NCBI GenBank assembly: GCA_035432885.1
Contig: DAORTX010000001.1
Location: 13,043-77,042, forward strand
Source of the DNA: Usitatibacteraceae bacterium
GTDB taxonomy: Bacteria; Pseudomonadota; Gammaproteobacteria; Burkholderiales; Usitatibacteraceae
DNA length: 64,000 nt
Direction: 5' to 3'
The position numbers and the translations under genes were made by a program. A model generated the notes under the pieces. The model did not search any database. It was given only the letters and a program-made list of their open reading frames with translations, and was not told the DNA's origin. This document shows positions 1-64,000 of the stretch, piece after piece (positions within the stretch are counted from its first letter, which is position 1; the number at the start of each line of letters is the position of its first letter).

Positions 1-1
1 C

Positions 2-670
2 GAGGAGGGAGCCCAGGTCGCGCACCGTTCGCTCGCCGCCGCGGACAAAGGCCGCCTCGCCGTGGAGAATTCGATCTCGGGCATGAACGACATCCGGGAG
101 CAGATCCAGGAGACCTCGAAGCGGATCAAGCGCCTGGGCGAATCCTCGCAGGAGATCGGCGAGATCGTGGAACTGATCGCCGACATCACGGAGCAGACGA
201 ACGTGCTCGCGCTGAACGCCGCCATCCAGGCCGCTTCAGCCGGCGAGGCGGGGCGCGGGTTCTCGGTGGTGGCCGAGGAAGTCCAGCGGCTCGCCGAGCG
301 CTCCGGCGAGGCGACCAAGCAGATCGGCGCGATCGTGAAGACGATTCAGGCCGACACCCAGGACGCGGTTGCGGCCATGGAGAAATCGACGCAGGGCGTG
401 GTGGAGGGCGCGAAGCTCTCCGATGCCGCGGGCCAGGCGCTCACCGAGATCGACGCCGTCACGAAGAACCTCGCGCAGCTGATCGAGCAGATCTCGCAGG
501 CGACGCACACCCAGGCCGAAGCGACGACCGCCGTGGCGAAGAACATGCAGGAGATTCTCGAGATCACGCGCCAGACCACGAGGGGCACGCAGCAGACCGC
601 GGGTTCGATCAAGGACTTGTCCGACGTGGCCCAGGAGCTCAAGAGCTCCGTCGCCGGCTTCAAGCTCTAG
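2..670 (+). CDS. pilJ: Methyl-accepting chemotaxis protein, C-terminal part (PilJ-like; 5' end outside window)
   Basis: Frame 2 is open from the window edge to TAG 668-670. The translation carries the MCP signalling-hairpin core ([36 protein letters not shown]). It ends 6 nt before the chpA-like gene. Confidence 0.8.
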
Positions 671-676
671 GAGACC

Positions 677-3600
677 ATGGCCGCGCGTCCCGCCGCCGGA
701 TTCGATCTTGGCCCGCTCAGCTGGGTCAAGACCGAGATCGACCATTCGCTGGGGCAGGCCCGGGAGAACCTCGACAAGATTTTCGCGAACCCGGCCGATC
801 GCGCTCCGGTGAAGTACATCCTCACGCACCTGCACCAGGCCACCGGCGCGCTCGCGATGGTCGGGCTTGGGGCGGCCACGCGTTTCAACGAGGAGCTGGA
901 GAGGCTGGTTTCCTCGATCGACTCCTGCGAGGTCGAGAATGTCGCCCCACGGGTGCCCGTGGCCAAGCGGGCGATCACGTTGCTTTCGGGCTACCTGGAT
1001 TCGTTGATGGGCGGCGGGCCGGACCGGCCGATGTCGCTCCTGTCGGGGTATCTCGACCTGAACCGGGCTCGCGGCGCGACGGACGCGACGGAAGGAGACC
1101 TTTTCCATCCTGACCTGGGAACCGAGTTTCCCGCGCCGGTGGAGCGGGCAGCGGCGATGGACGACGGGGTGCTCGCCAAGGCGCTCGCGCACCAGCGCTC
1201 CCTGTACCAGCAGGGCTTGCTCCGGATGCTGCGCGGCGGCAATTCGGCGGAGGCCTTTCGCCTGATGCTCGGCGCGGTCGCGGCGATCGAGTCGCTCCAG
1301 GCCGCGACGCCCAACCGCCCGTTCTGGATGGCCGCGGCGGGCTTTCTGGACGCGCTCGCGTTCGAGGGAATCGGGGAGGGGCCCGATTCCCAGGCGAAGC
1401 CCCTGCTCGCCAAGATCGACCAGCAGGTGAAGCAGCTGATCGACGGATCCGCCAAGGTGCCCGAGCGCCTGTTCCGGGACTTGCTGCTGCAGGTCGGGCG
1501 AAGCCGCCCGGTCACGCAGCGCATCTGCGACCTGAAGGCTGCCTTCCGGCTCGAGGAGATCCTTGCCGCCGCGCCGTCGCCGCATGGGGACGAGGCCGAC
1601 GAGTCGCTGGGAGCGCTCATCCGGGAATTGCGCGAGCACACCACGCAACAGAAGGACACGTGGCTCAAGTTCACCTCGGGCAATCGCGCCGCCCTCGAGC
1701 CGGTCGGAAAGCAGGCGCTCGCGCTGGCCGAGCGGGCTGCCCAGCTGCCGCACCGCGACCTACAACTCGTCTTCCTGAGGCTGGCCGACGTTGCCCCGAC
1801 GCTCAAGGCGCGAGCCATTCCGCCTTCGGAGACCCTGGCCCTGGAGGTCGCCACCGCGCTCCTGTTCATCGAGTCGGCGCTGGACAACTACCACAGGCTG
1901 GGCCAGGACTTCGAACGCCAGGCGAGGGCCGTCTCCGAGCGCCTCAAGGCGGCCCTGGCGGGCGAAGCCGTTCCGCCGATGGACACGATCGCAGGCGGAA
2001 TCCTCGACGAGATGACCCGGCGCGCCCAGGAGAAACTCCTGGTCTTCCAGGTGGGACAGGAAGTCCAGGTGAACCTCCAGGGAATCGAACAGGCCCTGGA
2101 CGCGTTCTTCCGCGACCCGGCCCGGCGCGACGGCCTGAAATCGCTCCCGGACCAGTTCGCGCAGGTCCAGGGCGCGCTGATGATCATGGAACTCGACACG
2201 GCCGCCGGGCTCAATGCCGCGGTCTCCGCTCGCGTCCAGCAGTTCGTGGAGGGCACCCTGGACGGACAGGGAGAGGCCGCCGAAATGGTGGCCGACGGCC
2301 TTTCGGCGCTGGGACTCTACATCGCGGCGCTGCAGCAAGGCGGTGCCCGGCCCGAGGATGTCCTGAGGCCGGCGCTCGTGCGCTTCGGCCTCGAGCCTTC
2401 GGCCGAGGCGCTGGTCGACGAGGCGCTGCGCAAGACCGGCACGGTTTCGCCGCTGGATCTCGACGTGCGCAAGCAGAAGGTGCAGGCGCTCTACGAGGAC
2501 TGGAAGGAGGCGCCCGGGGCCGACGTGAAGGTGAAGCTCGAGCGCGCGGTCGACGACCTGAAGCGCGACGCGGTCGTGATCGCCGACGTGGAACTGGCGA
2601 GGCAGAGCGACGAGGCGCTGTCGGCCCTTAAGGGAGCCGTCGACGCAAGCCAGACGGGGGTCTTCAGCGCCATCCAGGGGCTCGCGCCGGAAAAGCCGCC
2701 GGAGACGCCCGCGCCCCAGGTCGTGCAACTGGTCGATGCGCCCGGCGCCGAGGTCGACCGGGAACTCCTCGAGATCTTCCTCGAGGAGGCGACCGAGGTC
2801 GCGGCGACGATTGCGGAAAACCACGAGGCCTGCCGCCACGCCCCGCACAACCGCGAGGCGCTGACCACGATCCGGCGCGGGTTCCATACGCTCAAGGGAA
2901 GCGGCCGAATGGTCGGCTTGTCGGAGCTCGGCGAGGTTGCCTGGCAGTGCGAGCAGGTGTTGAACAAGTGGCTGAAGGACGAAAAGCCCGCCACGCCCGG
3001 ACTGCTCGCCTTTGTCGAGCTGGCAAGGCACTCGTTCTCGGCCTGGATCGAGCAACTCAAGGCGGGAGACGAGTCGCGGATCGACGGCGCGGAAATCGCG
3101 CAAAGGGCCGAGCAACTGAAGAGCGGCGAGGCGGCCGCGCCGGGACCGGTTCTCGAGGCGATGGCCGAGTCCGCTGCGGGCGCCGGCACGGGAGCCGCAA
3201 GGGATGCGGAGACTTCGCTGCCCGAGGGCCTCTCGTTCGAGTCGCTCGATTTCGAGCGTGCCGAGGTCCGGCCGGTCACCCCGGCGAGGGGAGCCGGAGA
3301 GGAACCCGATTTCGCCTCCGCGTTTTCCGGAAGCCAGGAGCAGGACGAGTCCGGGGAAGCCACCGGGGAGCCCGATGTGGTCGTGGGCCCAGTGTCGCTC
3401 TCGCCCGCCCTGTTCTCGATATACGTCGGCGAAGCCGAGCAGCACGCGGCCACGCTGGAGCAGGAAATGTCGGCGATCGAGACAGATCCGCTGCATCCGG
3501 TCAGCCACGAATTCATGAGGGCCGCGCACACGCTCACGAGCAGTTCCCGCACGACGGGGTTCCGCCTGCTGGCGGACCTCGCGCACGCGCTCGAGAAATG

Positions 3601-6496
3601 GCTCACCGAGGCGATCGACTATCCGCCGGAGTTCACGGCGCAGAGGCTCACGGCGACGCGACGGGCAGTCGATGGCGTGGTCGCGATGGTGCAATCCATC
3701 GCCGGTCGCGCCTATCCGCTGGGCCGCGAAGACCTGGTCGAGGACCTGAAGGCGCTTCGCGAGGGATTGCAGGAGTCCAGGCGCACGGGCGAGGGCACGC
3801 ACTTCCGGATGCCGGGCGCCATTCGCGAGGCGCTTCGCGCGACGACCGCGCCAGAACTTCCGGTGGAGACCGCGGTTCCCGGGGAACCCGCCCCGGCCAA
3901 GGAGCCGGAAACGCCCGCGGCGCCGGAAGAGGCCCGGGAACCACCCGGGCACGAGGCAAGGGATGAGTCCGCGGCGGCGACTTCGCCCGAGGCCGCAGGC
4001 TGGCAGGAGCGCGAGCGGCCCGTCGAGGCGGTTGCGCCGGTGGTGGCTGAGCCGGCACCGACTCCGCCCGGTGTCGTCGAACCGGAAGCGCTTGTCGCAG
4101 CCGTTGCCCCGGAGCCGGACCGAGCCGGTACCGGAGAGGCCGCCGCGCCGGCCCAAGCCTCGGAAGTGCCGTTCGAGGCGGGCAAGGACCAGCGCAAGAT
4201 CAAGGATGACGTCGACCGCGATCTCCTGCCCATCTTCCTCGACGAGGCGCGCGAGCTCGTGCCGGCGGTGAGCGACGGGGTGAGGCGCTGGAAAGCCAAT
4301 CCTCGCGACCCGACGCCGTCCGCCGACCTGCGCCGGCATCTGCACACGCTGAAGGGCAGCGCGCGCATGACGGGGCTCATGCGCCTGGGGGAACTCGCGC
4401 ACGTCCTGGAGGCGCGGGTGATCGACATGGCGGCCCTGGCCTCGCCCCCGGAGAGCGAATTCGAGGAGGCCGAGGACAGGATCGACCGATTCTCCGTCGC
4501 GCTGGAGCGTCTGTCCCGGGGCGAGGAACTGCTGGATCTCGTGCCGCTGGAGGTCCCGGTGGGTGCGGTTTTCGAGCAGCAGAAGGACAAGCCCACGCCG
4601 CTCGCGGTGATCGCGGCGGCAGCGGAGGCGAAGGCGCAGCAGCAAGGATTGCCGCCCGAGATTCGCGAGTTGCGGTCGGCGCTCCTGCGCGTGAACGCGG
4701 ACCTGGTCGACCAGTTCGTGAACGAGGCGGGCGAGCTCTCGATCGCGCGCTCGAGGATCGAGGGCGAGATGGCCGCGTTCAAGCGCGCGCTCGTCGACCT
4801 GTCGGAGAACGTGGCGCGGATGCGATCGCAGATTCGCGAGATCGAGATCGCCTCCGAAGGGCAGATGCAGAGCCGCCTGAAGGAACAGGAGGAGCTGGGC
4901 GCCTCGTTCGACCCCCTCGAGTTCGACCGCTTCACGCGCATGCAGGAACTCACGCGATTCCTCACGGAGTCGCTGGCCGACGTGATCACCCTCCAGCAGG
5001 GCCTGCAGAAGAACATCGACGAGACCGAGCTCGCGATTCTCCAGCAGTCGCGGTTGAATCGCGAGCTCCAGCAGGGCCTCATGGGGGTTCGTCTCGTGCC
5101 CCTGGCCAACCTGGCGGACCGTTTCTACCGGGTCGTGCGCCAGACGGCGAAGGACGTGGGCAAGAAGGCAAACCTGGAGCTCAAGGGCATCCGTGTGGAG
5201 CTCGACCGCTCCGTGCTGGAGAAGATCACCGCGCCATTCGAGCACCTGCTGAGGAATGCGGTGGCGCACGGGATCGAGTCGCCGGCCGCCCGCACCACGG
5301 CCGGCAAGCCCGAGATCGGCGAGATCGCGATCGACGCCGTGCAGCGCGGCAACGAGGTCGTCCTGAGCGTGGCCGACGACGGCGGCGGCCTGGACTATCC
5401 GCGCATTCGCGAGCGCGCGGTCGAGCTCGGCCTGCTCGACGCGGGCGAAGAGTTGCCGGACGTCGCGCTCGCGCAGTTCATCTTCTGGCCGGGCTTCTCC
5501 ACCGCGAAGGAAGTCACCCAGGTGGCGGGCCGCGGCGTGGGGATGGACGTCGTGAAGAGCGAAATCACCTCGCTCGGCGGACGCATGGAGCTCACCTCGG
5601 CGCCGGGCGCCGGAACGACGTTCACGATCACGCTTCCGCTCACGCTGGCGGTGACCCAGGCCGTGATGCTGAAGGCCGGCGGCACGCTCTACGCGGTGCC
5701 CTCGGTGATGATCGAGCAGGTCCAGGAGCAAAAGGCCGACCAGTACGCCGAGTCGGTCTCCCGGGGCGAGGTGCTCTGGAAGGACAATCGCTACCCGCTT
5801 CGCTCGCTCGTCACGCTGCTGGGCGAGCCCGACGGCCCCGCTCCGCCGCGCCAGATTCCGGTCCTGCTTCTGAAGAGCGGCCTCCAGCGCGCCGCGGTGC
5901 GGGTCGACGAGATCGTGGGCAACAGCGAGGTCGTGGTGAAAACCATCGGGCCGCAGCTCGCGCGGCTGGCCGGTGTGGCCGGCGCCACCGTGCTCGGCAA
6001 CGGGCAGGTCGTGCTCATCCTGAACCCGGTCAACCTCGTGCACCGCGGACCGGCGGCGGGCGAGGTGGTTTCCATCGTGACGCCGGCGCCGCCCGCGCCC
6101 GTGCAGACGAAGGCCGCCGCGCCGCTCGTGATGGTGGTGGACGATTCGCTGACGGTGAGGAAGATCACGGGGCGCATGCTGGCCCGCGAGGGCTACGAAT
6201 TCGTTGCCGCCAAGGACGGGGTCGACGCGCTCCAGCAGCTCCAGGACGTGCGGCCGGACGTGATCCTGCTCGACGTCGAGATGCCGCGCATGGACGGATT
6301 CGAATTCGCGAGGAACATGCGCGCCGACGAATCCACGCGGTCGATCCCGATCATCATGATCACCTCGCGCACGGCCGACAAGCACCGCAACCGCGCCCTG
6401 GAGCTCGGCGTGAACGAGTACATGGGCAAGCCCTACCAGGAAGAGCAGCTGCTGGCGCTCATCGCCCGCTACACCCGCCAGACGACGACCGCCTGA
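677..6496 (+). CDS. chpA: ChpA-like hybrid CheA histidine kinase with multiple Hpt modules, CheW-like domain and C-terminal receiver
   Basis: 1939-aa ORF. Hpt-type motifs: HTLKGSGRMVGL (His codon 2885), HTLTSSSRTTGF (3527), HTLKGSARMTGL (4343) and a degenerate HQATGALAMVGL (833). It also has HATPase G-boxes (GRGVGMDVV, GAGTTF) and a receiver (VMVVDDS ... DVEMPRMDG ... GKP). Confidence 0.85.
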   Translation: MAARPAAGFDLGPLSWVKTEIDHSLGQARENLDKIFANPADRAPVKYILTHLHQATGALAMVGLGAATRFNEELERLVSSIDSCEVENVAPRVPVAKRAITLLSGYLDSLMGGGPDRPMSLLSGYLDLNRARGATDATEGDLFHPDLGTEFPAPVERAAAMDDGVLAKALAHQRSLYQQGLLRMLRGGNSAEAFRLMLGAVAAIESLQAATPNRPFWMAAAGFLDALAFEGIGEGPDSQAKPLLAKIDQQVKQLIDGSAKVPERLFRDLLLQVGRSRPVTQRICDLKAAFRLEEILAAAPSPHGDEADESLGALIRELREHTTQQKDTWLKFTSGNRAALEPVGKQALALAERAAQLPHRDLQLVFLRLADVAPTLKARAIPPSETLALEVATALLFIESALDNYHRLGQDFERQARAVSERLKAALAGEAVPPMDTIAGGILDEMTRRAQEKLLVFQVGQEVQVNLQGIEQALDAFFRDPARRDGLKSLPDQFAQVQGALMIMELDTAAGLNAAVSARVQQFVEGTLDGQGEAAEMVADGLSALGLYIAALQQGGARPEDVLRPALVRFGLEPSAEALVDEALRKTGTVSPLDLDVRKQKVQALYEDWKEAPGADVKVKLERAVDDLKRDAVVIADVELARQSDEALSALKGAVDASQTGVFSAIQGLAPEKPPETPAPQVVQLVDAPGAEVDRELLEIFLEEATEVAATIAENHEACRHAPHNREALTTIRRGFHTLKGSGRMVGLSELGEVAWQCEQVLNKWLKDEKPATPGLLAFVELARHSFSAWIEQLKAGDESRIDGAEIAQRAEQLKSGEAAAPGPVLEAMAESAAGAGTGAARDAETSLPEGLSFESLDFERAEVRPVTPARGAGEEPDFASAFSGSQEQDESGEATGEPDVVVGPVSLSPALFSIYVGEAEQHAATLEQEMSAIETDPLHPVSHEFMRAAHTLTSSSRTTGFRLLADLAHALEKWLTEAIDYPPEFTAQRLTATRRAVDGVVAMVQSIAGRAYPLGREDLVEDLKALREGLQESRRTGEGTHFRMPGAIREALRATTAPELPVETAVPGEPAPAKEPETPAAPEEAREPPGHEARDESAAATSPEAAGWQERERPVEAVAPVVAEPAPTPPGVVEPEALVAAVAPEPDRAGTGEAAAPAQASEVPFEAGKDQRKIKDDVDRDLLPIFLDEARELVPAVSDGVRRWKANPRDPTPSADLRRHLHTLKGSARMTGLMRLGELAHVLEARVIDMAALASPPESEFEEAEDRIDRFSVALERLSRGEELLDLVPLEVPVGAVFEQQKDKPTPLAVIAAAAEAKAQQQGLPPEIRELRSALLRVNADLVDQFVNEAGELSIARSRIEGEMAAFKRALVDLSENVARMRSQIREIEIASEGQMQSRLKEQEELGASFDPLEFDRFTRMQELTRFLTESLADVITLQQGLQKNIDETELAILQQSRLNRELQQGLMGVRLVPLANLADRFYRVVRQTAKDVGKKANLELKGIRVELDRSVLEKITAPFEHLLRNAVAHGIESPAARTTAGKPEIGEIAIDAVQRGNEVVLSVADDGGGLDYPRIRERAVELGLLDAGEELPDVALAQFIFWPGFSTAKEVTQVAGRGVGMDVVKSEITSLGGRMELTSAPGAGTTFTITLPLTLAVTQAVMLKAGGTLYAVPSVMIEQVQEQKADQYAESVSRGEVLWKDNRYPLRSLVTLLGEPDGPAPPRQIPVLLLKSGLQRAAVRVDEIVGNSEVVVKTIGPQLARLAGVAGATVLGNGQVVLILNPVNLVHRGPAAGEVVSIVTPAPPAPVQTKAAAPLVMVVDDSLTVRKITGRMLAREGYEFVAAKDGVDALQQLQDVRPDVILLDVEMPRMDGFEFARNMRADESTRSIPIIMITSRTADKHRNRALELGVNEYMGKPYQEEQLLALIARYTRQTTTA

Positions 6497-6514
6497 CCGG
6501 CGGCCGGGACGCGC

Positions 6515-7321
6515 CTAACGGAAGTAGGCGAGCACCGCCAGGCCGAGCGCGATGCGGTACCACGCGAATGCCCGGAAATCGTGGCTCGCGACATAGCGGA
6601 TGAGGCCGCGCACGGCGACGAGCGCCGCGAAGAAGCTCACCACGAATCCGACGGCGAATGGCGCGAGGTCCGCGGACCCGAACAGGTGACGGTACTTGAC
6701 CACCTGGTATCCCGTCGCGGCGAACATGATCGGCACCGACAGGAAGAACGAGAACTCCGTCGCCGCCTGCCGTGAAAGCCCGAAGACCATGCCGCCCATG
6801 ATCGTCGCGCCCGAGCGGGAAGTGCCCGGGATGAGCGAGAAGCACTGCGCCAGCCCGACCTTGAGGGCGTCCTTCCAGCCCATTTCGTCGACGCCCAGGA
6901 TGCGCGGCGCCCCGTGACGGGCATACCAGCGCTCGACCGCGAAGATCACGATCGCGCCGGCGACGAGCGCGATGGCCACGCTGACCGGGTTGAACAGGAA
7001 AGCCTTGATCTCGCGCTGGAAGGCGAGCCCGACCGCTGCCGCGGGCAGGAACGCGACGAAAAGGTTGGTTGCGAAGCGTCGCTGCACCGGGTCCGACGCG
7101 AGCCCCGAAAAGGCCCGCGAGAAGCGGGCCCGGTATTCCCAGCACACCGCGAGTATCGCGCCCAGCTGGATCACGATGTCGAAGACCTTCCCCTTCTCGT
7201 CGTTGAGGCCGAAGAGATCGGAGACGATGATGAGATGGCCGGTCGACGAGACGGGAAGGAACTCGGTGAGCCCTTCGACCACCCCGAGGACGAAGGCTGT
7301 TGCGAGCGAGGCGGGATCCAT
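6515..7321 (-). CDS. uppP: Undecaprenyl-diphosphate phosphatase
   Basis: 268-aa polytopic ORF with the UppP/BacA motifs [18 protein letters not shown] and [10 protein letters not shown]. Confidence 0.9.
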
Positions 7322-7344
7322 CGCCGCGTAGTGTATCAGCGGCC

Positions 7345-7376
7345 AGAAGACGAAACGGGCGGCCGCAGCCGCCCGT
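7345..7376 (-). terminator. Putative intrinsic terminator downstream of the P460-family gene
   Basis: A 9-bp GC stem (acgggcggc / gccgcccgt, 7355-7376) with a 4-nt loop. On the minus strand it is followed by tttcgtcttc. It lies 25 nt past the stop at 7401. Confidence 0.45.
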
Positions 7377-7400
7377 CCCGCCCGGATGGAGCCGGCGACG

Positions 7401-7922
7401 CTATTTCGCGCCCTTCATGCGCGAAAGGGAAAAGACGTAGTCCTGGTCCGCCTTCGGCTTGTGGCAGGTGAAGCACGGTTTCAGGTCGGCCTTTTCGTTG
7501 GGCTTGCCCTCCGGCGTGAAGGCGCGGTATTCCCACTCGCCGTTGCGCATGTCGGCTCCGTAACCCGTGCCCCACCCCTTCGACTTCTGCATCACGAAAT
7601 GGGCGATCGGGTCGCCCTTCTGGAAACGCCCGCCGGCGTCCAGGGCCGGCGCGCCCTTGTCGTCGAGCTTCGCCTTGTAGAGAAGCATGGTGATCGACGT
7701 GCCGTCGGGAACGGGCTTGCCGGCCTTCACGGCGTCGACGGCGGCCTTCGGGGCATACAGCTCGCGCACCTGCTTGTTGTCGGCGCGCTCGACAGTGCCA
7801 TAGAGCGCGCCCTTGTCCTTGGGATAGGAGACGAGCTCCGGACCGGCCAGGGCCGGCGTTACCGCCGCGGCGGCGAGGGCGGCGGTGAGTGAGACGGCTA
7901 GCGGGGAATTGCGGCGCGGCAT
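7401..7922 (-). CDS. Cytochrome P460 family protein (periplasmic mono-haem)
   Basis: The internal ATG at 7922 gives 173 aa with a signal peptide ([10 protein letters not shown]). A single CxxCH (CFTCH) lies near the C-terminus, with the NGEWEY block typical of this family as I recall it. The upstream part of the 349-aa ORF is Arg/Pro-rich junk. Confidence 0.6.
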
Positions 7923-8023
7923 GGAGCCTCCTGGATGGCGTGTCTGGATTGACCGAGGCCGCGGCGCGGCCCCGTGGCGGGTTATACGGCGATCCGGACC
8001 TGCCGGATTCGCCGACCCGTCCT

Positions 8024-10062
<2,039 letters not shown>

Positions 10063-10141
10063 GACTGCAAACGCTACCGGAAGGTCCCGCGCAGCGCAAA
10101 TGTTCCCGGCGCGGAGGCGCCGGCGATCGACCGGCCTGCGC

Positions 10142-10170
10142 TTGACGGTGTAATTAGTCGATTGTATAGT
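10142..10170 (+). promoter_or_regulatory. Sigma70-type promoter for the tetR-hlyD-ABC operon
   Basis: TTGACG (10142-10147), a 17-nt spacer, then TATAGT (10165-10170), about 24 nt upstream of the tetR ATG. The surrounding segment is AT-rich. Confidence 0.5.
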
Positions 10171-10193
10171 TTCGCGGCCGACAGAGCTCGCTC

Positions 10194-10844
10194 ATGCCCC
10201 GCCCATCCCGACACCTCGATCGAGCCCTTCTCGCCGCCGGCCGGGAACTGCTTCCGGTGTTCGGCTGCTCGGGGCTTACCATTCGGCAGGTTGCCGAGGC
10301 CGCCGACGTGAACATCGGCATGTTCCACTACCATTTCCGCACGCGCGAGATCTTCCTGCGCGAAGTGATGCAGGGTGCGTACGAGGAGATGTTCTCGCAG
10401 CTCGCCCTTGGTGGAGAACGGGGGGCGGGTTTCGCGGAAAGCCTGAGGACTTCGCTTCGCGTGCTCGGACGTTTCCTCGAGGCCAACCGGGCGCTCGTCG
10501 GGCGGATACTTGCCGATGCGCTGAACGGGGAGACCGTCGCGCGCGACTTCCTCAGGGACAACCTGCCCCGCCACGTCCGCGCGATCCTCGGGCTGGTGAA
10601 GGCGGGGCAGGCCGCCGGGGAGCTGCGGGCCATGGACCCCACGCAAGCGTTCGCCTTCTGCGCGGGCGCGCTGGCGATGCCGATCCTGATCGGCGGCGCC
10701 GTCGCCGAAAGCGGCGCGCTGGATGCCGGCTTCGCAAGCCAGCTGCAGGGAGCGGTTCTCACGGACGAGGCGCTCGACGAACGCATAGATCTCGCCATAG
10801 CGGCGATCGCGGCCGGACCGGGCCGCCGGAAAGGAGTGCGATGA
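10194..10844 (+). CDS. TetR/AcrR family transcriptional regulator
   Basis: 216 aa. The N-terminal HTH (LTIRQVAEAADVNIGMFHYHFRTRE) is typical of TetR. It is first in an operon with HlyD and ABC genes. Confidence 0.85.
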   Translation: MPRPSRHLDRALLAAGRELLPVFGCSGLTIRQVAEAADVNIGMFHYHFRTREIFLREVMQGAYEEMFSQLALGGERGAGFAESLRTSLRVLGRFLEANRALVGRILADALNGETVARDFLRDNLPRHVRAILGLVKAGQAAGELRAMDPTQAFAFCAGALAMPILIGGAVAESGALDAGFASQLQGAVLTDEALDERIDLAIAAIAAGPGRRKGVR

Positions 10845-11785
10845 GAAGCTCATGGCTTGCCGCAGTCGTCGTCTCGGCCGCCGCCTGCGGCGCGCCGCAG
10901 GAATCGACGCTTCAGGGTTACGCGGAGGGCGAATTCGTGCGGGTCGGCGCGCCCTTCGCCGGGACGCTGGTGCGCCTGGAGGTCGCGCGGGGCGACCGGG
11001 TGAAAGCCGGCGCTCCGCTTTTCGCGCTGGAAGCCGAGAACGAGGCCGCCGCAAGGCGCGAGGCGCAGGAGCGTCTCGCGCGCGCCCAGGCCCAGCTGGA
11101 CAACTTGCGCAAGGCGCGGCGCCCCTCCGAGATCGATGCCGTTCGCGCGCAGCTCGCCCAAGCGCAAGCCGCCGAGGCCCTGTCCGCCACCGAGCTCAAG
11201 CGGGAGGAGGAGCTGGTCGCCAAGGGCTTCGTCAGCCGGCAGCGGCTGGACGAGGCGCGCACGGCGCTCGTGCGCGCCCGCGCCCGGGTCGACGAGCTCA
11301 CGGCGCAACTTGCCACATCGCGGCTGGCGGCCCGGCCCGACGAGATCCGGGCGGCCGAAGCCGAGTCCTCCGCGGCCCGAGCCGCGCTCGAGCAGGCCGA
11401 CTGGCGGCTGAAGCAGAAGTCGGCGGTGTCGACGGTCGCCGGAACGGTCACCGATACGCTGTTTGTGCGCGGCGAATGGGTCGGCGCCGGCCAGCCCGTG
11501 GTCACCTTGCTGCCGCCGGAGAACGTGAAGGCGCGCTTCTATGTTTCCGAGCCGCGACTGGGCTCGGTGAGCGTGGGGCAGGCGGTGGAATTGCGCTGCG
11601 ACGGCTGCGCGGCGCCGGTGTCGGCCGCCGTGACCTGGATTTCTCCCCAGGCCGAGTTCACGCCGCCGGTCATCTACAGCCGGGAAAGCCGCGCCAAGCT
11701 CGTCTACCTGGTCGAGGCGCGACCGGCGGCCGCGGACGCCGCGCGCCTGAAGCCGGGCCAGCCCCTGGACGTGGTCCTGCGGTAG
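10841..11785 (+). CDS. HlyD/YbhG-type periplasmic adaptor (membrane fusion) protein
   Basis: 314 aa with an N-terminal anchor, a long Ala/Arg/Glu coiled-coil segment and a beta-rich C-terminus. Its start forms an ATGA overlap with the tetR stop. Confidence 0.8.
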   Translation: MRSSWLAAVVVSAAACGAPQESTLQGYAEGEFVRVGAPFAGTLVRLEVARGDRVKAGAPLFALEAENEAAARREAQERLARAQAQLDNLRKARRPSEIDAVRAQLAQAQAAEALSATELKREEELVAKGFVSRQRLDEARTALVRARARVDELTAQLATSRLAARPDEIRAAEAESSAARAALEQADWRLKQKSAVSTVAGTVTDTLFVRGEWVGAGQPVVTLLPPENVKARFYVSEPRLGSVSVGQAVELRCDGCAAPVSAAVTWISPQAEFTPPVIYSRESRAKLVYLVEARPAAADAARLKPGQPLDVVLR

Positions 11786-11793
11786 CGCGCGCC

Positions 11794-12744
11794 ATGGCCC
11801 GCAACGCCCTCGCGATAGACGTCGATGGCCTCACGAAGCGCTTCGACGACAAGGTGGTGGTCGACAACTTCGGGCTCCAGGTCCCGAGCGGGCAGATCTA
11901 CGGCTTCCTCGGGCCCAATGGCAGCGGCAAGACGACGACGATCCGCATGTTGTGCGGCCTTCTCACGCCCGATGGCGGCAGCGGCACGTGCCTGGGGTTC
12001 GACATTCTCCGGGAGTCGGCGCGCATCAAGCGCGAGGTGGGCTACATGACCCAGCGATTCAGCCTCTACGAGGACCTCTCGATCGGCGAGAACCTCGAGT
12101 TCGTCGGGCGCATCTACGGCATGGCGGACCGGCGGCGCAGGGTGGCCGAAGCGCTGGAGCGCCTGGGTCTCGCCGCGCGCCGCGGACAGCTGGCGGGGAC
12201 GCTCTCCGGCGGATGGAAGCAGCGGCTGGCCCTCGCCGCCTGCCTCCTGCACGACCCGAAGCTCCTGCTCCTGGACGAACCCACGGCCGGCGTCGACCCC
12301 GGCGCCCGCCGCGAATTCTGGGAGCACCTGCACGAGCTCGCGCAGGGCGGCATGACCGTGCTCGTGAGCACGCATTACATGGACGAGGCGGAGCGATGCC
12401 ATGCCCTCGCCTACATCGCCTACGGCAAGCTTCTCGCGAGCGGGACCGCGCAGGACGTCGTCGCGAGCGCCGATCTCACGACGTGGGCGATCGAGGGCGA
12501 GGGCCTCGCCGCCGCCGCCGCGCAGCTTCGCGGCGCTCCCGGCGCGGAGATGGTGGTGCCGTTCGGCGCGCGAATCCACGTGAGCGGAACCGATGCCGGC
12601 GCCCTGGCCGAGAGCGTGGCGCGCGCGGCCTCCGGCGCGGGCCTCCGGGCGACCCGGATCGAACCGGGGCTGGAGGATGTCTTCATACACCTCATGCAGC
12701 GCGCGCCCGAGCCCGTCACGGCGGCCCGCGAGGCGCAGGCCTGA
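11794..12744 (+). CDS. ABC transporter ATP-binding protein
   Basis: ATG at 11794, in frame with the ORF 10852..12744. Walker A GPNGSGKTT, signature LSGGWKQRL, Walker B LLLLDEP. Confidence 0.9.
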   Translation: MARNALAIDVDGLTKRFDDKVVVDNFGLQVPSGQIYGFLGPNGSGKTTTIRMLCGLLTPDGGSGTCLGFDILRESARIKREVGYMTQRFSLYEDLSIGENLEFVGRIYGMADRRRRVAEALERLGLAARRGQLAGTLSGGWKQRLALAACLLHDPKLLLLDEPTAGVDPGARREFWEHLHELAQGGMTVLVSTHYMDEAERCHALAYIAYGKLLASGTAQDVVASADLTTWAIEGEGLAAAAAQLRGAPGAEMVVPFGARIHVSGTDAGALAESVARAASGAGLRATRIEPGLEDVFIHLMQRAPEPVTAAREAQA

Positions 12745-12747
12745 TCC

Positions 12748-13875
12748 ATGTTCGCCTGGAGCCGGTTCGCCGCCGTCGTCGTGAAGGAGTTCGTGCAGGT
12801 TCGCCGCGACCGCCTCACTTTCGCGATGATGATCGGCGTGCCGGTGATGCAGCTCGTGCTCTTCGGCTACGCGATCAACATGGACCCGAAGGGGCTTCCG
12901 ATGGCGGTGGTCGCCGCGGAGGCGAGCCCGTTCTCCCGCTCGCTCGTGAGCGCCCTCGAGGCGAGCGGATACTTCCGCGTGGTCGCGCAGCCCGCGAACG
13001 AGTCCGACGCGGAGGCGCTCATGGCGCAGGGCGACGTGCAGTTCGTGCTGCACCTGCCGGCGGACTTCTCGCGCAAACTCGCGAGGGGGGAGCGTCCCGT
13101 GGTGCTGGTCGAGGCCGATGCATCGGATCCCGCGGCCACGGGAAACGCGCTTGCCGCCATCCAGTCGATCAACGCGAGCGCGCTCGACCGCGACCTTTCG
13201 GGCCCGCTCGCCTCCCTGCGGGCGGGAGCGCCCGCGTTCGAGCTTCGCGTGCACCGTCGCTACAACCCGGAGGGCGTCACGGCCTACAACATCGTCCCGG
13301 GCCTCATGGGCGTCGTCCTCACGATGACGATGGTGATGATGACCGCGCTTGCGATGACGCGCGAGAGGGAGCGCGGGACGATGGAGAACCTGCTCGCCAC
13401 GCCGGTGAGGCCCTTCGAGGTCATGGCCGGAAAGATCGTGCCCTACATCCTCATCGGCTACGTCCAGGTCGTGGTGATCCTCGTGGCCGCGAAACTGCTG
13501 TTCCAGGTGCCCATGGTGGGAAGCCTCCCGCTCCTGTCGGCCATCCTGGTGCTGTTCATCGCGGCCAACCTCGCCGTGGGATTCACGTTCTCGACGCTCG
13601 CGAGGAACCAGCTCCAGGCCATGCAGATGACCTTCTTTTTCTTCCTGCCCTCGATGCTGCTTTCGGGCTTCATGTTCCCGTTCCGCGGCATGCCGGGCTG
13701 GGCCCAGGCCATCGGGGAGGTCCTGCCGCTCACGCATTTCCTGAGGATCGTCCGCGGCATCCTGCTCAAGGGCAATCACGGGTCCGACATCGCCCTGGAA
13801 GTCGCCGCCCTCGCCGCGTTTCTCCTCGCCGCCGGCGCCGTGGCGCTCGCCCGGTACCGGGAAACACTCGACTGA
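12748..13875 (+). CDS. ABC-2 type transporter permease (YbhR/YhhJ-like)
   Basis: 375 aa. After TM1 there is a large extracytoplasmic loop, then a C-terminal cluster of TM helices. It starts 3 nt after the ATPase gene. Confidence 0.85.
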   Translation: MFAWSRFAAVVVKEFVQVRRDRLTFAMMIGVPVMQLVLFGYAINMDPKGLPMAVVAAEASPFSRSLVSALEASGYFRVVAQPANESDAEALMAQGDVQFVLHLPADFSRKLARGERPVVLVEADASDPAATGNALAAIQSINASALDRDLSGPLASLRAGAPAFELRVHRRYNPEGVTAYNIVPGLMGVVLTMTMVMMTALAMTRERERGTMENLLATPVRPFEVMAGKIVPYILIGYVQVVVILVAAKLLFQVPMVGSLPLLSAILVLFIAANLAVGFTFSTLARNQLQAMQMTFFFFLPSMLLSGFMFPFRGMPGWAQAIGEVLPLTHFLRIVRGILLKGNHGSDIALEVAALAAFLLAAGAVALARYRETLD

Positions 13876-13949
13876 GCCCGCCGGGGGACAGCCGCCTTGT
13901 TTCGCTTTGATACAATTACACTTTTTCCCGCCCCACGACTCCGGCTACC

Positions 13950-14603
13950 ATGAACGTCGAGCAGGCCCGCTTCAACATGATCGAGCAGCAGATTCGGCCG
14001 TGGGACGTTCTCGATCCCGACGTGCTGGGCCTGCTCTTCGAGATGAAGCGGGAGCGATTCGTGCCCGCCGCCCACGCGGCCCTCGCCTTCGCCGACCTGG
14101 AAATCCCGATCGGCCACGGTGAAGCGATGATGCCGCCCCGCGTGGAGGCGAGGATCGTGCAGGAGCTCGCGGTTCGATCGGAGGAAACGGTGTACGAGGT
14201 GGGCACGGGATCGGGTTATCTCGCGGCGTTGCTGGCGCGCCGCGGGAGGCATGTCACGAGCGCGGAGATCCACGGGGACCTCCATGACCGCGCGGCGGCG
14301 AACCTTGCGCGCGCGGGACTGCCGAACATCACCCTGTTGCAGGGAGACAGCGCCCGCTCGCCGCTGGGGGAGTCGGCCTACGACGTGATCGTGCTCACGG
14401 GATCGACGCCCGAGTTGCCTCAGGGCTTTCTCGACCGGTTGAATCCCGGCGGGCGCCTGTTCGCCGTCGTGGGCGATCCCCCGGTGATGAGGGCGCTGCT
14501 CGTCGAACGGGCCGCGGGAGGAGCACTCCGGCAGAAGCCGTTGTTCGAGACGATCCTGAAGCCCCTCGTCAACGCGCTTTCGCCTGCGCGCTTCCGGTTC
14601 TGA
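13950..14603 (+). CDS. Protein-L-isoaspartate O-methyltransferase family protein
   Basis: 217 aa with the SAM-binding motif VYEVGTGSGYLAALLA. An extended -10 (TGATACAAT, 13908-13916) lies upstream. Confidence 0.75.
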   Translation: MNVEQARFNMIEQQIRPWDVLDPDVLGLLFEMKRERFVPAAHAALAFADLEIPIGHGEAMMPPRVEARIVQELAVRSEETVYEVGTGSGYLAALLARRGRHVTSAEIHGDLHDRAAANLARAGLPNITLLQGDSARSPLGESAYDVIVLTGSTPELPQGFLDRLNPGGRLFAVVGDPPVMRALLVERAAGGALRQKPLFETILKPLVNALSPARFRF

Positions 14604-14923
14604 TGCGCCACATGGGGCCGACCCAGCTGCAAACGTGGCTCGCGGCCGCAAGCGGCCCGGCCCTGCTGCTCGACGTCCGCGAGGCGTGGGAGTACGAGCT
14701 TTGCCGCCTGGACGGCTCGCGCCTCATACCGCTTTCGCAGCTGCCCGCGCGAATCGGGGAGCTCGACCAGTCGCGCACGACGGTGGTGATCTGCCACCAC
14801 GGCGTGCGCAGCCTGCGCGCCGCCGCCTATCTCGAGCATTGCGGATTCGACGACGTGGTGAACCTGAGCGGCGGCATCGACGCCTGGGCGCGTACCGTGG
14901 ACCGCGGCATGGCCGTGTACTGA
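14603..14923 (+). CDS. Rhodanese-like domain protein
   Basis: 106 aa with the active-site loop CHHGVRS. Its start overlaps the upstream stop (TGATG). Confidence 0.8.
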   Translation: MRHMGPTQLQTWLAAASGPALLLDVREAWEYELCRLDGSRLIPLSQLPARIGELDQSRTTVVICHHGVRSLRAAAYLEHCGFDDVVNLSGGIDAWARTVDRGMAVY

Positions 14924-15008
14924 CATTCGCCGGGGGCCTCCGGTGGAAATCCGGATGGCGTTCCCGCCGCGTCTTACCCCTAGCAGAACAACCAACGGAA
15001 AGACCTCC

Positions 15009-16322
15009 ATGAACCCCAAACGACTCGTCCTCCTCCTTGCCGCCGCGGGCCTCGCCTTCTCGGCCCGGGGAGCGGACCTTCTCGGCGTCTATCGCGACGC
15101 GCTCGTGAGCGACCCCGTCTTCCAGTCGGCCCGCGCGCAGTACCAGTCGGGCCTCGAAGCCCTTCCGATCGCCCGGGCGGGGTACCTGCCGAGCGTGAGC
15201 GGAACGGCGTCGGCCTTCCGGAACCAGGTGGACACCTCGGCCTCGGCAAGGACGGACTACAACACCCAGAGCTATGCGGTGACGCTGTCGCAGCCGGTCT
15301 TTCGCTGGCAGAACTGGATCGCGATCTCCCAGGCCGAGCAACAGGTGCTGCAGACCGAGGCCACGTTCGCCTCCGCGAAACAGGACCTCATCGTGCGCGT
15401 GGCCCAGGCGTATTTCGACGTGCTGCTCGCGCAGGACAACGTGGCCGTGTCGGAAGCGCAGAAGAAGGCGATCTCCGAGCAGCTGGCGCAGGCCAAGCGC
15501 AACTTCGAGGTGGGCACCTCCACCATCGTCGACACGCTGGAAGCCCAGGCGCGCTACGACCAGGCCGTCGCGAAGGACATCTCCGACAAGAACGACCTCG
15601 AGGTGAAGAAGCGCGCCCTGCAACAGCTCCTGGGCAAGCCTTCCGACGGCCTCGCGCCGCTCAAGGAAGCCCTGGAGCTGCCCACGCCGAAGCCCGCCAA
15701 CATCGAGGACTGGGTGAGCGCGGCTTCGACGTCGAGCTTCTCGGTCGCGGTGTCCCGAGCCGCGCTCGAGATCGCCGGCCAGGAAGTCGAGCGAGCCAAG
15801 GCCGGCCATTACCCGACCGTGGACCTGTCGGCGTCCTATACCCATTCCAGGGCGCCGACCCTGAGCCTGGGCACGAGCGAGATCACCACCAACAGCGGCG
15901 CGCTCGGCCTGCAGCTGTCGGTGCCGCTCTTCGCCGGCGGCGCGACGCAGTCGCGCGTGCGGCAGGCGCTTGCCGGTCGCGACCGCGCCGGGCAGGACCT
16001 CGAGAACACGCAGCGCACCGTGGCCCAGTCGGTGCGGCAGAGCTATCTCAACGTGACGAGCGGCATCGCGCAGGTGAAGGCGCTGGAGCAGGCGTTGGCT
16101 TCCACGCAAAGCCAGCTCGACTCGACCATTCTCGGCCGCGACGTGGGCGTGCGCACCAGCGTCGATGTGCTGAACGCGCAGCAGCAGGTCTTCCAGACGC
16201 GGCGCGATCTCCTGCAGGCCCGCTACGCGTACATCCTGAACACGCTGAGGCTCAAGGCCGCCACGGGCACGCTCGACGAGCCGGACCTGGAGCAGGTCAA
16301 CCGCGCGCTGGGCCGCGGCTAG
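15009..16322 (+). CDS. tolC: TolC family outer membrane channel
   Basis: The ATG at 15009 gives a signal peptide (LAAAGLAFSARGADL). Two repeated halves show the TolC-type helical pattern (YLPSVS ..., YPTVDLSASY ...). Confidence 0.85.
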   Translation: MNPKRLVLLLAAAGLAFSARGADLLGVYRDALVSDPVFQSARAQYQSGLEALPIARAGYLPSVSGTASAFRNQVDTSASARTDYNTQSYAVTLSQPVFRWQNWIAISQAEQQVLQTEATFASAKQDLIVRVAQAYFDVLLAQDNVAVSEAQKKAISEQLAQAKRNFEVGTSTIVDTLEAQARYDQAVAKDISDKNDLEVKKRALQQLLGKPSDGLAPLKEALELPTPKPANIEDWVSAASTSSFSVAVSRAALEIAGQEVERAKAGHYPTVDLSASYTHSRAPTLSLGTSEITTNSGALGLQLSVPLFAGGATQSRVRQALAGRDRAGQDLENTQRTVAQSVRQSYLNVTSGIAQVKALEQALASTQSQLDSTILGRDVGVRTSVDVLNAQQQVFQTRRDLLQARYAYILNTLRLKAATGTLDEPDLEQVNRALGRG

Positions 16323-17580
16323 CGGCCAGGCGCGGGACGAGCCACGCCGACAGGCGCGCCATCGCGCCGCGATTGGCTTGCGCGAAGCGCTGCGCGCGAA
16401 GACCCATGTCGGCGCACCGCCGACGGTCGCCGAGCAGCGCGAGCGCCATCGCAACCGCTTCACGGGCGTCCCGGGCCCTAAGCCCGGCCCCTTCGTCCAG
16501 TGCGGCTTCCGCGGCGCTCTCGAAATTGAAGGTGTGCGGGCCGAAGATCACCGGCCGCCCGACCGCGCAGGGCTCGATCAGGTTCTGCCCGCCGTAGGGC
16601 TTGAGGCTGCCGCCCACGAAAACGACGTCGGCGACCGCGTAATAGGCGAGCATCTCGCCCATCGAATCGCCGAGCGCATAGCGCGCTGCGGCCGGCACGG
16701 GCCGGGCGAGGCTGCGCCGGGCGACTGGCGCACCACCACGGGAAAGCAGGGAAGCGACTTCCTCGAAGCGCTGCGGATGGCGCGGCACGACCACCACCAG
16801 CACGTCGGGCGCGGGATCGGCTTCCTCGATCGCCTCCATGAGCAGGGATTCCTCCCCGTCGCGAGTGCTCCCGACGACCCAGATGCGCCGACCGGGTCCG
16901 AAGATCGATCGCAGGTCGCGGCCGCGCGCCTCGATGTCCTCCGGGACCGCGAGGTCGAACTTGATGTTTCCGGTCACCGCGACGTCCTTCGCCCCGAGCG
17001 CTTCGAGCCGTCGGGCGTCCTCGAGGGTCTGCGCGGCCACGCCGGCGAGGTGGCCGAGCGCCTCGCGGGCGAGCGGGGCCACGCGGGCGTATCCGGCCGC
17101 CGAACGCTTCGAGAGCCTCGCATTCACCAGGAAGACGGGTATGTCGCGCGCATGGCATTCGCCCAGCAGGTTCGGCCAGACCTCCGTCTCGAGGAGCACG
17201 CCGAAGGCAGGCCGTGCCCGGTCGAGAAATCGGCGCACGGCGAAACCGAGGTCCCAGGGCAGCCAGGACCGCATGACCCGATCGCCGAAGATCTCCACTC
17301 CGGTGGCGCGGCCCGTCGGCGTCATGTGCGTGAGCAGGATGGTGGCGCGGGGATGATCGTGCAGCAGGACGGCAACGAGCGGCTCGGCGGCGCGGGTTTC
17401 TCCGACGGAGACGGCGTGAACCCAGATCACCGGGCCGTCGACCGGGCGCGGCGCGCCGCCGAAGCGCTCGCCCAGGTGCTCGAGGTAGCGAGGCTCGCGC
17501 CTTGCGCGCCAGGCGAGGCGTGCCACCACGAAGGGAAGCGCGAGCCACAGGAGCGCGCCGTACGCCAGTCGCGCCATCAT
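16297..17580 (-). CDS. waaA: 3-deoxy-D-manno-octulosonic acid (Kdo) transferase
   Basis: The ATG at 17580 gives 427 aa (MMARLAYGALLWLALPF ... WVHAVSVGE), typical of KdtA/WaaA. The upstream part of the 550-aa ORF is Arg/Gly-rich. Confidence 0.85.
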   Translation of the reverse strand: MMARLAYGALLWLALPFVVARLAWRARREPRYLEHLGERFGGAPRPVDGPVIWVHAVSVGETRAAEPLVAVLLHDHPRATILLTHMTPTGRATGVEIFGDRVMRSWLPWDLGFAVRRFLDRARPAFGVLLETEVWPNLLGECHARDIPVFLVNARLSKRSAAGYARVAPLAREALGHLAGVAAQTLEDARRLEALGAKDVAVTGNIKFDLAVPEDIEARGRDLRSIFGPGRRIWVVGSTRDGEESLLMEAIEEADPAPDVLVVVVPRHPQRFEEVASLLSRGGAPVARRSLARPVPAAARYALGDSMGEMLAYYAVADVVFVGGSLKPYGGQNLIEPCAVGRPVIFGPHTFNFESAAEAALDEGAGLRARDAREAVAMALALLGDRRRCADMGLRAQRFAQANRGAMARLSAWLVPRLAASRGPARG

Positions 17581-18545
17581 GCCGGCGCGGCCGACCCGAG
17601 GAGAAGACGGACGACCTCCTTCACCGTGGGAGCCTTGCCCGGTCCGCCAAGGCTCACGGCGCGCTCGCCGCCGTGCAGCCCGGTAAGTCCGGGTTGGGTG
17701 GCCACGTAGAGGCCGACCGTGGGCGTGCCCAGCGCCACCGCGAGGTGGGTGAGTCCCGTATCGACGCCCACGACCGCGCTCGCGTGGGCGAGGAGGGCCG
17801 CGGCTTCCGGAAGCGTCAGCGCGGGCGCGGCGATCGCGCCCGGGGAGGCCGCCGCGAGCCGCGACGCGGCCGCGCGCTCCGAGTCGGACCCGCCCGGATA
17901 GATCGTGGCGATGGCCTGGGATTCCAGGCTTGCCGCGAGCGACGCCCACCGGTCGTCCGGCCAGCGCTTGGCCGCGCGGCTGGAGGCGTGCAGCGCGACG
18001 ACGTAATCCCTGGAAGACGTCCAGGCCGGCGCGACCGGCGGCGCGGAAAGCCCGTAGTCCGGCGGGCCCTCGGGCTCGTAGCCGAAGACGGCGCCGACCA
18101 GGCGCCGGTTGCGGTCGACGGCATGGAGCTTCCTCGGGACGGCGAGCGTCTGGTCGTAGAACCGGGCGGCCGCGCGCTCGCGAATGCTGCGGCGGTCGTA
18201 TCCGAACAGGACGCCGCGCGCGAGCCGCGCCACGGCCACGCTCTTCAGCAGCCCCTGCGCATCCACGATCCAGTCATAGGGCTTCTCGCGCAAGGCGCGG
18301 CGCGCGGCCGAAAGCGCTCCCCACGCCGACGGCGCGAGGAGGCTGGAACGAAGCCGCCGGAGTCCGACCGGTATCACGCGCGTCACCGCGGGGTGAAGCC
18401 GCACGAGGGGCGCGTAGGCCTCCTCCACGGCCCAGTCGATGGCCACCTCGGGACGCTTCGCCCGAAGGTCGGAAATGGCCGGAAACAAGTGGATCACGTC
18501 GCCGAGCGAGGAGAGCTTCACGAACAGGGCGCGCGGCGAAGGCAT
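17577..18545 (-). CDS. waaC: ADP-heptose:LPS heptosyltransferase I
   Basis: The ATG at 18545 gives 322 aa. The N-terminus FVKLSSLGDVIHLFPAISDL ... IDWAVEE resembles WaaC. It shares a 4-nt overlap with waaA. Confidence 0.75.
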   Translation of the reverse strand: MPSPRALFVKLSSLGDVIHLFPAISDLRAKRPEVAIDWAVEEAYAPLVRLHPAVTRVIPVGLRRLRSSLLAPSAWGALSAARRALREKPYDWIVDAQGLLKSVAVARLARGVLFGYDRRSIRERAAARFYDQTLAVPRKLHAVDRNRRLVGAVFGYEPEGPPDYGLSAPPVAPAWTSSRDYVVALHASSRAAKRWPDDRWASLAASLESQAIATIYPGGSDSERAAASRLAAASPGAIAAPALTLPEAAALLAHASAVVGVDTGLTHLAVALGTPTVGLYVATQPGLTGLHGGERAVSLGGPGKAPTVKEVVRLLLGSAAPA

Positions 18546-18638
18546 GGCGCATTCTAGAACGGCCGCGACGGCCGGGTCGAAGGCCGCCGTCCGGCGGCAC
18601 GGTAATATGCCCGTTTCGCCTCCATCGCCGCCGCAAAC

Positions 18639-19406
18639 GTGACTCCCCAGCCCGAAAAGCTTCCCCTCTCCGTCGCCGTCATCGCGCTCAACGCCGAGGC
18701 CCAGATCGGCGAGCTTCTCGACAGCGTCGGATTCGCCGATGAAGTCCTGGTGGTCGACTCCGGCAGCACGGATGCCACGATGGGCATCGCGCAGTCCCGC
18801 GGCGCCCGCGTGATCCGCAAGGAATGGCTGGGCTACGGTCGCCAGAAGCAGTTCGCGGTGTCCTCGGCGGCCAACGACTGGGTGCTCTGCCTCGACGTGG
18901 ACGAGCGCGTCACGCCTCGCCTCGCGCAGTCGATCCGCGAGGCGCTCGCCGACGGCCGCTTCAAGGCGCGGCGCATGGCGAGGCGCAACCGTTTCCTCGG
19001 GGTCTGGCTGTCCCATGGCGAGGGATACCCGGACTGGACGCTGCGGCTCTTTCACCGCGCCCACGCGAGCTGGTCCAACGACGAGGTGCACGAAGCGGTT
19101 CTCACGACCGCCGAGGTCGGTCGCCTCGAAGGCGACCTGCTGCACGATTCGGCCGAGGACGTCGAGACCTACATGACGAAGCAGAACCGCTACACGACGC
19201 TGCATGCCCAGGCGCTTTATCGGCAGGGCGTGCGTGCCGGCTACGCGAAGCTCTTCCTGAATCCCCTGGCGCGCTTCATCAAGTTCTACGTCCTTCGGCT
19301 CGGCTTCCTCGACGGCGGCGCGGGCTTCGCGCACGTCGTGATCGGCTGCAACAACACCTTCCAGAAGTACCTGAAGCTGATCGAGCTGCAGAAGGCGGGC
19401 GAATGA
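18639..19406 (+). CDS. Family 2 glycosyltransferase (LPS core-type)
   Basis: 255 aa from a GTG start, with GT-A motifs (VAVIALNAE ..., [13 protein letters not shown]). It is divergent from waaC. Confidence 0.75.
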
Positions 19407-20464
19407 CCATCCTCGTCACCGGGGGCGCCGGATTCATCGGATCCAATTTCGTCCTCGACTGGCTCGGCCGCGAGGCGGGGCCGGTGGTGAACCTCGACAA
19501 GCTCACCTATGCCGGCAACCTCGCGAACCTCGCGTCGATCTCGGCGGACCCGAGGCATCGTTTCGTGCACGGCGACATCGCCGACCAGCCGGCCGTCGAG
19601 GCGCTGCTCGCCGCCCACCGGCCGCGCGCGATCGTGCACTTCGCCGCCGAAAGTCACGTCGACCGGTCGATCCACGGGCCCGGCGAGTTCGTCCAGACCA
19701 ACGTCCTGGGCACGTTCAGGCTGCTCGAGGCGGCACGCGGCCATTGGCAATCGCTCACCGGGCAGGAACGCGAGTCGTTCCGGTTCCTGCACGTGTCGAC
19801 CGACGAGGTCTATGGTTCGCTCGCCGAGGACGACCCCGCCTTCTCGGAGACCACCGCGTACGCGCCCAACAGCCCCTATTCGGCCTCCAAGGCGGCAAGC
19901 GACCACCTGGTCCGCGCCTACCACCATACCTACGGGCTCCCGGTCCTCACGACGAACTGCTCCAACAACTACGGGCCCTACCAGTTTCCGGAGAAGCTGA
20001 TCCCGCTCACGATCGCCAACGCGCTCGAGGGCAGGCCGCTCCCCGTGTACGGCGACGGCAGGCAGGTGCGCGACTGGCTCTACGTGGGAGACCATTGCGA
20101 GGCCATCCGGAGGGTGCTGGCGAAGGGCCGTCCGGGCGAGGTCTACAACATCGGCGGCAACGCGGAGAAGCGCAATTTGGACGTGGTGCACGCCCTTTGC
20201 GACGCGCTGGAGCGCCTTCGCCCCCGCGAGGGGGGATACCGGGGCCTCGTCGCCTTCGTGTCGGACCGCCCTGGTCACGACCGGCGCTACGCCATCGACT
20301 CGAGCAAGATCCGCGCGCAAGTCGGCTGGGCTCCTCGCGAGAGCTTCGCGAGCGGGCTCGCGCGAACCGTATGCTGGTACCTGGACAACGCCGCCTGGGT
20401 GGCGCGCGTGAGGAGCGGCGAGTACCGCCGCTGGATGGAGAAGAACTACGAGGAGAGGGCGTAG
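19403..20464 (+). CDS. rfbB: dTDP-glucose 4,6-dehydratase
   Basis: ATG at 19403. Carries the Rossmann motif [10 protein letters not shown] and the SDR catalytic YSASK. Confidence 0.95.
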
Positions 20465-20467
20465 GCG

Positions 20468-21346
20468 ATGAGGAAAGGAATCATCCTGGCCGGAGGCTCG
20501 GGCACGCGGCTCTACCCCGTGACGCAGGTCGTCTCGAAGCAACTCCTGCCCGTCTACGACAAGCCGATGGTGTACTACCCGCTGTCGACGCTCATGCTCG
20601 CGGGCATTCGCGACATCCTCGTCATTTCGACCCCGCGGGACACGCCGCGTTTCGCGGAGCTTCTGGAAGACGGAAGGTCCTGGGGCCTGTCGATTTCCTA
20701 TGCCGTGCAGCCGCGCCCGGAAGGTCTCGCGCAAGCCTTCCTCATCGGCCGCGACTTCGTGGGCAGGGACCCCTCGTGCCTCGTGCTGGGAGACAACATC
20801 TTCTACGGTCACGATCTGGGCGCGCAGCTGGAGAAGGCCGCCAGCGGGGACAGCGGCGCGACCGTCTTCGCCTACCCCGTGAAGGACCCGCAGCGCTATG
20901 GCGTGGTCGAGTTCGACGTCGCGGGCAGCGTCGTCTCCATCGAGGAGAAGCCGGCTGCGCCAAAGTCGCGCTATGCCCTCACCGGACTCTACTTCTACGA
21001 CAACCGCGTCCTCGACATTGCCGCTTCGATGAAGCCCTCGCCCCGGGGAGAGCTGGAAATCACCGACGTGAACCGGCGCTATCTCGACATGGGGATGCTT
21101 TCGGTCGAAGTCATGGGCCGCGGAACGGCGTGGCTGGACACGGGCACGCACGAAAGCCTGCTCGAGGCCGCCCAGTTCATCGAGACCATCGAGCGCCGGC
21201 AGGGCCTCAAGGTCGCCTGCCCCGAGGAGATCGCCTGGCGCCAGGGCTGGATCGACGCGGCCCAGGTCGAGCGGCTGGCCGAGCCCCTGCGCAAGAACGC
21301 CTACGGACGCTACCTCCTCGAGGTCCTGCGAGAGCGGGTCTTCTGA
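20468..21346 (+). CDS. rfbA: Glucose-1-phosphate thymidylyltransferase
   Basis: 292 aa beginning [19 protein letters not shown]. Confidence 0.95.
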
Positions 21347-21353
21347 GTCCGCG

Positions 21354-21899
21354 ATGAAGGTGATTCCGACCGCCATCCCGGACGTGATCGTCCTCGAGCC
21401 GAAGGTGTTCGGCGACGATCGCGGGTTCTTCTTCGAAAGCTACAACCGCCGTGCCTTCCGGGACGCCACCGGCCTCGACCCGGACTTCGTGCAGGACAAC
21501 CATTCAAGGTCGGCGCGCAACGTGCTGCGCGGGCTGCACTACCAGGTGCTGCAGGCGCAGGGCAAGCTCGTGCGCGTGACCCAAGGAGAGGTGTACGACG
21601 TGGCGGTCGACCTGCGCCGCTCTTCCGCGCATTTCGGGAAATGGGTGGCCGTGAGCCTGTCCGCGGCGAGCCGCCGCATGCTCTGGGTCCCGGCAGGATT
21701 CGCGCACGGCTTCGTGGTGACCTCGGACTACGCCGAATTCCTGTACAAGACGACCGACTACTACGCGCCGGTGCACGAGCGCACGCTGTTGTGGAACGAC
21801 CCGGCGCTCGCGATCCCCTGGCCCGTCGAAGGAGAGCCGCTGTTGAAGGCCGGCGACGCCGCGGGAACGCCGCTTGCTGCCGCGGAGACCTTTCCGTGA
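21354..21899 (+). CDS. rfbC: dTDP-4-dehydrorhamnose 3,5-epimerase
   Basis: 181 aa with the motifs FGDDRGFFFES and RGLHYQ. Confidence 0.95.
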   Translation: MKVIPTAIPDVIVLEPKVFGDDRGFFFESYNRRAFRDATGLDPDFVQDNHSRSARNVLRGLHYQVLQAQGKLVRVTQGEVYDVAVDLRRSSAHFGKWVAVSLSAASRRMLWVPAGFAHGFVVTSDYAEFLYKTTDYYAPVHERTLLWNDPALAIPWPVEGEPLLKAGDAAGTPLAAAETFP

Positions 21900-22774
21900 T
21901 GCGGATCCTCCTGACCGGCGCCGACGGGCAGGTGGGATTCGAGCTCGCGAGAACGCTGGCCCCGCTGGGTGAATTGCGCGCGATGGGGCACGCCGCGCTC
22001 GACCTCGAGAATCCCGATGCGCTGGTGGCGGCGTGCCGGTCGCAGAAGCCCCGACTCATCGTGAACGCCGCGGCCTACACGGCCGTCGACAAGGCGGAAT
22101 CCGAGCCTGACCGGGCGCACGCGGTCAACGGCCGGGCGCCCGCGATTCTGGCCGCGGAGGCGAGGCGCCTGGGCGCGGTCCTCGTCCACTATTCCACGGA
22201 CTACGTCTTCGACGGTCGAAAGCGTAGTCCCTACGACGAGAACGATCCTCCGGCCCCGCTTGGCGTCTACGGGCGATCGAAGCTCGAGGGCGAGCAGGCG
22301 ATCGCCGCGAGCGGCTGCCGGCATCTCGTGTTTCGCACGAGCTGGGTCTACGGCCCCCGCGGCCGCAATTTTCTCGCGGCGATGCTCGCGATGGCGCGCA
22401 CGCACGGGCAGGTCCGGGTCGTGGACGACCAGCGGGGAGCACCGACGACGAGTTTTTTTCTCGCGCAGGCCACCGCGCGGGCGCTGGTGTCGATCCCGCC
22501 GCCGGGCATCGCTTCCGGGATCTATCACCTCAGCGCGGCAGGCGAGACGAGCTGGGCGGGCTTCGCGCGAGCCATCTTCGAGCGCGCCGCGCGATGGCCC
22601 GGCTTCCGCGCCCCCGGGGTGGTGCCGATCGCCTCCTCCGAATACCCGACGGCGGCCCGGCGTCCGCGGAATTCGGTGCTCCGGAACGACAAGTTCACCG
22701 AGGCCTTCGGTTTCGCCCCCGATTCGTGGGAGTCGCAACTCGATGCCTGTCTGGCGCGGATGCGGCCCCCCTGA
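21899..22774 (+). CDS. rfbD: dTDP-4-dehydrorhamnose reductase
   Basis: ATG at 21899 overlaps the rfbC stop. The protein is 291 aa and begins MRILLTGADGQVG. Confidence 0.9.
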   Translation: MRILLTGADGQVGFELARTLAPLGELRAMGHAALDLENPDALVAACRSQKPRLIVNAAAYTAVDKAESEPDRAHAVNGRAPAILAAEARRLGAVLVHYSTDYVFDGRKRSPYDENDPPAPLGVYGRSKLEGEQAIAASGCRHLVFRTSWVYGPRGRNFLAAMLAMARTHGQVRVVDDQRGAPTTSFFLAQATARALVSIPPPGIASGIYHLSAAGETSWAGFARAIFERAARWPGFRAPGVVPIASSEYPTAARRPRNSVLRNDKFTEAFGFAPDSWESQLDACLARMRPP

Positions 22775-22857
22775 GGGCCGGCGATGCCGGGGAACCACGC
22801 CGGGGCTCTCCCGGTCACACGAGGCCCGAAGTGCCTGTGGGCTATAATTTTTCCCCC

Positions 22858-24570
22858 ATGTCCGCCCTTCCCGTCGAGAAACAGCCGCGCCGCCTTGGCG
22901 AGATCCTCATCGCCCGGGGAAAGCTCGATGCCGCCAACCTCGAGCGCGCGCTTCGCCTCCAGGAGGGCGAACCGCGCGACAAGCTGGGCGTGATCCTCAG
23001 CCGGATGGGACTCGTCTCGGCGCGCGACCTCGCCGACGCCCTGTCGGAAAGGCTGGGGATCGCCGTCGCAGGCGCGGCCGAGTATCCGGAGCTGCCGCTG
23101 CTCGACGAGCAGGTGTCCGACCGCTTCCTTCGCGACGCGAAGGCGCTTCCGCTTCGCGAGACCGACGAGGGCATCGTCGTGGCGATGGCCGACCCCGGCG
23201 ACGAGTTCACGGTTCGCGCGATCGAGATGGTCTGCGGCAAGCGCGTCCTGCCGCGGCTTGCCGTCGCCACGGAACTCGACGCGGGCCTCGAGCGCCTGTA
23301 CGGCGCCGGCAAGTCGTCGATGGGCCAGATCGTCGACGACATCTCGACCCGCGACGAGGAGCAGGACCTGGGCGACATCGAGCACCTGAAGGACCTCGCC
23401 TCGGAAGCGCCGGTGGTGCGTCTCGTGAACCTGCTCATCACGCACGCCATCGAGGCGAGGGCCTCCGACATCCACATCGAGCCCTTCGAGAGTCGCCTCA
23501 TCGTTCGCTACCGCATCGATGGCGTCCTGAACGAGGTGGAATCGCCGCCGAGGCGGCTTTCGGCCGCGGTGATCTCCCGCGTGAAGATCATGGCGAACCT
23601 GGACATCGCCGAGCGGCGGCTTCCGCAGGACGGGCGGATCAAGCTGCGCATCCAGGGCAAGGAAATCGACCTGCGCGTCTCGACGGTGCCGACCATGCAC
23701 GGCGAGAGCGTGGTGATGCGGATCCTCGACAAGGGAGGGGTGCCGCTCGACTTCGCCTCCCTCGGCTTCGACGGGAAGGTCCTGGAGACCTTCCTCGCGG
23801 CGCTCAACCAGCCGCACGGGATCCTGCTGGTCACCGGGCCCACCGGCAGCGGCAAGACCACGACGCTCTACACGGCGCTCGACCGCCTGAACCAGCCCGA
23901 CGTGAAGATCCTCACCGTCGAGGACCCGGTCGAGTACCAGATGCCCGGCATCAACCAGATCCAGGTCCGCCCGCAGATCAATCTCACCTTCGCGAACGCC
24001 CTTCGCTCGATCGTGCGGCAGGATCCGGACGTGATCATGATCGGCGAGATCCGCGACCTGGAGACGGCCGAGATCGCCGTCCAGTCCGCGCTCACCGGCC
24101 ACCTGGTCCTGTCGACGGTGCACACCAACGACGCGCCCGCCACGGTGAACAGGCTCCTCGACATGGGGGTGGAGGACTACCTCCTCACGTCGACCGTGAT
24201 CGGCATCCTCGCCCAGCGGCTCGTGCGCGCGCTCTGCGGGCATTGCCGCAAGCCCTACCGGGCCCTCCCGGAGATGGTCGAGCAGATGGGTCTCGCGCGC
24301 TTCGCGCCGCAGGGCGAGGTGACGCTCTACCATCCGGTGGGCTGCGAGCACTGCAGCGGCACGGGCTACCACGGCCGCCTCGGGATCATGGAAATGCTGC
24401 CCATGACCGACCGGCTGCGCTCACTCGTCATGCGCCACGCCAACTCGACGGACCTGCGGGCCGCCGCGGTCCTGGAGGACATGGAGTCGATGTTCGAGAA
24501 CGGGCTGCGCAAGGCCGTGGCGGGAGTGACGACGATCGAGGAAGTCCTGCGCGTCACGCGCGAGGACTGA
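22858..24570 (+). CDS. gspE: Type II secretion ATPase GspE/XpsE
   Basis: ATG at 22858 gives 570 aa. It has an N-terminal MshEN/T2SSE_N-type domain, Walker A GPTGSGKTT and the tetracysteine CGHC ... CEHC. Confidence 0.9.
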   Translation: MSALPVEKQPRRLGEILIARGKLDAANLERALRLQEGEPRDKLGVILSRMGLVSARDLADALSERLGIAVAGAAEYPELPLLDEQVSDRFLRDAKALPLRETDEGIVVAMADPGDEFTVRAIEMVCGKRVLPRLAVATELDAGLERLYGAGKSSMGQIVDDISTRDEEQDLGDIEHLKDLASEAPVVRLVNLLITHAIEARASDIHIEPFESRLIVRYRIDGVLNEVESPPRRLSAAVISRVKIMANLDIAERRLPQDGRIKLRIQGKEIDLRVSTVPTMHGESVVMRILDKGGVPLDFASLGFDGKVLETFLAALNQPHGILLVTGPTGSGKTTTLYTALDRLNQPDVKILTVEDPVEYQMPGINQIQVRPQINLTFANALRSIVRQDPDVIMIGEIRDLETAEIAVQSALTGHLVLSTVHTNDAPATVNRLLDMGVEDYLLTSTVIGILAQRLVRALCGHCRKPYRALPEMVEQMGLARFAPQGEVTLYHPVGCEHCSGTGYHGRLGIMEMLPMTDRLRSLVMRHANSTDLRAAAVLEDMESMFENGLRKAVAGVTTIEEVLRVTRED

Positions 24571-24572
24571 CG

Positions 24573-25802
24573 ATGCCCGTCTTCCAGTACAAGGCCGTGA
24601 CGCCCGCGGGCGAGGTGCTCGAGGGCGCGATGGACGCCACGAACCGCAAGGGCGTGATCGAGCGCCTGAGGGACATGGGCTACACGCCGCTGCGCGCGGT
24701 CGAGGCCGGCGGCGCCGAACTGGCGGCCGTGGCGCGCCGTGCGCCTGCGCAAGGGCTCTTTTCCCGGGGAATCGGCCAGGATGAGGTCGGCGTCGTCACG
24801 CGGGAGATCGCCACGCTTCTCAAGGCGGGACTGCCGCTCGATCGCAGCCTCGAGATCCTGGTCGGCCTGGCCGAGAACGCCCGCGTGGGAGAGGTCCTGC
24901 GCAAGGTGCGGAACGAGGTTCGCGGTGGCGCCGCGCTCTCGAAGGCGCTCGAGGCACAGGGCGGCGTGTTCTCCCGGTTCTACGTGAACATGGTCCGGGC
25001 CGGCGAGGCCGGCGGGGCGCTTGCCGACGTGCTCGCGAGGCTCGCGGAATTCATGGAGCGCTCGAAGGAGCTGCGCGAAAGCGTCAAGTCCGCGCTCATC
25101 TACCCGACGATTCTCCTGGTCGTCGCGCTCGCTTCCGTCATCGTCCTGCTCGCGGTGGTGGTGCCGCAGTTCGAACCCATCTTCGAGCAAAGCGGAAAGG
25201 CCCTTCCCTGGGTGACCGAGGCGGTGCTGGGCGCGGGCGCCTTCATGCGCGCCTACTGGTGGGCGATCGTGCTGGGCGCGGTCGCGGTGGTCTTTCTCGT
25301 TTCGCGAAGCCTGCGATCCCCGGAAACCAAGCTGCGATGGGATCGCAGGGTGCTCGGACTGCCGGTGGCGGGCGATCTCGCCGCCAAGGTGGAGACCGCG
25401 CGCCTCGCGCGCACGCTCGGCACCCTGCTTCGCAACGGGGTGTCCCTCGTGAACGCCCTGTCGATCGCGCGCGAGACGATGGACAACACCTGGATGGCCG
25501 CGGGGCTGGCCGAAGTGGCGCGCGAGCTGAAGACCGGCCGCGGGTTCGGCAAGCCGATGATGGAAACGCGCCGCTTTCCGGCCTTCGCCGTGCACATGAT
25601 CCAGGTAGGCGAGGAGACGGGCCGGCTCGACCAGATGCTGCTCGACGTGGCCGAGGTCTACGACAAGGAGGTCGCCCGGGCCGTGAAGCGGGCGCTCGCC
25701 CTTCTCGAGCCGGCGATGATCCTCTTCCTCACGTTCCTGGTCGGCGCCGTGATCCTGTCGATCCTCGCCGCGATGCTCTCGATCTACGACCTGCCCCTCT
25801 AG
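24573..25802 (+). CDS. gspF: Type II secretion inner-membrane platform protein GspF
   Basis: 409 aa beginning MPVFQYKA, with duplicated T2SSF-type halves and TM segments. Confidence 0.9.
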   Translation: MPVFQYKAVTPAGEVLEGAMDATNRKGVIERLRDMGYTPLRAVEAGGAELAAVARRAPAQGLFSRGIGQDEVGVVTREIATLLKAGLPLDRSLEILVGLAENARVGEVLRKVRNEVRGGAALSKALEAQGGVFSRFYVNMVRAGEAGGALADVLARLAEFMERSKELRESVKSALIYPTILLVVALASVIVLLAVVVPQFEPIFEQSGKALPWVTEAVLGAGAFMRAYWWAIVLGAVAVVFLVSRSLRSPETKLRWDRRVLGLPVAGDLAAKVETARLARTLGTLLRNGVSLVNALSIARETMDNTWMAAGLAEVARELKTGRGFGKPMMETRRFPAFAVHMIQVGEETGRLDQMLLDVAEVYDKEVARAVKRALALLEPAMILFLTFLVGAVILSILAAMLSIYDLPL

Positions 25803-25825
25803 GGCGCCAGAAAGCCGGAGTCCCC

Positions 25826-26260
25826 ATGAACAGACCCACGCCAACCTTTCCGCCGCGCGCTTCACGCGGCTTCACGCTGCTCGAGCTGGTGATGGTGCTC
25901 GTGATCATCGGCGTGATTCTCGCCATGGTCGGCCCTCGCGTCTTCTCCAATGTCGGGCGCGCGAACTCGGAAGTCGCCAAGGCGAAGATCGGGCTGATCG
26001 GCGGGCAGCTCGAACTCTACAAGCTGGACGTGGGCCGCTATCCCACCTCCCAGGAAGGCCTGGGCGCGCTGCTGTCGGCGCCGGCCGGCGCGGCCAACTG
26101 GAACGGACCGTACATCCGCGACCCGAAGGAGATCAAGGACCCCTGGACCCGCGACTTCATCTACCGCGCGCCGGCCGAAAAGGGCGGTTACGACATCATC
26201 TCCCTGGGCGCGGACGGCAAGGAAGGCGGAGAAGGCGACAACAAGGACGTGCACAACTGA
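25826..26260 (+). CDS. gspG: Major pseudopilin GspG
   Basis: 144 aa. The prepilin site G/FTLLELVMV is followed by the conserved GspG body (YKLDVGRYPTSQEGLGAL ... DPW ... GADG). Confidence 0.9.
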   Translation: MNRPTPTFPPRASRGFTLLELVMVLVIIGVILAMVGPRVFSNVGRANSEVAKAKIGLIGGQLELYKLDVGRYPTSQEGLGALLSAPAGAANWNGPYIRDPKEIKDPWTRDFIYRAPAEKGGYDIISLGADGKEGGEGDNKDVHN

Positions 26261-26715
26261 TGGCTCGCTCCCGCGCAGAGCGCGGCTTCACGCTCCTCGA
26301 GCTGCTGCTGGTGCTCGTGATCGCCGCGGCGAGCTACGCGATGGTGGTGCGCTTCAGCGCCGGTGGCGTGTCGGGCGCGGAGCTCAAGAGCGCCGCGCGG
26401 GCGGTGGCCGCGGGATTGCGGGACGCGCGCGGCACGGCCGTTGCGACCCAGGAGTCGGCATCGCTCACGCTCGACCTCGAGCATCGCTCGATGGAGGTGA
26501 GCGGCGGACGGCGCCCCCGCTCGCTGCCGAAGCGCCTCGACCTGAAGCTCTATACCGCCCAGGCGGAAATCGTCGACGACAAGCGCGGCGCCATCCGCTT
26601 CTACCCGGACGGCAGCTCCACCGGGGGGCGCGTGACGCTCGCCTCGGGCGAGCGAAAATTCCTGGTGGACGTGGACTGGCTCACGGGCCGCGTGACGATC
26701 AAGGAGGGGGGCTAG
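26260..26715 (+). CDS. gspH: Minor pseudopilin GspH-like
   Basis: 151 aa with the prepilin motif ERGFTLLELLLV. Assigned from position and size. Confidence 0.7.
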   Translation: MARSRAERGFTLLELLLVLVIAAASYAMVVRFSAGGVSGAELKSAARAVAAGLRDARGTAVATQESASLTLDLEHRSMEVSGGRRPRSLPKRLDLKLYTAQAEIVDDKRGAIRFYPDGSSTGGRVTLASGERKFLVDVDWLTGRVTIKEGG

Positions 26716-26732
26716 TCCCCGCCCCCGACACG

Positions 26733-27161
26733 ATGGCGTTCCTCCCGTCCCGGCCGGATCGCGAGGCGGGATTCACGATCCTCGAGGTGCTCACCGCGTT
26801 CGTGCTGTTCGCGCTCGCCCTGGCCGTGATCCTGAAGGTCTTTTCGGGCGGTCTTCGCGATGCCCAGCTTGCCGACGAATACGCGCGAGCCGCGATGATG
26901 GCCCAGTCCCGCCTCTCGGGGTTCACCGCCGCGGAGCGGCTGGACGAGGGCGTGGGCACGGGACGCGAAGACCCATTCACGTGGACCCTGTCGGCGACCG
27001 CCTACGACGAGCGCCAGGAGGACCCCCAGGCGCAGGGCCAGGGCGAGTACAGCCTGCGCGTGCGCCTGCTTCGGGTGGAATCGAAGGTTTCCTGGAGGGC
27101 GGCCGATGGGCGGGACCGCGATGTCCGGTTGGCCACGCTCGTGCTCGGGACGAAGCCTTGA
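26733..27161 (+). CDS. gspI: Minor pseudopilin GspI-like
   Basis: 142 aa with the prepilin motif EAGFTILEVL. Assigned from position and size. Confidence 0.65.
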   Translation: MAFLPSRPDREAGFTILEVLTAFVLFALALAVILKVFSGGLRDAQLADEYARAAMMAQSRLSGFTAAERLDEGVGTGREDPFTWTLSATAYDERQEDPQAQGQGEYSLRVRLLRVESKVSWRAADGRDRDVRLATLVLGTKP

Positions 27162-27829
27162 ATTCCCGCGGCGCCACGGAAGGCTTCACGCTCCTGGAGA
27201 CGGTGATCGCGCTCACGCTCCTGGCGGTGATGCTCGCCATGCTCTTCGGCGGCCTTCGGGCGGGGGTGCGGGCCTGGGACGCGGGTTCGGGCCGCGGCGA
27301 CCGCGCCGACCAGGTGATGCTCACGGCGGCCTTCGTGAGGAAGGAGCTCACCGCGGCGTTCCCGTGGCGCTTCAAGGACCCGCTCCAGGTGAAGCTCGCA
27401 TTCCGGGGCGAGCGCGAATCGGTGCGGTTCGTCTCCATGCGACCCGCCGAGCTGGGCGGCGGCGGACTTGCCTTCGTGTCCTTCGTCTACGAGCCGGGGC
27501 AGGGCGCCGCCGGGGGAAGGCTCGTCATGCGGCGGGAATTCGCGGCGTCGGGGGCGACCGACTTCTCGGCCGTCGACGCGGCCAAGCCGTTTCCTGTCCT
27601 GGAGGGCGTGAGCGCCGCCCGCTTCTCCTATTTCGGTGCCGAGAACGATGCCGTGGCGCCCGCCTGGAGCGACCGGTGGGAATTCGACCAGCGCACGCCT
27701 TCGCACGTGAAGATCGAGCTTTCGCTCGCCGATACCCGGTTGCCCGACCTGGTCGTCGCGCTTCGCCTGGGCGAGGAGGCCGGCTGCTACGAGTCGTCCT
27801 TCCAGAGAACCTGCGTGCCGAGGCGATGA
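27158..27829 (+). CDS. gspJ: Minor pseudopilin GspJ-like
   Basis: An in-frame TTG at 27158 overlaps the gspI stop and gives the leader LNSRGATE/GFTLLETVIAL. No in-frame ATG precedes the prepilin motif apart from the distant ORF start at 26981, which lies inside gspI. The protein is 223 aa. Confidence 0.6.
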   Translation: MNSRGATEGFTLLETVIALTLLAVMLAMLFGGLRAGVRAWDAGSGRGDRADQVMLTAAFVRKELTAAFPWRFKDPLQVKLAFRGERESVRFVSMRPAELGGGGLAFVSFVYEPGQGAAGGRLVMRREFAASGATDFSAVDAAKPFPVLEGVSAARFSYFGAENDAVAPAWSDRWEFDQRTPSHVKIELSLADTRLPDLVVALRLGEEAGCYESSFQRTCVPRR

Positions 27830-28767
27830 GGACGAGCGCAGGCCGCGAGCGCGGCATCGCCCTGGTCCTCGTGATCTGGGTGGTGACGCTCCTGCTCGTG
27901 ATCGCCGGCAGCTTTCTCTACGCGATGCGAACCGATGCGCGCGCGGCACGCAATGCGGCCCTGATCGCCCGGGGCGACGCGATCGCGCAGGCGGCGGTGG
28001 CCCGTGCGCTGCTTGAACTTTTCAAGCCCCAGGGCGGTCCCTTGGTGTGGAAGCGCGACGGTGCCCCACGCGAATGGTCGTTCGACGGCGCCGCGGTGGC
28101 GGTCAGTTTCGCGGACGAGTCTGCTAAAATCGACATCAATACAGCGAACAACGAACTGCTCAAGGGCCTGTTCCGCTTCGCCGGAATGGGAGAGGACGAG
28201 GCCGCGAAGCTGCTCGATGCCGTCCTCGACTGGCGGGACCAGGATTCCCTCAAGAGGCCCAATGGCGCCGAGGAGCCCGATTACGCGCAGGCCGGTCTCA
28301 TGGGCCGCCCCGCGAACCACCCTTTCCTGTCCACGGAGGAACTGCAGCTCGTCCTCGGCATGCGCCCCGAGGTATTCCAGCGCATCGCACCCATGATCAC
28401 CGTGTACTCGCGCCAGGCCGGCGTGAATCCCCATCTCGCGCAGCGCTCCGTGCTGCTCGCCGTTCCCGCCGTCACGCCGGAGCAGGTGGACGCCTTCCTC
28501 GCGGAGCGCGAATCCGCCCGCCTCGAACAGCGGGTGCCGCCCATCTTTTCCGCCGCCGGGTCCTACGCGAGTTACGCGCAGGTCGCCGCCGTCACCGTTC
28601 GCGCGGACGTCTCGCTCGACGAGGGCATCCACGTGTCGAGGGAGGCCGTCGCCATGCTGACCCCCCAGTATCCACGCCGTCCCCAGGCGTTTCTCGCCTG
28701 GCGCGAGGTGTCCCGTGACCGGGACGCGAAGACGGCTGCCGGGCCGGAGCAACCCGTTGGCCGCTGA
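27826..28767 (+). CDS. gspK: Minor pseudopilin GspK
   Basis: ATG at 27826 gives 313 aa. The N-terminus is RERGIALVLVIWVV, which lacks Glu+5 as is usual for GspK. An HhH-like region (TEELQLVLGMRPEVFQRI) is present. Confidence 0.8.
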   Translation: MRTSAGRERGIALVLVIWVVTLLLVIAGSFLYAMRTDARAARNAALIARGDAIAQAAVARALLELFKPQGGPLVWKRDGAPREWSFDGAAVAVSFADESAKIDINTANNELLKGLFRFAGMGEDEAAKLLDAVLDWRDQDSLKRPNGAEEPDYAQAGLMGRPANHPFLSTEELQLVLGMRPEVFQRIAPMITVYSRQAGVNPHLAQRSVLLAVPAVTPEQVDAFLAERESARLEQRVPPIFSAAGSYASYAQVAAVTVRADVSLDEGIHVSREAVAMLTPQYPRRPQAFLAWREVSRDRDAKTAAGPEQPVGR

Positions 28768-30148
28768 GTCCGACTCGGTGTTCGCGCCCGTCTTCGCCGC
28801 CGCGGAGCGCGCGGGGCTCGCCGATTTCCTGCGCTGGTGGCGCGGGGAGCTGGCCGCCCTCCTGCCGGAGGGATGGCGCGAAAGGCTGGCATCGCGCAAT
28901 GTGGCCTTTCTCGGCGTGGAAGGCGACGAATGGCGCGTCTTTCGCCCCGCGGCCGGCCGCCTCGCCCAGGCGGGTCGGCTGAACCTCGCCTCGCTCGATT
29001 CGGAAGGGCGTCGCGGCGCCTTTCGCCGGCTGCTGACCGGGGAGCCGGGCGCGGCCGGCAACGTGTGGTTCGTCCTGCCGCCCGAAGCGGTCCTGGTGAG
29101 GGATGTCGCCATGCCGCTCGCGGCGGAAGAGGCGCTTCGGGACGCGGTCGGGTTCGAACTCGATCGGTTCACGCCGCTGCCCGTCGAGCACGCCTGGTTC
29201 GACTATCGCGTCACCGACCGCGACACGCACGCCCAGCGGCTCGGCCTCAGGCTCGCGGTCGCGGAGCGCGCCCCTGTCGAAGCGCGGCTCGCGGAGTTGC
29301 GTGAGTTCGGCGCGGCCGTGGTTGGCGTGGGCGTGATGAGCGACATCGCCGCCGGGCCCACTCCCCTGAACCTCCTGCCGCCGGACAAGCGCGACCGCCC
29401 GGCCAGGTCGCGGTCGGCCATCACGGCGCGCGTTCTGGCGGTGGTCGCGGCGGCCCTCGCCCTTGCTGCGCTGATCTATCCGCTCTGGCTCAAGCGCGAG
29501 GCGGTGATCGCCCTTCACCCGCGCCTGGACGCGGCGAAGGCCGGGGCCGAGGTGGCCGAGCGCGTGGCGCAGGAAATCGAGAAGATCGCCTCCGCCCACA
29601 ATTTCGTCATGGCCCGCAAGCAGGGCCAGCAACCGGCCGTAGCGCTCCTCGAGGACCTTTCGCGTCTGCTGCCCGACACCACGTGGGTGCAGCAGCTCGA
29701 CGTGAAGACGAACCAGAAGTCGCGCGAAATCCAGATCGCCGGCGAGACCGGATCCTCCTCGCAGCTGATCGAGGTGCTGGAGCAGTCGGGTTCCCTCGCC
29801 AATGCGGGTTTCAAGTCCCCCCTCACCAAGGGCGTCACGCCCAATACGGAGCGCTTCCTCCTGTCGGCGGAGATCAAGCCTCGCGCGCTCCCGGATCCGA
29901 TACCCGAGACCGACCTGACGAAACCGGGGACCGCAGCGACCCCGGCGCCATCGATTTCCACCCCGGGTTCCCTGCCGGCCGCGCCCCCGCCGTCCTCCCT
30001 TCCGGCGCAGCCGGCCCCCTCGGCCGCGCAGCCGGCCCCTGGCGCAGGCCCCGGCGCGGGAACCGCGCCGCCGGCAACGGGCGGGGCACCCTCCGCGAAG
30101 CCCGCCGCAGGCCCGGCGCCAGCCGTGGTGCCGGCGAAGAAAGGCTAG
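28715..30148 (+). CDS. gspL: GspL-like assembly-platform protein with PilN-like periplasmic domain and Pro/Ala-rich tail
   Basis: GTG at 28715 with GAGG upstream. Alternative starts are TTG 28757 and GTG 28778. The protein has a single mid-protein TM (VLAVVAAALALAALIY). The family is assigned mainly from position between gspK and gspM. Confidence 0.6.
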   Translation: MTGTRRRLPGRSNPLAAESDSVFAPVFAAAERAGLADFLRWWRGELAALLPEGWRERLASRNVAFLGVEGDEWRVFRPAAGRLAQAGRLNLASLDSEGRRGAFRRLLTGEPGAAGNVWFVLPPEAVLVRDVAMPLAAEEALRDAVGFELDRFTPLPVEHAWFDYRVTDRDTHAQRLGLRLAVAERAPVEARLAELREFGAAVVGVGVMSDIAAGPTPLNLLPPDKRDRPARSRSAITARVLAVVAAALALAALIYPLWLKREAVIALHPRLDAAKAGAEVAERVAQEIEKIASAHNFVMARKQGQQPAVALLEDLSRLLPDTTWVQQLDVKTNQKSREIQIAGETGSSSQLIEVLEQSGSLANAGFKSPLTKGVTPNTERFLLSAEIKPRALPDPIPETDLTKPGTAATPAPSISTPGSLPAAPPPSSLPAQPAPSAAQPAPGAGPGAGTAPPATGGAPSAKPAAGPAPAVVPAKKG

Positions 30149-30150
30149 CC

Positions 30151-30729
30151 ATGCGGGCCGTCATGGGGTGGGCACCGGACAAGCGCCGCAAGGCCGCGCT
30201 CGCATTCCTCGCCGCAGCCGCGGCGCTGGTCGCGGTGATCGTGGCATTGCCGCTCTGGCTCGCGCACCGCCACTACAACGAGGCGCTGGACGACATGGAT
30301 CGGCGCCTCACGCGCTACGAGAGGCTGGCGGCGGCGCGGCCGACGCTCGAGAGCAAGCTCGAGGCCGTGCGAGCCATGGACAGCCGGAAATACTTCCTGA
30401 AGGCATCCGCCGCTTCGCTCTCCTCGGCGGAAATGCAGGAGCGCGTGCGCCAGTTCGTCGAGGCGGCCGGCGGCCGGATCGTGAGCGTGCAATTGGGGCA
30501 GCCCAAGGACGACGGGCGCTTCCGGCAGGTGTCGGTCACCCTTCAGCTCAACGCCAATACGCAGGCCCTGCGCAAGATACTGCTGGCACTCGAGTCCTCC
30601 GAGCCCTATGTCTTCGTCGATTCGCTCATCGTTCGCGCGCAGGTTCCGCCGGGATACAAGCCGCCACCGGGTTTCGAGCCCGAGATGTTCATCCAGCTCG
30701 ATATTTCCGCGTACGCGATTGCGGGGTGA
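30151..30729 (+). CDS. gspM: GspM-like protein
   Basis: 192 aa with one N-terminal TM (ALAFLAAAAALVAVIVALPLWL). Assigned from position after gspL. Confidence 0.6.
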   Translation: MRAVMGWAPDKRRKAALAFLAAAAALVAVIVALPLWLAHRHYNEALDDMDRRLTRYERLAAARPTLESKLEAVRAMDSRKYFLKASAASLSSAEMQERVRQFVEAAGGRIVSVQLGQPKDDGRFRQVSVTLQLNANTQALRKILLALESSEPYVFVDSLIVRAQVPPGYKPPPGFEPEMFIQLDISAYAIAG

Positions 30730-30734
30730 ACAAG

Positions 30735-31493
30735 ATGCTCGTGAAGAATTCCGACCATTTCTGGCCGCTCGTGTGGGCGGTGACCTCGATCGTCCTGGGT
30801 GGCGTGCTGGTTCTCGAGAGCGAGTTCGGCCGCTCCAGTGCCGGCACGGGGCCGCGGGGCCCCGCCAGGGTCGCCGAAGCGAAGCTCCTGCCGGCCTTCC
30901 GGCTGGCGCCGGAATCCCAGGCGGGCGCGCAGACGCTCGAGCGCCCGCTGTTCGTTCCCGGCCGGCGGCCCGCGCCGGCGGCCTCGAGCGCGGGATCCGG
31001 CGCGATCCGGAAAGGCCAGCTCATCCTCCAGGGCACGACGCTCGTCGGAACACTGTCGATCGCGATGCTGAAGGAGGTCTCCACGGGCGTGGTGCACCGG
31101 GTCGAGAAGGGCGGGGAGATCCTCGGGATGACGCTTGCCGAAATCGCGGCGGAGCAGGTTGTCCTGAAGGCTGGCGGTGATTCGGAGACGTTGGCTCTCG
31201 TGGTGGCCAAGGGTTCCGGAAACGCGGCGGCTGCCGTCGAGCGGGGTCCGTTCGGCTCGTCAGTCGCCCCCACGCCGCCAGGCACCCAGGCGGGCCGCCC
31301 CGCCGCGGCCCCCGGCGCGCCTTCGCCGATCGCCGTCGGCGATTCGACCGGGCCTGTCCCGACGGCAAGGGCGATCCCGTCGGGCGCCATGTCGGTCTCG
31401 CCGCCAGCCGCCACCCCGGGCTCGGCCGCCATGACGCCCGAGGAAATCATCGCGCGGCGTCGCGCCGCGCGCCGCCCGCAACCGCAGAATTGA
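30735..31493 (+). CDS. XpsN/GspC-like T2SS protein (no PDZ recognisable)
   Basis: 252 aa with an N-terminal TM (FWPLVWAVTSIVLGGVLVL) and a Pro/Ala-rich C-terminal half. It sits immediately before the secretin gene, as in xps-type clusters. Confidence 0.5.
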   Translation: MLVKNSDHFWPLVWAVTSIVLGGVLVLESEFGRSSAGTGPRGPARVAEAKLLPAFRLAPESQAGAQTLERPLFVPGRRPAPAASSAGSGAIRKGQLILQGTTLVGTLSIAMLKEVSTGVVHRVEKGGEILGMTLAEIAAEQVVLKAGGDSETLALVVAKGSGNAAAAVERGPFGSSVAPTPPGTQAGRPAAAPGAPSPIAVGDSTGPVPTARAIPSGAMSVSPPAATPGSAAMTPEEIIARRRAARRPQPQN

Positions 31494-31503
31494 GTGTGCC
31501 AGA

Positions 31504-33714
31504 ATGCCCCCCTTCTCCAGTCCCCTTTACCGTGAAAGCGGAATAGCCTTGATCCGGCGCACCAGAATCCGAGTCCGCACGATCGCCACCGTCCTGGCGC
31601 TTGCGGTCTCGTCGTGCTCGCTGTTGCCCGCGCCGCAACCGGGCGCGCCTGGCACCGAGCGCGAGCGGGCGGAGTTCGGGCCGCGAGCGCCGTCGGTCGC
31701 TCAGGGGACGCCCCAGCCGGCTGTCGTGGCCGAAAAGCCGCGAGTGTTTCCCGGCACGGGCAATTTCCTGAACACGAAGCCGCCCGCCCCGCAGCCGCCC
31801 GCAGGCCCCGAGGAAGCGAGCCTCAACTTCGAGGCGCTGGACGTGCGCTCGGCCGCCAAGGTGATCCTGGGTGACTACCTTCGCGAGTCCTACACAGTGC
31901 ACCCGGGGGTCACGGGCAATGTCACTTTCCGGACGATCAAGCCGATTCCGCGCTCGGCGCTCCTGCCCACGCTCGAGATGCTGCTTCGCCAGAACAACGC
32001 CGCCGTCGTGAAGGAAGACGGCGTCTTCAAGGTGCTTCCCATTTCCGCGGTGCGCGGATCCGTTTCGCCCCAGCTCGGCGCGGCGACGGCGCCCGTGCCG
32101 GCGGGCTATTCCGTCCTCGTGGTTCCGGTGAAGTACGTGGGCGCCCGGGAAATGGCGAAACTTCTCGAGCCTTTCGCCGCCGAGAATACCGTCCGCGTCG
32201 ACGACGTGAGGAACCTGGTAATCCTCGCGGGGAACCAGAAGGAACTGCGCCACCTCCTCGACACGATCGAGCTCTTCGACGTCGACTGGCTTGCCGGCTT
32301 TTCCATCGGCATCTTCCCGGTGAGGAGCGCCGACGTGAAGGCGCTTGTGGCCGACCTGGACAAGGTGTTCGGCGCCACGGCGGCGGGCCCGCTCGCCGGG
32401 CTCGTCCGCGTGATACCGATCGAGCGGCTGAATTCCCTTCTCATCGTGACCACGCAGCCGAAGTACCTGGAGAGCGCGAAGTCGTGGATGGAGCGACTCG
32501 ACCAGATCGGCGCGACCACCGGCGGGTCGCGGCTCTTCGTCTACACGGTGAAGAACGGCAAGGCCGAGAACCTCGCCAATCTCGTGAGCGAATTGTTCAC
32601 CAAGCGAACGACCACGACGATCGCTCCGCCGCAACTCGCGCCTGGTGCGCGACCCGGGCAGATCGCCACGACGCCCCAGACCGGGGCCGCGGGGGCGGGA
32701 ATCCAGCAGCCCGGGGCGACCCAGCCGTCGGCGGCCTCGTTCGCCATTCCGGGCACGGTGGCGAGCGTCTCGAGCGAGGTACGCGTCATCGCGGACAAGG
32801 ACAACAATGCGCTCCTCATCCTCGCCACGCCCACGGACTACGAGATCATCGAATCGGCGCTGGTGAAGCTCGACGTCATTCCGAGGCAGGTGCTGGTGGA
32901 AGTGACGATCGCGGAGGTCACGCTGTCCGACGACCTCAAGTTCGGGGTCGACTGGTTCCTAACCGGGCGCAGCGTGGGGAGCGCGAGCATCACCTCGGGC
33001 TCGCTCAACCTGGGCGGACTACCGCTCACGGCCACCGGAGCGGTGCCGGCGTTCTCGGGTCTGCAGCTCATCAACAGCCTTGGCGGCGACGTGCGCGCCG
33101 TCCTCAACGCGCTGGGCAAGGATGGGCGCCTGCAGGTGCTTGCTACGCCGCAACTCATGGTGCTGGACAACCAGAAAGCCCAGATCAAGGTCGGAGACCG
33201 CATTTCGGTGCAGACGCAGCAGCAGACTGTCTCGGGCACCACGACCGGGCTCATCAACAGCTTCCAGTATATCGAGACGGGCATCCTGCTTTCGGTCACG
33301 CCCCGCATCAATTCCGGCGGGCAGGTGACGCTGGAGGTGAGCCAGGAAGTAAGCGTTCCCGGAGTCCCGTCCGTCGCCGGGGCGAACCCCGACATCAGCC
33401 AGCGCACGGCGACCACTACCGTTGTGGTGGGCTCGGGAGAATCCATCGTTCTCGGCGGGCTGATCCGCGAGGACAATACCCGCTCGACGTCCGGCATCCC
33501 GCTGCTGTCCAAGATCCCGATACTCGGCGCCGCGTTCGGGACGCAGAGCATCGTCAAGCGCCGTACGGAGACCATCCTGCTCATCCGTCCGATCGTCATC
33601 ACGAACGTGCGGCAGGCGGCCGAGGCGACCGAGGAGTTGCGGCGCAAGATGCCTTCGCTCGAGGGATTGCTGCCGGCAATGCCGGCGCAGCCCGCTCCCG
33701 CCGGCGCGCGCTAG
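31504..33714 (+). CDS. gspD: Type II secretion secretin GspD (predicted lipoprotein)
   Basis: 736 aa with the secretin C-domain (GESIVLGGLIREDNTRSTSGIPLLSKIPILGAAFG) and a lipobox LAVSS-C (Cys codon 31615). An alternative TTG start lies near 31549. Confidence 0.9.
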   Translation: MPPFSSPLYRESGIALIRRTRIRVRTIATVLALAVSSCSLLPAPQPGAPGTERERAEFGPRAPSVAQGTPQPAVVAEKPRVFPGTGNFLNTKPPAPQPPAGPEEASLNFEALDVRSAAKVILGDYLRESYTVHPGVTGNVTFRTIKPIPRSALLPTLEMLLRQNNAAVVKEDGVFKVLPISAVRGSVSPQLGAATAPVPAGYSVLVVPVKYVGAREMAKLLEPFAAENTVRVDDVRNLVILAGNQKELRHLLDTIELFDVDWLAGFSIGIFPVRSADVKALVADLDKVFGATAAGPLAGLVRVIPIERLNSLLIVTTQPKYLESAKSWMERLDQIGATTGGSRLFVYTVKNGKAENLANLVSELFTKRTTTTIAPPQLAPGARPGQIATTPQTGAAGAGIQQPGATQPSAASFAIPGTVASVSSEVRVIADKDNNALLILATPTDYEIIESALVKLDVIPRQVLVEVTIAEVTLSDDLKFGVDWFLTGRSVGSASITSGSLNLGGLPLTATGAVPAFSGLQLINSLGGDVRAVLNALGKDGRLQVLATPQLMVLDNQKAQIKVGDRISVQTQQQTVSGTTTGLINSFQYIETGILLSVTPRINSGGQVTLEVSQEVSVPGVPSVAGANPDISQRTATTTVVVGSGESIVLGGLIREDNTRSTSGIPLLSKIPILGAAFGTQSIVKRRTETILLIRPIVITNVRQAAEATEELRRKMPSLEGLLPAMPAQPAPAGAR

Positions 33715-33802
33715 CCGCCCTTGGGCGAAGCGCGCTCCGCCGGACAGCCAACCATGATATTTTACTGGAGATTACCCCTGTAACTTGTTGATTGATTATG
33801 CC

Positions 33803-33818
33803 GGGCAGGTTTGTTGCA
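33803..33818 (+). promoter_or_regulatory. Sigma54-like -24/-12 promoter element
   Basis: GGGCAG-GTTTG-TTGCA. GG (33804-05) and GC (33816-17) are 12 nt apart, as in TGGCAC-N5-TTGCW. It lies in an AT-rich spacer about 80 nt upstream of the lipoprotein gene. An IHF-consensus match (AATCAACAAGTTA, minus strand, 33781-33793) is adjacent. Confidence 0.4.
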
Positions 33819-33894
33819 ATAAAGCAACAGTGTTGTATAAATCTGCAGAATTCGTTTGACGCCCCTTTTGAATTTGAATAGTCTTTGACGGGAG

Positions 33895-34341
33895 TTGGCA
33901 GTGAAAGCACGCATATTTCGCGGTACCCCGGGGATCGCCGGGCGGTATGTTCGGATTCTCGCCGCAGGCCTCGTGGCCGGCATCGCCGGTTGTGCGACGC
34001 AGCCAGTGCCTGTCGCGATGCCGGAGAAGAGCCGCGAGGCGGTCGTCCTGGAGAAGGCCCAGGCTCGCTGGGATGCGTTGCTGAAGAACCGGATGACCGA
34101 GGCGTACCAGTTCTACAGTCCTGCGAGCCGGGTGGTTTTGAGTTACGAGGATTTCATCCGTTCCATGCGGGTGGGCTTCTGGAAGGCGGCACAGGTGGAC
34201 CGGGTGGAGTGCCAGGCCGAGGATGCCTGCGAGGCCATCGTCGCCATCGAGTATCAGCACCGGGGAAGCCGGGTCCGGACGCCGATCCGGGAAACCTGGA
34301 TCCGCGTGGAAGGAAACTGGTGGTATGTGCAGAAAGGTTGA
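33895..34341 (+). CDS. Small lipoprotein of unknown function
   Basis: 148 aa from TTG 33895. GTG 33901, with GGGAG upstream, is more likely the start. It has a lipobox LVAGIAG-C, and I recognise no catalytic motif. Confidence 0.65.
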   Translation: MAVKARIFRGTPGIAGRYVRILAAGLVAGIAGCATQPVPVAMPEKSREAVVLEKAQARWDALLKNRMTEAYQFYSPASRVVLSYEDFIRSMRVGFWKAAQVDRVECQAEDACEAIVAIEYQHRGSRVRTPIRETWIRVEGNWWYVQKG

Positions 34342-34385
34342 GTTTCGGGGGCTGTCACGGCCCCCGTCGGGAAGGCAGGACGTAT

Positions 34386-34414
34386 TTGTAAATCCCGGGT
34401 GACTGGGATAGAAT
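34386..34414 (+). promoter_or_regulatory. Sigma70-type promoter of the 489-aa exported protein gene
   Basis: TTGTAA (34386-91), a 17-nt spacer, then TAGAAT (34409-14). An AAGGAG Shine-Dalgarno lies at 34461-66, 11 nt before the ATG at 34478. Confidence 0.5.
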
Positions 34415-34477
34415 CTCGCCGTTGTATCCTCTAATAAAGTGATCACTTTCATCTTCACCAAAGGAGTAACCCAGAAC

Positions 34478-35947
34478 ATGAACACGTTCAAAAGAAAAGC
34501 GCTGGCCGCCGCCGTCTTCGCGGGGCTGGGCGTTGGTTCGGCTCAGGCCGTCTACCAGGACCCGAACGGCCTTGGCCAGGGTTTGTATTACCCGTACTAC
34601 ACCGTCCAGTCCGTCGACGGCAACGCCTACAACACGTACGTGTCGGTCGTGAACACCACCGCCACCGGCAAGGTCGTCAAGGTCCGCTTCCGCGAAGGCA
34701 AGCAATCGCGCGAAGTCCTTGACTTCAACCTCTACCTGTCGCCCAACGACGTCTGGACCGGCGCGATCATCCCGGCCGACGCCACCGCGACTTCGCCCGG
34801 CCGCCTGGTCACGTCGGACGTCTCCTGCACGAACCCCGCCATCCCCGCCACGGGAATCGACTTCCGGAACTTCCAGTACTCCGGCGCGTTCGACGACGGC
34901 GCCGGCACCGGCCTCGACCGTTCCCGCGAGGGCTACATCGAGATGCTGGAAATGTCGACCGTTATCGGACCGTCCTTGGCCGCGATCACCCACTCGGCCG
35001 CGACTGGCGTCCCGACTTGCACCGGCGTCCGTGGCCCCGGCCCGAACGCGCTCCCGCTTGCTGACCGCGCTGCCCCGACGGGCGGCCTGTCCGGCAACGG
35101 CACGCTCATCAACGTGAACAACGGGTCCGACGCGGGCTACAACGCCGTCGCGCTCGCCAACGTCACGACCACCGACATCTACACGGACGTCGGCTCGGAA
35201 ATTGGTGGCTTCGATCAGGCCGACCCGGTCAGCATCGTGGTCGCGACCTCTCCGGCGGGCACGCATTCCTACACGTCCCAGTGGCTGCTTGGCATCGACG
35301 CCGTGTCCTCGACGATGATGCACCAGAACGTCATCAACGAGTACGTGCTGGACGCGGGCACCAAGTCGAACACCGACTGGGTGATGACCTTCCCGACCAA
35401 GCGCTTCTACGTGACGACGGCCGCCGCGGCGGCGCCGTTCACCAACAAGTTCACGGCGACGGGTTCCTGCGAGTCCTTCGGCTTCCAGTTCTTCAACCGT
35501 GAAGAGCGTGGCGCCACGGCTGCAGGCGGCGACTTCTCGCCGCTGCCCCCGACCCTCGTGGCCGGCCTGTGCTGGGAATCGACTGTCCTGAGCATCCGCT
35601 CCGGCCAGACGCACAACCCGTCGGGCAACACTTCCGGTGTCCTGGGTTCCGCCAACAATCTGTCGGTCAACGTGACTGCCGGCAACCAGAACGGCTGGGC
35701 GAACCTCAGCTTCACGGGCGCCAACTCGCTGGTCGGCCTCGTGTCGCAAGCGGGTTCGAGCACCGTCAACATCGGCACGCTGGTTGGCGTCGCTGGCGCG
35801 CAGACTTACCTTGGCCTGCCGGTCACGGGCTTCATGGCGCGCTCGTTCAACAACGGCACGCTTACCTGCGAGGGCGCTTCCTGCCAGGGCAACTATGGCA
35901 GCCTGTTCACGCACAACTACATCGACAACATCCAGCCGCGGCCGTAA
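34478..35947 (+). CDS. Exported beta-rich protein of unknown family (candidate surface/S-layer or T2SS substrate)
   Basis: 489 aa with a signal peptide ending GSAQA/VY. The composition is rich in Thr/Ser/Asn/Gly/Val with few charged residues, 6 Cys and no TM. The codon choice looks like that of a highly expressed gene. A strong terminator follows. Confidence 0.8.
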   Translation: MNTFKRKALAAAVFAGLGVGSAQAVYQDPNGLGQGLYYPYYTVQSVDGNAYNTYVSVVNTTATGKVVKVRFREGKQSREVLDFNLYLSPNDVWTGAIIPADATATSPGRLVTSDVSCTNPAIPATGIDFRNFQYSGAFDDGAGTGLDRSREGYIEMLEMSTVIGPSLAAITHSAATGVPTCTGVRGPGPNALPLADRAAPTGGLSGNGTLINVNNGSDAGYNAVALANVTTTDIYTDVGSEIGGFDQADPVSIVVATSPAGTHSYTSQWLLGIDAVSSTMMHQNVINEYVLDAGTKSNTDWVMTFPTKRFYVTTAAAAAPFTNKFTATGSCESFGFQFFNREERGATAAGGDFSPLPPTLVAGLCWESTVLSIRSGQTHNPSGNTSGVLGSANNLSVNVTAGNQNGWANLSFTGANSLVGLVSQAGSSTVNIGTLVGVAGAQTYLGLPVTGFMARSFNNGTLTCEGASCQGNYGSLFTHNYIDNIQPRP

Positions 35948-36002
35948 CGCGGTGGCGATGGGAATGGGGACCGGTTTTCGGCCCCCTTCCCTGCAGCGCT
36001 CG

Positions 36003-36031
36003 ACGGGCAGACTTCGGTCTGCCCGTTTTTT
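36003..36031 (+). terminator. Rho-independent terminator
   Basis: A perfect 10-bp stem (acgggcagac / gtctgcccgt) with a ttcg loop, followed by tttttg. It lies 56 nt after the stop at 35947. Confidence 0.8.
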
Positions 36032-36191
36032 GTGATCTGATCCACAGACAGCCGGAATCCGGGAGGGGCATCATTGCGTATATAATTCGCCCTGTAATCA
36101 CTGTTCCCGTGCCGGGAGAGTTGCGGGCAGGCCACCAAGAGCCATGATTGCGGCGCTGCCACCGTCACCCGATGCACTTGAAAGGATTTCC

Positions 36192-37613
36192 ATGCAAAGC
36201 CTGATTCGTTTCCCGAGCTTGCGCCGAATGGGCGCCGCGCTCGCGGCCAGCCTCGGCATTGCCGCCGGGCTCATTCCAGTTCCCTCCGCGATCGCGGCCA
36301 CGGTAAGCCTCACCGGGGGCACCACCGCTTCGTGCACCTACAGCAGCATGGCCGGTAACGCGGCTGGCGACTTCACCTTCACCTGCTCGGGCGGATCGTC
36401 GCCGGGCACCCTTTCGCTCAATCTCGCCGGCACCGCCGCGAGCATCCCGGTCTCCACCGGGTCCACGACCTTCGCTGTCCAGCGATTGAGCGGGACCAGC
36501 GGCGCCATCTCGGGCACCCTGGCGGTCACCTCTGGCACTTGCACCGTGACTCCCGCCACGGTCAATTTTAACGCTGACTCAACCACGCCGAGTTCGACGG
36601 TCACGCTGAGCGCCGGCACGGCGACTGCGGGAACGAGTTGCACCGTCACGCTTACGAGTGCATCGGCGCCGGTCGTCGCGCCGGCCAGCCATACCGTGAG
36701 CGTCGTCAACCCGAACGCGAATGTCTCCTTCCAGTTCACGTCGGCGACGTCGACCGCCTTCTTCAGCGGCACCCCAGTGCCGGTGTCCATCACCATCGCG
36801 CGCACGGGCGGCACGGCCGGCTCCTATAACGTCCCCTTCTATGTCCAGGGCAGCCTGGTAGACGGCTCGGGAAACATCATCGCGGGCGGCGGCACAGTCG
36901 CGCCGCCGCTCTCCTCGGTCACCGGGAACCCCCCCTACGCCTATGGAGTCGCATCCTTCCCGGAGGGAACGGGCTCGCAGACGATCACGTACACGCCACC
37001 GACCGCGGTGCCCGCGGGCGTCACCTCGCCGGCGACCATCAACTACACGCTCCTCGATCCGATGATCGTCGGATCACCGCCGTCGGGCCAAGCCGCCACA
37101 CTCGGCACGACCAAGACAAACGCGATGACCGTCCAGACGCAGGCCGGCTGCGCCACCAGCGCCAACTTTACGGTGCCCTGGACCGGCGGCCAGACTCTCG
37201 TGAGCCAGGTGAAGCGGAACGAGACCGGCGCGGTGTCGATCAATCCGACCCCGGGGCTCATCGGCACCGACGGGTACATGTCTGTGGTGGTCAAAGAGAC
37301 GTCGACCACCGGCGACCAGGCGGACATCCACTACACGCTCTCGGCTTGCCCGGGAGACTTCACACCGGCGATCATTCCGGGCAGCAACTGCGCGCAGCAC
37401 TCGCAGTACACGGGCGGGACGATGCGGTTCTCGATTGGCCCGAAGCCGGTGGGGACGCCTTGGTATCTGTATGTCTGCGAACTGCCGTTGGGCACGACGA
37501 CGGTGTACCTGAATTTCCGGCAGATCAAGAGGCCCACGCCGGTCCCACCGAGCGCGCCGGGCACGCCGAGCTGCCAGTTCACGACCTGCCCGATCTACGT
37601 GCAGTTCAACTGA
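36192..37613 (+). CDS. Exported Thr/Ser/Gly-rich, 10-cysteine protein of unknown family
   Basis: ATG at 36192 with AAAGGA upstream. The signal peptide ends PSAIA/ATVS. The protein is 473 aa, with Ig/Calx-beta-like low-complexity beta segments and 10 Cys. A perfect TATAAT lies at 36081-36086. Confidence 0.75.
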   Translation: MQSLIRFPSLRRMGAALAASLGIAAGLIPVPSAIAATVSLTGGTTASCTYSSMAGNAAGDFTFTCSGGSSPGTLSLNLAGTAASIPVSTGSTTFAVQRLSGTSGAISGTLAVTSGTCTVTPATVNFNADSTTPSSTVTLSAGTATAGTSCTVTLTSASAPVVAPASHTVSVVNPNANVSFQFTSATSTAFFSGTPVPVSITIARTGGTAGSYNVPFYVQGSLVDGSGNIIAGGGTVAPPLSSVTGNPPYAYGVASFPEGTGSQTITYTPPTAVPAGVTSPATINYTLLDPMIVGSPPSGQAATLGTTKTNAMTVQTQAGCATSANFTVPWTGGQTLVSQVKRNETGAVSINPTPGLIGTDGYMSVVVKETSTTGDQADIHYTLSACPGDFTPAIIPGSNCAQHSQYTGGTMRFSIGPKPVGTPWYLYVCELPLGTTTVYLNFRQIKRPTPVPPSAPGTPSCQFTTCPIYVQFN

Positions 37614-37630
37614 GCTTCGCGATTCCTCAC

Positions 37631-37668
37631 GGCCCGCATGCGAGAGCGCATGCGGGCCTTTTGTTTGG
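37631..37668 (+). terminator. Rho-independent terminator
   Basis: A perfect 12-bp stem (ggcccgcatgcg / cgcatgcgggcc) with an agag loop, followed by ttttgttt. It lies 17 nt after the stop at 37613. Confidence 0.85.
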
Positions 37669-37684
37669 TAAGAAAGGAACCTCC

Positions 37685-38662
37685 TTGAATTCTCTCTTTG
37701 CCACCCTTGCCGCCGCCGCGGCGATCACCGCGGCGCCTCTGGCCGCCGCCGAAACCCCGCTCGTGAAGAACGGGGACATCGTCGTCACGGAGGCCGACTT
37801 CGAGGCGTACATGGAACGCGTGCCGCTCGAGCTTCGCAACGAGGCGAAGGCGGACGGCGAGCGCAACAACAAGGTCGTCGACCTCATCTTCTCCAACCGC
37901 GTCCTCGCGCAGGAGGCGCGCAAGGCCGGCCTGGACAAGGACCCGGCCCTGGCCCGCCGGATCCAGCAGCACCAGGAGGCCTTCCTCGCGCTGCAGTACG
38001 TGGCCTACCTCGAGCGCATCGCGCCGATTCCCGCCGATCTCGAGGCGCGCGCACTTGAGCTCTACCTCACGAAGCCCGACCGCTACACCGAGCCCGATCG
38101 CGTGGAGTTGCAGCACGTCCTCGTGGGACTCATCGGCCGCACGAGGGAACAGGCGCTGGCCCGCGCGGAGGAAGTCCGCGCCAAGGCGGTAGGCGGCGCG
38201 GACTTCCTGGCGCTGGCCCGGGAGTATTCCGACGATCCCGGCCTCATTCGCAATGGCGGCAGGCTCGGCGCCGTCACTGACAAGGAGATCGACCATCGCA
38301 TCGCCAAGGTCGCCTTCGGGATGAAGTCGGACGGCGAGATATCGGCGCCCATTGTGGCCACCCATGGCGTTCACATCGTGAAGCGCACGGGCTTCAAGCC
38401 CTCCTTCAAGCGCAAGTTCGAGGACGTGAAGGAAGCGATCATCGAGGAAACGCGCGCGCGCCTGCGAAGCGAGGTCTCCCTAAAGCTTCTGGACGCCTGG
38501 CGCCGTAGCCCCGAGACGCAGTGGAACGCAAAGGCCATCGCGGCATTGCGGACCGAGGTGCCGAGGGATGAACTGAAACGCAAGCAGCGCGAGGCGGTGG
38601 AGCGAATGGCGGAAGAAGCGAAGGAAGCCGCCACACCCGCCGCGCCGCCCGCCCGCAACTGA
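37685..38662 (+). CDS. Secreted PpiC/parvulin-type peptidyl-prolyl cis-trans isomerase
   Basis: TTG start at 37685, after AGAAAGGA. The signal peptide is LAAAAAITAAPLAAAE. The parvulin core reads VELQHVLV ... DDPGLIRNGGRLG ... THGVHIVKR. Confidence 0.8.
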   Translation: MNSLFATLAAAAAITAAPLAAAETPLVKNGDIVVTEADFEAYMERVPLELRNEAKADGERNNKVVDLIFSNRVLAQEARKAGLDKDPALARRIQQHQEAFLALQYVAYLERIAPIPADLEARALELYLTKPDRYTEPDRVELQHVLVGLIGRTREQALARAEEVRAKAVGGADFLALAREYSDDPGLIRNGGRLGAVTDKEIDHRIAKVAFGMKSDGEISAPIVATHGVHIVKRTGFKPSFKRKFEDVKEAIIEETRARLRSEVSLKLLDAWRRSPETQWNAKAIAALRTEVPRDELKRKQREAVERMAEEAKEAATPAAPPARN

Positions 38663-38669
38663 CTTTTCG

Positions 38670-39455
38670 ATGTCCGCCACCGTCTACACCCATCGGTGGC
38701 TCCTCGCGTCCTTCGTTCGCCGCGAGCTCGGCACGCGCTACGCGGGCTCCGTGAGTGGCGCGGCGTGGGCTCTGCTGCATCCGCTGGCGCTCCTCGCGGT
38801 CTACGCGTTCATCTTCACGACGGTTTTCCGCGTCCAGTTGCCCCTGGGCGCGGGAGGCGCCAGCTACACCGCTTTCGCGGCCGTGATGCTATGGCCGTGG
38901 ATCATGTTCTCCGAGGGCGTGACGCGGGGCATGGAATCGATCCAGTCCAACGCCGGGCTCATCCGCAAGGTGGCCTTTCCCCACGCACTGCTCGTCTACG
39001 CCGCCGTCGTGTCTTCGTTCGCGGTCCATGCCCTGGGCTTCGTAGCAGTCCTCGTGGTGCTCGCGGTGCTGGGCGAGCCGGTCCACCTCGTGCGCGCGCC
39101 CCTCACCCTGGCCTTTCTCGTGCCGCTGGCGATCGCGGCGGTCGGCGTGGCTGCCGTCCTCGCGGCGCTCCAGACGCTGCTCAAGGACGTGGGGCAGGTG
39201 GTTTCCATCGGCCTCACCGTGCTCTTCTACGGCACGCCCATCCTCTATCCCCTGGCCTTCGTCCCCGATTCGATGCGCCCGTGGATGGCGGCGAACCCGC
39301 TCACCGGCATGGCGGAGCGCTTGCGCGAGGTGCTGTTGACGGGTGGCGGCCTCGTGCCCGGCGATCTCTGGCTCTGGGTCATCGCGCTGGCCGTGGCATG
39401 GGCGGGCTTGCGGTTCTTCGAGCGCCTTTCCCCGCATTTCGAGGATTTCCTGTGA
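38670..39455 (+). CDS. wzm: ABC-2 type polysaccharide export permease (Wzm/TagG-like)
   Basis: 261 aa with six predicted TM segments. The N-terminus RRELGTRYAGSVSGAAWALLHP is typical of Wzm. Confidence 0.8.
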   Translation: MSATVYTHRWLLASFVRRELGTRYAGSVSGAAWALLHPLALLAVYAFIFTTVFRVQLPLGAGGASYTAFAAVMLWPWIMFSEGVTRGMESIQSNAGLIRKVAFPHALLVYAAVVSSFAVHALGFVAVLVVLAVLGEPVHLVRAPLTLAFLVPLAIAAVGVAAVLAALQTLLKDVGQVVSIGLTVLFYGTPILYPLAFVPDSMRPWMAANPLTGMAERLREVLLTGGGLVPGDLWLWVIALAVAWAGLRFFERLSPHFEDFL

Positions 39456-40708
39456 GCCGCCCGTTCTCGCGGGTGACACCCGTTGCCGCGGATGCGGATG
39501 CGAGCGTCCTCGTGGCCCTCGAGGGCGTCGGCAAGGACTACCCCAAGGTCAGCGCAGGAGGAGACCGCCTACGCACGCTGTGGGGTCTGCTTGCGGGCCA
39601 TGCCGACATCCCGCGATTTCGCGCGCTGCAGGGCGTGACGGCCTCGGTTCATCGCGGCGAATCCCTGGGACTCGTGGGAGAGAACGGCGCCGGAAAGTCC
39701 ACGCTTCTCAAGATCATCGCGGGCGTGGTGAAGCCGTCGGCCGGCTCGGTACGGGTGGCCGGGCGGATCGGCGCGCTCCTCGAGCTTGGGAGCGGTTTCC
39801 ACCCCGAGTACACGGGGCGCGAGAACATCTACCTTGCCGCGGCGCTCATGGGCCTTTCGCGCCGGGAAACGCGGGAAAAGGTCGACGCCATCATCGCCTT
39901 TGCCGACATCGGCCAGCATATCGAAGAACCCATCAAGCATTACTCCTCCGGCATGGCGGTCCGGCTGGGGTTCGCCGTGGCCACCGCGCTCACGCCGGAC
40001 ATCCTCATCACCGACGAAGTCCTCGCCGTGGGCGACGAATCGTTCCAGAAGAAATGCATTCGCTGGCTCGAGCGCTACCTCGGCGACGGGGGCACCCTGC
40101 TGCTGTGCTCGCACAGCATGTACCACGTGCAGACGCTCTGCTCGCGCGCGATGTGGCTCCACGAGGGCGCGGTCCGCCTGGACGGCGACAGTTTCGACGT
40201 GACGCGCGAGTACCTCACCTACCACGAGGAGAAAGGCCGCGGAGAAAAGCCGGCGCCTCGAGCCGCCGAAGGGCTGGTTCCGCTCATCCGGGCCATGCGC
40301 GTCGAGCGGGCGGACGGCACCGCCCTGGAGGTGCTTTCAGCCGGCGACGACATGGTGCTCCAGGGCCTCGCCTGGAGCCCGGACGGCCGCGCTCCCGTTC
40401 TGCTCTTCGGCATCGTCCGCGCCGATGGCACGCCGGTCTACGGCGCGCATTCCAATGACGACGGCTTCGAGCCGCTCCGGGTGGACGAGCACCACTTCGC
40501 CTTCTCCGCGCATTTTCCCGCGCCGGGCCTGCTGCCGGGAAAGTACGCGGTGCGCGTCCATGCGCTCGACCCCGAGGGGCTTCGCCTCTTCGACACGCAG
40601 GAGCGCCAGATCGTGGTCACGGGCCGCACGCGCGACTATGGGCTGGTGCGGCTTGCGCATTCCTGGAAGGCCGGCACCCTTCGGCCGGGGGCGGCGGGAA
40701 CACCCTGA
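39452..40708 (+). CDS. wzt: Polysaccharide export ABC ATPase (Wzt-like) with C-terminal extension
   Basis: GTG at 39452 overlaps the wzm stop. Walker A GENGAGKST, signature YSSGMAVRL, Walker B ILITDE. About 150 extra C-terminal residues could form a Wzt_C-like glycan-binding domain. Confidence 0.8.
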   Translation: MSRPFSRVTPVAADADASVLVALEGVGKDYPKVSAGGDRLRTLWGLLAGHADIPRFRALQGVTASVHRGESLGLVGENGAGKSTLLKIIAGVVKPSAGSVRVAGRIGALLELGSGFHPEYTGRENIYLAAALMGLSRRETREKVDAIIAFADIGQHIEEPIKHYSSGMAVRLGFAVATALTPDILITDEVLAVGDESFQKKCIRWLERYLGDGGTLLLCSHSMYHVQTLCSRAMWLHEGAVRLDGDSFDVTREYLTYHEEKGRGEKPAPRAAEGLVPLIRAMRVERADGTALEVLSAGDDMVLQGLAWSPDGRAPVLLFGIVRADGTPVYGAHSNDDGFEPLRVDEHHFAFSAHFPAPGLLPGKYAVRVHALDPEGLRLFDTQERQIVVTGRTRDYGLVRLAHSWKAGTLRPGAAGTP

Positions 40709-42702
40709 TGGCAAGCCCGCAGCAAGACGACATGCGCGAGGCTTGCGCGAGGATCCTCGACCTCGCCCGGCGCGGCCTCGATGCGCAGGCGCTCGAGGAA
40801 AGCCGCGCGCTGGCGGAGCGCTTTGGCGACCGGCCGGAGCCGCGCCTGCAGCTGGGCGTGCTCCTGCTCCAGTCGGGCGATCGAGCGGGGGCGGAAACCG
40901 TGCTTCGCGAATGCCTGGCACTGGCGCCGGGGCTCACGCCCGCGCTGACACTGCTCGGCGATCTGCTGTTCGACAGGCGAGACCTCGCGGGTGCGCTCGA
41001 CTGCTTCACCACGCTGGCACGCACGCGCCCGGACGACGGCCGTCTCTGGAACAACATCGCCATCACGCAACTTGCCCTCGGGCGGTTCGAGGATTCGGAA
41101 GCGGCCGCGCGGCGCGCCAGGACGCTCGAGCCGCGAAGCGCCATCGCCTGGCTGAACCTGGGCCGTGCCTGCGCGGCACGGGAAAAGCGCGAGGATGCGC
41201 TGGCTGCTCTGGGCGAGTGCCTGAGGCTCGATCCGTCGAACGCCGATGCGAACGACCTGGCGGGCAGGGTGCAGGCGCAGGCCGGCATGTATGGCCGCGC
41301 AGCGAAGTCGTTTCGAAGGGCGCTCGACTCGGGCGGGGGTGCGATGACGGCGAGCCGGCTGGGCGACGCCCTCATGCAATCGGGTGACGCGGCAGGCGCC
41401 ATCGCCGCCTATCGGGACGCCGAGGCACGCGATCCCGCCCACGCCGCCGGGAACGGGAGCCGTGCGCTCTTTGCCCTCCACGCCGACGATCGCGTGAGCC
41501 AGGCGGAAATCTTTGCGGCGCACCGCGACTGGGCGAATCGGCATGCGACGGTCCGCTCGGGCGTTGTCCATCCCAATCCCCGAGAGCCCGGCAAGCCGCT
41601 GCGCGTGGGCTACGTATCGCCGCGGCTCAACCGGTCGTCGGCAGCCTTCGTCCTGATGCCCGTCCTCGAGCACCACGAGCCGGGCGAGGTGGCGTACTTC
41701 TGCTACGCCGGCCAGGACACCGATGACGACGTGACGCGGCGAATCCGGGCTCGCGCCGCGGGCTGGCGCGACACGCGGGAGCTCGATGACGATGCGCTCG
41801 CGCAGGCGATCCGGGACGACGGGATCGACATCGTCGTCGATCTGGCCGGGCACACGCCCGGAAACCGGCTTCCGGCGCTCGCGCGCCGGCCGGCGCCGAT
41901 CGTCCTCTCCTGGCTGGACTACTTCGACACGACGGGCTGCGATTGCATCGATGCCGTCGTCACGGATTCGTTGCATTCGCCACCGGGAGATGCGCAGCCC
42001 TTCTCGGAGCGGCTGCTTCGCCTGGCGCCCTTGCGTCTTTGCTACGCGGCGCCGGACTATGCGCCTGAGCCCGTCCCGCCGCCCTCGGCAAGCGGCGCAG
42101 CCATCGTCTTCGGCGCTTTCCACCGCATGGCGAAGATCGGTCCGCGCGTGGTGGGCGCCTGGACGGAACTCCTGTCGCGCCTCCCCGAGGCGCGGCTGGT
42201 GATCAAGAACGACGCGCTGAACGGCGAAGGAGAGCGCGCCTGGCAAAGCGAGCGGCTTGCCGCGGCGGGACTGCCGATGTCGCGCGTCGAGCTGCGCGGC
42301 GCCTCGGACCATCCGGACATGCTGGGGCAATATGGAGGCGTCGACATTGCCCTCGACGCCTTCCCCTACAACGGCGGCATCACCACCCTCGAGGCCCTGT
42401 GGATGGGTCGCCCGGTCGTCGCGGTCCGGGGCGAGACGCTCATCTCGCGCCAGTCGGCCGCGATCCTCCAGTCGATCGGCCTCGGGGAACTGGTCGCCCG
42501 CGATTGGCGCGAGATGATCGCGCTCGCGGCCGCACTGGCCGCGGATCCCGGTCGGCTGGCCGCCCTCGCCGCGAGCATTCGCGGGCGCATGGCCGCATCG
42601 CCGGTTTGCGACACGGCGGCATTCACGCGTTCGCTGGAAGCGGCGTACCGCTCGTCCTGGCGCGCGTACTGCGCAGGCGAGCCCATCGGAGATTCCCATT
42701 GA
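40708..42702 (+). CDS. TPR-repeat protein fused to GT41 (SPINDLY/OGT-like) glycosyltransferase
   Basis: 664 aa with N-terminal TPRs and a C-terminal GT41 signature (DIALDAFPYNGGITTLEALWMGRPVV ... SRQSAAILQSIGL). The ATG overlaps the wzt stop by 1 nt. Confidence 0.8.
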   Translation: MASPQQDDMREACARILDLARRGLDAQALEESRALAERFGDRPEPRLQLGVLLLQSGDRAGAETVLRECLALAPGLTPALTLLGDLLFDRRDLAGALDCFTTLARTRPDDGRLWNNIAITQLALGRFEDSEAAARRARTLEPRSAIAWLNLGRACAAREKREDALAALGECLRLDPSNADANDLAGRVQAQAGMYGRAAKSFRRALDSGGGAMTASRLGDALMQSGDAAGAIAAYRDAEARDPAHAAGNGSRALFALHADDRVSQAEIFAAHRDWANRHATVRSGVVHPNPREPGKPLRVGYVSPRLNRSSAAFVLMPVLEHHEPGEVAYFCYAGQDTDDDVTRRIRARAAGWRDTRELDDDALAQAIRDDGIDIVVDLAGHTPGNRLPALARRPAPIVLSWLDYFDTTGCDCIDAVVTDSLHSPPGDAQPFSERLLRLAPLRLCYAAPDYAPEPVPPPSASGAAIVFGAFHRMAKIGPRVVGAWTELLSRLPEARLVIKNDALNGEGERAWQSERLAAAGLPMSRVELRGASDHPDMLGQYGGVDIALDAFPYNGGITTLEALWMGRPVVAVRGETLISRQSAAILQSIGLGELVARDWREMIALAAALAADPGRLAALAASIRGRMAASPVCDTAAFTRSLEAAYRSSWRAYCAGEPIGDSH

Positions 42703-44903
42703 CCGCTGAACGCCGGGGGGCTGCGCAACGATTGCATGGCGAGGGCCGGATCGAGGAAGCGCTCGCCGCTTATTCGGCGCTGATCGCCGAGAGCGATGGC
42801 GATGCCGAGCTCTGGCACCTTCGCGCCATCGCCGAACACCAGCTCGGACGGCCGTCGCTCGCGCGGCAATCCGCCCAGCGCGCCATCGCGATCGACGAGG
42901 CGCCGCCTGCCTATCACTTCATGGCAGGACAAGCGGCTACCGACGAGGGAAATCCTGCCGCGGCGGCAGAGCATTTTGCCGCCACCGTCGCGAGGAAGCC
43001 GGACTGGGCCGCGGCATGGATCGCGCTGGGCGTGGCGCGCCTGGACCACGGAGAACCCGTTGGCGCTCGCGACGCGCTCGAGCGCGCGGTCGGCCTCGAT
43101 CCTTCGGCGGCGCCGGCCTGGAATAGCCTCGGACTCGCGGAGCTCGGGCTGGACAGGCCAGCGGAGGCGGCCGTGGCCTTGCGTCGAGCGCTCGCGGTGG
43201 ATCCGGGATACGCGCTCGCGCACCTGAACCTCGCCCGGATCTCGGAACGGGAAAGCCGGGTCGACGAGGCGCTGGACAGCCTGGAGGAGGCGCTTCGCGC
43301 GAATCCGCGGCTGGCGGAGGCGCTGCTGTTGCGGGCACAGCTCCTGCGGCGAAAGCGCGACCCGCGCGCCGGCGGCGCGCACAAGGTCGCCGTGCAGGCG
43401 CTCCCGGGTGACGCGCGCATCCGCGCCGCGTGGGCCGATTTTCTCTGGGAAACGGGGCTCGTCGACGAGGCAATCAAGGAGTTCAAGCGCGCCGAGGCGC
43501 TCGATCCCGCCAATCTTCGCGCCGCGCTTGGCGCTCGCCTTGTCCTGCCGGCCGTCTACCGTGACGAGGCGGACCTCGAAGCCAATCGCGCCCGATTCGC
43601 GCGGGGGCTGGAGGAATTGCACGCCGGCGTGGCGCGGTTTTCCGGGGCGCGGCCCAACGCCGCCCTCGTGGGCGCGAGCTGGACCAATTTCTACCTGGCC
43701 TACCAGGGCCGCAACGACCGCGACCTTCAGTCGCGGTACGGCGACTTCGTGGCCGATGCGCTTCGCCCCAGCCTGCCGGGGTACTTCGTCGATCGTCCGC
43801 CGCCTCGCCGGAAGGGACGGCTTCGCGTGGGATTCCTCAGCCACTTCTTCTTCAACTGCACCGTCGGACGGTATTTCGCGAGCTGGATTCTGGACCTCGA
43901 TCCCGCGCGCTTCGAAAAGGTCGTGTTCTACACGAACCCCTGGGTTGCCGACGACACGCGCGCCATCGCCGCCGCCGCCGAGCGCTTCCACCACGTCTGC
44001 GGATATCCGCTGCATGCCATCGCGCAGCGCGTGGCGGCCGAGGAGCTCGACATCCTCGTCTATCCGGAGCTCGGCATGCACGCCGAGACGTTCGCCCTCG
44101 CCGCCCTCCGGCTGGCCCCGGTGCAGGTGATGGGGTGGGGGCATCCCACCACGAGCGGGCTCGCCTCGATCGACGCGTTCCTCACTTGCGCCGGGATGGA
44201 GCCCGAGGACGCCCAGGAGGCATACCGCGAGCGCGTTGTCGGATTGCCCGGCATCGGCACGCGCTACCGGCGCCCGCGCACCGATAGCGCGAAGGACCGC
44301 GAATCGCTGGGACTTCCCGCGACGGGAACGCTCTATCTTTGCCCGCAGTCGCTCTTCAAGATCCACCCGGCCAACGACGCCCTGTTCGCGCGCGTGCTTG
44401 CCGGCGATCCCCGGGGGCGGCTGGTCTTCTTCGGCTACCGCGAGGGCCCGGTCACGCAGCACTTCCGGCGGCGGCTGTTCGAGGCGCTGGCGCAGGCCGG
44501 GATCGATGCGGAGCGCCGCACCGTATTCCTCGGCTTTCTTTCGCACGAGGAGTACCTGCGCGTCAACGCGCTTTGCGACGTGATGCTGGACACGCTTCAC
44601 TGGTCCGGCGGCAACACCTCCCTCGATGCGATCGCCGCGGGCCTGCCGCTCGTCACGCTGCCGGGGTCGCTCATGCGCGGCCGCCAGAGCGCGGCGATGC
44701 TGGGCGCGATCGGGCTCGAGGCGCTGGTTGCGAAGGATCCGGACGACTATGCGCGAATTGCGCTTCGGCTGGGGATGGACGCATCCTGGCGGCGCGAGAT
44801 CCGCGCCGTGCTGGAGCAGGGGTCGGACTCGCTCTTCGACGACACCGCGCCCACCGAGGCGCTCGCCCGGGAGCTGGAGGAACTCGCAGGCCGGGAGCGC
44901 TGA
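42699..44903 (+). CDS. TPR-repeat protein fused to GT41 (SPINDLY/OGT-like) glycosyltransferase, second copy
   Basis: A TTG at 42699 overlaps the upstream stop, so the start is uncertain. The protein has TPRs plus a GT41 signature (DVMLDTLHWSGGNTSLDAIAAGLPLV ... GRQSAAMLGAIGL). Confidence 0.7.
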   Translation: MTAERRGAAQRLHGEGRIEEALAAYSALIAESDGDAELWHLRAIAEHQLGRPSLARQSAQRAIAIDEAPPAYHFMAGQAATDEGNPAAAAEHFAATVARKPDWAAAWIALGVARLDHGEPVGARDALERAVGLDPSAAPAWNSLGLAELGLDRPAEAAVALRRALAVDPGYALAHLNLARISERESRVDEALDSLEEALRANPRLAEALLLRAQLLRRKRDPRAGGAHKVAVQALPGDARIRAAWADFLWETGLVDEAIKEFKRAEALDPANLRAALGARLVLPAVYRDEADLEANRARFARGLEELHAGVARFSGARPNAALVGASWTNFYLAYQGRNDRDLQSRYGDFVADALRPSLPGYFVDRPPPRRKGRLRVGFLSHFFFNCTVGRYFASWILDLDPARFEKVVFYTNPWVADDTRAIAAAAERFHHVCGYPLHAIAQRVAAEELDILVYPELGMHAETFALAALRLAPVQVMGWGHPTTSGLASIDAFLTCAGMEPEDAQEAYRERVVGLPGIGTRYRRPRTDSAKDRESLGLPATGTLYLCPQSLFKIHPANDALFARVLAGDPRGRLVFFGYREGPVTQHFRRRLFEALAQAGIDAERRTVFLGFLSHEEYLRVNALCDVMLDTLHWSGGNTSLDAIAAGLPLVTLPGSLMRGRQSAAMLGAIGLEALVAKDPDDYARIALRLGMDASWRREIRAVLEQGSDSLFDDTAPTEALARELEELAGRER

Positions 44904-44908
44904 CGCCG

Positions 44909-45304
44909 GTGGAGCTCTCGCTCTGGGCGACGTTTGTCTCTGCGTTCGTCTCGGCCACGCTGCTGCCGGGAAACTCGGAGATCGTGCTGGCGGTCGCCCT
45001 GAAGGCAGGTGCCGCGCCTGCGGCGGCCATCGCCGTGGCGACCCTGGGCAATACCCTCGGCGGGCTTACCACCTATGGCATCGGCCGTCTGCTGCCGACG
45101 CGGATGCCCGAGGGAAGGGCCATTGCCCGCGTGAGGCGATACGGCGTCGCGGTCCTGCTCCTGGCCTGGGTGCCGATTGCCGGCGACGCCCTGTGCGCGG
45201 CCGCCGGCTGGCTGCGCCTGAACTGGCTCGGCTGCACGCTCGCGATGGCTGCGGGAAAGGCGGCTCGCTACGCCGCGCTCGCCCACGCAGTCGCCCTGTT
45301 CTAG
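44909..45304 (+). CDS. YqaA/DedA-superfamily small membrane protein
   Basis: GTG at 44909 gives 131 aa. The motifs ATLLPGNSE and LLAWVPIAGDALC are typical of YqaA. It starts 5 nt after the GT41 gene. Confidence 0.65.
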   Translation: MELSLWATFVSAFVSATLLPGNSEIVLAVALKAGAAPAAAIAVATLGNTLGGLTTYGIGRLLPTRMPEGRAIARVRRYGVAVLLLAWVPIAGDALCAAAGWLRLNWLGCTLAMAAGKAARYAALAHAVALF

Positions 45305-45413
45305 CCTGATCGCGCCTCGCATCGCGGACCGGCCGTCGCTCGCCGGGGTCAATGCTGCATTGCGGTAAAATCGCTATTCCCCCCGTGGCGCCCACGGGCC
45401 GCGAAGCCAGCCC

Positions 45414-48400
45414 ATGACCGCCCGCCTGCGCGAAATCCCGTACAACTACACGTCGTTCTCCGACCGCGAGATCGTGATCCGGTTGCTCGGGAAGGACGCC
45501 TGGCGTGCGCTGGACGAGTTGCGCTCGCAACGCCGCACGGGACGCTCGGCGCGCATGCTCTACGAGGTGCTGGGCGACATCTGGGTCGTCAAGCGAAACC
45601 CCTACCTCCAGGACGACCTGCTCGACAACCCCAGGCGCCACGATGCCCTGGTCGAGTCCATGCGCCACCGACTGCACGAGGTGGAGAAGCGCCGGACGGC
45701 CGACGCATCCGACCCGGAACGAAGCGGCCGGGTCGAAGCGCTCCTCAAGGCGGCCCACGGGGCCGTGGACGCCTTCGAGCAGGAATTCGACGAGACGCGA
45801 AAGCTGCGGCGCCGCGCGATGCGCCGGCTCTCGGCCATCACGCGCCGGGACAACATCGCCTTTGACGGGCTGGCGCGCGTCTCGCACGTGACGGACGCCA
45901 CGGACTGGCGCGTGGAATACCCCTTCGTCGTCGTCTCGCCGGACACGCAGGCCGAGTGCGCGCCCCTCGTCCGGGCGCTGATCGACCTCGGGCTCACCAT
46001 CATTCCCCGAGGCGGCGGCACGGGCTACACGGGCGGTGCCATTCCGCTCGAGCCGCTCTCAGCGGTGGTGAACACCGAGAAGCTCGACTGGGTGGGCGCG
46101 GTGGAGCAGAAGGTACTTCCCGGCACGGGCAAGCCCGTCGCGGTCATCTCGGTGGGTGCCGGCGCCGTCACGCGACGCGTCATGGAAGCCGCCGAGAACG
46201 CGGGACTCGTCTTCGCGGTGGATCCGACGTCGGCCGACGCTTCATGCATCGGCGGCAACATCGCCATGAATGCCGGCGGCAAGAAGGCGGTGCTCTGGGG
46301 CACGGCCGTGGACAATCTCGCCTCGTGGCGGATGGTCACGCCCGAGGCCGACTGGATCGAGGTCGAGCGACTCGACCACAACCTGGGCAAGATCCACGAT
46401 GCCGCGATCGCCCGGTTCCGGATCCGGCGTTTCGCGGCGGACGGAAAGACTGCGCGCGGTGAGGAGATCCTGGAGATCGACGGCCGGCGCTTCCGGAAGT
46501 CCGGCCTGGGCAAGGACGTCACCGACAAGGTGCTCGGCGGGCTCCCGGGCGTGCAGAAGGAGGGCTGCGACGGGATCATCACGTCGGCCACCTTCATTCT
46601 CCACCGCCTGCCCGCGCACGCGCGGACCGTATGCCTGGAGTTCTTCGGCGACATCGCGCTCGCGGTGCCGGCGATCGTCGAGATCGTGCGGCGCGTGGAC
46701 GGCCGGGGCGGAGTGGTGCTCGCCGGCCTCGAGCACCTCGACGAACGCTACGTGAAGGCGGTGGGCTACGCCACGAAGGCCAAGGCCCACGGGCGGCCCC
46801 GCATGGTGCTGATCGGCGACCTGGTGGGCGAGGACGAGCGAGCGGTTTCGCAGGCCGCCTCCGACGTCGTGCGCATCGCCAACGCCCGGGGCGGGGAAGG
46901 GTTCATCGCCGCGAGTCCCGAGGCCAGGAAGCGATTCTGGATGGAGCGCGCGCGCACCGCCGCCATCGCCAAGCACACCAACGCCTTCAAGGTGAACGAG
47001 GACGTCGTGATCCCGCTCGAGCGCCTCGCCGACTACACCAACGGCGTGGAGCGGCTGAACATCGAGTACTCCCTCGGCAACAAGCTGGCCCTCGCCGCCG
47101 CGCTCGAGGATTACCTCGCGGGCGAGCTTCCCGTCGAAACGGACGGGGAGCCGATCGCGCGCGTCGATCTCCTGGGCGACCGTCCCGCGCAGGCGCTGGA
47201 ACAGGTCCGCCTCGCGCGGCGGCGGTGGTCGTGCCTCCTGCGGCATCTCGACCGCACGCTGGGCGAGGTGAGAGGCGATCTCGCGTCGCTGGGGCTGGCG
47301 GACCTGGTCGAACGCGAGGCGGACGACCGGACGGTCTTCGCCCTCGTCCAGCAGCACGTGATTCGCGCCTCGTGGAAGCGGGAGCTGAGGGACCCGCTTC
47401 GCCAGGTCTTTGCCGGGCGCGCCTTCGAGCCGGTGATGGCCGCCCTCCAGGCGATCCACGCGCGCATCCTGCGCGGCCGCGTGTTCATCGCCCTGCACAT
47501 GCACGCGGGCGACGGCAACGTCCACACCAACATCCCCGTCAACTCCGACGACTACGAGATGCTGCGCACCGCCAACGAGGCGGTCGCGCACGTGATGCGC
47601 TTCGCCAAGGAGCTGGGCGGGGTGGTCTCCGGCGAGCACGGCATCGGCATCACCAAGCTCGAGTTCATGGAGCCGGCCGAGATCGACGCCTTCGCCGCCT
47701 GGAAGGCGAAGGCCGATCCGGAGGGCCGCTTCAACCGCGGCAAGCTCCTGCCCGGGGCCGACCTCTCGAATGCCTACACGCCGTCCTTCGCCCTCATCGG
47801 CCACGAGTCCATCATCCTCGAGCGCAGCGACATCGGCTCGATCGCCGATTCCGTGAAGGACTGCCTGCGCTGCGGCAAGTGCAAGCCCGTCTGCTCGACG
47901 CACGTGCCGCGCGCGAACCTCCTCTACAGCCCGCGCAACAAGATCCTCGGCCTGTCGCTGCTCACGGAGGCCTTCCTCTACGAGGAGCAGACGCGGCGCG
48001 GCGTGAGCCTGCGGCACTTCGACGAGTTCGGCGACGTGGCCGACCACTGCACGGTGTGCCACAAGTGCGAGGCGCCCTGCCCGGTGGACATCGATTTCGG
48101 CGACGTCTCCATCGCCATGAAGGGTTTGCTTTCCAAGCTGGGCAAGAAGCGCTTCAATCCCGGCTCGGCCCTTTCCATGGCCTACCTGAACGCCACCGAT
48201 CCGGCGACGATCAAGGTGCTGAAGACCCTGATGCTCGACTGGGGTTACCGGGCGCAGCGCCTGGCCCACGGCGTCGCGCGCCGCTTCCTCGTGACCCGCG
48301 GCCAGACGCGCCGGCCGCCAGCCACCGTCGGCAAGCCTTCGCTCAAGTCGCAGGTGATCCACTTCATCAACAAGCCGATGCCCGGCAATCTCCCGAAACG

Positions 48401-49268
48401 CACGGCGCGTGCCCTCCTGGACATCGAGGATGCCTCCTTCGTGCCGATCATCCGCGACCCCGCGCGGGTGACCGAGGAATCCGACGCGGTGTTCTATTTT
48501 CCCGGCTGCGGCTCCGAGAGGCTCTTCGGGCAGGTGGGGCTCGCCACCCAGGCGCTCCTCTACCACGTCGGCGCGCAATGCGTCCTGCCGCCGGGCTATC
48601 TCTGCTGCGGCTACCCGCAGACCGCAAGCGGGCTGGCGGCCAAGGGGGAGGAGATCACGCTGCGCAACCGGGTGCTCTTCCACCGCGTGGCCAATACCCT
48701 CAACTATCTCGACATCAAGACCGTGGTCGTGTCCTGCGGGACGTGCATGGACGCGCTGATGGACTACGAGTTCGACAAGATCTTCCCCGGCTGCCGGCTC
48801 CTGGACATCCACGAGTACCTGATGGAGAAGGGCGCCAGGGTGGAAGGGGTGAGCGGGGTGCGCTACCTGTACCACGACCCTTGCCACACGCCGATGAAGA
48901 CGCACAACCCGGTCACGGTGGTGAACACGCTCATGGGTACCGCGGTCGCCCTGAACGATCGCTGCTGCGGCGAGTCGGGAACGCTCGCGGTCTCCCGGCC
49001 CGACATCTCCACACAGGTCCGCCTCCGCAAGGAGGAGGAGATGGTGGCGGGAGCGGCGGCGGCCCGACGGGACGGTTTCGCGGGCGAAGTGAAGATCCTC
49101 ACCTCCTGCCCGTCGTGCCTTCAGGGCCTCTCGCGCTACGATGCCGATGCGGGCACCAGCGCGGACTACGTCGTGGTGGAGATGGCGCGCCACCTCCTCG
49201 GCGAGCGCTGGATGCCGGAATTCGTCGAGCGGGTCAATCGCGGCGGAATCGAGCGCGTTCTCCTTTGA
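45414..49268 (+). CDS. DUF3683-FAD-binding oxidase-Fe-S/CCG fusion oxidoreductase (GlcD/GlcF-like)
   Basis: 1284 aa. The N-terminus is [16 protein letters not shown]. It has an FAD-binding [12 protein letters not shown], two ferredoxin-type motifs ([23 protein letters not shown]) and CCG repeats (CCGYP, CCGESG). Confidence 0.85.
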
Positions 49269-49349
49269 CGGGTCGCACGGCGGCCGGCTTGCGCCGGGGA
49301 TGCGCCATCGCACACAATTTCACTCCCCATTCCCACCCGGCCACGAACC

Positions 49350-49793
49350 ATGTCTCGCCCGGCCCCACCCCCGGATTGTGATCTATGCCATGGCGCGGGG
49401 GGCACGCTCCTCTGGCAGAATGATTGCTGCCGGGTGGTCGCCGTGGACGAACCCGGTCACCCGGGGTTTCTCCGGGTGGTGCTCAATCGCCACGTGCGAG
49501 AAATGTCCGACCTTGCCGAGGCCGACCGGAACCGGCTGATGGCCGTGGTTTTCGCCGTGGAGGCCCATGTGAGGCGGTCGCTGGAGCCCGACAAGATGAA
49601 CCTCGCGAGTCTAGGCAACCTGACGCCGCACCTGCACTGGCACGTCATTCCCCGCTGGCGCGACGATCGGCATTTTCCCGGCCCGGTCTGGTCCACCGCG
49701 AAGCACGAGGCACCCGTTCCCGGCGATCGGGCCGCGGCGGCGGCGCGAATGGCGGACGCCCTGCCCGCGGCGCTTGCGGACCTGGGCGCATGA
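49350..49793 (+). CDS. HIT family protein
   Basis: 147 aa with the histidine triad HLHWHVIPR. Confidence 0.85.
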   Translation: MSRPAPPPDCDLCHGAGGTLLWQNDCCRVVAVDEPGHPGFLRVVLNRHVREMSDLAEADRNRLMAVVFAVEAHVRRSLEPDKMNLASLGNLTPHLHWHVIPRWRDDRHFPGPVWSTAKHEAPVPGDRAAAAARMADALPAALADLGA

Positions 49794-49800
49794 GGCTTCC

Positions 49801-51417
49801 ATGACCACCGCGCCCCCTCCGAACCGGCCCGGCGCCGCCCCGGCGTTCAACGACGCGAAGAGCTGCAAGGAGTGGCTGAACGGCCTTCCGCTCACCAACA
49901 TTCCGCACGCGCAGCAATTCGTGCTCGATGCGCTTCGCGTCGTGAACCGGGGCGAGGCCGGGGGGCTCGAAAGGCTGAAATGCATGGAGCTCCTGCGCGA
50001 CAAGATCGCCTTCCTGCAGGGCGAGCAGCGCTCGCGGTACTTCGGCAAGTCCCTGCCCCTGTCGCACAACGACCACGCGGCGTGGTCCATCGGACGTTCG
50101 CTGCTCGAGGAAATGGAGACGGGCTACCGCCAATGCCTGTCCGTGGCCCTGGCCGATAGAGGGGAAATGGGGCGCCACGCCCCGCTGATGATGCAGCGGA
50201 TCGCCCGCTACCTCGGGGCGCAGATGCTCTTCCACGCGATGATCTACCGCCGCTTCGAGCCGGCCCTCTGGCTTCGCCTGCACACCCTCTTCGCCGACGC
50301 CGAGCGCGACGGGATCGCCGACGAACGCGTGAAGGACAGCATCGAGAGCGAGGACGGGGTATCGAGCGTCCACGAAGCCTACGTGCACGTCGTCCTCACG
50401 CAGGCCGCGTACCTCTCCGAGATGACGGCGCCGCAGATGGACCTGCTCGAGGCGCTCCTGCGCATGTGGTCGCGAAAGGTCCGCATCTTCGTCGACCCGC
50501 CGGCCGAGGCCGAAGCGGGGTCCACCTTTCCCCTCGCCGTGGATCTCGCCAAGCCCATCGGCGCGCGCCCGCTTCACGCCGACGACCGCAAGGTGACGCA
50601 CCGCGTGCTCGACGTCGAGGGGCTCTCGAAGAGCATTCGCCGCCGCCTGAAGGGCCTGCAGGGCGGCGAGGAGCCGGCGAGCCTGGGGCTCCCCGCCGAG
50701 GCAAGCGTCATCGACGCGCTCGCCCAGCTCGGCCGCCTGCACAAGCTCTGGTGCGAAGGCGCGCCGCCGCGCCCGCCCGCGAAGATCCCGGGCGAGAAAT
50801 CGGCGGGGCTCGCTTTCGGGCTGCCGGAGATCCACTTCTTCGTGACTGGCGGCGCCGCCTTCGAGCAGCCGGACAAGTCGCGCGAGCTCACCCGCCAGGA
50901 AAAGGACGATCTCGCGGTGTTCGGCAAGGTGACCGAGCGCACGCAGCAGATGCGGATCGCGGACTACAACTTTGCGCTCGAGAACTGGGGCGTCGTGGAC
51001 GAGATGATGGGCGCGTGGCGCTTGCTTCGCCCGCCGACGGCATCGAAGGGTGTCGCCATCGGGCGAATCCTCGCGATGCGCCTGGGCGATGCGGCGCCGT
51101 TCTTCCTCGGCATGGTGCAGGCGCTCGTTCAGGAGACCGATGGACGGGTCGTGATCACCGTGGCGCTGTTTCCCGGCAAGCCCGTTCCGATCGCGGTTCG
51201 CGCGGCGGACTCGCGAAACCGCCAGGGCTCGAATTGGTCGCAGGCTTTCCGGCTGCCTGCGCTGGAACGGCTGGGCATTCCGGAGTCGCTGGTGGTGCCC
51301 ACGGGCATGGCTTCGCGCGGGCGCGGCATCGAGGCCTGGGCGGGCGGCTCGAAGGAATCGACGGTCTACGAAGTCCTCGAGCGCGGCACCGACTTCGACC
51401 GCGTGACGGTGTTCTAG
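49801..51417 (+). CDS. Conserved hypothetical protein
   Basis: ATG at 49801 gives 538 aa. It is soluble with no signal peptide and ordinary codon usage. I could assign no motif. Confidence 0.6.
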   Translation: MTTAPPPNRPGAAPAFNDAKSCKEWLNGLPLTNIPHAQQFVLDALRVVNRGEAGGLERLKCMELLRDKIAFLQGEQRSRYFGKSLPLSHNDHAAWSIGRSLLEEMETGYRQCLSVALADRGEMGRHAPLMMQRIARYLGAQMLFHAMIYRRFEPALWLRLHTLFADAERDGIADERVKDSIESEDGVSSVHEAYVHVVLTQAAYLSEMTAPQMDLLEALLRMWSRKVRIFVDPPAEAEAGSTFPLAVDLAKPIGARPLHADDRKVTHRVLDVEGLSKSIRRRLKGLQGGEEPASLGLPAEASVIDALAQLGRLHKLWCEGAPPRPPAKIPGEKSAGLAFGLPEIHFFVTGGAAFEQPDKSRELTRQEKDDLAVFGKVTERTQQMRIADYNFALENWGVVDEMMGAWRLLRPPTASKGVAIGRILAMRLGDAAPFFLGMVQALVQETDGRVVITVALFPGKPVPIAVRAADSRNRQGSNWSQAFRLPALERLGIPESLVVPTGMASRGRGIEAWAGGSKESTVYEVLERGTDFDRVTVF

Positions 51418-52364
51418 GCGCGCGGGCGCGCGCCGCGTTCCAGGGCGTCCAGCAGGGGCTTCGCCGCGTTCTCGCCGGTCTGCTGCGCGATCTCCGCGAT
51501 GCAGGTGGGGCTCGTCACGTTCACCTCGGTGAGGCTGTCGCCGATCACGTCGAGACCGGCGAAGGTGATGCCCGCGGCCACGAGCTGCGCGCCGATGACT
51601 TCCCCGATCTCGCGGTCGCGCGCCGAAAGCGGCTGCGCCACGCCCGTGCCGCCGGTCGCGAGGTTTCCGCGCGTCTCGCCGGCCTTGGGAATTCTCGCCA
51701 GGCAATACGGAAAGGGCGTCCCGTCGATCACGAGCACGCGCTTGTCGCCCTTGGCGATCTCGGGCACGAATTTCTGCGCCATGATCGTGCGCTCGGCCTC
51801 GCCCACCATGGTCTCCACGATCACGTTCCGGTTGGGATCGTCGCGCCGGACGCGAAAGATCATGGTGCCGCCCATGCCGTCCAGCTTCTTCAGGATCACG
51901 TCTTCCTGCCGGTCGATGAACGCGTGGATCCGATGCGGATCGCGCGCGACGAGGGTGGGAGGGGCGAACTGGGGGAACCGCAGGATCGCGAGCTTCTCGT
52001 TCCAGTCGCGAAGGGCCCGCGGGGAATTGACCACCCGGGCCCCCTCGGCCTCGGCCCGCTCGAGGAGCAGGGTCGTGTAGTAGTACTCCGCGTCGAAGGG
52101 CGGGTCCTTGCGCATCATCACGAGGTCGAAGAAGGCGAGCGGCACTTCTTCCGTGCCGGAGGCGCGATACCAGGCGTCATCGCTCTCGTCGACGGCGAGG
52201 GGAACGGCGCGCGCGAGCACGGTTGCCTCCAGGACGCACAGATCGGCCATGCCCAGCGCATAGATCTCGTGGCCGCGACGCGACGCCTCCCGCATCATGG
52301 CGATGGAGGAATCCTTGCGCGGCTTGAGTTTCTCGAGGGGATCGAGGATGAAGGCGATCTTCAT
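51414..52364 (-). CDS. gshB: Glutathione synthetase
   Basis: 316 aa beginning MKIAFILDPLEKLKPRKDSSIAMMREA, with an ATP-grasp C-terminal half. Confidence 0.95.
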   Translation of the reverse strand: MKIAFILDPLEKLKPRKDSSIAMMREASRRGHEIYALGMADLCVLEATVLARAVPLAVDESDDAWYRASGTEEVPLAFFDLVMMRKDPPFDAEYYYTTLLLERAEAEGARVVNSPRALRDWNEKLAILRFPQFAPPTLVARDPHRIHAFIDRQEDVILKKLDGMGGTMIFRVRRDDPNRNVIVETMVGEAERTIMAQKFVPEIAKGDKRVLVIDGTPFPYCLARIPKAGETRGNLATGGTGVAQPLSARDREIGEVIGAQLVAAGITFAGLDVIGDSLTEVNVTSPTCIAEIAQQTGENAAKPLLDALERGARPRA

Positions 52365-52609
52365 GCGCCGAGGCGGGCGTTGGCGGTTCGGGGAACCATC
52401 GGCGGCGGTGGGGGCGGTCGCCCCTCGTCACGGGAGTGGAGCGCTAGTTTACCTCTCCTGGATGATAAAATTCGCGGTGAGCCTTCCTTGCGGGCCCGCA
52501 GAGGGCCCGCCCCCACCGCCATGTTCCCCCCGCAGACGCTCGCCGTGACCGCCACGCTGCCCGCGGCCCCGATTGCCGTGGGCGCGGCGGGATCGCCGCG
52601 TCCGGCCCG

Positions 52610-53962
52610 ATGAGACTCCACATTCTCGGCATCTGCGGCACCTTCATGGGCGGCCTCGCGAAGATCGCCCGCGAGGCGGGCCATTCGGTGACCGGCTGCG
52701 ACGCTCAGGTCTATCCGCCGATGAGCGACCAGTTGCGCGACCTGGGCGTTGCCCTGCACGAGGGATACGACGCGGCGCAGCTCGAGCGCTATCCCGCGGA
52801 TCTCTACGTGATCGGCAATGCCATGACCCGCGGCAAGCCCGTCGTCGAGGAGATCCTCAATCGCGGCCTCCCGTATGTCTCCGGTCCGCAGTGGCTCGCC
52901 GACCACGTCCTGCCCGGCAAGTGGGTCCTCGCGGTGGCGGGCACGCACGGCAAGACCACCGCCTCGGCGATGCTCGCGTGGATCCTCGCCGAAGGGGGGC
53001 TGAATCCCGGATTCCTGATCGGCGGCGTCCCGCGGAACTTCCGGGTCTCGGCGCTTCTCACGCAGTCGCCCTTCTTCGTGATCGAGGCCGACGAGTACGA
53101 CACGGCTTTTTTCGACAAGCGATCGAAGTTCGTGTGGTACCGGCCGCGCACCGCGGTGCTGAACAACCTCGAGTTCGACCACGCCGACATCTTCCCGGAC
53201 CTGGCCGCCATCGAGACGCAGTTCCATCATCTCGTGCGCATCGTCCCGGCCAACGGGCTCGTGATCGCGAACGGCGTCGAGGCGGCCATCGAGCGGGTCC
53301 TCGGCCGGGGTTGCTGGACGAGCGTGGAGCGCTTCGGCCCCGGCCAGGCGTGGGACGTGGGTGCGGTGAGCTCCGACGACACCTTCGACGTCGTCCTGAA
53401 CGGCGCGGCGCAGGGCACGGTGCGGTGGGACCTGACGGGCGAGCACAACCGCATGAACGCTCTGGCGGCGCTCGCCGCCGCGCGCCATGCAGGCGTGCCG
53501 CTGGCGACGGGAATCGACGCGCTCTCCCGCTTCCTCGGCGTGAAACGGCGCATGGAAGTTCGCGGCATCGAAGGCGGTGTCACGGTGTACGACGATTTCG
53601 CGCATCACCCGAGCGCCTTCGGGGCGACCCTCGCGGGCCTGAGGAAACGCGTGGGGCGTGGCCGCATCGTGGCCGTGTTCGAGCCGCGTTCCAACACCAT
53701 GAAGCTGGGCGCGATGCAGTCGCGGCTGGCGAAGAGCCTCGAGGATGCCGATCTCGTGTATTGCCACGCGAGCCACCTCGGGTGGGATGCCGAACGGGCG
53801 CTCGCGCCGCTTTCGTCGCGAGCGGCAGTCTATGCCGAACTCGACCCGATGGTCGAGGACCTGGGCAGGGTCCTGCGGGCCGGCGATCACGTGCTGGTGA
53901 TGTCCAACGGCGGTTTCGGCGGAATCCACGAGAAGCTGCTCGCGCGTCTCGCGGCGCGCTAG
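52610..53962 (+). CDS. mpl: UDP-N-acetylmuramate:L-alanyl-gamma-D-glutamyl-meso-diaminopimelate ligase
   Basis: 450 aa beginning MRLHILGICGTFMGGLA, with the Mur-ligase P-loop GTHGKTT. Confidence 0.9.
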   Translation: MRLHILGICGTFMGGLAKIAREAGHSVTGCDAQVYPPMSDQLRDLGVALHEGYDAAQLERYPADLYVIGNAMTRGKPVVEEILNRGLPYVSGPQWLADHVLPGKWVLAVAGTHGKTTASAMLAWILAEGGLNPGFLIGGVPRNFRVSALLTQSPFFVIEADEYDTAFFDKRSKFVWYRPRTAVLNNLEFDHADIFPDLAAIETQFHHLVRIVPANGLVIANGVEAAIERVLGRGCWTSVERFGPGQAWDVGAVSSDDTFDVVLNGAAQGTVRWDLTGEHNRMNALAALAAARHAGVPLATGIDALSRFLGVKRRMEVRGIEGGVTVYDDFAHHPSAFGATLAGLRKRVGRGRIVAVFEPRSNTMKLGAMQSRLAKSLEDADLVYCHASHLGWDAERALAPLSSRAAVYAELDPMVEDLGRVLRAGDHVLVMSNGGFGGIHEKLLARLAAR

Positions 53963-53968
53963 GGAGCC

Positions 53969-54829
53969 ATGATGACAACTCTTGCCTATCGCATCGTCAA
54001 TGTCTTCACCCGTGGCGGCGACCTCACGGGCAACCCGCTCTGCGTCTTCGAGGACGGCGGCGGCCTGGACGATGGCCTCATGCAGGCGCTGGCCCGCCAG
54101 TTCAACCTGTCGGAGACCACGTTCATCCTGCCTTCGAGGCAGGCCAGCGCGCGCGTGCGGATCTTCACGCCCGCCTACGAGATGCCCTTTGCGGGGCACC
54201 CGACGCTCGGCACCGCGCACGTCGTTCGCGAGCTCCGCGGTGCGGGAGACGCGCTGACCCTCGAGATGAAGGCCGGGATCATTCCGGTGTCCGCCTCGGG
54301 GAACCGGTGGACCCTCTCGGCCAATGCGCCGCGTTGGCGTGAAGTGAGCGAGCCGCGCGCGGAACTGGCCGGGCTGCTCGGGCTGGAACCCGCGGATATC
54401 GCCGAACGGCCCCTGTGGGTGAATGCCGGCAAGGAGCAGCTCCTGGTTCCCGTCGCCGATGCGGATGCGGTTCGTCGCGCGCGCCCCCGCGCCGACGCCT
54501 TCTCGCGCCTGAAGAGCGAGGACGGCCACGGCATGGCCTACGTCTTCGCCGACGCGGGAGACGGCCGCGGCACCGTGATTTCGCGTTTCTTCTTCCCGGG
54601 CGGCCCTGCGATCCTGGAGGACCCGGCCACCGGATCGGCTTGCGCCAACCTGGGCGGATGGTTCGTCGCCCTTCGTCCGGGCGAGGATGTCTCCCGTGTC
54701 GTCTCGCAGGGCGACGAGGTGTTTCGTCCCTCCACGCTCCATCTTTCGGTGAAGGCCGGCGCGGTGAGCGTCGGGGGCGACGTGATCGAGCTCGCGCGGG
54801 GGCGTCTCGATCTCCGGTCCGGCCCTTGA
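53969..54829 (+). CDS. PhzF family isomerase-like protein
   Basis: 286 aa with the motifs VNVFT ... GNPLCVFEDG ... QFNLSETTFILP. Confidence 0.85.
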   Translation: MMTTLAYRIVNVFTRGGDLTGNPLCVFEDGGGLDDGLMQALARQFNLSETTFILPSRQASARVRIFTPAYEMPFAGHPTLGTAHVVRELRGAGDALTLEMKAGIIPVSASGNRWTLSANAPRWREVSEPRAELAGLLGLEPADIAERPLWVNAGKEQLLVPVADADAVRRARPRADAFSRLKSEDGHGMAYVFADAGDGRGTVISRFFFPGGPAILEDPATGSACANLGGWFVALRPGEDVSRVVSQGDEVFRPSTLHLSVKAGAVSVGGDVIELARGRLDLRSGP

Positions 54830-55431
54830 AGACGATCCTGTACCTGCACGGCTTCATCAGCTCGCCGGCTTCGAGAAAGGCCGTGATGCTGGGCGACTTC
54901 CTGCGCGGCCAGGCGCCGGAGATCGAGTACCGGGTGCCGTCCCTGCACCATCGTCCGGCCGAGGCCATTTCGCAGGTGCTGCGGCTTTGCCTCGGCGAGG
55001 ACCCGGCCGGCCTTCTCCTCGTGGGCAGCTCCCTGGGCGGCTTCTACGCCACCGTGGCCGCGGAAAGGTCGGGCTGCCGCGCCGTCGTGATCAACCCCGC
55101 GGTCCATCCCCAGGCCCATTTCGGGCGCTACCTGGGCGCGCAGCAGAACCTCTACACGGGTGAGCGCTTCGAGCTCACGCGCGAGCATGTCGCGGAGCTT
55201 GCGGCGCTCGATCCGCCCGCCGTCACGCGCCCGGATCGCTACTGGCTGATGGTGGAGACGGCCGACGAGGTGCTCGACTACCGCGAGGCGATCTCGTACT
55301 ACGCCGGCGCGTTCCACACGGTGGTGCAGGGAGGTGACCACTCGTTCGCGAGCTTTCCGGAATTCGTTCCCGACATCGCCGCGTGGGCGCGGGAGTCCGG
55401 CGCCGCGGCACCGCCGAAGGCAGCGTCGTGA
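54826..55431 (+). CDS. YqiA-like alpha/beta hydrolase (esterase)
   Basis: A TTG at 54826 overlaps the phzF-like stop. The protein has ILYLHGFISSP and the nucleophile elbow GSSLGG. Confidence 0.7.
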   Translation: MKTILYLHGFISSPASRKAVMLGDFLRGQAPEIEYRVPSLHHRPAEAISQVLRLCLGEDPAGLLLVGSSLGGFYATVAAERSGCRAVVINPAVHPQAHFGRYLGAQQNLYTGERFELTREHVAELAALDPPAVTRPDRYWLMVETADEVLDYREAISYYAGAFHTVVQGGDHSFASFPEFVPDIAAWARESGAAAPPKAAS

Positions 55432-57272
55432 AGCAGGTGTTCTTCGAGGAGGACGGCGCGTTTCGCGTGGGCACGATCCTCGCCGAAGCGGGTGCCGCAT
55501 TCCAGGTGGAAGCGGCCCACGGCAAGCGCTCGAAGGTGAAGGCGAGCGCGGTGCTGCTTCGCTTCGACGGCCAGGTGCTCACGAGCTTCATGCCCGAGGC
55601 CCAGGTGCGTGCTGGTGAAATCGATCCGAAGTTCCTCTGGGAGGTGTGCGGCCCGGCGGAATTCGGCTTCGCCGACCTCGCCCGCGACTACTACGGGCAT
55701 GTCCCGGCGCCGCTGGAGGCGGGTGCCGTGGCGCTCGCGCTGCATGCAAACCCCATGTACTTCTACCGGCGCGGCAAGGGCCGCTACCAGGCTGCGCCCG
55801 AGGAAAACCTCCGGGCCGCGCTGGCGGGTCTGGAAAAGAAGCGCCGCCAGCAGGAGCAGGTGGATGCCTGGGCCGAGGTGCTGGGGGAAGGCGCCGCGCC
55901 GCCGGAGATCGCGGCCAACCTCGATGCGCTGCTTTTCAAGCCGGACAAGCTGTCGCTCGAATGGCGCGCCCTGGACCAGGCCGCCAGCCGGGCGGGCCTC
56001 GCGCCGCCGAAGCTCCTCGCGAAGATCGGCGTGCTCGCCGGTCCCGAGGACTACTTCCTCCGGCGATTCGCCTTCGAATGGTTTCCGTCGGGCCCGGGAT
56101 TTCCGGCGACGCCGCCCGTGTCCGCTCCCCCGGAACTCGCGCGCGCCGCGGCCTCGGCCTTCTCGATCGACGACCACGAGACCACCGAGATCGACGACGC
56201 CTTCTCGGTCGAGCGACGCCCGGATGGCGCGCTTCGCGTCGGCGTGCACATCGCCGCGCCGGCGCTTTTCTTCGGCCGCGACCATGCGCTCGAGGGGCTC
56301 GCTCGCGAGCGGCTGTCCACGGTCTACTTCCCGGGCGGGAAGGTCACGATGCTGCCGGAGGCGGCCATCGCCGGGGCCACCCTCGCCCAGGGACGGGAAG
56401 TGCCGGCCGCCTCGCTCTACCTCGACCTGGATCCGGACACCCTGGCGGTGAAGGGCATCGAGTCCCGGCTGGAGCGGGTGGCGATCGCGACGAACCTTCG
56501 CATCGCCGAGCTGGAAACGCGCCTGCACGAGGAATCGCTTGCCGCCGGCGAGATCCCCGGTGAGCACGGAGAAGATCTCCTCCTGCTGTGGCGGCTGGCG
56601 AGGAAGCTTCGCGCGGCACGCGGCGCGGGTGAGGAGAAAGGCGAGCGTCTCGACTACACGTTTCGCGTGCAGGAGGGACGCGTGGCGATCGAGCCCCGCC
56701 GGCGCGGCACTCCCGTCGACCTTCTCGTCTCCGAGCTGATGATCCACCTGAATGCGACCTGGGGCCGGATGCTCGCCGAGGCGGGCATTCCCGCGATCTA
56801 CCGCAACCAGCGAGGCATCAAGACGCGCATGGAAGTGGAGCCCGGCGCCCACGAATGGCTCGGCGTCACGCACTACGCGTGGTCGAGCTCCCCGCTTCGG
56901 CGCTTCTCGGACCTGGCCAACCAGCGCCAGCTCGCGGCATTCCTCCGGGGGCAGGAGGCGCCGTATTCCCGGGAAGAGCTTGCCGCCGCCGCCCGGGAAT
57001 TCGAGACCGCCTACGAGGCCTACGCGGAGCACCAGCGCCATCTCGAGCGCTACTGGTGCCTGCGCTGGATCTCCCAGGAGGGGCTCGGGGGAGCCGATGC
57101 GACGATCGTGCGCGACGAGCTGGTGCGCCTGGAGGGGATTCCGCTGGTGTGCCGCGCGACCGGTTTGCCGCCCGCGAGTCCGGGTGAGCGCATCCGCGTG
57201 GCCTTCGGGGATCCCGATCCGTGGGAAGTCCACCTCCCCTGCCGCTACGCCGGCAAGCCCGCCGCGGGGTAG
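55428..57272 (+). CDS. RNase II/R family 3'-5' exoribonuclease (RNB domain)
   Basis: A GTG at 55428 overlaps the upstream stop. The RNB motif EIDDAFSV is present and the protein is 614 aa. Confidence 0.75.
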   Translation: MKQVFFEEDGAFRVGTILAEAGAAFQVEAAHGKRSKVKASAVLLRFDGQVLTSFMPEAQVRAGEIDPKFLWEVCGPAEFGFADLARDYYGHVPAPLEAGAVALALHANPMYFYRRGKGRYQAAPEENLRAALAGLEKKRRQQEQVDAWAEVLGEGAAPPEIAANLDALLFKPDKLSLEWRALDQAASRAGLAPPKLLAKIGVLAGPEDYFLRRFAFEWFPSGPGFPATPPVSAPPELARAAASAFSIDDHETTEIDDAFSVERRPDGALRVGVHIAAPALFFGRDHALEGLARERLSTVYFPGGKVTMLPEAAIAGATLAQGREVPAASLYLDLDPDTLAVKGIESRLERVAIATNLRIAELETRLHEESLAAGEIPGEHGEDLLLLWRLARKLRAARGAGEEKGERLDYTFRVQEGRVAIEPRRRGTPVDLLVSELMIHLNATWGRMLAEAGIPAIYRNQRGIKTRMEVEPGAHEWLGVTHYAWSSSPLRRFSDLANQRQLAAFLRGQEAPYSREELAAAAREFETAYEAYAEHQRHLERYWCLRWISQEGLGGADATIVRDELVRLEGIPLVCRATGLPPASPGERIRVAFGDPDPWEVHLPCRYAGKPAAG

Positions 57273-57328
57273 GCGCTGCTATCATCCGGGCTCATGTTCC
57301 GCCCGTTCGTTCGACCTCGCGCCTGCCG

Positions 57329-58243
57329 ATGCAACTGAGGCAGACTCCCCCCGACGCGCTCGTCCATTTTTCCGACTACCTGCTGGAGCGGTTCGGGCTG
57401 GTGGTCTCGATGCAGGTGGCGGTCGTCGCCTCCGTTGCCTTCCACGCTTTCGCGATCGTGGGGCTGGGCTTCAAGGTCCTCGATCCCCGGGGGTTCGACG
57501 CGCCGCACAACGTGCTGGATGTCGTGCTGGTGAACGCGAAGTCGGCCTCGAAACCCGCGAAGGCCGACGCGCTCGCGCAGGCAAACCTGGATGGCGGCGG
57601 CAACACCGACCAGAAGCGCCGCGCCGCGAGTCCCTTCCCCGTGATCGATTCGCGCGAGAGCACCCCGGCTCTCAATCAGGCGCAAAGCCGCGTGCAGCAG
57701 CTGGAGCGCGAGGCGACGGAACTCATGTCGCGCCTGAAATCGCCGGTCGCCGTGGTCGTGCCCGAGCCGGTCGCCGACCGCAAGGAAAAGGCCGACAAGA
57801 CCGCCCGGGACCTCATCGAGAAGAGCCTCGAGATCCAGCGCCTGGAGGCGCAGATCCGGCGCGATTACCAGGCCTACCAGGAGCGCCCGCGCAAGAAGTT
57901 CGTGGGCGCGCGGGCCTCGGAGTACCGCTTCGCGGTCTACGTGGACAACTGGCGGTTGAAGATCGAGCGGGTGGGCAACCTGAACTATCCCGACGAGGCG
58001 CGCCGACGCAAGCTCTACGGCTCGCTCCAGCTCACGGTCGGGTTGAAAGCCGACGGCGAAGTGGAGTCCGTGGAGATCAACCGGTCTTCCGGCCAGAAAG
58101 TGCTCGACCAGGCCGCGATCCGGATCGTGCGGCTCGCCGCTCCCTTCGACCGGTTTCCCGACGCCATCCGGACGGACACGGACATCCTCTACATCACGCG
58201 GACCTGGACCTTCACCCGCTCCGACCAGCTGTCCGCGGAATAG
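57329..58243 (+). CDS. TonB-family C-terminal domain protein
   Basis: ATG at 57329. It has one TM (VAVVASVAFHAFAIVGLGF) and a TonB_C-like end (YPDEARRRKLYGSLQLTV ... SSGQKVLDQAAIRIV). Confidence 0.65.
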   Translation: MQLRQTPPDALVHFSDYLLERFGLVVSMQVAVVASVAFHAFAIVGLGFKVLDPRGFDAPHNVLDVVLVNAKSASKPAKADALAQANLDGGGNTDQKRRAASPFPVIDSRESTPALNQAQSRVQQLEREATELMSRLKSPVAVVVPEPVADRKEKADKTARDLIEKSLEIQRLEAQIRRDYQAYQERPRKKFVGARASEYRFAVYVDNWRLKIERVGNLNYPDEARRRKLYGSLQLTVGLKADGEVESVEINRSSGQKVLDQAAIRIVRLAAPFDRFPDAIRTDTDILYITRTWTFTRSDQLSAE

Positions 58244-58375
58244 TGGCGATGCTCCGCCGGCGCCCCTGAATGGAGCGATCGGCCGCAGGCGGGCACCGTC
58301 GAGGCATTCGGGGCGGCGGCCCGCTTCCGATGGCGGCCGGAGGGCGTTCGATCTAGAATACGGGGCCGGTGGCAA

Positions 58376-58933
58376 ATGCAAACGATCAACTTCACCAGCC
58401 ACTTCCTGATCGCCATGCCGGGCATGGTCGACCCGAATTTTTCCAAGAGCCTCACCTTCATCTGCGAGCACAACGAGCGCGGTGCCCTGGGTCTCGTGGT
58501 CAATCGACCGACCGACGTGACCCTGGGGGCCCTCTTCCGGCAGGTCGAGATCGACCTCGAGAACGCCCCCTTCGCCGATCAGCCGGTCTTCTTCGGCGGT
58601 CCGGTGCAGCTGGAACACGGCTTCGTCCTGCACCGGCCCCTGGGCGAGTGGCGATCGACGCTTCCGGTGGGCGAGATCGGGCTTACCACGTCCCGCGACA
58701 TCCTCGAGGCGCTGGCCCGGGGGGAGGGCCCGCGCGACCGCCTGGTGGCCCTCGGCTACGCCGGCTGGGCGCCGGGGCAGCTCGAGGACGAGATCAAGCG
58801 CAACGGCTGGCTTACCGTGAACGCGGACCTGGACGTGATATTCCGCGTGCCCCCCGAGGGCCGCTACGATGCGGCGCTGGGCGCGCTCGGCGTCACGACC
58901 GCGAATCTCTCCGAAGACGCGGGGCACGCGTGA
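58376..58933 (+). CDS. yqgE: YqgE/AlgH family protein
   Basis: 185 aa with the motif [37 protein letters not shown]. Confidence 0.9.
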
Positions 58934-59412
58934 ACCCCGTCGCCGCGGAAACGGAACCGCTTTCGGGGACCTTGCTCGGCTTCGATTTCGGGGAAAAGCG
59001 CCTCGGCGTGGCCGTGGGCGAGACCGAGACGCGGCTCGCGCACCCGGTGGCCGCCATCGCGGAAGAGGCCCTGAAGGCGCGCTTTGCCGCCATCGAGCGC
59101 CTGGTGGCCGAATGGCGCCCCAGCGGGTTCGTGGTCGGACTGCCGCGCCACGCGGACGGCGGCGAGCACGAGGTGGCGCGGCTCGCGGGCAAGTTCGCGC
59201 GGCGGCTCAATGCACGCTTCGGGTTGCCGGTGGCCTTCGTGGACGAGACGCTCACGTCCGTGGAGGCGCAGGAGCGGCTTCGCGAGGCGGGCGCCCGCGC
59301 GAAGGACCGGGGCGGCATCGATGCCCACGCCGCCGCCGTGATCCTGCAGAGTTACCTGGACGATACGAGACAGCCGAACGCGAAAGAAGCCCATGGCCGC
59401 AGCCTTGCCTGA
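58930..59412 (+). CDS. ruvX: Holliday junction resolvase-like protein RuvX/YqgF
   Basis: A GTG at 58930 overlaps the yqgE stop. The motif [17 protein letters not shown] is present. Confidence 0.85.
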
Positions 59413-59893
59413 TCCGGAACGCCTGCTGGAGGCGCTCGTCACCCAGATGAAGCCCGTGACGGGCCGGGATGCGGGAATCATCGGCATCTACACCGGCGGC
59501 GCCTGGGTCGCCGAACGCCTGCACCGAGCCCTGGGCGTGAGCACCCCGCTGGGCCTTCTCGCGGTCACGCTGCACCGGGACGATTTCGGCCGGATCGGAC
59601 TGCATCGCGAGGCCCGCCGCAGCCACCTGCCCTTCGAGGTCGAGGGGCGCGACATCGTCCTGGTCGACGACGTGCTGCACACGGGGCGCACCATCCGCGC
59701 GGCGCTGAACGAGCTGTGGGACTTCGGCCGGCCCAAGAGCGTCCGCCTGGCGATCCTGGCAGACCGGGGTGGGCGCGAGCTTCCCATCGCGCCCGACTAT
59801 GCCGGGACCTTCGTCGACCTCGATCCCGGGGAGGAACTGGTGCTCACCAACGAGACGGGCAAGCTGCGGCTCGCCGCCGTGAGGAGACCGTGA
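59393..59893 (+). CDS. pyrR: PyrR (pyr regulator / uracil phosphoribosyltransferase family)
   Basis: 166 aa with the PRPP-binding loop [18 protein letters not shown]. Confidence 0.85.
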
Positions 59894-60846
59894 TGGGCCC
59901 GAGCCTGCAGATCGATTCCCAGGGACGGCTGGTCCACCTCCTCACCACGGAGGGGCTGCCGGCGGAAATGATCCGGCACATCCTCGACACGGCCTCGCAG
60001 TTCGTGAGCGTGAACGAGCGCGAGGTGAAGAAGGTTCCCCTGCTGCGCGGCAAGTCGATCTTCAACGTCTTCTTCGAGAACTCCACGCGCACGCGCACGA
60101 CGTTCGAGATCGCCGCGAAGCGCCTGTCGGCCGACGTGATCAACCTGAACATCGGCTCGTCTTCGACGACCAAGGGCGAGACCCTGCTCGACACGGTATG
60201 GAACCTCCAGGCGATGGACGCCGACATGTTCGTGGTCCGGCACGCGGAAGCCGGCGCACCGCACCTCATCGCCCGCCACGTGAAGCCCGGCGTCCACGTC
60301 GTGAACGCCGGCGACGGTCGCCACGCGCACCCCACCCAGGGGCTGCTCGACATGTACACGATCCGCCACTACAAGCGCGATTTCACGCGGCTCGTCGTGG
60401 CGATCGTGGGCGACGTCCTGCACTCGCGCGTGGCGCGCTCGCAGATCCATGCGCTCACCACGCTGGGCGTTCCCGAGGTCCGGGTGATCGGGCCGAAGAC
60501 GCTGCTGCCCGCCGACGTCGAACGGCTCGGCGTGCGCGTCTTCCACGACATGGCCGCGGGGCTTCGCGATTGCGACGTGATCATCACGCTCAGGCTGCAG
60601 AACGAGCGCATGAGCGGCCCGCTCCTGCCCTCGGCGGGCGAGTTCCACAAGGCCTACGGGCTCACGCCCGAGAAGCTCTCGCGCGCGAAGCCCGACGCGA
60701 TCGTGATGCACCCGGGCCCCTTGAACCGCGGCGTCGAAATCGACTCCGTCGTGGCCGACGGCCGCCATAGCGTGATCATGCCGCAGGTCACGTACGGAAT
60801 CGCCGTGCGCATGGCGGTGATGGCCATCCTGGCCGGAAACGCCTGA
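59893..60846 (+). CDS. pyrB: Aspartate carbamoyltransferase catalytic subunit
   Basis: ATG at 59893. The motifs are FFENSTRTR and HPTQGLLD. Confidence 0.95.
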
Positions 60847-60877
60847 CCCGTGATCGAAAAGCGAGCCGGCCACTGAC

Positions 60878-62152
60878 ATGAAGATCGACATCCGCAATGC
60901 CCGCGTCATCGATCCCGCCTCGGGCCGCGACGACAACGCCGACGTTTTCATCGCCGACGGCCGCGTCGTGGCGCTCGGCGCCGCGCCGGACGGCTTCCGG
61001 CCGGACCGCACGATCGATGCGACGGGCCTCGTCGCCTGCCCGGGACTCGTGGATCTCGCGGTGCGCCTTCGCGAGCCCGGGCTCGAGTACCGCGCCACCC
61101 TCGAGTCCGAGATGCAGGCCGCGGTCACGGGGGGCGTGACTTCGCTCGCGTGTCCGCCCGACACGGATCCGCCGCTCGACGAGCCGGGACTGGTCGAGAT
61201 GCTCAAGCGCCGCGCCGAAAGCCTGCGGCAGGCCCGCGTCTATCCGCTGGGCGCGCTCACGCTGGGACTCAAGGGACAGAAGATTGCGGAGATGGGAGAA
61301 CTCGCCGAGGCCGGCTGCGTCGGCTTCTTCCAGGCCGACGCCCCGCTCACCGACCTGAATGTGCTGCTGCAGGCCATGCGCTACGCCGCCACCTTTGGCC
61401 ACGTCGTCTGGCTTCGCCCGCAGGACGCTTGCCTTTCCCATGGCGGCGTGGCCCACGAGGGCGAGGTCAGCACGCGCCTGGGGCTTCCCGGGATCGCGTC
61501 GGTGGCCGAAACGGTGGCGCTGCACGCCATCCTCGAGCTCGCCGAGTTCACGGGCGCGCGGGTGCATGTCGCGAGGCTCTCGACGGCGCGCGGCGTGGCC
61601 CTCGTGGCCGCGGCCAAGGCTCGCGGGCTCGCGCTCACCTGCGACGTGGGCATGCACCACCTGCATCTCTGCGACCGGGATGTGGGCGACTTCAACGCCA
61701 ACATGCGCCTGGTGCCGCCGCTTCGCGACCAGCGTGACCGCGATGCGCTGCGCGGTGCCCTGGCGGATGGAACCATCGACGCGGTGTGTTCCGACCATGC
61801 ACCCGTCGATGACGACGCGAAGCAGGTGCCCTTCGGCGAGGCCGAACCCGGCGCGACCGGGCTCGAGCTCTTCCTGCCGCTGGTCCTCAAGTGGGGCGCG
61901 GAAATGAAGTTGCCGCTCGCGGCAACGCTCGCCGCGGCCACGTCGCGCCCGGCCGCGGTGCTGGGCATCGATGCCGGCACGCTGGGCCCGGGCCGGGCGG
62001 CGGATCTCTGCCTGTTCGACCCGCAGCGCCACTGGGTCGTCACGCCCGCGGTGCTCGCGAGCCAGGGCCGCAATTCCCCGTTCCTGGGCCTCGAGGTCAC
62101 GGGACGCGTGGCCGCGACGATCGTCGACGGCCGGGTCGTGTATTCCACCTGA
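60878..62152 (+). CDS. Dihydroorotase-like protein, probably non-catalytic (PyrC')
   Basis: 424 aa with an amidohydrolase fold. The first metal motif reads VDLAVRLREPG instead of DxHxH. It sits directly after pyrB. Confidence 0.8.
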   Translation: MKIDIRNARVIDPASGRDDNADVFIADGRVVALGAAPDGFRPDRTIDATGLVACPGLVDLAVRLREPGLEYRATLESEMQAAVTGGVTSLACPPDTDPPLDEPGLVEMLKRRAESLRQARVYPLGALTLGLKGQKIAEMGELAEAGCVGFFQADAPLTDLNVLLQAMRYAATFGHVVWLRPQDACLSHGGVAHEGEVSTRLGLPGIASVAETVALHAILELAEFTGARVHVARLSTARGVALVAAAKARGLALTCDVGMHHLHLCDRDVGDFNANMRLVPPLRDQRDRDALRGALADGTIDAVCSDHAPVDDDAKQVPFGEAEPGATGLELFLPLVLKWGAEMKLPLAATLAAATSRPAAVLGIDAGTLGPGRAADLCLFDPQRHWVVTPAVLASQGRNSPFLGLEVTGRVAATIVDGRVVYST

Positions 62153-62182
62153 TTTTCCCTCAATTTCCCCGAACGGATTCCC

Positions 62183-64000
62183 ATGGAGAACCCGCTGCTC
62201 GATTTTTCGGCGCTTCCGCGCTTTTCGGCGATCCGGCCCGAGCACGTGTTGCCCGCGATCGAGACACTGATCGCCCAGGGCCGCGCCGCGATCGAGCGGC
62301 TCTCGACGCAGCAGGGCGAGCCGACCTGGGAGGGATTCGTCGAACCGCTCGAGAGCGCCAATGAAAGACTGGCGCGGGCCTGGGCGCAGGTTTCGCACCT
62401 GAATGCCGTCGTCAACTCGCCCGCGCTTCGCGAGGCCTACAACGCGGCGCTGCCGAAAGTGACGCAATTCACCGCCGAGCAGGGCCAGGACTTGCGCCTG
62501 TTCGGGCGATTCAGGGAGCTCGCCGGTTCGGGCGCCTTCGCGAACCTCTCTCCGGCCCGGCGCCGGCTGGTGGAAAACGAGCTGCGCGACTTCCGTCTCG
62601 GCGGCGCCGAGCTTCCCGAGGCCGGAAAGGCGAGGTTCAGGCAGCTCCAGGAGGAACTTGCCGCCTTGTCGTCGCGTTTCCAGGACAACGTGCTCGATGC
62701 GACCAATCACTTCGGTCTTCACGCGACCGATCCCGCGCGGCTTCGCGGTATACCCGCGGACGTTCTCGAGACCGCGAAGGACGCGGCGGGCCGGGAAGCG
62801 CGCGAAGGATGGAAGCTCACGCTGCACATGCCGTGCTACCTCCCGGTCATGCAGTATGCGGATCACCGGGCGCTTCGCGAGCAGATGTACCGCGCGTTCG
62901 TCACGCGCGCTTCCGAGTTCGGCAAGCCGGACTGGGACAACGCCCCGCTCATCGCGAAGATCCTGGAGAAGCGCGAGGAGGTCGCCGCCTTGCTGGGGTA
63001 CCGGTCATTCGCGGAAGTCTCGCTTGCCACGAAGATGGCGCAGTCGCCCCCGGACGTGGTCGCGTTCCTCGAGGATCTGGCAGAGCGCGCGAAGCCGTTC
63101 GCCGTGGCGGACATGGCCGAGATCGAGGAGTTCGCGCGTGCGGAACTCGGCCTCGCCGATGTGCAGGCGTGGGATGTTGCCTGGGCCGGCGAGAAGCTGC
63201 GCCAGAAGCGCTATGCGTTCTCCGAGCACGAAGTGAAGCGCTATTTTCCCGAGGACGCGGTGCTCGACGGACTCTTCCGCGTGATCGAATCCCTCTATGG
63301 CCTGCACGTGAAGCCATCGCGGGCCGAGACCTGGCACCCGCTGGCGCGCTTCTATGCCATCGAGGACGCGAAGGGGAGCCCCGTGGGCCATTTCTACGTC
63401 GATCTCTACGCTCGCGAAGGCAAGCGCGGCGGGGCCTGGATGGACGATGCGAGGAACCGGCGCCGCACCGCTTCCGGCGTGCAGACGCCGGTCGCCTTCC
63501 TCACGTGCAATTTCTCCGCGCCCATGGGAGACCAGGCCGCATTCTTCACCCACAACGAAGTGATCACGCTGTTCCACGAGTTCGGCCACGGCCTGCACCA
63601 GCTCCTCACCCGCGTGGACGAACTCGGGGTCTCGGGAATCTCCGGCGTCGAATGGGACGCGGTCGAGCTTCCCTCGCAGTTCATGGAGAATTTCTGCTGG
63701 GAATGGGACGTGGTCTCGCGCATGTCGCGCCACGGCGACACCGGCGAGGCGATCCCGCGCGCGCTTTTCGACAAGATGGTGGCGGCGAAGAATTTCCAGA
63801 GCGGCATGCAGTTCGTGCGCCAGATCGAGTTCGCGCTCTTCGACATGCGCCTGCACCACGACTTCGACCGTTCGCGAGACACCCTGCCGGGGTTGCTCGA
63901 AAGCGTGCGGCGCCAGGTGGCCGTCGTGCACCCGCCCGCCTGGAACCGGTTCCCCAACCAGTTCTCCCACATCTTCGGCGGGGGCTATGCGGCGGGCTAC
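62183..64000 (+). CDS. prlC: Oligopeptidase A (M3 family), 5' part; continues beyond window
   Basis: The frame is open from ATG 62183 to the window end (606 codons). The protein begins MENPLLDFSALPRFS and has the zinc motif HEFGHGLH near 63580. Confidence 0.85.
   Translation, partial: MENPLLDFSALPRFSAIRPEHVLPAIETLIAQGRAAIERLSTQQGEPTWEGFVEPLESANERLARAWAQVSHLNAVVNSPALREAYNAALPKVTQFTAEQGQDLRLFGRFRELAGSGAFANLSPARRRLVENELRDFRLGGAELPEAGKARFRQLQEELAALSSRFQDNVLDATNHFGLHATDPARLRGIPADVLETAKDAAGREAREGWKLTLHMPCYLPVMQYADHRALREQMYRAFVTRASEFGKPDWDNAPLIAKILEKREEVAALLGYRSFAEVSLATKMAQSPPDVVAFLEDLAERAKPFAVADMAEIEEFARAELGLADVQAWDVAWAGEKLRQKRYAFSEHEVKRYFPEDAVLDGLFRVIESLYGLHVKPSRAETWHPLARFYAIEDAKGSPVGHFYVDLYAREGKRGGAWMDDARNRRRTASGVQTPVAFLTCNFSAPMGDQAAFFTHNEVITLFHEFGHGLHQLLTRVDELGVSGISGVEWDAVELPSQFMENFCWEWDVVSRMSRHGDTGEAIPRALFDKMVAAKNFQSGMQFVRQIEFALFDMRLHHDFDRSRDTLPGLLESVRRQVAVVHPPAWNRFPNQFSHIFGGGYAAGY

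What the first reader, a model, noticed from the sequence alone, without database searches (positions are those of the whole stretch)
33895..37613. Three consecutive exported proteins of unrecognised families directly after the secretin gene: candidate dedicated T2SS cargo or S-layer-like module
The three genes encode a 148-aa lipoprotein, a 489-aa beta-rich protein and a 473-aa Thr/Ser-rich 10-Cys protein. Each appears to have its own expression signals. They lie between a complete T2SS and an operon encoding a secreted foldase plus a glycan export and glycosylation set. I cannot assign either large protein to a known family from memory; neither has enzyme motifs, a TM segment, an OMP-type C-terminus or a PEP-CTERM signal. 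There is precedent for this layout. Aeromonas S-layer subunits need dedicated T2SS homologues encoded next to the S-layer gene (spsD, apsE). S-layers of Aeromonas and Caulobacter are tethered through a specific O-polysaccharide. All analogous parts are adjacent here. This is a hypothesis, not a demonstrated function.
Basis: inference. Interest (0 to 1): 0.7.

Follow-up and report, generated by a model that had tools for sequence, protein, structure and literature searches.

The report
NpdA-type S-layer gene island

Summary
All three genes are real and match the description. None matches any Pfam or NCBIfam model.

- **P2 (34478-35947)** is not an orphan. It is a full-length member of the NpdA S-layer family (hhalign 100%, E 2.6e-45 against the Paracidovorax citrulli group). 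NpdA was shown by deletion, proteomics and cryo-EM to form the S-layer in P. citrulli (PMC10765051).
- **Layout.** The order T2SS – small lipoprotein – npdA – PpiC isomerase – wzm/wzt is the same in the verified P. citrulli locus. It recurs in 35 of 44 partnered species-level loci.
- **P1 (33901-34341)** is the unnamed lipoprotein of those loci. It shows faint NTF2-like similarity and no pilotin-family match.
- **P3 (36192-37613)** belongs to a fast-evolving secreted family. It has tandem Calx-beta-like sandwiches and a Cys-containing C-terminal domain. The family fills the slot after npdA in about 50 of 86 loci and is absent in P. citrulli.

**Best reading:** a dedicated T2SS exports an NpdA lattice subunit. 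A periplasmic foldase assists. An ABC-exported O-polysaccharide probably tethers the layer, as in Aeromonas salmonicida.

**Verdict:** a new member of a known kind. The conserved lipoprotein, foldase, glycan exporter and variable P3 family are not discussed in the NpdA papers I could read. Those parts are the modestly new element.

The parts
18824..22774 (+). rmlB, rmlA, rmlC, rmlD: dTDP-L-rhamnose synthesis genes at the upstream edge of the island. ORF limits are given; the true starts of rmlB and rmlD lie further in.
   Evidence: Pfam GDP_Man_Dehyd/Epimerase 8e-91, NTP_transferase 8e-78, dTDP_sugar_isom 4e-68; RmlD_sub_bind 1e-100.
22594..24570 (+). gspE, the T2SS ATPase, with an N-terminal MshEN-type c-di-GMP-binding motif. 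ORF limits are given; the orthologue is 570 aa, so the true start is near 22858.
   Evidence: TIGR02533 673 bits (cut-off 630); NF053729 c-di-GMP motif 43.5 bits (cut-off 38); Pfam T2SSE 2e-148, MshEN 4e-14.
24570..31493 (+). gspF, G, H, I, J, K, L, M, N: inner-membrane platform and pseudopilins. Approximate positions: gspG about 25830-26260, gspH 26260-26715, gspI 26733-27161, gspK about 27780-28767, gspL 28715-30148, gspM 30145-30729, gspN 30729-31493.
   Evidence: Pfam T2SSG 4e-34, GspH 8e-7, N_methyl, T2SSK_1st 1e-19, PilN 5e-8, T2SSM_b 5e-24; XpsN weak, 2.6e-7. gspF and gspJ are inferred from the orthologous genes in L005 and L001 and were not scanned in the window itself.
31504..33714 (+). 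gspD secretin. Its N-terminus carries a lipobox (..LALAVSSC|S), so it is probably a self-piloting liposecretin.
   Evidence: TIGR02517 436.8 bits (cut-off 351); Pfam Secretin, Secretin_N, N0; lipobox here and in most related loci.
33901..34341 (+). P1: a small outer-membrane-type lipoprotein (mature form about 13.5 kDa, Ala at +2) with faint NTF2/SnoaL-like similarity. It is the conserved partner encoded directly upstream of npdA.
   Evidence: Lipobox IAGC. A homologue lies 0.4-0.85 kb upstream of npdA in 64 of 74 species-level loci. hhalign against the 139-aa ORF before npdA in P. citrulli: 99.6%, E 5e-24. Weak DUF4864/SnoaL hits in 21 of 63 members.
34386..34414 (+). Sigma-70-like promoter match (TTGTAA-17-TAGAAT) in the AT-richer spacer before npdA. 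An AAGGAG ribosome-binding site follows.
   Evidence: This is a consensus match only: 1 site found against 0.6 expected.
34478..35947 (+). P2 = npdA homologue, the predicted S-layer lattice subunit. 489 aa with a 24-aa signal peptide; the mature form is 48.3 kDa with pI 4.77.
   Evidence: BLASTP against verified P. citrulli NpdA: 28% over 465 aa, E 3e-26. 57% identity over the full length to Usitatibacter palustris WP_171164597, which the NpdA paper lists as an orthologue. Profile-profile comparison with the Paracidovorax/Acidovorax group: 100%, E 2.6e-45, end to end. AF2 pLDDT 85, pTM 0.87.
36002..36037 (+). Intrinsic terminator after npdA: 11-bp stem plus T run.
36192..37613 (+). P3: a secreted, Thr/Ser-rich, 10-Cys protein made of tandem Calx-beta/Ig-like sandwiches plus a conserved Cys-containing C-terminal domain. 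It belongs to a fast-evolving family that occupies the slot between npdA and the isomerase gene.
   Evidence: Only 29 database homologues. AF2 pLDDT 79. Foldseek top hits are the Calx-beta CBD1/CBD2 domains of NCX1/CALX, E about 1e-9. An iterated HMM unites 46 of 50 slot ORFs, with shared C-terminal motifs.
37631..37668 (+). Intrinsic terminator after P3: 12-bp stem with 10 GC pairs, plus T run.
37685..38662 (+). Periplasmic PpiC/parvulin-type peptidyl-prolyl isomerase (SurA/PrsA-like) with a cleavable signal peptide. TTG start.
   Evidence: Pfam Rotamase 9e-19. 29% identity, E 3e-34 to the isomerase directly after npdA in P. citrulli. Present downstream of npdA in 52 of 61 loci.
38670..40708 (+). 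wzm (38670-39455) and wzt (39452-40708): an ABC-2 polysaccharide exporter. Wzt has a C-terminal extension that weakly matches Wzt_C.
   Evidence: ABC2_membrane 5e-12; ABC_tran 5e-21 and Wzt_C 1.3e-4, below cut-off; NCBIfam galactan/teichoic exporter relatives. Wzm in 46 of 57 loci and Wzt in 43 of 57.
40708..44903 (+). Two paralogous TPR + GT41 glycosyltransferases (40708-42702 and 42699-44903). This is the variable, probably serotype-specific part of the island.
   Evidence: Glyco_transf_41 3e-42 and 1e-29, plus TPR repeats. 27% identical to each other. Present in 27 of 57 loci; absent in P. citrulli, which has methyltransferase and GT2 genes instead.

Best explanation
The region is the core of an NpdA-type S-layer island spanning about 18.8-44.9 kb.

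Shown by homology:
- P2 is a full-length member of the NpdA family.
- Members of that family form the S-layer of Delftia sp. Cs1-4 and Paracidovorax citrulli.
- The gene order around P2 is the same as in the verified P. citrulli locus.

Inferred mechanism:
- Pre-NpdA crosses the inner membrane by Sec and loses a 24-residue signal peptide.
- It folds in the periplasm with help from the co-encoded parvulin-type isomerase/chaperone, which may also hold it back from premature self-assembly.
- It is pushed through the GspD channel by the adjacent T2SS. The secretin appears to be a self-piloting liposecretin. The ATPase carries a c-di-GMP-binding MshEN motif.
- NpdA then crystallises on the outer membrane.
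- The rmlBACD genes, Wzm/Wzt and the glycosyltransferases make and export a lipid-linked O-polysaccharide. This most likely provides the attachment surface for the lattice, as in Aeromonas and Caulobacter.

Accessory proteins:
- P1 is an outer-membrane lipoprotein that travels with npdA in nearly every locus. It most likely acts at the membrane-lattice interface or in release of NpdA from the secretin.
- P3 is a strain-variable, secreted protein built of Calx-beta-like sandwich domains in tandem. It most likely associates with or decorates the layer.

Confidence by step:
- P2 is an NpdA-family protein: about 0.95.
- P2 forms an S-layer in this organism: about 0.8.
- Export by this T2SS: about 0.75.
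- O-polysaccharide tether: about 0.5.
- The stated roles of P1 and P3: about 0.3 each.
For: Family membership:
- BLASTP to verified P. citrulli NpdA gives E 3e-26 with shared motifs along the whole length.
- Identity is 57% to the listed Usitatibacter palustris orthologue.
- hhalign of the window subfamily against the Paracidovorax/Acidovorax subfamily gives probability 100%, E 2.6e-45, covering residues 5-491 versus 2-534.

Experimental basis for the family:
- PMC10765051 (deletion mutant, mass spectrometry, cryo-EM; 15 of 16 further cultures with npdA showed an S-layer).
- PMC3110197.

Synteny:
- The verified P. citrulli locus L086 reads gspF..D, 139-aa ORF, npdA, PpiC isomerase, Wzm, Wzt.
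- P1 is homologous to that 139-aa ORF. The isomerases are homologous too.
- Across species-level loci, the partners occur as follows: GspD 55 of 63, P1 64 of 74, isomerase 52 of 61, Wzm 46 of 57, Wzt 43 of 57.
- Of 49 loci with both flanks present, 44 have partners and 35 have the full set.

Protein properties typical of S-layer subunits:
- Mature P2 is 48 kDa, pI 4.8, rich in Gly/Thr/Ala/Ser.
- The gene has its own promoter-like site, a strong ribosome-binding site and a strong terminator.

Other support:
- GspE and GspD score above the curated equivalog cut-offs.
- In A. salmonicida the same layout (rml, wzm, S-layer T2SS + vapA, wzt, glycosyltransferases) has been characterised genetically (PMC4483657).
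Against: - No experiment exists for this uncultured organism.
- P2 is only 28% identical to the verified protein, so lattice formation is extrapolated across a deep split in the family.
- T2SS dependence has not been tested for any NpdA; PMC10765051 lists it as future work.
- Nothing in the sequence shows that NpdA binds the O-polysaccharide. The NpdA papers do not address anchoring.
- Five of 49 loci carry npdA paralogues with no partner genes, so NpdA-like proteins can exist away from the module.
- The glycosyltransferase content varies. GT41 occurs in 27 of 57 loci and is absent in P. citrulli.
- The AF2 model of P2 has no significant match in the PDB, so the fold gives no independent functional support.
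Confidence: 0.75

Rival explanations
1. P1 is simply the pilotin of the T2SS secretin. On this view it is a small outer-membrane lipoprotein that guides GspD to the outer membrane and has no direct relation to NpdA.
For: P1 is encoded immediately after gspD. It is a roughly 13-kDa lipoprotein with a non-Asp residue at +2. That position and size are typical of the PulS/OutS/AspS pilotins (established knowledge of T2SS). P1 is absent from the five npdA paralogue loci that lack a T2SS.
Against: GspD here and in most related loci carries its own lipobox. HxcQ of Pseudomonas aeruginosa is a liposecretin that needs no pilotin (from my own knowledge of the T2SS literature). No member of the P1 alignment matched a pilotin family in Pfam. 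The recurrent weak hits are to NTF2-like families such as DUF4864 and SnoaL_2. P1 is kept both where GspD has a lipobox and in P. citrulli, where it has none.
Confidence: 0.3
2. The wzm/wzt, rml and glycosyltransferase genes are the organism's ordinary LPS O-antigen cluster. The S-layer genes merely sit beside it or were inserted into it. The glycan has no specific role in holding the layer.
For: In A. salmonicida the S-layer genes look like an insertion between wzm and wzt of the O-antigen cluster (PMC4483657). Glycosyltransferase content differs between loci, as expected for serotype genes.
Against: The adjacency holds in 43-46 of 57 species-level loci across Beta- and Gammaproteobacteria. 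It also holds in the distant P. citrulli locus. Neutral adjacency would be unlikely to survive that much divergence.
Confidence: 0.25
3. The two TPR-GT41 enzymes glycosylate a protein, either NpdA or the Thr/Ser-rich P3, in the cytoplasm before Sec export. The product would be a glycoprotein layer rather than a glycan-tethered one.
For: GT41 is a family of protein glycosyltransferases that includes the OGT and HMW1C types. HMW1C modifies its adhesin substrate in the cytoplasm before export (established knowledge). GT41b gives a faint match to the NGT model NF049992 (E 8e-10, 37.9 bits). P3 is 28% Thr plus Ser.
Against: The NGT match is far below its cut-off of 1000 bits. GT41 genes occur in only 27 of 57 loci and are missing in P. 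citrulli. Their presence does not correlate with presence of the P3-family gene (Fisher p = 0.28). They sit directly behind wzm/wzt, the usual place for O-polysaccharide transferases.
Confidence: 0.15
4. P2 is an NpdA homologue that has lost lattice formation. It would act instead as a soluble T2SS-secreted protein or adhesin, for example a matrix protein.
For: P2 is only 28% identical to the verified protein. The family is very large and includes partner-less paralogues and fused double-length forms. One of 16 npdA-carrying cultures showed no S-layer (PMC10765051 abstract).
Against: The alignment runs end to end with the family motifs conserved. The full partner gene set is kept. Usitatibacter palustris, whose protein is 57% identical to P2, is listed among the NpdA orthologues in that study. 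P2 has the acidic pI and size typical of S-layer subunits.
Confidence: 0.1

Closest known systems
NpdA S-layer protein and its gsp1 T2SS cluster (Delftia sp. Cs1-4; Paracidovorax citrulli AAC00-1, WP_011797163 / Aave_4148)
   Same: The proteins are homologous over their full length. The gene order is the same: T2SS, small lipoprotein-like ORF, npdA, PpiC isomerase, wzm, wzt. Both have a signal peptide of about 25 residues, a mature size near 50 kDa and no database domain.
   Different: P2 is only 28% identical and about 45 residues shorter than the P. citrulli protein. This locus adds a P3-family gene between npdA and the isomerase, and it uses TPR-GT41 transferases. P. citrulli has no slot gene and uses methyltransferase and GT2 genes. 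The secretin here has a lipobox; the P. citrulli secretin does not.
Aeromonas salmonicida A-layer locus (vapA with the sps/aps S-layer T2SS inside the wb O-antigen cluster) and A. hydrophila AhsA/spsD
   Same: The logic matches: rml genes, wzm/wzt ABC-2 exporter and glycosyltransferases flank a dedicated T2SS and a roughly 50-kDa S-layer subunit gene (PMC4483657).
   Different: I did not test whether VapA and NpdA are related in sequence, because no VapA sequence was at hand. The NpdA authors treat NpdA as a separate family. The excerpts I read of the Aeromonas paper list only unnamed hypothetical ORFs beside the sps genes; I did not check that locus for a PpiC isomerase, a P1-type lipoprotein or a P3-type gene.
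Slr4 of Pseudoalteromonas tunicata (S-layer protein next to a T2SS cluster)
   Same: It is an S-layer subunit gene linked to a T2SS cluster, and it is widely distributed across proteobacterial classes (PMC7821379, as summarised in PMC10765051).
   Different: It is described as a different family. The gene lies upstream of the T2SS, and the carriers are mostly marine. I made no sequence comparison.
Calx-beta domains (CBD1/CBD2 of Na+/Ca2+ exchangers; also common in bacterial surface proteins)
   Same: The repeated modules of P3 superpose on CBD1/CBD2. Foldseek gives E about 1e-9, and single-domain TM-scores relative to the target are about 0.75. P3 also carries the Calx-beta-like motif V.RTGGT.G.
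   Different: No Pfam Calx-beta hit reaches significance. Calcium-binding residues were not examined. The C-terminal Cys-containing domain has no identified relative.

Membership tests
NpdA S-layer protein family | Significant full-length sequence homology to an experimentally verified NpdA (P. citrulli WP_011797163) | tested here: met
   BLASTP E 3e-26 over 465 aa. Profile-profile probability 100%, E 2.6e-45, end to end.
NpdA S-layer protein family | Sec signal peptide of about 25 residues, mature protein near 50 kDa, no other database domain | tested here: met
   The 24-residue signal peptide ends AQA|V. The mature form is 48.3 kDa. No Pfam or NCBIfam hit.
NpdA S-layer protein family | Gene lies directly downstream of a gsp (T2SS) cluster | tested here: met
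   gspE..gspD occupy 22594-33714, then P1, then npdA. The order is the same in L086, the P. citrulli locus.
NpdA S-layer protein family | The protein forms a paracrystalline surface lattice that is lost on gene deletion | not testable with these tools
   This needs cryo-ET or negative-stain EM and a mutant. It has been shown only for Delftia sp. Cs1-4 and P. citrulli (PMC3110197, PMC10765051).
Type II secretion system (Gsp/Xps type) | GspE ATPase and GspD secretin scoring above curated equivalog cut-offs, plus pseudopilins G-K and platform proteins F, L, M | tested here: met
   TIGR02533 673 bits against a cut-off of 630; TIGR02517 437 against 351. T2SSG, GspH, T2SSK, PilN and T2SSM_b all hit. 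gspF and gspJ are inferred from orthologous loci.
Dedicated S-layer T2SS (Aeromonas Sps/Aps type) | Secretion of the S-layer subunit requires this T2SS and not the general one | not testable with these tools
   A 64-kb window cannot show whether a second T2SS exists. No mutant data exist for any NpdA (PMC10765051 states this as future work).
T2SS pilotin (PulS/OutS or AspS families), considered for P1 | Sequence membership in a known pilotin family | tested here: not met
   No pilotin family appeared among the Pfam hits of 63 P1-family members. The recurrent weak hits were NTF2-like: DUF4864 in 21 of 63, also SnoaL_2 and DUF4440.
ABC-transporter-dependent O-polysaccharide pathway (Wzm/Wzt) | ABC-2 permease plus an ATPase with a C-terminal carbohydrate-binding extension, next to nucleotide-sugar and glycosyltransferase genes | tested here: met
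   ABC2_membrane and ABC_tran hit. The Wzt_C match is weak, E 1.3e-4 and below cut-off. The orthologues in L001 and L086 carry Wzt_C. rmlBACD and two GT41 genes are adjacent.
Calx-beta domain proteins, considered for P3 | Calx-beta fold and a sequence-profile match | tested here: inconclusive
   The fold matches the CBD1/CBD2 domains (E about 1e-9), but there is no significant Pfam Calx-beta hit. The overall model has pTM of only 0.49.
PEP-CTERM/exosortase system, considered because of the PpiC isomerase and TPR proteins | A PEP-CTERM sorting signal on the exported proteins | tested here: not met
   The C-termini of P2 (..NIQPRP) and P3 (..YVQFN) lack a PEP motif followed by a TM segment and basic tail. 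PrsT matches come from TPR repeats only and fall far below cut-off. I did not search the window for an exosortase gene as such; none of the genes I scanned with Pfam between 18.8 and 49.3 kb is one.

The most novel reading that the evidence does not exclude
NpdA S-layers may depend on a conserved biogenesis and anchoring set that the NpdA papers I read do not discuss. On this reading:

- The NTF2-like lipoprotein P1 is the outer-membrane anchor or release factor for the lattice.
- The parvulin is a dedicated anti-aggregation chaperone.
- The P3 family (tandem Calx-beta-like sandwiches plus a Cys-containing C-terminal domain) is a second, hypervariable surface component. It might decorate the lattice or form the outer sheet of the 'double S-layers' seen in some carriers. 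Pressure from phages or predators would drive its rapid divergence.
- The c-di-GMP-binding GspE would make S-layer export responsive to signalling.
Probability: 0.3. Interest if true: 0.55.

Novelty: new member of a known kind. Interest (0 to 1): 0.35.

Why it matters
The finding assigns a probable S-layer to a widespread group of uncultured soil and wastewater Betaproteobacteria, the Usitatibacteraceae, Casimicrobiaceae and their relatives. No S-layer protein is annotated for them.

The NpdA family is far larger than the 111 species reported in 2023. Here it has at least 564 species-level genome hits and 3,325 matches among 50%-identity representatives. It still has no Pfam or NCBIfam model, so it is labelled 'hypothetical' almost everywhere.

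The comparative analysis also defines a conserved set of partner genes: a lipoprotein, a parvulin isomerase, Wzm/Wzt and a variable protein with Calx-beta-like domains. These give concrete candidates for how NpdA layers are folded, exported and attached. The NpdA papers leave these questions open.

Tried and rejected
- **Profile and sequence databases.** Pfam, NCBIfam and PDB sequence searches with the three proteins found nothing significant. A profile of 63 P1 homologues against PDB sequences also found nothing. NCBIfam has no model even for the verified P. citrulli NpdA.
- **Fold searches with the P2 model.** Foldseek against the PDB gave no hit at E <= 0.001, only fragmentary galectin-like and jelly-roll-like sandwiches with TM below 0.2 relative to the query. 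Against BFVD viral structures it gave only picornavirus polyproteins at TM about 0.16, which I judged meaningless. So the fold adds no functional evidence, and no solved NpdA structure turned up.
- **PEP-CTERM/exosortase system.** I considered this because of the PpiC isomerase and TPR proteins. I rejected it because there is no PEP-CTERM tail, and the PrsT matches are TPR-only.
- **Outer-membrane beta-barrel or enzyme for P2.** Rejected given the homology to NpdA.
- **GT41 genes tracking the P3-family gene.** This would hint at P3 glycosylation. They do not correlate (Fisher p = 0.28).
- **Wrong reading frames.** My first guesses for wzt, gspF and gspK were in the wrong frame. wzt was redone in the correct frame. 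gspF was not rescanned in the window.
- **Literature.** Searches for a solved NpdA structure, or for any description of the downstream genes, found nothing in the held library.

Full report
**Observation**

The three + strand genes are present as described.

- P1 runs from 33895 (TTG) or 33901 (GTG) to 34341. It has a typical lipobox, LVAGIAGC, followed by Ala.
- P2 runs 34478-35947 (489 aa). Its signal peptide ends GSAQA|VYQDP.
- P3 runs 36192-37613 (473 aa). Its signal peptide ends SAIA|ATVSL.

Mature P2 is 48.3 kDa with pI 4.77 and is rich in Gly, Thr, Ala and Ser. Mature P3 is 17% Thr and 11% Ser with 10 Cys.

A sigma-70-like site lies before P2. Strong intrinsic terminators follow P2 and P3.

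None of the three matches Pfam-A, NCBIfam or any PDB sequence.

The neighbourhood is as claimed:

- Upstream: rmlBACD, then a complete T2SS. GspE and GspD score above the curated equivalog cut-offs.
- Downstream: a PpiC-type isomerase, Wzm/Wzt and two TPR-GT41 transferases.
- Beyond about 45 kb, and before 18.8 kb, the genes are unrelated housekeeping genes.

**What P2 is**

P2 has thousands of full-length homologues in metagenomes, all unnamed. The nearest named sources are Burkholderiales and Usitatibacter MAGs. An exhaustive HMMER search found 3,325 matches among 50%-identity representatives at E <= 0.001.

A literature search on Usitatibacter plus type II secretion led to PMC10765051. That paper shows by deletion, mass spectrometry and cryo-EM that NpdA (WP_011797163) forms the S-layer of Paracidovorax citrulli. 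It lists orthologues in 62 beta- and 49 gammaproteobacterial species. It notes that npdA lies directly downstream of 12 gsp genes. NpdA was first described in Delftia sp. Cs1-4 (PMC3110197).

The sequence evidence that P2 belongs to this family:

- Against the P. citrulli sequence printed in the paper's supplement, P2 aligns over 465 residues at 28% identity, E 3e-26. The shared motifs include VKVRFR..LDF..SP.DVWT, REGY.E, TDW..PT.R, F.REE, FSP, C.E.SVLS and NGW.
- P2 is 57% identical over its full length to the listed Usitatibacter palustris orthologue.
- A profile of the window's subfamily against a profile of the Paracidovorax/Acidovorax subfamily gives probability 100%, E 2.6e-45, end to end.

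P2 is therefore an NpdA-family protein.

The AlphaFold2 model is confident (pLDDT 85, pTM 0.87) and almost all beta. It has no significant match in the PDB. No solved NpdA-like structure turned up, and the fold adds no independent evidence.

**Conserved context**

Three related loci with precomputed annotation showed the same order as the window:

gspE-F-G-H-I-J-K-L-M-N-D, small protein, P2 homologue, variable protein, PpiC isomerase, TPR-GT41 genes, Wzm/Wzt.

A scan of species-level genomes returned at least 564 species with a relative. The closest is a wastewater Betaproteobacteria MAG at 88% identity (L067).

I ran tblastn with the window's proteins against the 80 best loci. The partners occur at fixed offsets from npdA:

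| Partner | Loci with partner / loci with enough flank | Typical offset from npdA |
|---|---|---|
| GspD | 55 / 63 | start about 2.9 kb upstream of the npdA start |
| P1 | 64 / 74 | start about 0.5 kb upstream of the npdA start |
| PpiC isomerase | 52 / 61 | starts 0.1-2 kb after the npdA end in most loci |
| Wzm | 46 / 57 | downstream |
| Wzt | 43 / 57 | downstream |
| GT41 | 27 / 57 | downstream |

Of 49 loci with both flanks available, 44 have partners and 35 have the full set. Five are partner-less second copies.

The experimentally verified P. citrulli locus has the same order: gsp genes, a 139-aa hypothetical ORF, npdA, PpiC isomerase, Wzm, Wzt with Wzt_C, then methyltransferases and GT2. 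Its 139-aa ORF is homologous to P1 (hhalign 99.6%, E 5e-24). Its isomerase is homologous to the window's (E 3e-34).

The window therefore carries an orthologous island, not just a homologous protein.

**P1**

The P1 family consists of lipoproteins of about 125-135 aa. A lipobox was found in 64 of 71 members. The family has an invariant Cys pair and conserved Trp residues.

Twenty-one of 63 members give weak hits to DUF4864. Others hit SnoaL_2, DUF4440 and further NTF2-like families. None hits a pilotin family.

The window's GspD has its own lipobox, as do most relatives. The P. citrulli GspD does not. P1 is kept in both situations. I therefore rate 'pilotin' (0.3) no higher than 'NpdA-linked outer-membrane partner'. 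Neither is shown.

**P3**

P3 has only 29 database homologues. It diverges much faster than its neighbours. Against L067 it is 59% identical, compared with 88% for NpdA and 94% for Wzm.

The alignment shows repeated modules with a V.RTGGT.G motif and a conserved Cys-containing C-terminal domain. Some relatives carry extra modules.

The AF2 model (pLDDT 79, pTM 0.49) is a string of beta sandwiches. The best PDB matches are the Calx-beta domains CBD1/CBD2, at E about 1e-9.

An HMM iterated over the largest ORF between npdA and the isomerase gene brought 46 of 50 such ORFs into one family. Its members share C-terminal motifs: S..PCDF or CPGDF, TYY.N, and C...C. Because the search space was small and the sequences are compositionally biased, I treat the family as well supported through those motifs rather than the E-values alone.

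The slot is empty in about 13 loci and in P. citrulli. P3 is thus an optional, rapidly evolving, secreted companion of NpdA. Its role is unknown. A surface-exposed, layer-associated protein is the most economical guess.

**Mechanism**

The best-supported model runs as follows:

1. NpdA is exported across the inner membrane by Sec.
2. It folds in the periplasm, assisted by the parvulin.
3. The adjacent T2SS secretes it.
4. It self-assembles on the outer membrane.
5. A Wzm/Wzt-exported polysaccharide, possibly rhamnose-containing given the adjacent rml genes, probably provides the attachment.

The closest characterised parallel for step 5 is Aeromonas salmonicida. There the S-layer T2SS and vapA lie between wzm and wzt of the O-antigen cluster, next to the rml genes (PMC4483657).

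Only family membership and synteny are shown here. Export route, foldase role and tether are inferred. PMC10765051 states that the T2SS dependence of NpdA is untested. It does not mention LPS, O-antigen or anchoring.

GT41 enzymes could instead glycosylate a protein. However, they are present in only about half the loci, and their presence does not correlate with the P3-family gene.

**Comparison and novelty**

The kind of system is known: an S-layer subunit gene coupled to a dedicated T2SS and an O-polysaccharide cluster. The protein family is published.

What the NpdA papers I could read do not discuss:

- the near-universal P1 lipoprotein, shown only as an unnamed 'X' ORF in their Figure S5A;
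- the parvulin isomerase;
- the Wzm/Wzt link;
- the variable P3 family;
- the much larger size of the NpdA family.

Neither Pfam nor NCBIfam has a model for NpdA, P1 or P3.

**Score**

Interest is 0.35. This is a solid and useful annotation with some new comparative detail, but a specialist in S-layers or T2SS would not be surprised.

Noticed in passing
window 22594-24570 (gspE): The T2SS ATPase has an N-terminal MshEN-type c-di-GMP-binding motif. NCBIfam NF053729 scores 43.5 bits against a cut-off of 38, and Pfam MshEN gives 4e-14. This suggests that export by this S-layer-linked T2SS could be gated by c-di-GMP.
   Followed up: no
window 31504-33714 (gspD N-terminus); loci L001-L085: The secretin has a lipobox (..LALAVSSC|S), which would make it a liposecretin like HxcQ. 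A crude pattern search found a lipobox-like motif in the N-terminal region of GspD in 56 of 63 related loci. The P. citrulli GspD has none.
   Followed up: partly
L013, L040, L052, L066, L079; L080; proteins P0160-P0176: Some genomes carry a second npdA paralogue with no T2SS, P1 or isomerase nearby. One example is L040, from the same MAG as L067, the window's closest relative. Some copies are tandem or fused into proteins of about 960-1,200 aa with two NpdA units. Candidatus Nitrotoga fabula has two tandem copies.
   Followed up: partly
window 40708-44903: The two adjacent TPR + GT41 glycosyltransferases are only 27% identical to each other. GT41 is best known for protein glycosylation, so its place directly behind wzm/wzt in an apparent O-polysaccharide cluster is unusual. 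GT41 genes occur in 27 of 57 related loci.
   Followed up: partly
P0146, P0147: Two proteins of 715-769 aa carry a Pfam PPC (pre-peptidase C-terminal) domain; the one with a source name is from a Gemmatimonadales MAG. They share a segment covering about 25% of P3 at about 52% identity. So one P3 module also occurs in other secreted multidomain proteins outside the Proteobacteria.
   Followed up: no
window 45414-49268: A 1,284-aa DUF3683 / FAD-oxidase / 4Fe-4S / CCG-domain oxidoreductase lies immediately after the island. It is also the next gene in the related loci L005 and L006. It probably marks the conserved chromosomal border and is not part of the module.
   Followed up: no
window 677-6496: A 1,939-aa hybrid CheA-type kinase with several Hpt domains, a CheW domain and a receiver domain. 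It resembles ChpA of type IV pilus chemosensory systems. It lies about 12 kb upstream of the island.
   Followed up: no

Follow-up and report, generated by a model that had tools for sequence, protein, structure and literature searches.

The A-layer loci of Aeromonas salmonicida and A. hydrophila combine rml genes, wzm/wzt, glycosyltransferase genes, a full type II secretion system (T2SS) and the gene for a surface protein of approximately 50 kDa in one cluster (PMC4483657, PMC4413209). In A. salmonicida, the genes are arranged in the order rml-wzm-[T2SS + vapA]-wzt-glycosyltransferases (PMC4483657), and the structural gene comes after the part of the T2SS set that ends with the secretin. The slg clusters of the Gram-positive species Geobacillus stearothermophilus and Paenibacillus alvei also contain rml, wzm, wzt and glycosyltransferase genes, which are dedicated there to the glycan of a surface-layer protein (PMC2943079). 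The ABC-dependent O-polysaccharide systems of E. coli O9a, Klebsiella O12/O4 and Aquifex aeolicus include Wzm and a Wzt protein with a C-terminal extension. In classical ABC-dependent clusters the glycosyltransferase genes are located directly after wzm-wzt, and the WecA, WaaL and chain-length genes usually lie outside the cluster. The type I secretion genes of Caulobacter crescentus RsaA and the O-antigen genes presumably share one region as well, in which a surface protein would be encoded along with its secretion system and the cognate O-polysaccharide that anchors it. The characterised members of glycosyltransferase family GT41, namely OGT, SPINDLY, HMW1C and, by annotation, the enzymes of flagellin islands, all glycosylate proteins (PMC4875605).

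The window analysed here, a stretch of 64,000 nucleotides from a Usitatibacteraceae bacterium, contains six genes on the forward strand between positions 37685 and 45304, the stop/start geometry of which was read from the DNA. The deduced proteins are a periplasmic parvulin-type PPIase/chaperone (37685..38662), the ABC-2 permease Wzm (38670..39455), the ABC ATPase Wzt with a C-terminal extension that is probably a carbohydrate-binding domain (39452..40708), two cytoplasmic enzymes combining TPRs with a GT41 domain, GT41-A ('GT1'; 40708..42702) and GT41-B ('GT2'; 42699..44903), and a small YqaA-like membrane protein of the VTT/DedA superfamily (44909..45304). Adjacent genes are separated by 7 nt (38662/38670) or 5 nt (44903/44909) or overlap by 4 nt (39452/39455 and 42699/42702) or 1 nt (at 40708), distances that hinge on the choice of start codons and are commonplace for operons in a genome with 69% G+C. 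The frames, domains and tight junctions of this six-gene operon, as proposed in the sequence-only reading, were confirmed, and the GT41-type enzymes are the sole glycosyltransferases inside it. The parvulin was assigned by the Pfam Rotamase domain (69.8 bits) as a PEB4/SurA/PrsA-like protein. Its NCBIfam matches to PrsA, SurA, PpiD and NifM were all below the thresholds, and the nearest solved structures in the PDB are C. jejuni Cbf2/PEB4 (3rfw, E=5e-16) and SurA. A likeness to the EpsD-type PPIases, which had been suggested earlier, was not borne out by the NCBIfam search, in which no EpsD-family model matched. Parvulin homologues from six related loci carry clear signal peptides, and translation might alternatively start at a TTG codon at position 37661 instead of 37685.

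Upstream of the operon, the forward strand encodes a complete T2SS, with 11 genes (E-N and D) in one cluster (22858-33714). The gspE-F-G-H-I-J-K-L-M-N genes of this Xps-type system (22858..31493) were recognised by the Pfam domains T2SSE and MshEN, T2SSF, T2SSG, GspH, N_methyl, T2SSK_1st and PilN, and T2SSJ, T2SSM_b and XpsN were identified via gene calls in the orthologous loci L161-L166. Boundaries were assigned to gspE (22858-24570), gspF (24573-25802), gspH (26260-26715) and a gspI-like gene (26733-27161), those of the remaining genes being approximate. The secretin GspD (31504..33714), assigned by the Pfam domains Secretin, Secretin_N and GspD N0, shows 44-89% identity throughout the syntenic loci, and no partner of the operon is more conserved than the T2SS. 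GspC and a prepilin peptidase were not seen in the T2SS cluster. The complete T2SS had been overlooked in the earlier description of the window.

The region between the secretin gene and the operon encodes three small or secreted proteins on the forward strand. The first is a small lipoprotein with the lipobox ..IAGC in its translation (33901..34341) that is without a match in Pfam or NCBIfam. It is always encoded directly upstream of the second gene, u1, and is kept in every u1 locus including that on the plasmid-like contig L167; lipobox-bearing homologues are present at L162, L163, L165 and L166. A consensus scan of the AT-rich spacer preceding u1 yielded the sigma-70-like promoter match TTGTAA-17-TAGAAT (34386..34414), a consensus match only, which is the single such site within 12 kb. 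The u1 gene (34478..35947), for which a signal peptide and a Shine-Dalgarno sequence were read from the DNA, encodes a conserved secreted beta-rich protein. Its mature form comprises 465 aa (48 kDa) with an acidic pI of 4.8 and six cysteines. No match to u1 was detected in Pfam, NCBIfam or the PDB sequences, and no PDB fold matched its AF2 model (pLDDT 82, pTM 0.85). The u1 family comprises 4168 clusters at 50% identity, and in the syntenic loci u1 is as conserved as the secretin and Wzt. It is followed by a strong intrinsic terminator with an 11-bp stem and a T-run (36002..36027) and by the gene of u2 (36192..37613; open reading frame open from 36144), as predicted by translation. The u2 protein, with 28% Ser+Thr and 10 cysteines, belongs to a hypervariable family of secreted proteins, termed X, members of which are encoded at this position in 15 further loci and average 25% identity. 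The family retains a conserved cysteine scaffold and the motifs 'S.CPGDF' and 'YY.N.R', and its hypervariability is as expected for an exposed protein. A strong intrinsic terminator (37631..37658) follows u2, consisting of a 12-bp stem with 10 G-C pairs and TTTTGTTT. Since its end lies 27 nt from the parvulin start and leaves no room for a separate sigma-70 promoter, the operon is probably transcribed by read-through.

The gene order is constant in approximately 18 loci with enough flanking sequence from betaproteobacterial MAGs and metagenomes, the proteins being 35-70% identical. It comprises the Xps-type T2SS, the lipoprotein, u1, X/u2, the parvulin, variable TPR-fused glycosyltransferases, Wzm, Wzt and GT41, and was observed in the GTDB loci L002, L018 and L039, in L001, which begins at the parvulin, and, on the basis of independent gene calls, at L161 and L162. 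The parvulin gene follows u1-X in all 15 metagenome loci with 1.3 kb or more of sequence beyond u1 as well as at L002, L018, L039, L161, L162 and L167. Wzm is encoded in 11 of 11 metagenome loci reaching further, nine of which also contain a GT41-B-like gene. The lipoprotein-u1-X-parvulin genes form the tightest core, which persists on L167 with other glycosyltransferase genes nearby. The module is independent of its neighbours, as rml and LPS-core genes are located upstream only in close relatives and glnK-amtB in distant ones. These data clearly indicate that the operon is not free-standing but part of a larger set of genes that is conserved among little-studied, Usitatibacteraceae-like soil Betaproteobacteria. 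The comparison of neighbourhoods that the sequence-only reading had called for thus revealed an order kept across lineages, and this synteny, above all the invariable position of the parvulin gene, strongly supports the proposed link between the operon and the exported proteins encoded next to it. Moreover, the glycosyltransferases of the relatives vary and include TPR-GT2 and GT8-like proteins, a TPR protein of 585 aa and the products of flanking GT2 genes. Such varied content is typical of surface-glycan diversification, and nearly every transferase in these operons bears TPRs.

A comparison with the Aeromonas A-layer loci showed that the order rmlBACD, T2SS, putative structural protein, wzm/wzt and glycosyltransferases in the window mirrors the arrangement there. 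Here, too, the putative structural gene lies beyond the secretin gene of the T2SS, whereas the core of the present module additionally includes the lipoprotein, the second, hypervariable protein and the parvulin, contains TPR-GT41 enzymes instead of WbbB/GT2/GT4 types and is linked to rml genes in a manner not kept in relatives. The genes assumed for Caulobacter RsaA would follow the same logic, but with type I instead of type II secretion, unrelated proteins, no parvulin and no GT41. The explanation we tentatively prefer, to which we assign slightly less than an even chance, is that the divergent GT41 enzymes build a lipid-linked glycan that is exported by Wzm-Wzt and acts at the surface together with the parvulin-folded, T2SS-secreted u1 and X proteins as a protein-plus-glycan coat. 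The operon would then supply the glycan and the foldase for a cell-surface module that is conserved among Usitatibacteraceae-like Betaproteobacteria. The cytoplasmic TPR-GT41 enzymes, with their altered acceptor-side motif, would assemble the glycan at the inner membrane face, using polyprenyl phosphate as the carrier, a task in which the variable TPR-GT2, GT8-like and other transferases may share in relatives. Wzm-Wzt would export the finished chain, the end of which may be read by the C-terminal domain of Wzt, and the glycan would be displayed outside the cell, in the simplest case as an O-polysaccharide of the LPS that a WaaL protein encoded elsewhere has ligated. The u1 and X proteins would cross the inner membrane by the Sec pathway, fold with the aid of the parvulin and leave the cell through the T2SS, a route suggested by the adjacency of the genes. 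The resulting coat might be held on its cognate glycan to yield one surface structure in the manner of the Aeromonas A-layer, which is tied to its ABC-exported O-antigen and to the T2SS from within the same cluster. Read-through of the u1 and u2 terminators could ensure that structural protein is made in large excess over the enzymes.

Several observations count against this explanation. No similarity of u1 to S-layer proteins was detected, and its conserved cysteines and acidic motifs would suit an enzyme too. The plasmid-like contig L167 contains the lipoprotein-u1-X-parvulin core without Wzm/Wzt, and at L001 and L081 wzm lacks an adjoining wzt gene. The T2SS, moreover, has the look of a general Xps-type system.

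The glycan export proteins were assigned by Pfam as a Wzm permease and a Wzt ATPase encoded by paired genes, as is characteristic of ABC-dependent glycan export. Wzm matched ABC2_membrane with 46.3 bits and, weakly, the NCBIfam models of KpsM and galactan Wzm; it is 48-71% identical across the syntenic loci. Wzt (Pfam ABC_tran; 62-71% identical across these loci) resembles the full-length Aquifex aeolicus Wzt structures 8dku/7k2t over residues 57-367 (E=3e-57) and TagH/TarH (~1e-50), and its first ~23 residues are not conserved among homologues. The Pfam domain Wzt_C was matched weakly (22.4 bits, below the cut-off of 30.4), as was also the case in locus L162, and the alignment with 8dku reaches residue 346 of 404 and covers part of the carbohydrate-binding domain. 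The locus thus shares with the ABC-dependent O-polysaccharide systems Wzm, a Wzt with C-terminal extension, translationally coupled transferase genes immediately downstream and the location of initiation and ligation genes elsewhere. It differs in that its transferases are exclusively of the GT41 type, that no coiled-coil terminator of the WbdD/WbbB type was recognised and that a periplasmic foldase is encoded by the first gene.

Both TPR-bearing transferases belong to the Glyco_transf_41 family (PF13844), with scores of 145.2 bits and 104 bits at a cut-off of 25, and are 27% identical to each other. GT41-A is of a SPINDLY-like lineage and matched A. thaliana SPINDLY (7y4i, E=6.5e-89, residues 49-658), TtOGT (5djs, E=3e-82) and XcOGT (E=3.5e-39); its orthologues are present at L001, L002, L018, L039 and L161. 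GT41-B matched human OGT (E=9e-57) and is the universally conserved glycosyltransferase of the module. With the protein glycosyltransferases of the family (OGT, SPINDLY, X. campestris XcOGT, HMW1C/NGT and flagellin-island COG3914) they share a TPR array joined to a GT-B domain, strong full-length similarity and the nucleotide-binding lysine, which is kept in 'MAKIG' (K476) of GT41-A, in 'LFKIHP' of GT41-B and in all orthologues. This lysine we take to be the equivalent of K842 of human OGT, on the basis of the SPINDLY alignment and the OGT sequence, and the histidine of the canonical motif 'GYVSxDFxxH' presumably corresponds to H498. In contrast to the known enzymes, this motif is replaced by 'GYVSPR[FL]xxS/G' and 'GF.SHFF[FY]NC' in the two lineages, and the genetic context is Wzm-Wzt instead of flagellar or adhesin genes. 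GT41-A contains GYVSPRLNRSS, in which the canonical Asp and His are gone; the histidine position is occupied by Ser or Gly in all six members of its lineage, Ser in GT41-A itself. GT41-B contains GFLSHFFFNC, a motif kept in 15 of 15 orthologues, and Cys takes the place of the histidine in all 16 members of its lineage, whereas 145 of 153 other TPR-GT41 matches have the canonical His. This clade-specific loss of the acceptor-side Asp/His motif supports the idea of a non-canonical GT41, one of two readings offered previously, and the tie to the exported proteins that formed the other gained support from synteny; the data would fit a lipid-linked as well as a protein acceptor. We know of no GT41 enzyme with a lipid-linked acceptor or polysaccharide activity. 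It is possible, although rather doubtful, that both lineages are the first GT41 enzymes to make a polysaccharide on a lipid carrier. Their TPR superhelices would then dock partners or measure chain length in an ABC-dependent pathway that is hard-wired to the T2SS, a dedicated foldase and the very large, unannotated u1 family, all jointly making an unrecognised proteoglycan-like surface coat widespread in soil Betaproteobacteria. One chain terminator of the ABC pathway is reported to contain a TPR-like module (PMC11231755).

The same similarities have to be weighed for direct glycosylation, in which the TPR-GT41 enzymes, like the remaining TPR-fused transferases found in relatives, would bind nascent u1 and/or X via their TPRs and O-glycosylate these proteins while they are still in the cytoplasm, ahead of Sec export, in the way HMW1C acts on HMW1 or the flagellin-island GT41s on flagellin, followed by folding by the parvulin and secretion by the T2SS, with Wzm-Wzt serving a separate or accessory glycan. 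TPRs bind protein substrates in OGT and FlmG-type enzymes, and the TPR fusion is common to all transferases of these operons. GT41-A aligns end-to-end with SPINDLY, which O-fucosylates proteins, and GT41-B aligns with human OGT, the activities known for the family are all directed at proteins (PMC4875605), X is hypervariable and rich in Ser/Thr, and on L167 the u1-X-parvulin core again adjoins glycosyltransferase genes, although of another type. We nevertheless regard this route as unlikely: the canonical Asp/His retained in most relatives is absent from both lineages, and the Asn of the OGT peptide ladder occurs in only ~2 of 7-8 TPRs, a weak argument read from the sequence. Moreover, it would be left unexplained why almost all loci show translational coupling of the GT41 genes to Wzm-Wzt with its probable carbohydrate-binding extension, and the many cysteines of u1 and X imply periplasmic folding, so that both proteins would have to cross the Sec pathway already glycosylated.

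Among all large open reading frames of the window, no WecA/WbaP-type, Wzz, WaaL/Wzy_C or WbdD-like gene was found, and neither the window nor the related loci examined contain an initiating transferase, an O-antigen ligase or a chain terminator. The absence of these genes from the window, from which the sequence-only reading had argued, therefore stands, but the argument itself is weak, because such genes commonly sit elsewhere and their absence does not exclude the ABC pathway. The module is likewise without an outer-membrane polysaccharide exporter or an oligosaccharyltransferase. The latter bears on a transfer en bloc, by which the GT41 enzymes would build a lipid-linked glycan, Wzm-Wzt would flip it and an O-oligosaccharyltransferase of the PglL/Wzy_C type encoded elsewhere would attach it to u1/X in the periplasm before T2SS export. 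This would follow the logic of the slg clusters (rml, wzm, wzt, WsaB), the gene content of which is matched except for the transferase (PMC2943079), and it would agree with the close linkage of the parvulin, X and glycan genes and with the Ser/Thr-rich X. The present locus differs from these clusters in its Gram-negative host with a T2SS and in its glycosyltransferase families, and neither the window nor any of the related loci examined contains a Wzy_C/PglL/PglB-like gene, which would require an unlinked enzyme in every lineage and makes this mechanism quite unlikely.

The further claim that conventional O-antigen assembly genes are missing had passed over several genes of the window. The genes rmlB-rmlA-rmlC-rmlD for dTDP-L-rhamnose synthesis (19403..22774, forward strand; Pfam) end 84 nt before gspE and are preceded by a GT2 gene of 255 aa (18639-19406, forward strand; Pfam Glycos_transf_2) and by waaA, encoding the Kdo transferase, with a GT9 heptosyltransferase gene (16297-18560, minus strand; Pfam Glycos_transf_N and Glyco_transf_9); the coding strand of the LPS-core genes was deduced from a GC3 frame plot. 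The distance from these rmlBACD and LPS-core genes to the operon downstream is 15-20 kb, and uppP/bacA is located at 6515-7414. Such LPS-rich surroundings would suit an ordinary LPS O-antigen export operon placed by chance beside a general T2SS and two of its substrates, with the parvulin as a general chaperone and no functional coupling. The T2SS indeed looks like a general, highly conserved Xps-type system, its GspE being 76% identical to that of the cultured Usitatibacter palustris, and some synteny is expected from the shared ancestry of related genomes. However, the rml arrangement recurs in the close relatives L163 and L164 and is replaced by glnK-amtB in the Usitatibacter-like L165 and L166, rmlBACD being a lineage-specific neighbour outside the conserved module. 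The order of the module is independent of these neighbours and survives in lineages with 35-65% identity despite gene gain and loss within the cluster, the parvulin gene accompanies u1-X even where the contig is plasmid-like, and the operon start close behind the u2 terminator implies co-transcription. A chance association is therefore very unlikely.

Export of the Wzm-Wzt-dependent glycan through the GspD secretin with u1/X as co-secreted matrix, as proposed for myxobacterial and cyanobacterial slime, would fit a module that is without a Wza/KpsD-type exporter and always links a secretin to Wzm-Wzt, and secretins have been reported as necessary for exopolymer slime secretion (PMC12475490), but it is hardly probable at all, as no mechanism is known by which a T2SS could take over a lipid-linked glycan, what myxobacterial slime consists of is itself unsettled and a Wzt with a carbohydrate-binding domain typifies O-antigen, which needs no dedicated outer-membrane channel but Lpt.

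If the operon does provide a lipid-linked glycan for a surface coat, its last gene may contribute to the recycling of the carrier. The VTT/YqaA-like protein matched the Pfam VTT_dom weakly (E=7e-7; 30.1 bits, below the cut-off of 33.9) and no NCBIfam model. DedA proteins serve as C55-P flippases (PMC11474028, PMC12893004), and the protein might help the lipid carrier to return. Homologues are encoded in the same place only at L001 and L081.

The six reading frames of the operon (37685-45304, forward strand) were found with the junctions described in the sequence-only reading, i.e. gaps of 7 nt and 5 nt and overlaps of 4, 1 and 4 nt, although these distances hinge on the choice of start codons: the TTG at 37661 is a possible start of the parvulin gene in place of 37685, and the first approximately 23 residues of Wzt are not conserved in homologues. 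Such tight junctions are normal for operons in genomes as rich in G+C as this one (69% in the window). The Pfam matches likewise agreed with the proposed identities of a parvulin (Rotamase, 69.8 bits), an ABC-2 permease (Wzm) and an ABC ATPase (Wzt), and two TPR proteins with a Glyco_transf_41 domain (145 and 104 bits at a cut-off of 25), named GT41-A (40708-42702) and GT41-B (42699-44903). The Wzt_C match of the ATPase and the VTT domain match of the small YqaA-like membrane protein remained below threshold. Ahead of the operon, the gene u1 (34478-35947), encoding a conserved secreted protein, is preceded by a promoter-like site and followed by a terminator of 11 bp, and u2 (36192-37613), the window member of a hypervariable family of secreted proteins termed X, is followed by a 12-bp terminator that ends 27 nt ahead of the parvulin start. 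Since an additional promoter would not fit into this spacer, we infer that transcripts starting at the u1 and u2 promoters read through into the operon. This arrangement (window 37631-37685) resembles an attenuation or read-through control by which structural protein and enzymes would be produced in a set ratio. The alternative parvulin start lies within the T-run of the strong u2 terminator.

Upstream of these genes the window contains a complete type II secretion system (T2SS) consisting of gspE, F, G, H, an I-like pseudopilin gene, J, K, L, M, N and the secretin gene gspD (31504-33714), in which gspE probably starts at 22858 and J, M and N were identified by means of the gene calls of orthologous loci. 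A small lipoprotein is encoded at 33901-34341. The rmlB-A-C-D genes are located at 19403-22774, with a gene for a 255-aa GT2 protein further upstream and a divergently transcribed GT9 heptosyltransferase gene and waaA nearby; uppP is present at 6515-7414, and housekeeping genes are situated downstream of the operon. Nowhere in the window was a gene of the WecA/WbaP, Wzz, WaaL/Wzy_C or WbdD-like type detected. The earlier statement that conventional O-antigen assembly genes are lacking thus holds for these functions, but it overlooked the rmlBACD and LPS-core genes.

Orthologues of GT41-A with 60-74% identity occur in Burkholderiales and Betaproteobacteria MAGs. The protein falls into the very large COG3914/SPINDLY family, and the matches listed in a GT41-A profile scan of genomes were mostly paralogues, with at least four syntenic loci among them: L039, L002, L018 (Usitatibacteraceae) and L001. 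The conservation of the neighbourhood was therefore analyzed with u1 as the anchor, by applying a u1 profile to metagenome contigs and then searching these by tblastn with all proteins of the window. A parvulin gene followed u1 after an intervening X gene in all 15 loci that reach at least 1.3 kb past u1. Among the 11 metagenome loci extending further, wzm was present in each and wzt in nine, and a GT41-B orthologue is located directly after wzt in nine metagenome loci. Wherever upstream sequence was available, the secretin and lipoprotein genes were located ahead of u1, and independent gene calls for two related loci (L161 and L162) revealed identical gene order and identical translational coupling. 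The approximate identities to the window proteins were as follows: secretin, 60-80%; u1, 51-63%; Wzm, 49-71%; Wzt, 62-71%; GT41-B, 47-66%; parvulin, 34-57%; and X, at most 35% except in the closest relatives. In this T2SS, GspE shares 76-95% identity throughout the clade, to which the cultured Usitatibacter palustris belongs; cultured Usitatibacter strains possess a closely related T2SS (GspE 76% identical). On the basis of this conserved linkage, we infer that the operon works together with the T2SS, u1 and X.

L163 and L164, both close relatives, carry waaA, GT9, GT2 and rmlBACD genes upstream as in the window, whereas the Usitatibacter-like loci L165 and L166 have glnK-amtB ahead of gspE and no rml genes; L165 is located on the same contig as L132, which contains the full module. 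Accordingly, the linkage to rml and LPS-core genes is lineage-specific, and the stretch from the T2SS to GT41 represents the conserved module. A classical O-antigen cluster split by T2SS insertion, as the upstream rmlBACD genes might suggest, was downgraded as an explanation, because glnK-amtB replaces rml in the more distant carriers.

Within the module, the interval between the parvulin gene and wzm holds differing transferases among relatives. These comprise a 231-aa GT8-like protein, TPR-GT2 fusions, additional TPR-GT41 enzymes and a TPR protein of 572-588 aa (L095:13923-15680, L147:4839-6557 and L162:13777-15543), the N-terminal half of which consists of TPRs and the C-terminal half of which, approximately 300 aa without a Pfam family match, may be an unrecognised transferase domain. 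In relatives, GT2 genes flank the cluster at its far end, GT41-A orthologues occur in some loci only, and the YqaA-like gene was detected, besides the window, only in L001 and L081. In the latter two loci (L001:2129-3094 and L081:7699-8563), wzm is directly followed by a GT41 gene and wzt is missing, leaving the permease without an ATPase partner in the locus.

A plasmid-like metagenome contig (L167:9479-13710) carries the genes for the lipoprotein, a more distant u1 relative (42% identical), X and the parvulin, along with a Rep3 replication protein, a resolvase and HigB and ParE toxin-antitoxin pairs, which suggests that this core can move horizontally. Neither a T2SS nor Wzm-Wzt is encoded within 10 kb of it, and upstream are genes for a TPR protein, a GT4/GT2 fusion, DUF2304, a GT4 and a SapC-family protein. 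The tightest core is therefore lipoprotein-u1-X-parvulin, with glycan genes of changing type alongside. A role of the small lipoprotein as secretin pilotin is unlikely, as it accompanies u1 on this contig with no T2SS nearby. Still more distant members of the u1 family form paralogue arrays in unrelated contexts.

The mature u1 protein (48 kDa, pI 4.8) is rich in Gly, Thr, Ala and Ser and contains six Cys residues. It has more than 3000 homologues, none of which is named or has a Pfam domain, and family members that do carry a label are all designated 'hypothetical protein'. The u1 profile search (window 34478-35947; proteins P0361-P0510) yielded 4168 clusters at 50% identity, 1737 of them at E<=1e-30. 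Most members comprise 465-530 aa, some are tandem doubles of approximately 950 aa, and one protein of 1647 aa is fused to DUF285 repeats. No match to u1 was detected in Pfam, NCBIfam or PDB sequences; its AF2 model is confident (pLDDT 82, pTM 0.85) and mostly beta, and a Foldseek comparison with the PDB provided weak galectin- or jelly-roll-like matches, none of them significant (best E=0.02). The many u1 contigs of 1.5-2.2 kb were not accepted as a sign of high u1 expression, since short contigs are usual in these collections. The X proteins are secreted, Cys-containing and rich in Ser, Thr, Gly, Ala and Pro in all loci (300-470 aa), with a mean identity of 25%, large indels and the conserved motifs 'S.CPGDF' and 'YY.N.R'. 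The window member u2 had no match among PDB sequences, and its single-sequence AF2 model reached a pLDDT of 44. Export of X by the Tat pathway, considered because of an 'LLRRT' motif, was rejected, as roughly half of the X proteins lack the motif and the proteins are Cys-rich. The parvulin homologues have clear signal peptides, and the protein is nearest to C. jejuni Cbf2/PEB4 and SurA; the likeness to EpsD-type PPIases proposed earlier was not sustained by any match to an EpsD family model in NCBIfam. Most likely, the parvulin folds u1 and/or X in the periplasm.

GT41-A aligns over residues 49-658 to Arabidopsis SPINDLY (E=6.5e-89) and GT41-B to human OGT (E=9e-57). Their mutual identity of only 27% marks them as old paralogues, and inspection of both sequences revealed neither a signal peptide nor a membrane segment. 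The SPINDLY motif 'GYISPDFFTH' aligns opposite 'GYVSPRLNRS' of GT41-A. The His residue of 'GYVSxDFxxH' is present in 145 of the 153 TPR-GT41 matches from 80 diverse loci, and the exceptions include every Wzm-Wzt-linked GT41-A orthologue, that of L161 too, with Ser or Gly instead. The GT41-B orthologues of all 15 loci contain 'GF.SHFF[FY]NC', with Cys at the canonical His position. Both lineages retain a Lys residue that we take to be the equivalent of OGT K842. Accordingly, both are members of GT41 by sequence that lack one feature common to nearly all relatives, and the motif change would fit an unusual acceptor or mechanism without saying which. To our knowledge, the only activity known for GT41 is protein glycosylation. 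A literature search provided no report linking GT41 enzymes with Wzm/Wzt pathways; there is one description of a TPR-like module in a terminator of an ABC pathway (PMC11231755).

As predicted from sequence and context, the module follows the known theme of a surface protein with its secretion system and cognate glycan. The closest described architecture is that of Aeromonas salmonicida, in which the A-layer gene vapA and T2SS genes separate wzm from wzt and the O-antigen of this locus is rhamnose-containing and ABC-exported (PMC4483657). We therefore tentatively propose, as a possibility falling somewhat short of an even chance, a u1/X coat that is retained at the cell surface by a cognate glycan. 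The transferases would make a lipid-linked polymer exported by Wzm-Wzt, and the YqaA/DedA-like protein would fit recycling of the lipid carrier (PMC11474028, PMC12893004). Such a polymer is favoured because the transferases are located directly after wzm-wzt, because Wzt has an extension, its alignment to the full-length A. aeolicus protein continuing into the carbohydrate-binding domain (E=3e-57), and because the transferase content varies from lineage to lineage. The main rival, direct glycosylation of u1/X in the cytoplasm by the TPR-fused enzymes, is in keeping with known GT41 biology (PMC4875605) and with the ubiquity of TPR fusions among the transferases, but is regarded as rather unlikely. 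En bloc transfer by an unlinked oligosaccharyltransferase, departure of the glycan via the secretin (PMC12475490) and, given the conserved linkage, mere juxtaposition without a functional link are less likely still.

If the GT41 clade with Wzm-Wzt and the altered motif acts on lipid-linked glycans, the family would be extended beyond proteins; alternatively, the clade would reveal a new coupling of cytoplasmic protein glycosylation to secretion. The unusual features of the module are its divergent GT41 transferases, a foldase encoded in the operon and a huge protein family that lacks annotation. The module provides a first approach to the function of u1 (more than 4000 sequence clusters, no annotation) and of its hypervariable partner X, both of which are likely to be major components of the surface or secretome of soil bacteria that are abundant and hardly cultured. 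Should cultured Usitatibacter strains also carry the rest of the module, these hypotheses would be directly testable.

Elsewhere in the window, an ORF of approximately 597 aa (49624-51417, forward strand) displays a strong coding signature (GC3 0.89) and has no Pfam match. After the 3' end of an MCP gene, the region 671-6496 (+) encodes a ChpA/PilL-like CheA-type hybrid kinase of 1941 aa with several Hpt domains as well as HATPase, CheW and receiver domains, which is probably part of a Chp/Pil-type chemosensory system. A TPP riboswitch (Rfam RF00059, 56.4 bits) was detected at 9971-10065 on the reverse strand upstream of thiC, and its position places the true thiC start downstream of the long-ORF start at 10030. 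The genes at 10194-16322 (+), encoding a TetR regulator, an HlyD-type adaptor, an ABC ATPase, an ABC-2 permease, a PCMT-type methyltransferase and a TolC-like outer-membrane factor, probably constitute a tripartite efflux system, which has no relation to Wzm-Wzt.
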